Source: Escherichia phage T7
Strand: one strand, 5' to 3'
DNA: 36,942 bases
Sequence record: MZ318361
Shown here: positions 1 to 36,942 of the stretch, piece after piece
Layout: the number at the start of each line of letters is the position of its first letter
How positions within the stretch are numbered: position 1 is the first letter of the stretch
The notes under the pieces: model-generated
The model's database searches: none
Told to the model about the DNA's origin: nothing
Seen by the model: the letters and a program-made list of their open reading frames with translations, nothing else
Position numbers and translations under genes: made by a program

Positions 1-160
1 TCTCACAGTGTACGGACCTAAAGTTCCCCCATAGGGGGTACCTAAAGCCCAGCCAATCACCTAAAGTCAACCTTCGGTTGACCTTGAGGGTTCCCTAAGG
101 GTTGGGGATGACCCTTGGGTTTGTCTTTGGGTGTTACCTTGAGTGTCTCTCTGTGTCCCT
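1..160. repeat. T7 left terminal direct repeat (partner copy lies just beyond the window end)
   Basis: Recognised T7 terminal redundancy, TCTCACAGTGTACGG... to ...CTGTGTCCCT; second copy not in window so repetition is not directly visible. Confidence 0.7.
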
Positions 161-174
161 ATCTGTTACAGTCT

Positions 175-340
175 CCTAAAGTATCCTCCTAAAGTCACCT
201 CCTAACGTCCATCCTAAAGCCAACACCTAAAGCCTACACCTAAAGACCCATCAAGTCAACGCCTATCTTAAAGTTTAAACATAAAGACCAGACCTAAAGA
301 CCAGACCTAAAGACACTACATAAAGACCAGACCTAAAGAC
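175..340. repeat. Array of imperfect CCTAAAG-type heptamer repeats (left-end concatemer junction / packaging region)
   Basis: CCTAAAG / ACCTAAAGAC motif recurs about 12 times with short spacers. Confidence 0.8.
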
Positions 341-387
341 GCCTTGTTGTTAGCCATAAAGTGATAACCTTTAATCATTGTCTTTAT

Positions 388-410
388 TAATACAACTCAC
401 TATAAGGAGA
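388..410 (+). promoter_or_regulatory. T7 RNAP promoter phiOL
   Basis: TAATACAACTCACTATAAGGAGA, one mismatch to the 23-bp T7 consensus. Confidence 0.85.
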
Positions 411-461
411 GACAACTTAAAGAGACTTAAAAGATTAATTTAAAATTTATCAAAAAGAGTA

Positions 462-498
462 TTGACTTAAAGTCTAACCTATAGGATACTTACAGCCA
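462..498 (+). promoter_or_regulatory. Host sigma70-type early promoter A1
   Basis: TTGACT at 462-467, 17-bp spacer, GATACT at 485-490; recognised T7 A1 context. Confidence 0.75.
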
Positions 499-578
499 TC
501 GAGAGGGACACGGCGAATAGCCATCCCAATCGACACCGGGGTCAACCGGATAAGTAGACAGCCTGATAAGTCGCACGA

Positions 579-932
579 CAGAAAGAAATTGACCGCGCTA
601 AGGCCCGTAAAGAACGTCACGAGGGGCGCTTAGAGGCACGCAGATTCAAACGTCGCAACCGCAAGGCACGTAAAGCACACAAAGCTAAGCGCGAAAGAAT
701 GCTTGCTGCGTGGCGATGGGCTGAACGTCAAGAACGGCGTAACCATGAGGTAGCTGTAGATGTACTAGGAAGAACCAATAACGCTATGCTCTGGGTCAAC
801 ATGTTCTCTGGGGACTTTAAGGCGCTTGAGGAACGAATCGCGCTGCACTGGCGTAATGCTGACCGGATGGCTATCGCTAATGGTCTTACGCTCAACATTG
901 ATAAGCAACTTGACGCAATGTTAATGGGCTGA
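579..932 (+). pseudogene. gp0.7: 3' remnant of gene 0.7 (protein kinase / host shutoff), C-terminal ~117 codons with no native start
   Basis: Open frame translating ...[114 protein letters not shown], which I recognise as the gp0.7 C-terminus; upstream portion absent. Confidence 0.75.
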
Positions 933-934
933 TA

Positions 935-1000
935 GTCTTATCTTACAGGTCATCTGCGGGTGGCCTGAATAGGTACGATTTACTAACTGGAAGAGGCACT
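935..1000 (+). promoter_or_regulatory. Probable RNase III processing site R1 upstream of gene 1
   Basis: Position between 0.7 stop and gene 1 start; hairpin-capable sequence; assignment from known T7 organisation. Confidence 0.4.
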
Positions 1001-1002
1001 AA

Positions 1003-3654
1003 ATGAACACGATTAACATCGCTAAGAACGACTTCTCTGACATCGAACTGGCTGCTATCCCGTTCAACACTCTGGCTGACCATTACGGTGAGCGTTTAGC
1101 TCGCGAACAGTTGGCCCTTGAGCATGAGTCTTACGAGATGGGTGAAGCACGCTTCCGCAAGATGTTTGAGCGTCAACTTAAAGCTGGTGAGGTTGCGGAT
1201 AACGCTGCCGCCAAGCCTCTCATCACTACCCTACTCCCTAAGATGATTGCACGCATCAACGACTGGTTTGAGGAAGTGAAAGCTAAGCGCGGCAAGCGCC
1301 CGACAGCCTTCCAGTTCCTGCAAGAAATCAAGCCGGAAGCCGTAGCGTACATCACCATTAAGACCACTCTGGCTTGCCTAACCAGTGCTGACAATACAAC
1401 CGTTCAGGCTGTAGCAAGCGCAATCGGTCGGGCCATTGAGGACGAGGCTCGCTTCGGTCGTATCCGTGACCTTGAAGCTAAGCACTTCAAGAAAAACGTT
1501 GAGGAACAACTCAACAAGCGCGTAGGGCACGTCTACAAGAAAGCATTTATGCAAGTTGTCGAGGCTGACATGCTCTCTAAGGGTCTACTCGGTGGCGAGG
1601 CGTGGTCTTCGTGGCATAAGGAAGACTCTATTCATGTAGGAGTACGCTGCATCGAGATGCTCATTGAGTCAACCGGAATGGTTAGCTTACACCGCCAAAA
1701 TGCTGGCGTAGTAGGTCAAGACTCTGAGACTATCGAACTCGCACCTGAATACGCTGAGGCTATCGCAACCCGTGCAGGTGCGCTGGCTGGCATCTCTCCG
1801 ATGTTCCAACCTTGCGTAGTTCCTCCTAAGCCGTGGACTGGCATTACTGGTGGTGGCTATTGGGCTAACGGTCGTCGTCCTCTGGCGCTGGTGCGTACTC
1901 ACAGTAAGAAAGCACTGATGCGCTACGAAGACGTTTACATGCCTGAGGTGTACAAAGCGATTAACATTGCGCAAAACACCGCATGGAAAATCAACAAGAA
2001 AGTCCTAGCGGTCGCCAACGTAATCACCAAGTGGAAGCATTGTCCGGTCGAGGACATCCCTGCGATTGAGCGTGAAGAACTCCCGATGAAACCGGAAGAC
2101 ATCGACATGAATCCTGAGGCTCTCACCGCGTGGAAACGTGCTGCCGCTGCTGTGTACCGCAAGGACAAGGCTCGCAAGTCTCGCCGTATCAGCCTTGAGT
2201 TCATGCTTGAGCAAGCCAATAAGTTTGCTAACCATAAGGCCATCTGGTTCCCTTACAACATGGACTGGCGCGGTCGTGTTTACGCTGTGTCAATGTTCAA
2301 CCCGCAAGGTAACGATATGACCAAAGGACTGCTTACGCTGGCGAAAGGTAAACCAATCGGTAAGGAAGGTTACTACTGGCTGAAAATCCACGGTGCAAAC
2401 TGTGCGGGTGTCGATAAGGTTCCGTTCCCTGAGCGCATCAAGTTCATTGAGGAAAACCACGAGAACATCATGGCTTGCGCTAAGTCTCCACTGGAGAACA
2501 CTTGGTGGGCTGAGCAAGATTCTCCGTTCTGCTTCCTTGCGTTCTGCTTTGAGTACGCTGGGGTACAGCACCACGGCCTGAGCTATAACTGCTCCCTTCC
2601 GCTGGCGTTTGACGGGTCTTGCTCTGGCATCCAGCACTTCTCCGCGATGCTCCGAGATGAGGTAGGTGGTCGCGCGGTTAACTTGCTTCCTAGTGAAACC
2701 GTTCAGGACATCTACGGGATTGTTGCTAAGAAAGTCAACGAGATTCTACAAGCAGACGCAATCAATGGGACCGATAACGAAGTAGTTACCGTGACCGATG
2801 AGAACACTGGTGAAATCTCTGAGAAAGTCAAGCTGGGCACTAAGGCACTGGCTGGTCAATGGCTGGCTTACGGTGTTACTCGCAGTGTGACTAAGCGTTC
2901 AGTCATGACGCTGGCTTACGGGTCCAAAGAGTTCGGCTTCCGTCAACAAGTGCTGGAAGATACCATTCAGCCAGCTATTGATTCCGGCAAGGGTCTGATG
3001 TTCACTCAGCCGAATCAGGCTGCTGGATACATGGCTAAGCTGATTTGGGAATCTGTGAGCGTGACGGTGGTAGCTGCGGTTGAAGCAATGAACTGGCTTA
3101 AGTCTGCTGCTAAGCTGCTGGCTGCTGAGGTCAAAGATAAGAAGACTGGAGAGATTCTTCGCAAGCGTTGCGCTGTGCATTGGGTAACTCCTGATGGTTT
3201 CCCTGTGTGGCAGGAATACAAGAAGCCTATTCAGACGCGCTTGAACCTGATGTTCCTCGGTCAGTTCCGCTTACAGCCTACCATTAACACCAACAAAGAT
3301 AGCGAGATTGATGCACACAAACAGGAGTCTGGTATCGCTCCTAACTTTGTACACAGCCAAGACGGTAGCCACCTTCGTAAGACTGTAGTGTGGGCACACG
3401 AGAAGTACGGAATCGAATCTTTTGCACTGATTCACGACTCCTTCGGTACCATTCCGGCTGACGCTGCGAACCTGTTCAAAGCAGTGCGCGAAACTATGGT
3501 TGACACATATGAGTCTTGTGATGTACTGGCTGATTTCTACGACCAGTTCGCTGACCAGTTGCACGAGTCTCAATTGGACAAAATGCCAGCACTTCCGGCT
3601 AAAGGTAACTTGAACTTCCGTGACATCTTAGAGTCGGACTTCGCGTTCGCGTAA
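1003..3654 (+). CDS. gp1: T7 RNA polymerase
   Basis: 883-aa ORF beginning MNTINIAKNDFSDIELAAIPFNTLADHYGERLAREQLALEHESYEMGEARFRKMF and ending ...FAFA; recognised single-subunit RNAP. Confidence 0.98.
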   Translation: MNTINIAKNDFSDIELAAIPFNTLADHYGERLAREQLALEHESYEMGEARFRKMFERQLKAGEVADNAAAKPLITTLLPKMIARINDWFEEVKAKRGKRPTAFQFLQEIKPEAVAYITIKTTLACLTSADNTTVQAVASAIGRAIEDEARFGRIRDLEAKHFKKNVEEQLNKRVGHVYKKAFMQVVEADMLSKGLLGGEAWSSWHKEDSIHVGVRCIEMLIESTGMVSLHRQNAGVVGQDSETIELAPEYAEAIATRAGALAGISPMFQPCVVPPKPWTGITGGGYWANGRRPLALVRTHSKKALMRYEDVYMPEVYKAINIAQNTAWKINKKVLAVANVITKWKHCPVEDIPAIEREELPMKPEDIDMNPEALTAWKRAAAAVYRKDKARKSRRISLEFMLEQANKFANHKAIWFPYNMDWRGRVYAVSMFNPQGNDMTKGLLTLAKGKPIGKEGYYWLKIHGANCAGVDKVPFPERIKFIEENHENIMACAKSPLENTWWAEQDSPFCFLAFCFEYAGVQHHGLSYNCSLPLAFDGSCSGIQHFSAMLRDEVGGRAVNLLPSETVQDIYGIVAKKVNEILQADAINGTDNEVVTVTDENTGEISEKVKLGTKALAGQWLAYGVTRSVTKRSVMTLAYGSKEFGFRQQVLEDTIQPAIDSGKGLMFTQPNQAAGYMAKLIWESVSVTVVAAVEAMNWLKSAAKLLAAEVKDKKTGEILRKRCAVHWVTPDGFPVWQEYKKPIQTRLNLMFLGQFRLQPTINTNKDSEIDAHKQESGIAPNFVHSQDGSHLRKTVVWAHEKYGIESFALIHDSFGTIPADAANLFKAVRETMVDTYESCDVLADFYDQFADQLHESQLDKMPALPAKGNLNFRDILESDFAFA

Positions 3655-3662
3655 CGCCAAAT

Positions 3663-3685
3663 CAATACGACTCACTATAGAGGGA
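3663..3685 (+). promoter_or_regulatory. T7 promoter phi1.1A
   Basis: CAATACGACTCACTATAGAGGGA. Confidence 0.85.
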
Positions 3686-3692
3686 CAAACTC

Positions 3693-3729
3693 AAGGTCAT
3701 TCGCAAGAGTGGCCTTTATGATTGACCTT
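3693..3729 (+). promoter_or_regulatory. Probable RNase III site R1.1 hairpin
   Basis: AAGGTCA ... TGACCTT inverted repeat between phi1.1A and phi1.1B. Confidence 0.45.
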
Positions 3730-3737
3730 CTTCCGGT

Positions 3738-3760
3738 TAATACGACTCACTATAGGAGAA
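3738..3760 (+). promoter_or_regulatory. T7 promoter phi1.1B
   Basis: TAATACGACTCACTATAGGAGAA. Confidence 0.85.
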
Positions 3761-3838
3761 CCTTAAGGTTTAACTTTAAGACCCTTAAGTGTTAATTAGA
3801 GATTTAAATTAAAGAATTACTAAGAGAGGACTTTAAGT

Positions 3839-3967
3839 ATGCGTAACTTCGAAAAGATGACCAAACGTTCTAACCGTAATGCTCGTGACTTCGAGGCAAC
3901 CAAAGGTCGCAAGTTGAATAAGACTAAGCGTGACCGCTCTCACAAGCGTAGCTGGGAGGGTCAGTAA
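3839..3967 (+). CDS. gp1.1: Gene 1.1 small basic protein
   Basis: 42-aa ORF MRNFEKMTKRSNRNARDFEATKGRKLNKTKRDRSHKRSWEGQ; below ORF-track size cutoff, found by reading the sequence. Confidence 0.8.
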   Translation: MRNFEKMTKRSNRNARDFEATKGRKLNKTKRDRSHKRSWEGQ

Positions 3968-3968
3968 G

Positions 3969-4226
3969 ATGGGACGTTTATATAGTGGTAATCTGGCAGC
4001 ATTCAAGGCAGCAACAAACAAGCTGTTCCAGTTAGACTTAGCGGTCATTTATGATGACTGGTATGATGCCTATACAAGAAAAGATTGCATACGGTTACGT
4101 ATTGAGGACAGGAGTGGAAACCTGATTGATACTAGCACCTTCTACCACCACGACGAGGACGTTCTGTTCAATATGTGTACTGATTGGTTGAACCATATGT
4201 ATGACCAGTTGAAGGACTGGAAGTAA
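3969..4226 (+). CDS. gp1.2: Gene 1.2 (host dGTPase inhibitor)
   Basis: 85-aa ORF from MGRLYSGNLAAFKAATNKLFQ; start is the internal Met of the 98-aa track ORF, 1 nt after the 1.1 stop. Confidence 0.85.
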   Translation: MGRLYSGNLAAFKAATNKLFQLDLAVIYDDWYDAYTRKDCIRLRIEDRSGNLIDTSTFYHHDEDVLFNMCTDWLNHMYDQLKDWK

Positions 4227-4246
4227 TACGACTCAGTATAGGGACA
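4224..4246 (+). promoter_or_regulatory. T7 promoter phi1.3
   Basis: TAATACGACTCAGTATAGGGACA. Confidence 0.8.
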
Positions 4247-4306
4247 ATGCTTAAGGTCGCTCTCTAGGAGTGGCCTTAGTCATTTAACCAATAGGAGATA
4301 AACATT

Positions 4307-5386
4307 ATGATGAACATTAAGACTAACCCGTTTAAAGCCGTGTCTTTCGTAGAGTCTGCCATTAAGAAGGCTCTGGATAACGCTGGGTATCTTATCGCTG
4401 AAATCAAGTACGATGGTGTACGCGGGAACATCTGCGTAGACAATACTGCTAACAGTTACTGGCTCTCTCGTGTATCTAAAACGATTCCGGCACTGGAGCA
4501 CTTAAACGGGTTTGATGTTCGCTGGAAGCGTCTACTGAACGATGACCGTTGCTTCTACAAAGATGGCTTTATGCTTGATGGGGAACTCATGGTCAAGGGC
4601 GTAGACTTTAACACAGGGTCCGGCCTACTGCGTACCAAATGGACTGACACGAAGAACCAAGAGTTCCATGAAGAGTTATTCGTTGAACCAATCCGTAAGA
4701 AAGATAAAGTTCCCTTTAAGCTGCACACTGGACACCTTCACATAAAACTGTACGCTATCCTTCCGCTGCACATCGTGGAGTCTGGAGAAGACTGTGATGT
4801 CATGACGTTGCTCATGCAGGAACACGTTAAGAACATGCTGCCTCTGCTACAGGAATACTTCCCTGAAATCGAATGGCAAGCGGCTGAATCTTACGAGGTC
4901 TACGATATGGTAGAACTACAGCAACTGTACGAGCAGAAGCGAGCAGAAGGCCATGAGGGTCTCATTGTGAAAGACCCGATGTGTATCTATAAGCGCGGTA
5001 AGAAATCTGGCTGGTGGAAAATGAAACCTGAGAACGAAGCTGACGGTATCATTCAGGGTCTGGTATGGGGTACAAAAGGTCTGGCTAATGAAGGTAAAGT
5101 GATTGGTTTTGAGGTGCTTCTTGAGAGTGGTCGTTTAGTTAACGCCACGAATATCTCTCGCGCCTTAATGGATGAGTTCACTGAGACAGTAAAAGAGGCC
5201 ACCCTAAGTCAATGGGGATTCTTTAGCCCATACGGTATTGGCGACAACGATGCTTGTACTATTAACCCTTACGATGGCTGGGCGTGTCAAATTAGCTACA
5301 TGGAGGAAACACCTGATGGCTCTTTGCGGCACCCATCGTTCGTAATGTTCCGTGGCACCGAGGACAACCCTCAAGAGAAAATGTAA
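4307..5386 (+). CDS. gp1.3: ATP-dependent DNA ligase
   Basis: 359-aa ORF; adenylation-site motif in LIAEIKYDGVRG. Confidence 0.95.
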   Translation: MMNIKTNPFKAVSFVESAIKKALDNAGYLIAEIKYDGVRGNICVDNTANSYWLSRVSKTIPALEHLNGFDVRWKRLLNDDRCFYKDGFMLDGELMVKGVDFNTGSGLLRTKWTDTKNQEFHEELFVEPIRKKDKVPFKLHTGHLHIKLYAILPLHIVESGEDCDVMTLLMQEHVKNMLPLLQEYFPEIEWQAAESYEVYDMVELQQLYEQKRAEGHEGLIVKDPMCIYKRGKKSGWWKMKPENEADGIIQGLVWGTKGLANEGKVIGFEVLLESGRLVNATNISRALMDEFTETVKEATLSQWGFFSPYGIGDNDACTINPYDGWACQISYMEETPDGSLRHPSFVMFRGTEDNPQEKM

Positions 5387-5393
5387 TCACACT

Positions 5394-5424
5394 GGCTCAC
5401 CTTCGGGTGGGCCTTTCTGCGTTT
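5394..5424 (+). terminator. Early-region intrinsic terminator TE
   Basis: GGCTCACC-TTCG-GGTGGGCC hairpin followed by a T-rich run right after the ligase stop. Confidence 0.8.
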
Positions 5425-5439
5425 ATAAGGAGACACTTT

Positions 5440-5592
5440 ATGTTTAAGAAGGTTGGTAAATTCCTTGCGGCTTTGGCAGCTATCCTGACGCTTGCGTATA
5501 TTCTTGCGGTATACCCTCAAGTAGCACTAGTAGTTGGCGCTTGTTACTTAGCGGCAGTGTGTGCTTGCGTGTGGAGTATAGTTAACTGGTAA
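5440..5592 (+). CDS. gp1.4: Gene 1.4 small hydrophobic protein
   Basis: ORF MFKKVGKFLAALAAILTLAYILAVYPQVALVVGACYLAAVCACVWSIVNW. Confidence 0.75.
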   Translation: MFKKVGKFLAALAAILTLAYILAVYPQVALVVGACYLAAVCACVWSIVNW

Positions 5593-5612
5593 TACGACTC
5601 ACTAAAGGAGGT
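5590..5612 (+). promoter_or_regulatory. T7 promoter phi1.5
   Basis: TAATACGACTCACTAAAGGAGGT. Confidence 0.85.
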
Positions 5613-5619
5613 ACACACC

Positions 5620-5709
5620 ATGATGTACTTAATGCCATTACTCATCGTCATTGTAGGATGCCTTGCGCTCCACTGTAGCGATGATGATATGCCAGATGGT
5701 CACGCTTAA
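5620..5709 (+). CDS. gp1.5: Gene 1.5 small protein
   Basis: 29-aa ORF MMYLMPLLIVIVGCLALHCSDDDMPDGHA right after phi1.5. Confidence 0.7.
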   Translation: MMYLMPLLIVIVGCLALHCSDDDMPDGHA

Positions 5710-5729
5710 TACGACTCACTAAAGGAGAC
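5707..5729 (+). promoter_or_regulatory. T7 promoter phi1.6
   Basis: TAATACGACTCACTAAAGGAGAC. Confidence 0.85.
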
Positions 5730-5734
5730 ACTAT

Positions 5735-5995
5735 ATGTTTCGACTTCATTACAACAAAAGCGTTAAGAATTTCACGGTTCGCCGTGCTGACCGTTCAATC
5801 GTATGTGCGAGCGAGCGCCGAGCTAAGATACCTCTTATTGGTAACACAGTTCCTTTGGCACCGAGCGTCCACATCATTATCACCCGTGGTGACTTTGAGA
5901 AAGCAATAGACAAGAAACGTCCGGTTCTTAGTGTGGCAGTGACTCGCTTCCCGTTCGTCCGTCTGTTACTCAAACGAATCAAGGAGGTGTTCTGA
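5735..5995 (+). CDS. gp1.6: Gene 1.6 protein
   Basis: 86-aa ORF downstream of phi1.6 with AGGAG Shine-Dalgarno. Confidence 0.8.
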
Positions 5996-6577
5996 TGGGA
6001 CTGTTAGATGGTGAAGCCTGGGAAAAAGAAAACCCGCCAGTACAAGCAACTGGGTGTATAGCTTGCTTAGAGAAAGATGACCGTTATCCACACACCTGTA
6101 ACAAAGGAGCTAACGATATGACCGAACGTGAACAAGAGATGATCATTAAGTTGATAGACAATAATGAAGGTCGCCCAGATGATTTGAATGGCTGCGGTAT
6201 TCTCTGCTCCAATGTCCCTTGCCACCTCTGCCCCGCAAATAACGATCAAAAAATAACCTTAGGTGAAATCCGAGCGATGGACCCACGTAAACCACATCTG
6301 AATAAACCTGAGGTAACTCCTACAGATGACCAGCCTTCCGCTGAGACAATCGAAGGTGTCACTAAGCCTTCCCACTACATGCTGTTTGACGACATTGAGG
6401 CTATCGAAGTGATTGCTCGTTCAATGACCGTTGAGCAGTTCAAGGGATACTGCTTCGGTAACATCTTAAAGTACAGACTACGTGCTGGTAAGAAGTCAGA
6501 GTTAGCGTACTTAGAGAAAGACCTAGCGAAAGCAGACTTCTATAAAGAACTCTTTGAGAAACATAAGGATAAATGTT

Positions 6578-6585
<8 letters not shown>
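5995..6585 (+). CDS. gp1.7: Gene 1.7 nucleotide kinase
   Basis: 196-aa ORF; ATGA overlap with the 1.6 stop. Confidence 0.85.
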
Positions 6586-6918
<333 letters not shown>

Positions 6919-6921
<3 letters not shown>

Positions 6922-6941
6922 TACGACTCACTATTAGGGAA
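6919..6941 (+). promoter_or_regulatory. T7 promoter phi2.5
   Basis: TAATACGACTCACTATTAGGGAA. Confidence 0.8.
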
Positions 6942-6986
6942 GACTCCCTCTGAGAAACCAAACGAAACCTAAAGGAGATTAACATT

Positions 6987-7685
6987 ATGGCTAAGAAGAT
7001 TTTCACCTCTGCGCTGGGTACCGCTGAACCTTACGCTTACATCGCCAAGCCGGACTACGGCAACGAAGAGCGTGGCTTTGGGAACCCTCGTGGTGTCTAT
7101 AAAGTTGACCTGACTATTCCCAACAAAGACCCGCGCTGCCAGCGTATGGTCGATGAAATCGTGAAGTGTCACGAAGAGGCTTATGCTGCTGCCGTTGAGG
7201 AATACGAAGCTAATCCACCTGCTGTAGCTCGTGGTAAGAAACCGCTGAAACCGTATGAGGGTGACATGCCGTTCTTCGATAACGGTGACGGTACGACTAC
7301 CTTTAAGTTCAAATGCTACGCGTCTTTCCAAGACAAGAAGACCAAAGAGACCAAGCACATCAATCTGGTTGTGGTTGACTCAAAAGGTAAGAAGATGGAA
7401 GACGTTCCGATTATCGGTGGTGGCTCTAAGCTGAAAGTTAAATATTCTCTGGTTCCATACAAGTGGAACACTGCTGTAGGTGCGAGCGTTAAGCTGCAAC
7501 TGGAATCCGTGATGCTGGTCGAACTGGCTACCTTTGGTGGCGGTGAAGACGATTGGGCTGACGAAGTTGAAGAGAACGGCTATGTTGCCTCTGGTTCTGC
7601 CAAAGCGAGCAAACCACGCGACGAAGAAAGCTGGGACGAAGACGACGAAGAGTCCGAGGAAGCAGACGAAGACGGAGACTTCTAA
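6987..7685 (+). CDS. gp2.5: Single-stranded DNA-binding protein
   Basis: 232-aa ORF with the characteristic acidic C-terminal tail ...DEDDEESEEADEDGDF. Confidence 0.95.
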   Translation: MAKKIFTSALGTAEPYAYIAKPDYGNEERGFGNPRGVYKVDLTIPNKDPRCQRMVDEIVKCHEEAYAAAVEEYEANPPAVARGKKPLKPYEGDMPFFDNGDGTTTFKFKCYASFQDKKTKETKHINLVVVDSKGKKMEDVPIIGGGSKLKVKYSLVPYKWNTAVGASVKLQLESVMLVELATFGGGEDDWADEVEENGYVASGSAKASKPRDEESWDEDDEESEEADEDGDF

Positions 7686-8105
7686 GTGGAACTGCGGGAG
7701 AAAATCCTTGAGCGAATCAAGGTGACTTCCTCTGGGTGTTGGGAGTGGCAGGGCGCTACGAACAATAAAGGGTACGGGCAGGTGTGGTGCAGCAATACCG
7801 GAAAGGTTGTCTACTGTCATCGCGTAATGTCTAATGCTCCGAAAGGTTCTACCGTCCTGCACTCCTGTGATAATCCATTATGTTGTAACCCTGAACACCT
7901 ATCCATAGGAACTCCAAAAGAGAACTCCACTGACATGGTAAATAAGGGTCGCTCACACAAGGGGTATAAACTTTCAGACGAAGACGTAATGGCAATCATG
8001 GAATCCAGCGAGTCCAATGTATCCTTAGCTCGCACCTATGGTGTCTCCCAACAGACTATTTGTGATATACGCAAAGGGAGGCGACATGGCAGGTTACGGC
8101 GCTAA
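7686..8105 (+). CDS. gp2.8: Gene 2.8 HNH-endonuclease-like protein
   Basis: 139-aa ORF with GTG start; GCWEWQG...KGYG...H...HSCDNPLCCNPEHL motif, paralogous to gene 7.7. Confidence 0.8.
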   Translation: MELREKILERIKVTSSGCWEWQGATNNKGYGQVWCSNTGKVVYCHRVMSNAPKGSTVLHSCDNPLCCNPEHLSIGTPKENSTDMVNKGRSHKGYKLSDEDVMAIMESSESNVSLARTYGVSQQTICDIRKGRRHGRLRR

Positions 8106-8534
8106 AGGAATCCGAAAGGTTGGAGCGTTTCGCTCTGGCCTAGAGGACAAGGTTTCAAAGCAGTTGGAATCAAAAGGTATTAAATTCGAGTATGAAGAGT
8201 GGAAAGTGCCTTATGTAATTCCGGCGAGCAATCACACTTACACTCCAGACTTCTTACTTCCAAACGGTATATTCGTTGAGACAAAGGGTCTGTGGGAAAG
8301 CGATGATAGAAAGAAGCACTTATTAATTAGGGAGCAGCACCCCGAGCTAGACATCCGTATTGTCTTCTCAAGCTCACGTACTAAGTTATACAAAGGTTCT
8401 CCAACGTCTTATGGAGAGTTCTGCGAAAAGCATGGTATTAAGTTCGCTGATAAACTGATACCTGCTGAGTGGATAAAGGAACCCAAGAAGGAGGTCCCCT
8501 TTGATAGATTAAAAAGGAAAGGAGGAAAGAAATA

Positions 8535-8535
<1 letters not shown>
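8086..8535 (+). CDS. gp3: Endonuclease I (Holliday-junction resolvase)
   Basis: 149-aa ORF from MAGYGAKGIRKVGAFRSGLEDKVSKQLE; track ORF starts further upstream at a non-native Met. Confidence 0.9.
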
Positions 8536-10799
<2,264 letters not shown>

Positions 10800-10802
<3 letters not shown>

Positions 10803-10822
10803 TACGACTCACTAAAGGAGAC
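10800..10822 (+). promoter_or_regulatory. T7 promoter phi4.3
   Basis: TAATACGACTCACTAAAGGAGAC. Confidence 0.85.
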
Positions 10823-10827
10823 ACACC

Positions 10828-11040
10828 ATGTTCAAACTGATTAAGAAGTTAGGCCAACTGCTGGTTCGTATGTACAACGTGGAAGCCAAGCGACTGAACG
10901 ATGAGGCTCGTAAAGAGGCCACACAGTCACGCGCTCTGGCGATTCGCTCCAACGAACTGGCTGACAGTGCATCCACTAAAGTTACCGAGGCTGCCCGTGT
11001 GGCAAACCAAGCTCAACAGCTTTCCAAATTCTTTGAGTAA
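10828..11040 (+). CDS. gp4.3: Gene 4.3 protein
   Basis: 70-aa ORF just downstream of phi4.3. Confidence 0.8.
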   Translation: MFKLIKKLGQLLVRMYNVEAKRLNDEARKEATQSRALAIRSNELADSASTKVTEAARVANQAQQLSKFFE

Positions 11041-11059
11041 TCAAACAGGAGAAACCATT

Positions 11060-11329
11060 ATGTCTAACGTAGCTGAAACTATCCGTCTATCCGATACAGC
11101 TGACCAGTGGAACCGTCGAGTCCACATCAACGTTCGCAACGGTAAGGCGACTATGGTTTACCGCTGGAAGGACTCTAAGTCCTCTAAGAATCACACTCAG
11201 CGTATGACGTTGACAGATGAGCAAGCACTGCGTCTGGTCAATGCGCTTACCAAAGCTGCCGTGACAGCAATTCATGAAGCTGGTCGCGTCAATGAAGCTA
11301 TGGCTATCCTCGACAAGATTGATAACTAA
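11060..11329 (+). CDS. gp4.5: Gene 4.5 protein
   Basis: 89-aa ORF from MSNVAETIRLSDTADQWNRRVHINV; AGGAG Shine-Dalgarno. Confidence 0.85.
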   Translation: MSNVAETIRLSDTADQWNRRVHINVRNGKATMVYRWKDSKSSKNHTQRMTLTDEQALRLVNALTKAAVTAIHEAGRVNEAMAILDKIDN

Positions 11330-21545: not shown

Positions 21546-21584
21546 CCCCTTGGGGCCTCTAAACGGGTCTTGAGGGGTTTTTTG
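21546..21584 (+). terminator. T7 RNAP terminator Tphi
   Basis: CCCCTTGGGGCCTCTAAACGGGTCTTGAGGGGTTTTTTG hairpin plus U-run. Confidence 0.9.
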
Positions 21585-21601
21585 CTGAAAGGAGGAACTA
21601 T

Positions 21602-22192
21602 ATGCGCTCATACGATATGAACGTTGAGACTGCCGCTGAGTTATCAGCTGTGAACGACATTCTGGCGTCTATCGGTGAACCTCCGGTATCAACGCTGGAA
21701 GGTGACGCTAACGCAGATGCAGCGAACGCTCGGCGTATTCTCAACAAGATTAACCGACAGATTCAATCTCGTGGATGGACGTTCAACATTGAGGAAGGCA
21801 TAACGCTACTACCTGATGTTTACTCCAACCTGATTGTATACAGTGACGACTATTTATCCCTAATGTCTACTTCCGGTCAATCCATCTACGTTAACCGAGG
21901 TGGCTATGTGTATGACCGAACGAGTCAATCAGACCGCTTTGACTCTGGTATTACTGTGAACATTATTCGTCTCCGCGACTACGATGAGATGCCTGAGTGC
22001 TTCCGTTACTGGATTGTCACCAAGGCTTCCCGTCAGTTCAACAACCGATTCTTTGGGGCACCGGAAGTAGAGGGTGTACTCCAAGAAGAGGAAGATGAGG
22101 CTAGACGTCTCTGCATGGAGTATGAGATGGACTACGGTGGGTACAATATGCTGGATGGAGATGCGTTCACTTCTGGTCTACTGACTCGCTAA
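21602..22192 (+). CDS. gp11: Tail tubular protein A
   Basis: 196-aa [24 protein letters not shown]... Confidence 0.95.
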
Positions 22193-22215
22193 CATTAATA
22201 AATAAGGAGGCTCTA

Positions 22216-24600
22216 ATGGCACTCATTAGCCAATCAATCAAGAACTTGAAGGGTGGTATCAGCCAACAGCCTGACATCCTTCGTTATCCAGACCAAGGGT
22301 CACGCCAAGTTAACGGTTGGTCTTCGGAGACCGAGGGCCTCCAAAAGCGTCCACCTCTTGTTTTCTTAAATACACTTGGAGACAACGGTGCGTTAGGTCA
22401 AGCTCCGTACATCCACCTGATTAACCGAGATGAGCACGAACAGTATTACGCTGTGTTCACTGGTAGCGGAATCCGAGTGTTCGACCTTTCTGGTAACGAG
22501 AAGCAAGTTAGGTATCCTAACGGTTCCAACTACATCAAGACCGCTAATCCACGTAACGACCTGCGAATGGTTACTGTAGCAGACTATACGTTCATCGTTA
22601 ACCGTAACGTTGTTGCACAGAAGAACACAAAGTCTGTCAACTTACCGAATTACAACCCTAATCAAGACGGATTGATTAACGTTCGTGGTGGTCAGTATGG
22701 TAGGGAACTAATTGTACACATTAACGGTAAAGACGTTGCGAAGTATAAGATACCAGATGGTAGTCAACCTGAACACGTAAACAATACGGATGCCCAATGG
22801 TTAGCTGAAGAGTTAGCCAAGCAGATGCGCACTAACTTGTCTGATTGGACTGTAAATGTAGGGCAAGGGTTCATCCATGTGACCGCACCTAGTGGTCAAC
22901 AGATTGACTCCTTCACGACTAAAGATGGCTACGCAGACCAGTTGATTAACCCTGTGACCCACTACGCTCAGTCGTTCTCTAAGCTGCCACCTAATGCTCC
23001 TAACGGCTACATGGTGAAAATCGTAGGGGACGCCTCTAAGTCTGCCGACCAGTATTACGTTCGGTATGACGCTGAGCGGAAAGTTTGGACTGAGACTTTA
23101 GGTTGGAACACTGAGGACCAAGTTCTATGGGAAACCATGCCACACGCTCTTGTGCGAGCCGCTGACGGTAATTTCGACTTCAAGTGGCTTGAGTGGTCTC
23201 CTAAGTCTTGTGGTGACGTTGACACCAACCCTTGGCCTTCTTTTGTTGGTTCAAGTATTAACGATGTGTTCTTCTTCCGTAACCGCTTAGGATTCCTTAG
23301 TGGGGAGAACATCATATTGAGTCGTACAGCCAAATACTTCAACTTCTACCCTGCGTCCATTGCGAACCTTAGTGATGACGACCCTATAGACGTAGCTGTG
23401 AGTACCAACCGAATAGCAATCCTTAAGTACGCCGTTCCGTTCTCAGAAGAGTTACTCATCTGGTCCGATGAAGCACAATTCGTCCTGACTGCCTCGGGTA
23501 CTCTCACATCTAAGTCGGTTGAGTTGAACCTAACGACCCAGTTTGACGTACAGGACCGAGCGAGACCTTTTGGGATTGGGCGTAATGTCTACTTTGCTAG
23601 TCCGAGGTCCAGCTTCACGTCCATCCACAGGTACTACGCTGTGCAGGATGTCAGTTCCGTTAAGAATGCTGAGGACATTACATCACACGTTCCTAACTAC
23701 ATCCCTAATGGTGTGTTCAGTATTTGCGGAAGTGGTACGGAAAACTTCTGTTCGGTACTATCTCACGGGGACCCTAGTAAAATCTTCATGTACAAATTCC
23801 TGTACCTGAACGAAGAGTTAAGGCAACAGTCGTGGTCTCATTGGGACTTTGGGGAAAACGTACAGGTTCTAGCTTGTCAGAGTATCAGCTCAGATATGTA
23901 TGTGATTCTTCGCAATGAGTTCAATACGTTCCTAGCTAGAATCTCTTTCACTAAGAACGCCATTGACTTACAGGGAGAACCCTATCGTGCCTTTATGGAC
24001 ATGAAGATTCGATACACGATTCCTAGTGGAACATACAACGATGACACATTCACTACCTCTATTCATATTCCAACAATTTATGGTGCAAACTTCGGGAGGG
24101 GCAAAATCACTGTATTGGAGCCTGATGGTAAGATAACCGTGTTTGAGCAACCTACGGCTGGGTGGAATAGCGACCCTTGGCTGAGACTCAGCGGTAACTT
24201 GGAGGGACGCATGGTGTACATTGGGTTCAACATTAACTTCGTATATGAGTTCTCTAAGTTCCTCATCAAGCAGACTGCCGACGACGGGTCTACCTCCACG
24301 GAAGACATTGGGCGCTTACAGTTACGCCGAGCGTGGGTTAACTACGAGAACTCTGGTACGTTTGACATTTATGTTGAGAACCAATCGTCTAACTGGAAGT
24401 ACACAATGGCTGGTGCCCGATTAGGCTCTAACACTCTGAGGGCTGGGAGACTGAACTTAGGGACCGGACAATATCGATTCCCTGTGGTTGGTAACGCCAA
24501 GTTCAACACTGTATACATCTTGTCAGATGAGACTACCCCTCTGAACATCATTAGGTGTGGCTGGGAAGGTAACTACTTACGGAGAAGTTCCGGTATTTAA
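22216..24600 (+). CDS. gp12: Tail tubular protein B
   Basis: 794-aa ORF. Confidence 0.95.
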   Translation: MALISQSIKNLKGGISQQPDILRYPDQGSRQVNGWSSETEGLQKRPPLVFLNTLGDNGALGQAPYIHLINRDEHEQYYAVFTGSGIRVFDLSGNEKQVRYPNGSNYIKTANPRNDLRMVTVADYTFIVNRNVVAQKNTKSVNLPNYNPNQDGLINVRGGQYGRELIVHINGKDVAKYKIPDGSQPEHVNNTDAQWLAEELAKQMRTNLSDWTVNVGQGFIHVTAPSGQQIDSFTTKDGYADQLINPVTHYAQSFSKLPPNAPNGYMVKIVGDASKSADQYYVRYDAERKVWTETLGWNTEDQVLWETMPHALVRAADGNFDFKWLEWSPKSCGDVDTNPWPSFVGSSINDVFFFRNRLGFLSGENIILSRTAKYFNFYPASIANLSDDDPIDVAVSTNRIAILKYAVPFSEELLIWSDEAQFVLTASGTLTSKSVELNLTTQFDVQDRARPFGIGRNVYFASPRSSFTSIHRYYAVQDVSSVKNAEDITSHVPNYIPNGVFSICGSGTENFCSVLSHGDPSKIFMYKFLYLNEELRQQSWSHWDFGENVQVLACQSISSDMYVILRNEFNTFLARISFTKNAIDLQGEPYRAFMDMKIRYTIPSGTYNDDTFTTSIHIPTIYGANFGRGKITVLEPDGKITVFEQPTAGWNSDPWLRLSGNLEGRMVYIGFNINFVYEFSKFLIKQTADDGSTSTEDIGRLQLRRAWVNYENSGTFDIYVENQSSNWKYTMAGARLGSNTLRAGRLNLGTGQYRFPVVGNAKFNTVYILSDETTPLNIIRCGWEGNYLRRSSGI

Positions 24601-24630
24601 TTAAATATTCTCCCTGTGGTGGCTCGAAAT

Positions 24631-24653
24631 TAATACGACTCACTATAGGGAGA
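24631..24653 (+). promoter_or_regulatory. T7 promoter phi13 (perfect consensus)
   Basis: TAATACGACTCACTATAGGGAGA. Confidence 0.9.
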
Positions 24654-24680
24654 ACAATACGACTACGGGAGGGTTTTCTT

Positions 24681-25097
24681 ATGATGACTATAAGACCTAC
24701 TAAAAGTACAGACTTTGAGGTATTCACTCCGGCTCACCATGACATTCTTGAAGCTAAGGCTGCTGGTATTGAGCCGAGTTTCCCTGATGCTTCCGAGTGT
24801 GTCACGTTGAGCCTCTATGGGTTCCCTCTAGCTATCGGTGGTAACTGCGGGGACCAGTGCTGGTTCGTTACGAGCGACCAAGTGTGGCGACTTAGTGGAA
24901 AGGCTAAGCGAAAGTTCCGTAAGTTAATCATGGAGTATCGCGATAAGATGCTTGAGAAGTATGATACTCTTTGGAATTACGTATGGGTAGGCAATACGTC
25001 CCACATTCGTTTCCTCAAGACTATCGGTGCGGTATTCCATGAAGAGTACACACGAGATGGTCAATTTCAGTTATTTACAATCACGAAAGGAGGATAA
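24681..25097 (+). CDS. gp13: Gene 13 internal virion / assembly protein
   Basis: 138-aa ORF. Confidence 0.9.
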   Translation: MMTIRPTKSTDFEVFTPAHHDILEAKAAGIEPSFPDASECVTLSLYGFPLAIGGNCGDQCWFVTSDQVWRLSGKAKRKFRKLIMEYRDKMLEKYDTLWNYVWVGNTSHIRFLKTIGAVFHEEYTRDGQFQLFTITKGG

Positions 25098-25101
25098 CCA
25101 T

Positions 25102-25692
25102 ATGTGTTGGGCAGCCGCAATACCTATCGCTATATCTGGCGCTCAGGCTATCAGTGGTCAGAACGCTCAGGCCAAAATGATTGCCGCTCAGACCGCTGCT
25201 GGTCGTCGTCAAGCTATGGAAATCATGAGGCAGACGAACATCCAGAATGCTGACCTATCGTTGCAAGCTCGAAGTAAACTTGAGGAAGCGTCCGCCGAGT
25301 TGACCTCACAGAACATGCAGAAGGTCCAAGCTATTGGGTCTATCCGAGCGGCTATCGGAGAGAGTATGCTTGAAGGTTCCTCAATGGACCGCATTAAGCG
25401 AGTCACAGAAGGACAGTTCATTCGGGAAGCCAATATGGTAACTGAGAACTATCGCCGTGACTACCAAGCAATCTTCGCACAGCAACTTGGTGGTACTCAA
25501 AGTGCTGCAAGTCAGATTGACGAAATCTATAAGAGCGAACAGAAACAGAAGAGTAAGCTACAGATGGTTCTGGACCCACTGGCTATCATGGGGTCTTCCG
25601 CTGCGAGTGCTTACGCATCCGGTGCGTTCGACTCTAAGTCCACAACTAAGGCACCTATTGTTGCCGCTAAAGGAACCAAGACGGGGAGGTAA
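25102..25692 (+). CDS. gp14: Internal virion protein B
   Basis: 196-aa ORF from MCWAAAIPIAISGAQAISGQ; AGGA Shine-Dalgarno. Confidence 0.9.
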   Translation: MCWAAAIPIAISGAQAISGQNAQAKMIAAQTAAGRRQAMEIMRQTNIQNADLSLQARSKLEEASAELTSQNMQKVQAIGSIRAAIGESMLEGSSMDRIKRVTEGQFIREANMVTENYRRDYQAIFAQQLGGTQSAASQIDEIYKSEQKQKSKLQMVLDPLAIMGSSAASAYASGAFDSKSTTKAPIVAAKGTKTGR

Positions 25693-25698
25693 TGAGCT

Positions 25699-27942
25699 AT
25701 GAGTAAAATTGAATCTGCCCTTCAAGCGGCACAACCGGGACTCTCTCGGTTACGTGGTGGTGCTGGAGGTATGGGCTATCGTGCAGCAACCACTCAGGCC
25801 GAACAGCCAAGGTCAAGCCTATTGGACACCATTGGTCGGTTCGCTAAGGCTGGTGCCGATATGTATACCGCTAAGGAACAACGAGCACGAGACCTAGCTG
25901 ATGAACGCTCTAACGAGATTATCCGTAAGCTGACCCCTGAGCAACGTCGAGAAGCTCTCAACAACGGGACCCTTCTGTATCAGGATGACCCATACGCTAT
26001 GGAAGCACTCCGAGTCAAGACTGGTCGTAACGCTGCGTATCTTGTGGACGATGACGTTATGCAGAAGATAAAAGAGGGTGTCTTCCGTACTCGCGAAGAG
26101 ATGGAAGAGTATCGCCATAGTCGCCTTCAAGAGGGCGCTAAGGTATACGCTGAGCAGTTCGGCATCGACCCTGAGGACGTTGATTATCAGCGTGGTTTCA
26201 ACGGGGACATTACCGAGCGTAACATCTCGCTGTATGGTGCGCATGATAACTTCTTGAGCCAGCAAGCTCAGAAGGGCGCTATCATGAACAGCCGAGTGGA
26301 ACTCAACGGTGTCCTTCAAGACCCTGATATGCTGCGTCGTCCAGACTCTGCTGACTTCTTTGAGAAGTATATCGACAACGGTCTGGTTACTGGCGCAATC
26401 CCATCTGATGCTCAAGCCACACAGCTTATAAGCCAAGCGTTCAGTGACGCTTCTAGCCGTGCTGGTGGTGCTGACTTCCTGATGCGAGTCGGTGACAAGA
26501 AGGTAACACTTAACGGAGCCACTACGACTTACCGAGAGTTGATTGGTGAGGAACAGTGGAACGCTCTCATGGTCACAGCACAACGTTCTCAGTTTGAGAC
26601 TGACGCGAAGCTGAACGAGCAGTATCGCTTGAAGATTAACTCTGCGCTGAACCAAGAGGACCCAAGGACAGCTTGGGAGATGCTTCAAGGTATCAAGGCT
26701 GAACTAGATAAGGTCCAACCTGATGAGCAGATGACACCACAACGTGAGTGGCTAATCTCCGCACAGGAACAAGTTCAGAATCAGATGAACGCATGGACGA
26801 AAGCTCAGGCCAAGGCTCTGGACGATTCCATGAAGTCAATGAACAAACTTGACGTAATCGACAAGCAATTCCAGAAGCGAATCAACGGTGAGTGGGTCTC
26901 AACGGATTTTAAGGATATGCCAGTCAACGAGAACACTGGTGAGTTCAAGCATAGCGATATGGTTAACTACGCCAATAAGAAGCTCGCTGAGATTGACAGT
27001 ATGGACATTCCAGACGGTGCCAAGGATGCTATGAAGTTGAAGTACCTTCAAGCGGACTCTAAGGACGGAGCATTCCGTACAGCCATCGGAACCATGGTCA
27101 CTGACGCTGGTCAAGAGTGGTCTGCCGCTGTGATTAACGGTAAGTTACCAGAACGAACCCCAGCTATGGATGCTCTGCGCAGAATCCGCAATGCTGACCC
27201 TCAGTTGATTGCTGCGCTATACCCAGACCAAGCTGAGCTATTCCTGACGATGGATATGATGGACAAGCAGGGTATTGACCCTCAGGTTATTCTTGATGCC
27301 GACCGACTGACTGTTAAGCGGTCCAAAGAGCAACGCTTTGAGGATGATAAAGCATTCGAGTCTGCACTGAATGCATCTAAGGCTCCTGAGATTGCCCGTA
27401 TGCCAGCGTCACTGCGCGAATCTGCACGTAAGATTTATGACTCCGTTAAGTATCGCTCGGGGAACGAAAGCATGGCTATGGAGCAGATGACCAAGTTCCT
27501 TAAGGAATCTACCTACACGTTCACTGGTGATGATGTTGACGGTGATACCGTTGGTGTGATTCCTAAGAATATGATGCAGGTTAACTCTGACCCGAAATCA
27601 TGGGAGCAAGGTCGGGATATTCTGGAGGAAGCACGTAAGGGAATCATTGCGAGCAACCCTTGGATAACCAATAAGCAACTGACCATGTATTCTCAAGGTG
27701 ACTCCATTTACCTTATGGACACCACAGGTCAAGTCAGAGTCCGATACGACAAAGAGTTACTCTCGAAGGTCTGGAGTGAGAACCAGAAGAAACTCGAAGA
27801 GAAAGCTCGTGAGAAGGCTCTGGCTGATGTGAACAAGCGAGCACCTATAGTTGCCGCTACGAAGGCCCGTGAAGCTGCTGCTAAACGAGTCCGAGAGAAA
27901 CGTAAACAGACTCCTAAGTTCATCTACGGACGTAAGGAGTAA
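25699..27942 (+). CDS. gp15: Internal virion protein C
   Basis: 747-aa ORF. Confidence 0.95.
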   Translation: MSKIESALQAAQPGLSRLRGGAGGMGYRAATTQAEQPRSSLLDTIGRFAKAGADMYTAKEQRARDLADERSNEIIRKLTPEQRREALNNGTLLYQDDPYAMEALRVKTGRNAAYLVDDDVMQKIKEGVFRTREEMEEYRHSRLQEGAKVYAEQFGIDPEDVDYQRGFNGDITERNISLYGAHDNFLSQQAQKGAIMNSRVELNGVLQDPDMLRRPDSADFFEKYIDNGLVTGAIPSDAQATQLISQAFSDASSRAGGADFLMRVGDKKVTLNGATTTYRELIGEEQWNALMVTAQRSQFETDAKLNEQYRLKINSALNQEDPRTAWEMLQGIKAELDKVQPDEQMTPQREWLISAQEQVQNQMNAWTKAQAKALDDSMKSMNKLDVIDKQFQKRINGEWVSTDFKDMPVNENTGEFKHSDMVNYANKKLAEIDSMDIPDGAKDAMKLKYLQADSKDGAFRTAIGTMVTDAGQEWSAAVINGKLPERTPAMDALRRIRNADPQLIAALYPDQAELFLTMDMMDKQGIDPQVILDADRLTVKRSKEQRFEDDKAFESALNASKAPEIARMPASLRESARKIYDSVKYRSGNESMAMEQMTKFLKESTYTFTGDDVDGDTVGVIPKNMMQVNSDPKSWEQGRDILEEARKGIIASNPWITNKQLTMYSQGDSIYLMDTTGQVRVRYDKELLSKVWSENQKKLEEKAREKALADVNKRAPIVAATKAREAAAKRVREKRKQTPKFIYGRKE

Positions 27943-27968
27943 CTAAAGGCTACATAAGGAGGCCCTAA

Positions 27969-30900
27969 ATGGATAAGTACGATAAGAACGTACCAAGTGA
28001 TTATGATGGTCTGTTCCAAAAGGCTGCTGATGCCAACGGGGTCTCTTATGACCTTTTACGTAAAGTCGCTTGGACAGAATCACGATTTGTGCCTACAGCA
28101 AAATCTAAGACTGGACCATTAGGCATGATGCAATTTACCAAGGCAACCGCTAAGGCCCTCGGTCTGCGAGTTACCGATGGTCCAGACGACGACCGACTGA
28201 ACCCTGAGTTAGCTATTAATGCTGCCGCTAAGCAACTTGCAGGTCTGGTAGGGAAGTTTGATGGCGATGAACTCAAAGCTGCCCTTGCGTACAACCAAGG
28301 CGAGGGACGCTTGGGTAATCCACAACTTGAGGCGTACTCTAAGGGAGACTTCGCATCAATCTCTGAGGAGGGACGTAACTACATGCGTAACCTTCTGGAT
28401 GTTGCTAAGTCACCTATGGCTGGACAGTTGGAAACTTTTGGTGGCATAACCCCAAAGGGTAAAGGCATTCCGGCTGAGGTAGGATTGGCTGGAATTGGTC
28501 ACAAGCAGAAAGTAACACAGGAACTTCCTGAGTCCACAAGTTTTGACGTTAAGGGTATCGAACAGGAGGCTACGGCGAAACCATTCGCCAAGGACTTTTG
28601 GGAGACCCACGGAGAAACACTTGACGAGTACAACAGTCGTTCAACCTTCTTCGGATTCAAAAATGCTGCCGAAGCTGAACTCTCCAACTCAGTCGCTGGG
28701 ATGGCTTTCCGTGCTGGTCGTCTCGATAATGGTTTTGATGTGTTTAAAGACACCATTACGCCGACTCGCTGGAACTCTCACATCTGGACTCCAGAGGAGT
28801 TAGAGAAGATTCGAACAGAGGTTAAGAACCCTGCGTACATCAACGTTGTAACTGGTGGTTCCCCTGAGAACCTCGATGACCTCATTAAATTGGCTAACGA
28901 GAACTTTGAGAATGACTCCCGCGCTGCCGAGGCTGGCCTAGGTGCCAAACTGAGTGCTGGTATTATTGGTGCTGGTGTGGACCCGCTTAGCTATGTTCCT
29001 ATGGTCGGTGTCACTGGTAAGGGCTTTAAGTTAATCAATAAGGCTCTTGTAGTTGGTGCCGAAAGTGCTGCTCTGAACGTTGCATCCGAAGGTCTCCGTA
29101 CCTCCGTAGCTGGTGGTGACGCAGACTATGCGGGTGCTGCCTTAGGTGGCTTTGTGTTTGGCGCAGGCATGTCTGCAATCAGTGACGCTGTAGCTGCTGG
29201 ACTGAAACGCAGTAAACCAGAAGCTGAGTTCGACAATGAGTTCATCGGTCCTATGATGCGATTGGAAGCCCGTGAGACAGCACGAAACGCCAACTCTGCG
29301 GACCTCTCTCGGATGAACACTGAGAACATGAAGTTTGAAGGTGAACATAATGGTGTCCCTTATGAGGACTTACCAACAGAGAGAGGTGCCGTGGTGTTAC
29401 ATGATGGCTCCGTTCTAAGTGCAAGCAACCCAATCAACCCTAAGACTCTAAAAGAGTTCTCCGAGGTTGACCCTGAGAAGGCTGCGCGAGGAATCAAACT
29501 GGCTGGGTTCACCGAGATTGGCTTGAAGACCTTGGGGTCTGACGATGCTGACATCCGTAGAGTGGCTATCGACCTCGTTCGCTCTCCTACTGGTATGCAG
29601 TCTGGTGCCTCAGGTAAGTTCGGTGCAACAGCTTCTGACATCCATGAGAGACTTCATGGTACTGACCAGCGTACTTATAATGACTTGTACAAAGCAATGT
29701 CTGACGCTATGAAAGACCCTGAGTTCTCTACTGGCGGCGCTAAGATGTCCCGTGAAGAAACTCGATACACTATCTACCGTAGAGCGGCACTAGCTATTGA
29801 GCGTCCAGAACTACAGAAGGCACTCACTCCGTCTGAGAGAATCGTTATGGACATCATTAAGCGTCACTTTGACACCAAGCGTGAACTTATGGAAAACCCA
29901 GCAATATTCGGTAACACAAAGGCTGTGAGTATCTTCCCTGAGAGTCGCCACAAAGGTACTTACGTTCCTCACGTATATGACCGTCATGCCAAGGCGCTGA
30001 TGATTCAACGCTACGGTGCCGAAGGTTTGCAGGAAGGGATTGCCCGCTCATGGATGAACAGCTACGTCTCCAGACCTGAGGTCAAGGCCAGAGTCGATGA
30101 GATGCTTAAGGAATTACACGGGGTGAAGGAAGTAACACCAGAGATGGTAGAGAAGTACGCTATGGATAAGGCTTATGGTATCTCCCACTCAGACCAGTTC
30201 ACCAACAGTTCCATAATAGAAGAGAACATTGAGGGCTTAGTAGGTATCGAGAATAACTCATTCCTTGAGGCACGTAACTTGTTTGATTCGGACCTATCCA
30301 TCACTATGCCAGACGGACAGCAATTCTCAGTGAATGACCTAAGGGACTTCGATATGTTCCGCATCATGCCAGCGTATGACCGCCGTGTCAATGGTGACAT
30401 CGCCATCATGGGGTCTACTGGTAAAACCACTAAGGAACTTAAGGATGAGATTTTGGCTCTCAAAGCGAAAGCTGAGGGAGACGGTAAGAAGACTGGCGAG
30501 GTACATGCTTTAATGGATACCGTTAAGATTCTTACTGGTCGTGCTAGACGCAATCAGGACACTGTGTGGGAAACCTCACTGCGTGCCATCAATGACCTAG
30601 GGTTCTTCGCTAAGAACGCCTACATGGGTGCTCAGAACATTACGGAGATTGCGGGGATGATTGTCACTGGTAACGTTCGTGCTCTAGGGCATGGTATCCC
30701 AATTCTGCGTGATACACTCTACAAGTCTAAACCAGTTTCAGCTAAGGAACTCAAGGAACTCCATGCGTCTCTGTTCGGGAAGGAGGTGGACCAGTTGATT
30801 CGGCCTAAACGTGCTGACATTGTGCAGCGCCTAAGGGAAGCAACTGATACCGGACCTGCCGTGGCGAACATCGTAGGGACCTTGAAGTATTCAACACAGG

Positions 30901-31925
30901 AACTGGCTGCTCGCTCTCCGTGGACTAAGCTACTGAACGGAACCACTAACTACCTTCTGGATGCTGCGCGTCAAGGTATGCTTGGGGATGTTATTAGTGC
31001 CACCCTAACAGGTAAGACTACCCGCTGGGAGAAAGAAGGCTTCCTTCGTGGTGCCTCCGTAACTCCTGAGCAGATGGCTGGCATCAAGTCTCTCATCAAG
31101 GAACATATGGTACGCGGTGAGGACGGGAAGTTTACCGTTAAGGACAAGCAAGCGTTCTCTATGGACCCACGGGCTATGGACTTATGGAGACTGGCTGACA
31201 AGGTAGCTGATGAGGCAATGCTGCGTCCACATAAGGTGTCCTTACAGGATTCCCATGCGTTCGGAGCACTAGGTAAGATGGTTATGCAGTTTAAGTCTTT
31301 CACTATCAAGTCCCTTAACTCTAAGTTCCTGCGAACCTTCTATGATGGATACAAGAACAACCGAGCGATTGACGCTGCGCTGAGCATCATCACCTCTATG
31401 GGTCTCGCTGGTGGTTTCTATGCTATGGCTGCACACGTCAAAGCATACGCTCTGCCTAAGGAGAAACGTAAGGAGTACTTGGAGCGTGCACTGGACCCAA
31501 CCATGATTGCCCACGCTGCGTTATCTCGTAGTTCTCAATTGGGTGCTCCTTTGGCTATGGTTGACCTAGTTGGTGGTGTTTTAGGGTTCGAGTCCTCCAA
31601 GATGGCTCGCTCTACGATTCTACCTAAGGACACCGTGAAGGAACGTGACCCAAACAAACCGTACACCTCTAGAGAGGTAATGGGCGCTATGGGTTCAAAC
31701 CTTCTGGAACAGATGCCTTCGGCTGGCTTTGTGGCTAACGTAGGGGCTACCTTAATGAATGCTGCTGGCGTGGTCAACTCACCTAATAAAGCAACCGAGC
31801 AGGACTTCATGACTGGTCTTATGAACTCCACAAAAGAGTTAGTACCGAACGACCCATTGACTCAACAGCTTGTGTTGAAGATTTATGAGGCGAACGGTGT
31901 TAACTTGAGGGAGCGTAGGAAATAA
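27969..31925 (+). CDS. gp16: Internal virion protein D with N-terminal lytic transglycosylase domain
   Basis: 1318-aa ORF; N-terminal region ...LLRKVAWTESRFVPTAKSKTGPLGMMQFTKATAKALG... resembles lytic transglycosylase motifs. Confidence 0.95.
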   Translation: MDKYDKNVPSDYDGLFQKAADANGVSYDLLRKVAWTESRFVPTAKSKTGPLGMMQFTKATAKALGLRVTDGPDDDRLNPELAINAAAKQLAGLVGKFDGDELKAALAYNQGEGRLGNPQLEAYSKGDFASISEEGRNYMRNLLDVAKSPMAGQLETFGGITPKGKGIPAEVGLAGIGHKQKVTQELPESTSFDVKGIEQEATAKPFAKDFWETHGETLDEYNSRSTFFGFKNAAEAELSNSVAGMAFRAGRLDNGFDVFKDTITPTRWNSHIWTPEELEKIRTEVKNPAYINVVTGGSPENLDDLIKLANENFENDSRAAEAGLGAKLSAGIIGAGVDPLSYVPMVGVTGKGFKLINKALVVGAESAALNVASEGLRTSVAGGDADYAGAALGGFVFGAGMSAISDAVAAGLKRSKPEAEFDNEFIGPMMRLEARETARNANSADLSRMNTENMKFEGEHNGVPYEDLPTERGAVVLHDGSVLSASNPINPKTLKEFSEVDPEKAARGIKLAGFTEIGLKTLGSDDADIRRVAIDLVRSPTGMQSGASGKFGATASDIHERLHGTDQRTYNDLYKAMSDAMKDPEFSTGGAKMSREETRYTIYRRAALAIERPELQKALTPSERIVMDIIKRHFDTKRELMENPAIFGNTKAVSIFPESRHKGTYVPHVYDRHAKALMIQRYGAEGLQEGIARSWMNSYVSRPEVKARVDEMLKELHGVKEVTPEMVEKYAMDKAYGISHSDQFTNSSIIEENIEGLVGIENNSFLEARNLFDSDLSITMPDGQQFSVNDLRDFDMFRIMPAYDRRVNGDIAIMGSTGKTTKELKDEILALKAKAEGDGKKTGEVHALMDTVKILTGRARRNQDTVWETSLRAINDLGFFAKNAYMGAQNITEIAGMIVTGNVRALGHGIPILRDTLYKSKPVSAKELKELHASLFGKEVDQLIRPKRADIVQRLREATDTGPAVANIVGTLKYSTQELAARSPWTKLLNGTTNYLLDAARQGMLGDVISATLTGKTTRWEKEGFLRGASVTPEQMAGIKSLIKEHMVRGEDGKFTVKDKQAFSMDPRAMDLWRLADKVADEAMLRPHKVSLQDSHAFGALGKMVMQFKSFTIKSLNSKFLRTFYDGYKNNRAIDAALSIITSMGLAGGFYAMAAHVKAYALPKEKRKEYLERALDPTMIAHAALSRSSQLGAPLAMVDLVGGVLGFESSKMARSTILPKDTVKERDPNKPYTSREVMGAMGSNLLEQMPSAGFVANVGATLMNAAGVVNSPNKATEQDFMTGLMNSTKELVPNDPLTQQLVLKIYEANGVNLRERRK

Positions 31926-31945
31926 TACGACTCACTATAGGGAGA
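31923..31945 (+). promoter_or_regulatory. T7 promoter phi17 (perfect consensus)
   Basis: TAATACGACTCACTATAGGGAGA. Confidence 0.9.
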
Positions 31946-31997
31946 GGCGAAATAATCTTCTCCCTGTAGTCTCTTAGATTTACTTTAAGGAGGTCAA

Positions 31998-33659
31998 ATG
32001 GCTAACGTAATTAAAACCGTTTTGACTTACCAGTTAGATGGCTCCAATCGTGATTTTAATATCCCGTTTGAGTATCTAGCCCGTAAGTTCGTAGTGGTAA
32101 CTCTTATTGGTGTAGACCGAAAGGTCCTTACGATTAATACAGACTATCGCTTTGCTACACGTACTACTATCTCTCTGACAAAGGCTTGGGGTCCAGCCGA
32201 TGGCTACACGACCATCGAGTTACGTCGAGTAACCTCCACTACCGACCGATTGGTTGACTTTACGGATGGTTCAATCCTCCGCGCGTATGACCTTAACGTC
32301 GCTCAGATTCAAACGATGCACGTAGCGGAAGAGGCCCGTGACCTCACTACGGATACTATCGGTGTCAATAACGATGGTCACTTGGATGCTCGTGGTCGTC
32401 GAATTGTGAACCTAGCGAACGCCGTGGATGACCGCGATGCTGTTCCGTTTGGTCAACTAAAGACCATGAACCAGAACTCATGGCAAGCACGTAATGAAGC
32501 CTTACAGTTCCGTAATGAGGCTGAGACTTTCAGAAACCAAGCGGAGGGCTTTAAGAACGAGTCCAGTACCAACGCTACGAACACAAAGCAGTGGCGCGAT
32601 GAGACCAAGGGTTTCCGAGACGAAGCCAAGCGGTTCAAGAATACGGCTGGTCAATACGCTACATCTGCTGGGAACTCTGCTTCCGCTGCGCATCAATCTG
32701 AGGTAAACGCTGAGAACTCTGCCACAGCATCCGCTAACTCTGCTCATTTGGCAGAACAGCAAGCAGACCGTGCGGAACGTGAGGCAGACAAGCTGGAAAA
32801 TTACAATGGATTGGCTGGTGCAATTGATAAGGTAGATGGAACCAATGTGTACTGGAAAGGAAATATTCACGCTAACGGGCGCCTTTACATGACCACAAAC
32901 GGTTTTGACTGTGGCCAGTATCAACAGTTCTTTGGTGGTGTCACTAATCGTTACTCTGTCATGGAGTGGGGAGATGAGAACGGATGGCTGATGTATGTTC
33001 AACGTAGAGAGTGGACAACAGCGATAGGCGGTAACATCCAGTTAGTAGTAAACGGACAGATCATCACCCAAGGTGGAGCCATGACCGGTCAGCTAAAATT
33101 GCAGAATGGGCATGTTCTTCAATTAGAGTCCGCATCCGACAAGGCGCACTATATTCTATCTAAAGATGGTAACAGGAATAACTGGTACATTGGTAGAGGG
33201 TCAGATAACAACAATGACTGTACCTTCCACTCCTATGTACATGGTACGACCTTAACACTCAAGCAGGACTATGCAGTAGTTAACAAACACTTCCACGTAG
33301 GTCAGGCCGTTGTGGCCACTGATGGTAATATTCAAGGTACTAAGTGGGGAGGTAAATGGCTGGATGCTTACCTACGTGACAGCTTCGTTGCGAAGTCCAA
33401 GGCGTGGACTCAGGTGTGGTCTGGTAGTGCTGGCGGTGGGGTAAGTGTGACTGTTTCACAGGATCTCCGCTTCCGCAATATCTGGATTAAGTGTGCCAAC
33501 AACTCTTGGAACTTCTTCCGTACTGGCCCCGATGGAATCTACTTCATAGCCTCTGATGGTGGATGGTTACGATTCCAAATACACTCCAACGGTCTCGGAT
33601 TCAAGAATATTGCAGACAGTCGTTCAGTACCTAATGCAATCATGGTGGAGAACGAGTAA
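31998..33659 (+). CDS. gp17: Tail fiber protein
   Basis: 553-aa ORF MANVIKTVLTYQLDGSNRDFNIPFEYLARKF... Confidence 0.95.
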   Translation: MANVIKTVLTYQLDGSNRDFNIPFEYLARKFVVVTLIGVDRKVLTINTDYRFATRTTISLTKAWGPADGYTTIELRRVTSTTDRLVDFTDGSILRAYDLNVAQIQTMHVAEEARDLTTDTIGVNNDGHLDARGRRIVNLANAVDDRDAVPFGQLKTMNQNSWQARNEALQFRNEAETFRNQAEGFKNESSTNATNTKQWRDETKGFRDEAKRFKNTAGQYATSAGNSASAAHQSEVNAENSATASANSAHLAEQQADRAEREADKLENYNGLAGAIDKVDGTNVYWKGNIHANGRLYMTTNGFDCGQYQQFFGGVTNRYSVMEWGDENGWLMYVQRREWTTAIGGNIQLVVNGQIITQGGAMTGQLKLQNGHVLQLESASDKAHYILSKDGNRNNWYIGRGSDNNNDCTFHSYVHGTTLTLKQDYAVVNKHFHVGQAVVATDGNIQGTKWGGKWLDAYLRDSFVAKSKAWTQVWSGSAGGGVSVTVSQDLRFRNIWIKCANNSWNFFRTGPDGIYFIASDGGWLRFQIHSNGLGFKNIADSRSVPNAIMVENE

Positions 33660-33717
33660 TTGGTAAATCACAAGGAAAGACGTGTAGTCCACGGATGGAC
33701 TCTCAAGGAGGTACAAG

Positions 33718-33987
33718 ATGGAAAAGGATAAGAGCCTTATTACATTCTTAGAGATGTTGGACACTGCGATGGCTCAGCGTATGCTTGCGGACCTTTCGGA
33801 CCATGAGCGTCGCTCTCCGCAACTCTATAATGCTATTAACAAACTGTTAGACCGCCACAAGTTCCAGATTGGTAAGTTGCAGCCGGATGTTCACATCTTA
33901 GGTGGCCTTGCTGGTGCTCTTGAAGAGTACAAAGAGAAAGTCGGTGATAACGGTCTTACGGATGATGATATTTACACATTACAGTGA
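33718..33987 (+). CDS. gp18: DNA maturation/packaging protein A (small terminase)
   Basis: 89-aa ORF MEKDKSLITFLEMLDTAMAQRMLADLSDHERRSPQLYNAINKLL... Confidence 0.9.
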   Translation: MEKDKSLITFLEMLDTAMAQRMLADLSDHERRSPQLYNAINKLLDRHKFQIGKLQPDVHILGGLAGALEEYKEKVGDNGLTDDDIYTLQ

Positions 33988-34081
33988 CTCGAGAGGATCC
34001 ACTACAGATAGTGGTCTTTATGGATGTCATTGTCTATACGAGATGCTCCTACGTGAAATCTGAAAGTTAACGGGAGGCATT

Positions 34082-34513
34082 ATGCTAGAATTTTTACGTA
34101 AGCTAATCCCTTGGGTTCTCGCTGGGATGCTATTCGGGTTAGGATGGCATCTAGGGTCAGACTCAATGGACGCTAAATGGAAACAGGAGGTACACAATGA
34201 GTACGTTAAGAGAGTTGAGGCTGCGAAGAGCACTCAAAGAGCAATCGATGCGGTATCTGCTAAGTATCAAGAAGACCTTGCCGCGCTGGAAGGGAGCACT
34301 GATAGGATTATTTCTGATTTGCGTAGCGACAATAAGCGGTTGCGCGTCAGAGTCAAAACTACCGGAACCTCCGATGGTCAGTGTGGATTCGAGCCTGATG
34401 GTCGAGCCGAACTTGACGACCGAGATGCTAAACGTATTCTCGCAGTGACCCAGAAGGGTGACGCATGGATTCGTGCGTTACAGGATACTATTCGTGAACT
34501 GCAACGTAAGTAG
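34082..34513 (+). CDS. gp18.5: Rz-like inner-membrane spanin
   Basis: 143-aa ORF with N-terminal transmembrane segment LIPWVLAGMLFGLGW and coiled-coil-like remainder. Confidence 0.85.
   Translation: MLEFLRKLIPWVLAGMLFGLGWHLGSDSMDAKWKQEVHNEYVKRVEAAKSTQRAIDAVSAKYQEDLAALEGSTDRIISDLRSDNKRLRVRVKTTGTSDGQCGFEPDGRAELDDRDAKRILAVTQKGDAWIRALQDTIRELQRK
34197..34448 (+). CDS. gp18.7: Rz1-like outer-membrane lipoprotein spanin, embedded in gene 18.5 in another frame
   Basis: 83-aa ORF wholly inside 18.5; lipobox-like LICVATISGCAS followed by a proline-rich segment. Confidence 0.75.
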   Translation: MSTLRELRLRRALKEQSMRYLLSIKKTLPRWKGALIGLFLICVATISGCASESKLPEPPMVSVDSSLMVEPNLTTEMLNVFSQ

Positions 34514-34534
34514 GAAATCAAGTAAGGAGGCAAT

Positions 34535-36295
34535 GTGTCTACTCAATCCAATCGTAATGCGCTCGTAGTGGCGCAACTGAAAGGAGACTTCGTGGCGTTC
34601 CTATTCGTCTTATGGAAGGCGCTAAACCTACCGGTGCCCACTAAGTGTCAGATTGACATGGCTAAGGTGCTGGCGAATGGAGACAACAAGAAGTTCATCT
34701 TACAGGCTTTCCGTGGTATCGGTAAGTCGTTCATCACATGTGCGTTCGTTGTGTGGTCCTTATGGAGAGACCCTCAGTTGAAGATACTTATCGTATCAGC
34801 CTCTAAGGAGCGTGCAGACGCTAACTCCATCTTTATTAAGAACATCATTGACCTGCTGCCATTCCTATCTGAGTTAAAGCCAAGACCCGGACAGCGTGAC
34901 TCGGTAATCAGCTTTGATGTAGGCCCAGCCAATCCTGACCACTCTCCTAGTGTGAAATCAGTAGGTATCACTGGTCAGTTAACTGGTAGCCGTGCTGACA
35001 TTATCATTGCGGATGACGTTGAGATTCCGTCTAACAGCGCAACTATGGGTGCCCGTGAGAAGCTATGGACTCTGGTTCAGGAGTTCGCTGCGTTACTTAA
35101 ACCGCTGCCTTCCTCTCGCGTTATCTACCTTGGTACACCTCAGACAGAGATGACTCTCTATAAGGAACTTGAGGATAACCGTGGGTACACAACCATTATC
35201 TGGCCTGCTCTGTACCCAAGGACACGTGAAGAGAACCTCTATTACTCACAGCGTCTTGCTCCTATGTTACGCGCTGAGTACGATGAGAACCCTGAGGCAC
35301 TTGCTGGGACTCCAACAGACCCAGTGCGCTTTGACCGTGATGACCTGCGCGAGCGTGAGTTGGAATACGGTAAGGCTGGCTTTACGCTACAGTTCATGCT
35401 TAACCCTAACCTTAGTGATGCCGAGAAGTACCCGCTGAGGCTTCGTGACGCTATCGTAGCGGCCTTAGACTTAGAGAAGGCCCCAATGCATTACCAGTGG
35501 CTTCCGAACCGTCAGAACATCATTGAGGACCTTCCTAACGTTGGCCTTAAGGGTGATGACCTGCATACGTACCACGATTGTTCCAACAACTCAGGTCAGT
35601 ACCAACAGAAGATTCTGGTCATTGACCCTAGTGGTCGCGGTAAGGACGAAACAGGTTACGCTGTGCTGTACACACTGAACGGTTACATCTACCTTATGGA
35701 AGCTGGAGGTTTCCGTGATGGCTACTCCGATAAGACCCTTGAGTTACTCGCTAAGAAGGCAAAGCAATGGGGAGTCCAAACGGTTGTCTACGAGAGTAAC
35801 TTCGGTGACGGTATGTTCGGTAAGGTATTCAGTCCTATCCTTCTTAAACACCACAACTGTGCGATGGAAGAGATTCGTGCCCGTGGTATGAAAGAGATGC
35901 GTATTTGCGATACCCTTGAGCCAGTCATGCAGACTCACCGCCTTGTAATTCGTGATGAGGTCATTAGGGCCGACTACCAGTCCGCTCGTGACGTAGACGG
36001 TAAGCATGACGTTAAGTACTCGTTGTTCTACCAGATGACCCGTATCACTCGTGAGAAAGGCGCTCTGGCTCATGATGACCGATTGGATGCCCTTGCGTTA
36101 GGCATTGAGTATCTCCGTGAGTCCATGCAGTTGGATTCCGTTAAGGTCGAGGGTGAAGTACTTGCTGACTTCCTTGAGGAACACATGATGCGTCCTACGG
36201 TTGCTGCTACGCATATCATTGAGATGTCTGTGGGAGGAGTTGATGTGTACTCTGAGGACGATGAGGGTTACGGTACGTCTTTCATTGAGTGGTGA
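34535..36295 (+). CDS. gp19: DNA maturation/packaging protein B (large terminase)
   Basis: 586-aa GTG-initiated [22 protein letters not shown]...; AGGAGG Shine-Dalgarno. Confidence 0.95.
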
Positions 36296-36376
36296 TTTAT
36301 GCATTAGGACTGCATAGGGATGCACTATAGACCACGGATGGTCAGTTCTTTAAGTTACTGAAAAGACACGATAAAT

Positions 36377-36399
36377 TAATACGACTCACTATAGGGAGA
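36377..36399 (+). promoter_or_regulatory. T7 promoter phiOR (perfect consensus)
   Basis: TAATACGACTCACTATAGGGAGA. Confidence 0.9.
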
Positions 36400-36553
36400 G
36401 GAGGGACGAAAGGTTACTATATAGATACTGAATGAATACTTATAGAGTGCATAAAGTATGCATAATGGTGTACCTAGAGTGACCTCTAAGAATGGTGATT
36501 ATATTGTATTAGTATCACCTTAACTTAAGGACCAACATAAAGGGAGGAGACTC

Positions 36554-36703
36554 ATGTTCCGCTTATTGTTGAACCTACTGCGGCATAGAGTCACCTACCG
36601 ATTTCTTGTGGTACTTTGTGCTGACCTTGGGTACGCATCTCTTACTGGAGACCTCAGTTCACTGGAGTCTGTCGTTTGCTCTATACTCACTTGTAGCGAT
36701 TAG
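36554..36703 (+). CDS. gp19.5: Gene 19.5 small protein
   Basis: 49-aa ORF MFRLLLNLLRHRVTYRFLVVLCADLGYASLTGDLSSLESVVCSILTCSD after a GGGAGGAG Shine-Dalgarno. Confidence 0.7.
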   Translation: MFRLLLNLLRHRVTYRFLVVLCADLGYASLTGDLSSLESVVCSILTCSD

Positions 36704-36795
36704 GGTCTTCCTGACCGACTGATGGCTCACCGAGGGATTCAGCGGTATGATTGCATCACACCACTTCATCCCTATAGAGTCAAGTCCTGAGGTAT

Positions 36796-36872
36796 ACCCA
36801 TAAAGAGCCTCTAATGGTCTATCCTAAGGTCTATACCTAAAGATAGGCCATCCTATCAGTGTCACCTAAAGA
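36796..36872. repeat. Right-end short CCTAAAG-like repeats adjacent to the right terminal repeat
   Basis: CCATAAAGAG, TCCTAAGGTC, ACCTAAAGAT, ACCTAAAGAG recur; window stops at ...ATCTGAGTGACTA, where I expect the right terminal repeat to begin. Confidence 0.55.
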
Positions 36873-36942
36873 GGGTCTTAGAGAGGGCCTATGGAGTTCC
36901 TATAGGGTCCTTTAAAATATACCATAAAAATCTGAGTGACTA

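Follow-up and report, generated by a model that had tools for sequence, protein, structure and literature searches.

Early region of the window and the deletion junction

The left end of the window, by which we mean the whole 36,942-nt stretch of DNA analysed here (record MZ318361), carries the left terminal repeat of T7, the E. coli promoter A1, the 3' part of gene 0.7, a short intergenic region and gene 1, which is annotated as encoding the T7 RNA polymerase (Table 1). The window was mapped on the wild-type T7 genome (NC_001604) with blastn, and this yielded five collinear blocks. The first is identical to the left end of T7 up to position 578, while the sequence to the right of the junction matches T7 2736-5783 over window 568-3615 with no mismatch, the first mismatch being at window 3616. 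A base-by-base walk across the junction revealed that identity with the left side runs through window 578 and that identity with the right side (at an offset of 2168) extends back to window 568. The 11 bp belonging to both sides, AAGTCGCACGA, form a direct repeat found at exactly two places in T7, 568-578 and 2736-2746, of which the window has a single copy. The missing early DNA amounts to 2,168 bp and corresponds to T7 579-2746 or, in the equivalent notation, 568-2735. In T7 the 11-mer is part of a 26-nt imperfect repeat of 81% identity with a spacing of 2168 (repeat family D2). When compared with NC_001604, the junction contains neither foreign bases nor a restriction-site scar, and gene 1 starts at window 1003 instead of T7 3171, a shift of exactly 2168. 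The initial annotation of this DNA had called an early-region deletion of about 2.2 kb with a junction near 578-580 and gene 1 moved to 1003 from about 3171 in the wild type. The alignment to NC_001604 that it proposed as a check bears out these positions, the wild type not being contiguous across the junction.

According to the annotation of NC_001604, the missing block includes promoters A2 (626) and A3 (750), genes 0.3 (925-1278), 0.4, 0.5 and 0.6A/B, and the start and codons 1-239 of gene 0.7 (T7 2021-3100). Probing the window with the deleted T7 DNA by blastn returned short chance matches only, and tblastn with gp0.3, 0.4, 0.5 and 0.6A found no match in the whole window (best E = 0.79). 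Annotation, blastn and tblastn thus agree with the earlier proposal that A2 and A3, genes 0.3 to 0.6 and the 5' part of 0.7 have been lost, and the tblastn searches with gp0.3-0.6 confirm that no Ocr, the gene 0.3 product, is encoded elsewhere in the window.

Promoter A1, which had been predicted to survive, is present with both hexamers, and its start at 498 is annotated in NC_001604 as well as in MZ318362. A1 and gene 1 are both intact. A promoter scan of positions 380-1100 recovered A1 as the sole sigma-70-like site; upstream of gene 1 it is the only strong early promoter left, the other survivor being the weak C promoter, annotated at 945 in MZ318362. We also considered that a new promoter had been made at the junction, since TTGACC at 588-593 resembles the -35 hexamer of A2, but rejected this candidate because the scan finds A1 only. 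The ATTGAC motif past the junction is spaced from the repeat just as the -35 element of the deleted A2 was, so that TTGACC takes the place of the A2 TTGACA at the same position, with no -10 element after it. Upstream of gene 1, folding predicts a stem-loop with a 9-bp stem at 946-967 (dG -20.3 kcal/mol, z = -1.8), a candidate for the RNase III site R1. No Rfam family was found in window 1-1300. At the other extremity the window ends at T7 39777 and so has the 160-bp terminal repeat on the left only; this probably reflects the way in which the record was assembled or trimmed.

Table 1. Features of the early region and blastn blocks of the window on T7 (NC_001604)
Feature	Window coordinates	Strand	Correspondence in T7, basis or remark
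Left terminal repeat of T7	1..160	+	100% match to T7 1-160 and 39778-39937
E. coli promoter A1	462..498	+	-35 TTGACT 462-467, -10 GATACT 485-490, start 498
Stop codons TGA TAA in the 0.7 frame	564..569	+	immediately 5' of the kept 0.7 codons (in-frame translation)
Deletion junction, single kept copy of AAGTCGCACGA	568..578	no strand	blastn and base-by-base walk
Gene 0.7 remnant, codons 240-359 and stop	570..932	+	tblastn, phrog_2828; without its own start codon
Only ATG-initiated ORF in the 0.7 frame, 77 aa	699..932	+	starts at Met283 of gp0.7
0.7-gene 1 intergenic region with minor C promoter and stem-loop	935..997	+	identical to T7, offset 2168
Gene 1 (T7 RNA polymerase)	1003..3654	+	883-aa ORF, annotated RNA polymerase; 2168 bp nearer the left end
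blastn block	1-578		T7 1-578 (100%)
blastn block	568-8991		T7 2736-11162
blastn block	8992-21490		T7 11516-24013
blastn block	21535-33717		T7 24160-36343
blastn block	33718-36942		T7 36553-39777

Coding capacity of the gene 0.7 remnant

As had been noted at the outset, the sequence runs directly into the C-terminal codons of gene 0.7: tblastn placed gp0.7 residues 240-359 on window 570-929 at 100% identity. To delimit the domains of gp0.7 we used PHROGs in place of Pfam, which was uninformative for gp0.7 and for the remnant, no Pfam kinase model matching even the full-length protein. PHROG families restricted to the kinase align with gp0.7 residues 6-222 and 68-281, whereas for the remnant the match is confined to positions 242-366 of phrog_2828, the full-length family. 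The kinase catalytic domain is absent, as first proposed. In gp0.7, residues 1-242 make up the kinase domain, which the C-terminal shutoff domain does not need for its own action (PMC13645617); by these limits the remnant spans the whole shutoff domain, yet it lacks a usable start.

The first ATG, GTG or TTG in the 0.7 frame is the ATG at 699. Its predicted anti-Shine-Dalgarno pairing is -0.8 kcal/mol, compared with -5.3 to -11.8 kcal/mol for ten genuine T7 genes, and the ORF that it opens is probably not translated efficiently. The transcript from A1 reaches the junction about 80 nt after its start at 498 and then enters about 360 nt of 0.7 coding sequence. Because TGA TAA stand in frame upstream and ATG 699 is essentially devoid of Shine-Dalgarno pairing, expression of the remnant is likely lost. 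From the sequence alone, we infer that the remnant serves as an untranslated leader: the DNA of the shutoff domain has been kept, but its expression probably has not. The kept segment (570-932) is carried by the abundant A1 transcript. That it is nevertheless translated at a low level in T7Select-based phages, either from Met283 or from a non-canonical start, is very improbable; if true, these phages would make a cryptic fragment, independent of the kinase, that retains some host-shutoff or toxic activity. The initial annotation had held that the phage should lack the early shutoff functions. This is likely for the shutoff that depends on gp0.7, but too broad overall because gene 2, encoding the main inhibitor of the host RNA polymerase, is intact (6727-6921).

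Vector backbone and origin of the deletion

It had also been suggested that the deletion be compared with vector backbones, and this comparison identifies it as that of the commercial T7Select415-1b backbone. T7Select415-1b is a Novagen/Merck vector that was built in the Studier laboratory. PMC8365609 gives T7Select 415-1b as the parent of the holin-deleted phage and credits it with 'two main deletions', one from 579 and one of 11163-11515, and with a cloning site at the 10A end. The window has an early deletion from T7 579 that takes away gene 0.3 through part of 0.7; it also lacks T7 11163-11515 (gene 3.8) at the exact coordinates given in that text, window 8991/8992 being T7 11162/11516. 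In addition, its gene 10 ends in a multiple cloning site near base 21,500, with EcoRI at 21495-21500 and HindIII at 21514-21519. In an unrelated study, Bull and co-workers (2014) used bases 21403-21503 and 21517-21617 of T7Select415-1b as the arms flanking the cloning site, placing it at 21503-21517 (PMC4128545). Since this vendor numbering matches the window coordinates, both upstream deletions must already be in the vendor sequence. We conclude that the gap is very probably the early-region deletion of the T7Select415-1b display vector, which removes T7 579-2746 and was inherited by the holin-deleted derivative. The deletion is a known construct, already documented, and nothing in the region is left unexplained. 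One discrepancy concerns the right end point: the Methods of PMC8365609 print the early deletion as T7 579-2717, 29 bp short of the 2746 found in the deposited sequences and in the window. The printed value does not fit the deposited sequences because gene 1 would then start at 1032, and we take 2717 to be a misprint for 2746.

The same early junction is present in the T7-Δholin records MZ318362 and MZ318363 (T7_del_holin_F10 and F20, grown on BL21), which are 36,942 bp long like the window. Of the records compared, these two derivatives come closest to the vector. T7Select415-1b and its derivative T7-Δholin (MZ318361-MZ318363; PMC8365609) share with the window the 11163-11515 deletion, the gene 10 end with its cloning site and the 17.5 deletion, and the holin-deleted phage propagates on BL21. 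The window differs from MZ318362 (F10) by five SNPs (3125, 13960, 14103, 21473 and 24553) and from MZ318363 (F20) at all three compared sites (3125, 13960 and 14103); at the F10/F20-mutated sites compared, it carries the ancestral allele of NC_001604. The start codon of gene 5.3 (ATG, 13959-13961) is intact in the window and reads AGG in both F10 and F20. With these alleles, the window is probably the unpassaged F1 isolate. Within the phage collection, a 38-mer spanning the junction was contiguous only in MZ318362 and MZ318363; searches of the viral, genome and metagenome contig collections gave no hit, in line with a laboratory origin of the junction. The deletion marks the window as an engineered phage and not a natural T7 variant, so the missing genes should not be read as natural gene loss.

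Several other changes accompany the early deletion. The 353-bp deletion of T7 11163-11515 takes away the phi3.8 promoter together with the greater part of gene 3.8; its junction, TAATGATCT (window 8985-8998), contains GATC, which may stem from ligation of GATC-ended fragments, and the lack of an end repeat in the printed flanks contrasts with the early deletion, for which we favour a repeat-mediated origin (see below). At the 3' end of gene 10 (window 21453-21541), substitutions are clustered at 21453-21475, which we take to be recoding that removes the 10A/10B frameshift site, and GGGGATCCGAATTCGAGCTCCGTCGACAAGCTTGCGGCCGCACTCGAG then replaces the T7 sequence. The cloning site has the order BamHI-EcoRI-SacI-SalI-HindIII-NotI-XhoI; the gene 10 protein has the C-terminus MLGDPNSSSVDKLAAALE and the recoded end with the cloning site reads …GDPNSSSVDKLAAALE, each followed by the stop. 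The holin gene 17.5 has been removed by a precise 209-bp deletion (T7 36344-36552, at window 33717/33718) that puts the ATG of gene 18 in the exact place of the 17.5 GTG start, behind the 17.5 ribosome-binding site. Just past gene 18, at window 33988-33998, the 11-bp CTCGAGAGGAT stands in place of T7 TATACTCAAGG; it introduces an XhoI site next to a BamHI site and is presumably a scar left by the cloning of either the vector or the holin construct. Gene 1.4 shows a 3-bp in-frame deletion (AGT) at window 5535 (T7 7703-7705), and about 20 SNPs relative to NC_001604 are scattered over genes 1, 1.3, 1.6, 1.7, 2, 2.8, 5, 5.5, 6.3, 7, 7.7, 12, 15, 16, 19 and 19.5; both presumably belong to the background of the vector lineage.

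How did the early deletion arise? Both of its ends fall in the 11-bp direct repeat and a single copy has been kept, a pattern that suggests a spontaneous, repeat-mediated origin followed by use as a vector backbone. Slipped replication or short-homology recombination between the two copies of AAGTCGCACGA would leave one copy in place, and the resulting deletion mutant would later have supplied the display vector with its left arm. Beyond the repeat at both wild-type ends, the single kept copy and the lack of foreign bases, the deletion spares the strong early promoter A1 and gene 1 and removes only non-essential genes. A pair of 11-bp repeats in 2.8 kb is only modestly improbable, shuffled sequences giving about one pair of 11-mers, and so the microhomology alone is no proof of mechanism. 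A deletion made on purpose during construction of the vector, whether by recombineering or by restriction and ligation, would be in keeping with the clearly engineered changes in the same genome, namely the synthetic cloning site and the CTCGAGAGGAT substitution after gene 18, and with the gene 3.8 junction, whose repeatless flanks and GATC possibly point to ligation. Such an origin is nonetheless unlikely for the early junction, which bears no scar and no foreign bases, falls exactly in the 11-bp repeat within the 26-nt imperfect repeat, and follows the same repeat pattern as other spontaneous laboratory deletions of T7.

Early-region deletions are often selected during laboratory passage of T7 (PMC6042481), and the present one might have arisen anew while the holin-deleted phage was being constructed or passaged instead of coming from the parent vector. 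This is extremely improbable, as the purchased parent is itself credited with a deletion from 579 in PMC8365609, the vendor cloning-site coordinates (PMC4128545) match the window only if the deletion was already there, and the F10 and F20 records carry the identical junction. That two further records from the same study agree also speaks against an assembly artefact, in which a genome that is wild type here would have been collapsed across the short repeat. The junction does fall inside a repeated 11-mer, but 11 bases are far below the read length, the overall length agrees with the vector when its documented deletions are taken into account, and the deletion has been described independently (PMC4128545, PMC8365609), which leaves such a collapse a virtually negligible chance. 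Spontaneous loss between the repeats, inherited through the vector, is thus the origin that we favour.

Expected consequences and comparison with other T7 mutants

The 2.2 kb freed by the deletion are the reason for its use in a display vector. In the deleted genome, A1 alone among the strong early promoters would drive early transcription, and its transcript would cross some 430 nt of 0.7 remnant, untranslated, before reaching the unaltered sequence ahead of gene 1. With gene 1 lying 2.2 kb nearer the entering genome end, RNA polymerase should be made sooner, and 2.2 kb of packaging room would be gained for inserts. The phage is without gp0.4, gp0.5, gp0.6 and the kinase of gp0.7 and has very probably lost the gp0.7 shutoff activity as well; host shutoff by gp2 would remain.

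The loss of Ocr is expected to make the phage sensitive to type I restriction, because the window keeps four EcoKI and six EcoBI recognition sites. The sensitivity to type I restriction-modification predicted by the initial annotation is further supported by the finding that growth on type I restriction hosts required replacement of the T7Select left end by one with an intact gene 0.3 (PMC4128545). Likewise, the gp0.7 kinase counteracts Retron-Eco9 and DarTG1 (PMC13645617), and its loss should open the phage to both. T7Select-derived phages have neither Ocr nor gp0.4-0.6 nor the T7 kinase. Type I restriction-modification and BREX-type systems should restrict them, and kinase-sensitive defences should act on them more. 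This exposure is relevant wherever T7Select vectors are considered as a therapeutic or biocontrol chassis outside restriction-deficient B strains.

H1 and C74 are known examples of spontaneous early-region deletions of T7. C74 retains gene 0.3 (PMC4128545), which excludes it as the deletion described here. Our literature search found no catalogue name for the latter: PMC11774846 is without genome details, and the matches to D111 and similar candidate names turned out to be amino-acid residue labels, not T7 strains. MZ375235 and PV223880 were likewise considered as carriers of the same deletion and rejected, as theirs is a different one of 1480 bp. In MZ375235 (T7_20L, an independent laboratory clone of T7) it lies between 13-bp repeats, AGGAAGTCGAGGA, at T7 1244 and 2724; the junction repeat of MZ375235.1 is at 1244-1256, and PV223880-PV223883 appear to share the deletion. 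The MZ375235 CDS 925-1620, annotated 'protein kinase', consists of gene 0.3 DNA followed by the 3' part of 0.7 and appears to encode a fusion of gp0.3 with the gp0.7 C-terminus. Its right end point lies within 10 bp of that of the T7Select deletion, at the boundary between kinase and shutoff domain. Another independent deletion, of 1084-3212, was recovered by the Bull laboratory in a UV-selection experiment (PMC6042481), and we find it to be flanked by the 8-bp repeat CTGACATC. That paper, with reference to Studier et al. 1979, describes deletions of the early region as 'typical in other adaptations of T7'.

As in these spontaneous early-region deletions, the losses in the window are confined to non-essential class I genes located between A1 and gene 1, and as in those of MZ375235 (13-bp repeat) and 1084-3212 (8-bp repeat) one copy of a short direct repeat is left at the junction. 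Unlike the other early-region deletions, this one starts upstream of A2 and so takes away A2 and A3, leaving one strong early promoter of three, together with the whole of gene 0.3. With the mutants T7 Δ0.7::cmk and T7K ΔSO (PMC13645617) the window has in common the loss of kinase activity against Retron-Eco9 and DarTG1. Those two are clean single-gene or single-domain mutants, whereas the T7Select-derived genome keeps the DNA of the shutoff domain without a start and has lost genes 0.3-0.6 as well.

Follow-up and report, generated by a model that had tools for sequence, protein, structure and literature searches.

The analysed stretch of DNA, which has a length of 36,942 nucleotides and is called the window below, is with a probability of roughly 95% the T7Select415-1b vector with the holin gene 17.5 deliberately deleted, a member of the T7-delta-holin series of Xu et al. 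and most likely its passage F1 (MZ318361). The missing holin is already known, being the property of a published laboratory construct with a measured lysis delay, and does not represent a new natural feature. In the work of Xu et al. 2021 (Front Microbiol 12:705310), gene 17.5 was removed from T7Select415-1b and the phage was carried through 20 passages, and passages F1, F10, and F20 were sequenced and deposited as MZ318361-MZ318363 (PMC8365609).

The structural examination of the locus revealed that the genes on both sides of the deletion are intact. Gene 17, encoding the tail fibre of 553 amino acids, is located at 31998..33659 on the plus strand with its TAA at 33657-33659, and both the ORF list and the alignment show that it is the same as in wild-type T7. 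The following 58 nucleotides (33660..33717, plus strand) are the spacer between genes 17 and 17.5 and correspond to V01146 36286-36343 with no base changed. This spacer contains the Shine-Dalgarno sequence of gene 17.5, AAGGAGGT (33705-33712, plus strand), and the five nucleotides ACAAG (33713-33717, plus strand) that separate it from the start codon. The coding sequence that starts immediately afterwards is that of gene 18 (33718..33987, plus strand), which encodes the small terminase subunit or DNA packaging protein of 89 amino acids and is the same as in wild type. By direct read, the junction between 33717 and 33718 consists of ...CAAGGAGGTACAAG and then ATGGAAAAGG, and with a longer left flank it consists of ...CTCAAGGAGGTACAAG and then ATGGAAAAGG; in wild-type T7, CTCAAGGAGGTACAAG stands directly before the start codon of gene 17.5.

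When we aligned the window to the wild-type reference V01146, in which genes 17, 17.5, and 18 occupy 34624-36285, 36344-36547, and 36553-36822, respectively, both BLAST and global alignment joined position 36343 to position 36553. The 209 bp lost (V01146 36344-36552) comprise gene 17.5, which measures 204 bp from GTG to TGA, and a 5-nt TATGT spacer. In wild-type T7, gene 18 sits 5 nt downstream of the stop codon of gene 17.5, whereas in the window the gene 18 ATG at 33718 occupies the position of the gene 17.5 GTG. The native Shine-Dalgarno sequence of gene 18, TAAGGAG, is located inside the 3' end of gene 17.5 and went with the deletion. Gene 17, the spacer, gene 18, genes 18.5/18.7, and gene 3.5 all match V01146 base for base. 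The initial annotation had read a gap of 58 nt between the gene 17 stop at 33659 and the gene 18 ATG at 33718, had placed a gene 17.5 of about 200 bp here in wild type, and had proposed an exact start-codon-to-start-codon excision that puts gene 18 behind the 17.5 ribosome-binding site. These claims are borne out by the direct read, the ORF list, and the alignment to the T7 reference, which does carry gene 17.5 between genes 17 and 18. The ribosome-binding context of gene 17.5 had also been given correctly, and the only correction is that the start codon of this gene in V01146 is GTG, not ATG.

The relation of the window to the T7-delta-holin series was evident from the database comparison. 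The megablast search of positions 33300-34300 against phage records gave 230 matching records, and among the matches listed only MZ318362.1 and MZ318363.1 aligned in a single piece at 100% identity. These two are named "T7 isolate T7_del_holin_F10" and "F20", with BL21 as the host, while all of the other matches listed (28 of 28) contain the extra 209 bp, annotated as holin or gene 17.5. Over the 36,942 bp, the window differs from F10 (MZ318362) by five single bases and from F20 (MZ318363) by nine, and the length, the backbone, the 17.5 junction, an XhoI/BamHI scar behind gene 18, and the gp19.5-A24D substitution are common to all three. Since homologues of gp17.5 are present in 1,159 phage records, the absence of the holin in the window does not reflect natural variation within the family.

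The comparison of the whole window with V01146 gave five collinear blocks with 99.66-100% identity, which reveal the engineered backbone. First, window 578/579 joins V01146 578 to about 2747, so that 579 to about 2746 is lost (the 0.3-0.7 deletion). The wild-type flanks of this deletion are an 11-bp direct repeat, AAGTCGCACGA (window 568-578), and the backbone deletion is consistent with a spontaneous origin. Second, window 8991/8992 joins V01146 11162 to 11516, which removes 11163-11515 in the gene 3.8 region. The backbone deletions of T7Select415-1b are given by Xu et al. as 579-2717 and 11163-11515 (PMC8365609). The right end of the 0.3-0.7 deletion in the window lies at about V01146 2746, and not at the 2717 of the paper. 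Third, gene 10 is truncated and fused to a cloning site: the recoded 3' end of the gene and a BamHI-EcoRI-SacI-SalI-HindIII-NotI-XhoI cloning site occupy 21453..21537 on the plus strand, with the restriction sites at 21489-21534, and the product ends with ...GVMLGDPNSSSVDKLAAALE before the stop. This region is 100% identical to an independent public contig. We presume that the cloning site is that of T7Select415-1b, from the description by Xu et al. and the vendor sequence, and it is used here as a marker of this backbone. Finally, the window ends at 36942, which corresponds to V01146 39777, and the 160-bp right terminal repeat is absent, probably as an assembly-collapsed repeat and not as a matter of biology. 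Besides these, the holin deletion, and an 11-nt substitution after gene 18, the window departs from V01146 at about 20 further points, one of which is a 3-nt deletion in gene 1.4. The length difference of 2,995 bp from V01146 is fully covered by the two backbone deletions, the gene 10 change, the terminal repeat, the 209 bp, and the 3 nt. That the holin gene was deleted on purpose from a commercial display vector, in a laboratory construct already published, had been missed by the initial annotation.

Detailed comparison of the window with the published construction revealed that the deposited sequence departs from it at two places. The methods of Xu et al. describe a 204-bp deletion with an SphI ligation, the use of the SfiI site for swapping in the deletion-bearing right arm, and de novo assembly of the genomes with SPAdes (PMC8365609). 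The sole SfiI site in the window, GGCCNNNNNGGCC, is located at 33305..33317. The published primers R1 and F2 predict a junction of ...GGAGGTACAAG-GCATGC-TATGT-ATGG, with an SphI site and 204 bp removed. However, the window lacks SphI sites altogether, the 11 nt predicted from the primers are also absent, and 209 bp are gone instead of 204. The second place is located directly after the gene 18 stop, where engineered XhoI and BamHI sites, CTCGAGAGGATCC, are found at 33988..34000. They are created by an 11-nt substitution of the same length at 33988-33998, in which the wild-type TATACTCAAGG is replaced by CTCGAGAGGAT. This substitution, which had escaped the initial annotation just past gene 18, is unmentioned in Xu et al. 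and overlaps the sites of primers R3 and F18.5, both of which are wild-type in sequence.

Among phage records, the XhoI/BamHI scar is present only in the T7_del_holin deposits, and the IMG/VR viral contigs gave 0 matches to the scar and 0 to the deletion junction. The 2018 T7 vector paper of the same group describes engineering at position 578 only and nothing near gene 18. The records AY264775/6 were considered and rejected; they are slightly closer downstream of gene 18 by one SNP only and carry no engineered site. RNA folding places the XhoI/BamHI substitution in a predicted hairpin just upstream of gene 18.5, which we take to be the place of the R18.5 RNase III processing site of T7. The predicted fold is retained and its inner part is altered, with -31.1 kcal/mol for the window compared with -32.7 kcal/mol for the wild type.

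The simplest reading of these observations is that the sequenced phage was made by another design than the Methods state. An earlier published design fits the junction, since the T7 Δ17.5 phage of Heineman, Bull and Molineux 2009 (Mol Biol Evol 26:1289) has bp 36343 joined to bp 36553 (PMC2680503), exactly as in the window. The two phages are nevertheless different: T7 Δ17.5 was derived from wild-type T7+ by recombination with a plasmid, whereas the window has the T7Select deletions and the cloning site, and no XhoI/BamHI sites are mentioned for the 2009 phage, unlike the window. Here, we need to consider the possibility that the real phage has the published junction, with the SphI scar, TATGT, and wild-type sequence after gene 18, and that the clean junction and the XhoI/BamHI sites are artefacts of records that were partly reference-guided or edited in silico. 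The GCATGC-TATGT predicted by primers R1/F2, the match of R3 and F18.5 to the wild type where the window has CTCGAGAGGAT, and the stated 204-bp deletion and SphI ligation, set against a window lacking SphI, all speak for such an artefact. Nevertheless, we consider it improbable, because the junction and the scar are common to both deposits and the window while SPAdes de novo assembly is stated, because XhoI and BamHI are a specific pair of cloning sites that is not accidentally introduced, and because the identity of the junction with the earlier published design (PMC2680503) suggests a real alternative construct. The phage is without the holin under either reading, be it another design or in silico editing of the records. 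For curation, the departure of the deposited sequence from the published construction at two places is of modest value.

The other lysis genes were then compared with the canonical holin-endolysin-spanin system represented by lambda S/R/Rz/Rz1. The endolysin gp3.5 and the two-component spanin gp18.5/gp18.7 are intact in the window, whereas the holin component is missing. Gene 3.5 (8535..8990, plus strand) encodes N-acetylmuramoyl-L-alanine amidase, the endolysin and T7 RNA polymerase inhibitor, is identical to the wild type, and matches PF01510 Amidase_2 (2e-17) and phrog_822 (5.6e-80). Gene 18.5 (34082..34513, plus strand) encodes an Rz-like inner-membrane spanin that matches PF03245 and phrog_1327 and is the same as in wild type, and gene 18.7 (34197..34448, plus strand), which is embedded in gene 18.5, encodes an Rz1-like outer-membrane lipoprotein spanin that matches PF17531 O_Spanin_T7. 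These family matches and the base identity to V01146 agree with the statement of the initial annotation that amidase 3.5 and spanins 18.5/18.7 are kept. Self-export of gp3.5 in the manner of SAR endolysins is unlikely because no N-terminal hydrophobic segment was found: by a crude test, the maximum 19-residue Kyte-Doolittle mean was 0.18 within the N-terminal 40 residues and 0.89 over the whole protein.

We also considered whether holin function is kept through a relocated gene 17.5 or through a substitute holin of another family. Lysis still happens, the phage has several small hydrophobic T7 proteins (gp1.4, gp1.5, gp4.2, gp6.3, and gp19.5), and a second holin-like activity is suspected in the literature (PMC2680503), all of which could point in this direction. 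However, a tblastn search for gp17.5 remnants in the window gave nothing better than E = 1.5, and the deleted 209 bases had no nucleotide match in the window longer than 13 nt, in agreement with the earlier claim that no holin copy is present elsewhere in the genome. When we scanned 39 hydrophobic or lysis-related ORFs of the window from both strands against Pfam, none matched a holin family, and neither did any of the 10 window proteins that were also scanned against PHROGs, while the wild-type gp17.5 used as a positive control matched PF10746, the T7 holin family (7.5e-38), and phrog_920, a holin (1.2e-30). These searches are to be read with the caveat that holins are very diverse and that the hydrophobicity cut-off used here would miss gp17.5 itself. 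The Kyte-Doolittle scan for substitute holins, with a 19-residue window and a cut-off of 1.6, picked out gp1.4 (two segments), gp1.5, gp4.2, gp6.3, and gp18.7, but it is insensitive, with the genuine gp17.5 scoring 1.47, and was given little weight compared with the family searches. The initial annotation had seen no other small membrane-protein ORF of holin type; this has to be amended in that gp1.4, gp1.5, gp4.2, gp6.3, and gp19.5 are hydrophobic, and it stands in that none of them matches a holin family. Moreover, all of the hydrophobic genes are ordinary T7 genes that are in the wild type too, with nothing added, and the lysis delay described below shows that any back-up is not equivalent to gp17.5. 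Based on these observations, we regard a retained or replaced holin as very improbable.

Although T7 sheds non-essential DNA readily and the 0.3-0.7 deletion is flanked by an 11-bp direct repeat, a spontaneous natural loss of gene 17.5, whether in a wild T7 lineage or in a laboratory one, is effectively refuted. The holin deletion extends precisely from one start codon to the next with zero microhomology and adjoins engineered XhoI/BamHI sites, and the backbone is that of a vector and contains a synthetic cloning site. In addition, the records that match carry the name T7_del_holin, and the junction was not found in the IMG/VR viral contigs. The V01146 36343/36553 flanks have no microhomology at the ends of the holin deletion, in contrast to the 11-bp repeat at the 0.3-0.7 deletion, indicating that the junction was designed and is not spontaneous. 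A collapse of an SphI junction by spontaneous loss of GCATGCTATGT was also considered and rejected, because inspection showed no microhomology and the XhoI/BamHI sites would be left unexplained.

The effect of the deletion on lysis has been measured for the construct series. On BL21, the parent vector lysed at 15.2 min with a burst of 182, while the Δholin phage lysed at 29.3 min with a burst of 221 at F1 and at 23.7 min with a burst of 193 at F20 (PMC8365609). On a holin-expressing host, the Δholin F1, F10, and F20 phages lysed at 13.3-14.3 min with a burst of 174-175; thus the holin in trans rescues lysis, and the adsorption of the Δholin phage was the same as that of the parent (PMC8365609). 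The delayed or altered lysis that the initial annotation had predicted is therefore what was measured for the construct series. The T7 Δ17.5 phage of 2009 showed only a 2.8-min lysis delay with near-complete lysis, compared with a delay of about 14 min in Xu et al., and Heineman et al. concluded that T7 has other holin-like or membrane-damaging activity (PMC2680503). Lambda without its holin shows no lysis or a profound delay, whereas T7 without gp17.5 still lyses (PMC2680503), and this difference points to an additional membrane route that does not use gp17.5.

Based on these observations, we suggest the following mechanism. Gene 18, which is essential for packaging and has lost its own Shine-Dalgarno sequence, would be translated from that of gene 17.5, AAGGAGGT, with a spacing of 5 nt. 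We infer that enough gp18 is made from the borrowed ribosome-binding site, because the phage is viable. When gp17.5 is absent, the dedicated and timed lesion of the inner membrane would not form, and the cytoplasmic gp3.5 would reach the cell wall later, so that lysis is delayed but still occurs and more progeny accumulate per cell. The published experiments show that, once the timed gp17.5 lesion is lost, the amidase gains access to the cell wall later. A slower route without gp17.5 would eventually let the amidase across the membrane, and gp19.5, a small membrane protein with the A24D substitution in the window, is the leading candidate for a modulator of this gp17.5-independent route. How the T7 amidase crosses the inner membrane without gp17.5 is a question that has been recognised since 2009.

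Gene 19.5 (36554..36703, plus strand) encodes a small hydrophobic protein (DUF5465), and its A24D substitution (36624 C to A) is a candidate compensatory or lysis-modulating change. The substitution drops the Kyte-Doolittle hydrophobic peak of gp19.5 from 1.59 to 1.31. Of the four changes in the evolved Δ17.5 line of 2009, A24D was the only one that a recombination test showed to be strongly compensatory, Heineman et al. predicted that it destroys the transmembrane segment of gp19.5, and gp19.5 is the candidate of the literature for a cryptic lysis function (PMC2680503). A24D is also listed among the "F1 mutations" of Xu et al. (PMC8365609). When the gene 19.5 allele of the window was searched, only F10 was 100% identical among the best 40 of 176 records, and F20 keeps A24D with E38G as its sole further difference; E38G of gp19.5 was likewise reported in 2009 (PMC2680503). 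The exact gp19.5 protein was found on only two contigs, MZ318362 and a near-identical one, presumably MZ318361. The independent T7Select contigs in public assemblies are fragments of 1.2-4.1 kb, none of which covers the right end. In the window, A24D may be compensatory or may already have been present in the vector stock, and the same two origins apply to the loss of one codon in gene 1.4 described next.

A parallel change is seen in gene 1.4 (5440-5592), which encodes a protein of 50 amino acids (DUF5464) with two strongly hydrophobic segments. In the window, a 3-nt deletion near 5528 leaves gp1.4 with one Val codon fewer than in V01146. In F20, gp1.4 carries A35D (change at 5540), a second Ala-to-Asp substitution that falls within a hydrophobic stretch of a small protein and is undiscussed in the paper of Xu et al. 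(PMC8365609). It is a tentative and rather doubtful possibility that holin loss repeatedly selects gp19.5-A24D, which places a charge in the sole hydrophobic segment of the protein. If A24D arose independently of the 2009 T7+ line, gp19.5 would be a reproducible regulator of the gp17.5-independent lysis route, and gp1.4 may be a second protein of this route that gains an Ala-to-Asp change by passage 20. The idea about A24D was already raised in both papers; what is added here is that A24D recurs in another backbone and that gp1.4 shows a parallel change.

The assignment of the window to F1 was compared with Table 2 of Xu et al. The window fits F1 at four of the five sites that separate it from F10 (3125, 13960, 21473, and 24553) and does not fit at 14103. 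It lacks the changes at 3125, 13960, and 21473 that are shared by F10 and F20, and it has the F1-only change G780R in gene 12 (24553 A), where F10 and F20 carry the wild-type base. Either F10 and F20 are not descended from the F1 consensus genotype, or G780R was polymorphic and was then lost. At 14103 in gene 5.3, the window has the wild-type G, whereas Table 2 gives V49I (G to A) for all three passages, which means an error in the table or a window that departs slightly from the consensus of F1.

At least two of the F1 mutations listed by Xu et al. come from the vector backbone. These are gp7-V7M and gp7.7-G10D (window 16624 and 17352), which are also present on contigs of two unrelated runs, SRR9161225 and SRR23446325. 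The contigs match the window at 100% identity, and a separate contig of SRR23446325 has the capsid-cloning-site fusion of the vector. Their presence in unrelated sequencing runs indicates that gp7-V7M and gp7.7-G10D are polymorphisms of the vector backbone and not mutations that followed the deletion. The synonymous changes common to all three passages are probably backbone polymorphisms likewise, and Xu et al. evidently called their mutations against the vendor reference instead of a parent that had been resequenced. Changes that were reported as post-deletion but derive from the backbone weaken part of the evolutionary reading of Xu et al. Two further changes were observed in F10 and F20, and not in the window: the start codon of gene 5.3 is lost at 13960 (ATG to AGG), and at 21473 a new stop codon (residue 344) truncates the capsid fusion, so that the capsid protein no longer carries the cloning-site tail.

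Follow-up and report, generated by a model that had tools for sequence, protein, structure and literature searches.

The gene 18–18.5 spacer and its linker

Near its right end, the window (the whole 36,942-nt stretch that was analysed, MZ318361) carries gene 18, which encodes the small terminase subunit, followed by a short intergenic spacer and gene 18.5, which encodes an Rz-like spanin and has gene 18.7 nested within it (Table 1). Positions 33979–34010 read TTACAGTGA CTCGAG A GGATCC ACTACAGATA, and the first base of this XhoI–BamHI linker is the base directly 3' of the gene 18 stop codon. The sequence of reference T7 (V01146) at the linker position is TATACTCAAGGCC. Alignment of the two gave 11 mismatches in a row and no indels, with identical flanks, and the spacer between genes 18 and 18.5 measured 94 nt in both the window and T7 (36823–36916). 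The initial annotation had described a same-length, substitution-type engineered linker with unchanged gene spacing, and the exchange of 11 bases for 11 agrees with this description. It had also placed the 13-nt linker at the correct coordinates but had spelled it CTCGAG AG GGATCC, with one G too many, the true spacer being a single A. Apart from the linker, only three bases of the 3.2-kb right-end segment differed from T7. The linker was unchanged at passages 1, 10, and 20 (the window, MZ318362, and MZ318363, respectively), and was therefore tolerated by the phage. Strings that tell the two versions of the gene 18 site apart are CAGTGACTCGAGAGGATCCACTACAG, with the linker, and its alternative CAGTGATATACTCAAGGCCACTACAG.

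Table 1. Coordinates of the linker and of the features that bear on it (window positions unless marked T7).
Feature	Position	Strand	Remarks
Gene 10 polylinker of T7Select415-1b	21489..21534	+	BamHI, EcoRI, SacI, SalI, HindIII, NotI, XhoI
Gene 17.5 deletion junction	33717..33718	+	Scarless; T7 36344-36552 (209 nt) gone; gene 18 ATG replaces 17.5 GTG
Gene 18 (small terminase subunit)	33718..33987	+	Protein identical to T7; stop codon TGA at 33985-33987 adjoins linker
Promoter E remnant	33965..34001	+	ATGATA (33965-33970) and TG intact; -10 TATACT overwritten by CTCGAG
Intergenic hairpin	33981..34033 (T7 36816-36868)	+	Folds; conserved in T3, K11, KP32, and Yersinia phage
11-base substituted block	33988..33998	+	CTCGAGAGGAT replacing T7 36823-36833 TATACTCAAGG
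XhoI site CTCGAG	33988..33993	.	In place of T7 TATACT (promoter E -10 hexamer)
Single-base spacer A	33994		Between XhoI and BamHI sites
BamHI site GGATCC	33995..34000		GGAT new; last CC is native T7 36834-36835
Gene 18.5 (Rz-like spanin), gene 18.7 nested within	34082..34513	+	First gene downstream of linker

BamHI and XhoI each had exactly two sites in the window, BamHI at 21489 and 33995 and XhoI at 21529 and 33988, as anticipated when two cuts per enzyme were predicted from the initial reading. The gene 10 polylinker, which is of the pET type, holds the other pair, and an independent Logan contig (from SRR23446325) has the identical polylinker sequence; the linker thus repeats two polylinker sites, as had been claimed. 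V01146 was searched for BamHI sites, XhoI sites, and the linker 13-mer, and none of the three was found. The claim that wild-type T7 is devoid of BamHI sites was thereby borne out and extends to XhoI, and the 13-mer, whose presence in reference T7 had been named as the observation that would speak against an engineered origin, is absent from that genome. For a genome of 37,102 bp, with the right terminal repeat restored, the computed fragments are 21,489, 12,506, and 3,107 bp for BamHI and 21,529, 12,459, and 3,114 bp for XhoI. In practical terms, cutting this phage line with either enzyme drops an essential segment of about 12.5 kb that carries genes 11–18, and the only unique polylinker sites left are those of EcoRI, SacI, SalI, HindIII, and NotI.

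Native regulatory elements beneath the linker

The bases replaced by the linker belong to a conserved stretch. The native sequence TGATATACTCAAGG was nearly invariant across genera in an alignment of EG1, NC-A, T3, K11, a KP32 isolate, and a Yersinia phage, and the native form of the substituted block, TATACTCAAGG, was kept as far out as the Klebsiella phages. One element at this position is E. coli promoter E, which is annotated in V01146 with a start at 36836. A promoter scan of T7 recovered ATGATA and TATACT separated by 17 nt, with a TG upstream of the second hexamer (36800–36828), and because this TG is supplied by the gene 18 stop codon, promoter E can be read as an extended −10 promoter. 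The same scan of the window found no −35/−10 pair with a spacing of 16–18 nt at the promoter E site. In other words, the position, the −35-like hexamer, and the TG are common to T7 and the window, whereas the match to the −10 consensus is gone, and the comparison shows that the predicted −10 of this minor E. coli promoter was erased by the XhoI site. A promoter E feature is nevertheless still annotated at 34001 in MZ318362 and MZ318363; this annotation is evidently a stale carry-over that was transferred from V01146 by coordinates.

The second element is an RNA hairpin. From the end of gene 18, the T7 RNA was predicted to fold into a long hairpin with an internal loop (36816–36868), and seven natural phages share a consensus hairpin, most of whose pairs are invariant and a few of which are changed on one side. 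We take this hairpin to be the RNase III processing site R18.5, which is described as a strong RNase III site in a preprint (bioRxiv 10.1101/106799, citing Dunn and Studier 1983). A search of Rfam returned no family for the hairpin, and the match to RsmY was at chance level (13.9 bits against a gathering score of 57). The linker overlaps the conserved hairpin and takes the place of most of its 5' arm. Of the 19 consensus pairs, seven lost their native 5' partner, and four of these seven are unpaired when the register is kept. The apical stem (CCACTA/TAGTGG, 33999–34014), the loop, and the whole 3' arm, which holds the cleavage point, are native. This point is reported to lie at T7 36856 (window 34021), in the 3'-side loop UUUAU/GG (Dunn and Studier 1983). 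When the hairpin of the window was allowed to re-register, its predicted stability was similar, at −31.0 kcal/mol compared with −32.6 kcal/mol in T7, but the predicted fold departs from the internal-loop geometry that T7 RNase III sites typically show. We infer that the linker may have some effect on RNA processing.

Engineered origin and the background of the phage

The linker is not a product of chance, because the motif CTCGAGNGGATCC arose in none of 100 shuffles and because the right-end segment is otherwise nearly that of T7. Relatives of the locus were collected by a sensitive search that took the native intergenic region as query and returned 843 phage records with a homologous region, 105 of them at least 99% identical to wild-type T7; the only linker carriers among the 843 were MZ318362 and MZ318363. 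Likewise, megablast with the linker-containing region matched these two records at 100% and all other T7 records at 98.6%, no further record reaching 99%, and megablast of the linker region against complete E. coli genomes and PLSDB plasmids found no match. Natural variation, or a patch recombined in from a related phage, would have to explain why no natural relative among the 843 records has the sequence and how the change of all 11 of 11 bases happened to give two perfect commercial restriction sites, each a 6-bp palindrome. The exact 26-mer spanning the linker was also missing from collections of viral, metagenome, and genome contigs, which would count against a natural source as well; the T7Select capsid–polylinker junction, however, had no match in the same collections, and since these three collections are thus without any T7Select, the absence of the 26-mer is uninformative on the origin of the linker. 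The search of relatives and the alignment led us to reject natural polymorphism, in favour of which no point was found and whose probability we regard as practically nil. Judged from these comparisons, the sequence change is almost certainly engineered, and the interpretation given in the initial annotation is supported.

The linker belongs to a well-known kind of element, the synthetic restriction-site linker in a laboratory phage vector. It resembles linkers and scars of the T7Select gene 10 polylinker type in having adjacent common type II sites, in lying between genes after a stop codon, and in being non-coding, and it shares with known synthetic linkers the use of sites missing from the natural genome. 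We take the polylinker of pET-14b, 15b, 16b, and 19b to read CTCGAGGATCC, with XhoI overlapping BamHI; it has the same two enzymes in the same order and nearly touching. The window linker differs from it by two extra bases (AG) and by the lack of flanking vector sequence, and on these two grounds it would not be a copied vector fragment. Comparable engineered sites are the bracketing sites of Chan, Kosuri and Endy (2005), a strategy cited by the source paper. Unlike documented phage linkers, the present one is undocumented and non-unique, and it replaces native bases one for one instead of being inserted. It is unusual in three ways only, being undocumented, repeating polylinker sites, and sitting on a conserved regulatory element near the lysis genes in a strain that was made for work on lysis.

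The phage of the window is a derivative of T7Select415-1b with gene 17.5 (holin) deleted. According to Xu et al. (2021, Front Microbiol 12:705310; PMC8365609), the parent was commercial T7Select415-1b of 37,314 bp. The sister records MZ318362 and MZ318363 are Escherichia phage T7 isolates T7_del_holin_F10 and T7_del_holin_F20, of 36,942 bp each, and over their whole length they differ from the window by 5 and 9 bases, respectively; the differing positions include 3125, 13960, 14103, 21473, and 24553. The window fits the F1 column of Table 2 of PMC8365609 except at 14103, where the gene 5.3 change V49I is listed for F1 and is absent from the window. The C-to-A change at 21473 in MZ318362 and MZ318363 (passages 10 and 20) creates S344stop, by which the capsid polylinker tail is lost, an apparent case of selection against the C-terminal capsid extension of the vector. 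Compared with V01146, the window has the two T7Select deletions and a gene 10 end recoded with the polylinker. A 3-nt in-frame deletion (TAG, T7 7696–7698) at window position 5527 in gene 1.4 removes one valine from gp1.4, and most of the SNPs against V01146 are G:C-to-A:T transitions. The right 160-bp terminal repeat is missing, the sequence stopping at T7 39777, and was presumably collapsed in the assembly; the tally 36942 + 160 + 209 + 3 gives 37314, the stated length of T7Select415-1b.

The deletion junction itself departs from the published construction. The design in PMC8365609 is a 204-nt deletion made with the SphI-tailed primers R1 and F2, which leaves an SphI scar, so that the joint would read ...ACAAG GCATGC TATGT ATGG... 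(...ACAAGGCATGCTATGTATGG... is the alternative to the scarless junction). The window reads ...ACAAG ATGG..., lacks SphI sites (GCATGC) altogether, and falls 11 nt short of the length expected from the published design. Spontaneous loss of 11 nt with the SphI scar was considered and rejected, because there is no microhomology at the junction and because the ATG repeats would predict a 9-nt deletion. The scarless junction, the missing SphI scar, and the lack of microhomology together indicate that an undocumented variant of the design was followed when the sequenced phage was made, which speaks for the depositors as the source of the linker.

Other differences could be traced to the commercial lineage. 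Logan contigs from SRR9161225 and SRR23446325 were 100% identical to the window over 16308–20389 and 16624–18016. The changes gp7 V7M and gp7.7 G10D (16624 and 17352), which Table 2 of PMC8365609 lists as first-passage mutations, occur in the assemblies of these two samples, which are independent of the depositors; because these assemblies carry T7Select, both changes must pre-exist in the commercial stock, and by the same sequence comparison, many of the "F1 mutations" of PMC8365609 are really vendor-lineage variants. The T7Select-lineage contigs in SRR9161225 and SRR23446325 cover only genes 6.7–10. Exact look-ups of the capsid–polylinker protein and of gp7.7 G10D returned one 1.2-kb Logan contig and two short Logan contigs, respectively; that of gp19.5 A24D returned the sister deposits only and not the Logan T7Select samples, and that of gp19.3 R21K returned no match. 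The exact look-up of gp18 gave ten long T7 contigs; all ten had the wild-type sequence at the linker site, and none was of the T7Select lineage. None of these look-ups thus extended to the gene 18 region of a T7Select sample. In the right-end 3.2 kb, which was PCR-amplified according to PMC8365609, there are private SNPs at 36624 (gene 19.5 A24D), 35779, and 36789, and for gp19.5 A24D, a PCR error or early adaptation is a better fit than a variant of the vendor lineage. Around gene 10, a T-to-C change at 20401 destroys the natural XbaI site upstream of the gene, ACTAGTTAAC (SpeI/HpaI) stands in place of CTAGCATAAC at 21537–21547 before the T-phi terminator, and a PstI site at 21449 adjoins the recoded frameshift region. 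The independent T7Select contig includes the changes at 21449 and 21537–21547, whereas position 20401 is just outside it.

Introduction of the linker

As to who added the linker and why, we infer the following from the construction of the phage and from the published primers. We lean towards the view that the depositors introduced the linker when they constructed the holin-deletion phage and that it did not come from the commercial vector, whose T7Select backbone probably does not include it. The 13-mer is an artificial XhoI–BamHI handle that took the place of 11 native bases and encodes nothing, and its only designed function would be recognition by the enzymes, either as a ligation joint or as a site for later insertion. 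Most likely it entered through PCR-primer tails or a synthetic fragment during assembly of the holin-deletion phage; a fragment of genes 17 to 18 that bore the scarless deletion may have been joined at BamHI to a PCR-made right end, XhoI being an extra site. This would resemble the cloning style of the same group in 2018, when the homology arms of a shuttle plasmid were joined at BamHI and more sites were placed in primer tails, a likeness that argues for the depositors as the source.

The primers bear on the question in both directions. Primer R3 (CCTTGAGTATATCACTGTAA) is perfect to T7 36814–36833 and primer F18.5 (CTCAAGGCCACTACAGATAGT) to T7 36827–36847, and neither matches the window; R3 has its 5' end exactly where the substituted block stops on the right. 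Because both primers match T7 perfectly, the working reference of the depositors was, on this indirect evidence, presumably wild type at the linker site. On the sequenced genome, R3 has only nine matching 3' bases, and plaque PCR with R3 was reported as successful in PMC8365609. This success, together with the lack of any mention of the linker in the depositors' papers, counts against an introduction by them, as do the equal signals obtained by RT-qPCR with F18.5 for the parent and the holin-deletion phage, which would best fit the same template at this site in both phages. PMC8365609 and PMC5859711 describe SfiI/SphI and AseI/AflII/BamHI sites elsewhere and no BamHI/XhoI at gene 18, and literature searches found no description of a BamHI/XhoI site at gene 18 of T7Select.

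Two of these observations lend some weight to the idea that the linker was already in the physical T7Select415-1b stock as a relic of the making of the vector, was missing from the compiled vendor sequence on which the depositors designed their primers, and was inherited through the PCR-amplified right-end fragment. The depositors never mention making a linker, and the equal 18.5 RT-qPCR signals would be expected if parent and mutant shared the sequence at the primer site. Many further differences between the window and V01146, such as gp7 V7M and gp7.7 G10D, are vendor-lineage variants, and T7Select has other small engineered site changes (XbaI at 20401 and SpeI/HpaI before T-phi). However, a designer is unlikely to repeat two sites of the polylinker, the primers of the depositors are wild type at the linker site, and a vendor origin would leave the departure of the deletion junction from the published design unexplained. 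In addition, two laboratories have cloned through BamHI-cut T7Select, with BamHI/SmaI in T7Select10-3b and BamHI/SalI in T7Select1-2b, and one of them prepared a whole-proteome library through EcoRI/XhoI in a T7Select1-2b derivative. Second sites in the backbone would hamper such BamHI and XhoI cloning, which argues for the depositors as the source, with the restriction that the vectors were 10-3b and 1-2b and not 415-1b. The cloning reports also weigh less against the vendor because a three-arm ligation would be inefficient but not impossible. On balance, we regard an origin in the vendor stock as somewhat unlikely.

A different account is that the linker, and perhaps the scarless junction too, is not in the physical phage and got into the deposited sequence from an in-silico design that served for mapping, or from reads of a plasmid or amplicon that were assembled along with those of the phage. 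The junction as deposited is at odds with the wet-lab account, with no SphI site and 11 nt too few, R3 cannot anneal properly to the deposited sequence although it was reported to work, and the three deposits share their length and both unexplained features. Against this, the absence of the right terminal repeat points to de novo assembly and not to a consensus called on a vendor reference, and the records carry real lineage SNPs as well as passage-specific SNPs. Moreover, there is no obvious plasmid polylinker in which CTCGAGAGGATCC is fused in register to T7 on both sides, and an in-silico deletion from annotated coordinates would have taken 204 nt, not 209. An artefact of this kind is unlikely, and the introduction of the linker by the depositors during construction is the reading that we favour.

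The value of the linker is practical rather than biological: as an engineering artefact it is of low biological interest, and it bears on annotation, a promoter feature having been moved by coordinates onto a sequence without the promoter. For the holin study, it means that the phage in which holin loss was examined has an unreported change in conserved regulatory sequence just upstream of the spanin genes 18.5 and 18.7, a possible confound in a phage whose deposited junction is also unlike the published construction. Should the linker be a genuine second lesion that went unreported, it could alter the processing or expression of 18.5 and 18.7 and contribute to the lysis phenotype and to the adaptive path that were attributed to holin loss alone, a chain of effects that we consider quite unlikely. 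Read the other way, the stability of the linker over 20 passages would show that the conserved element is dispensable.
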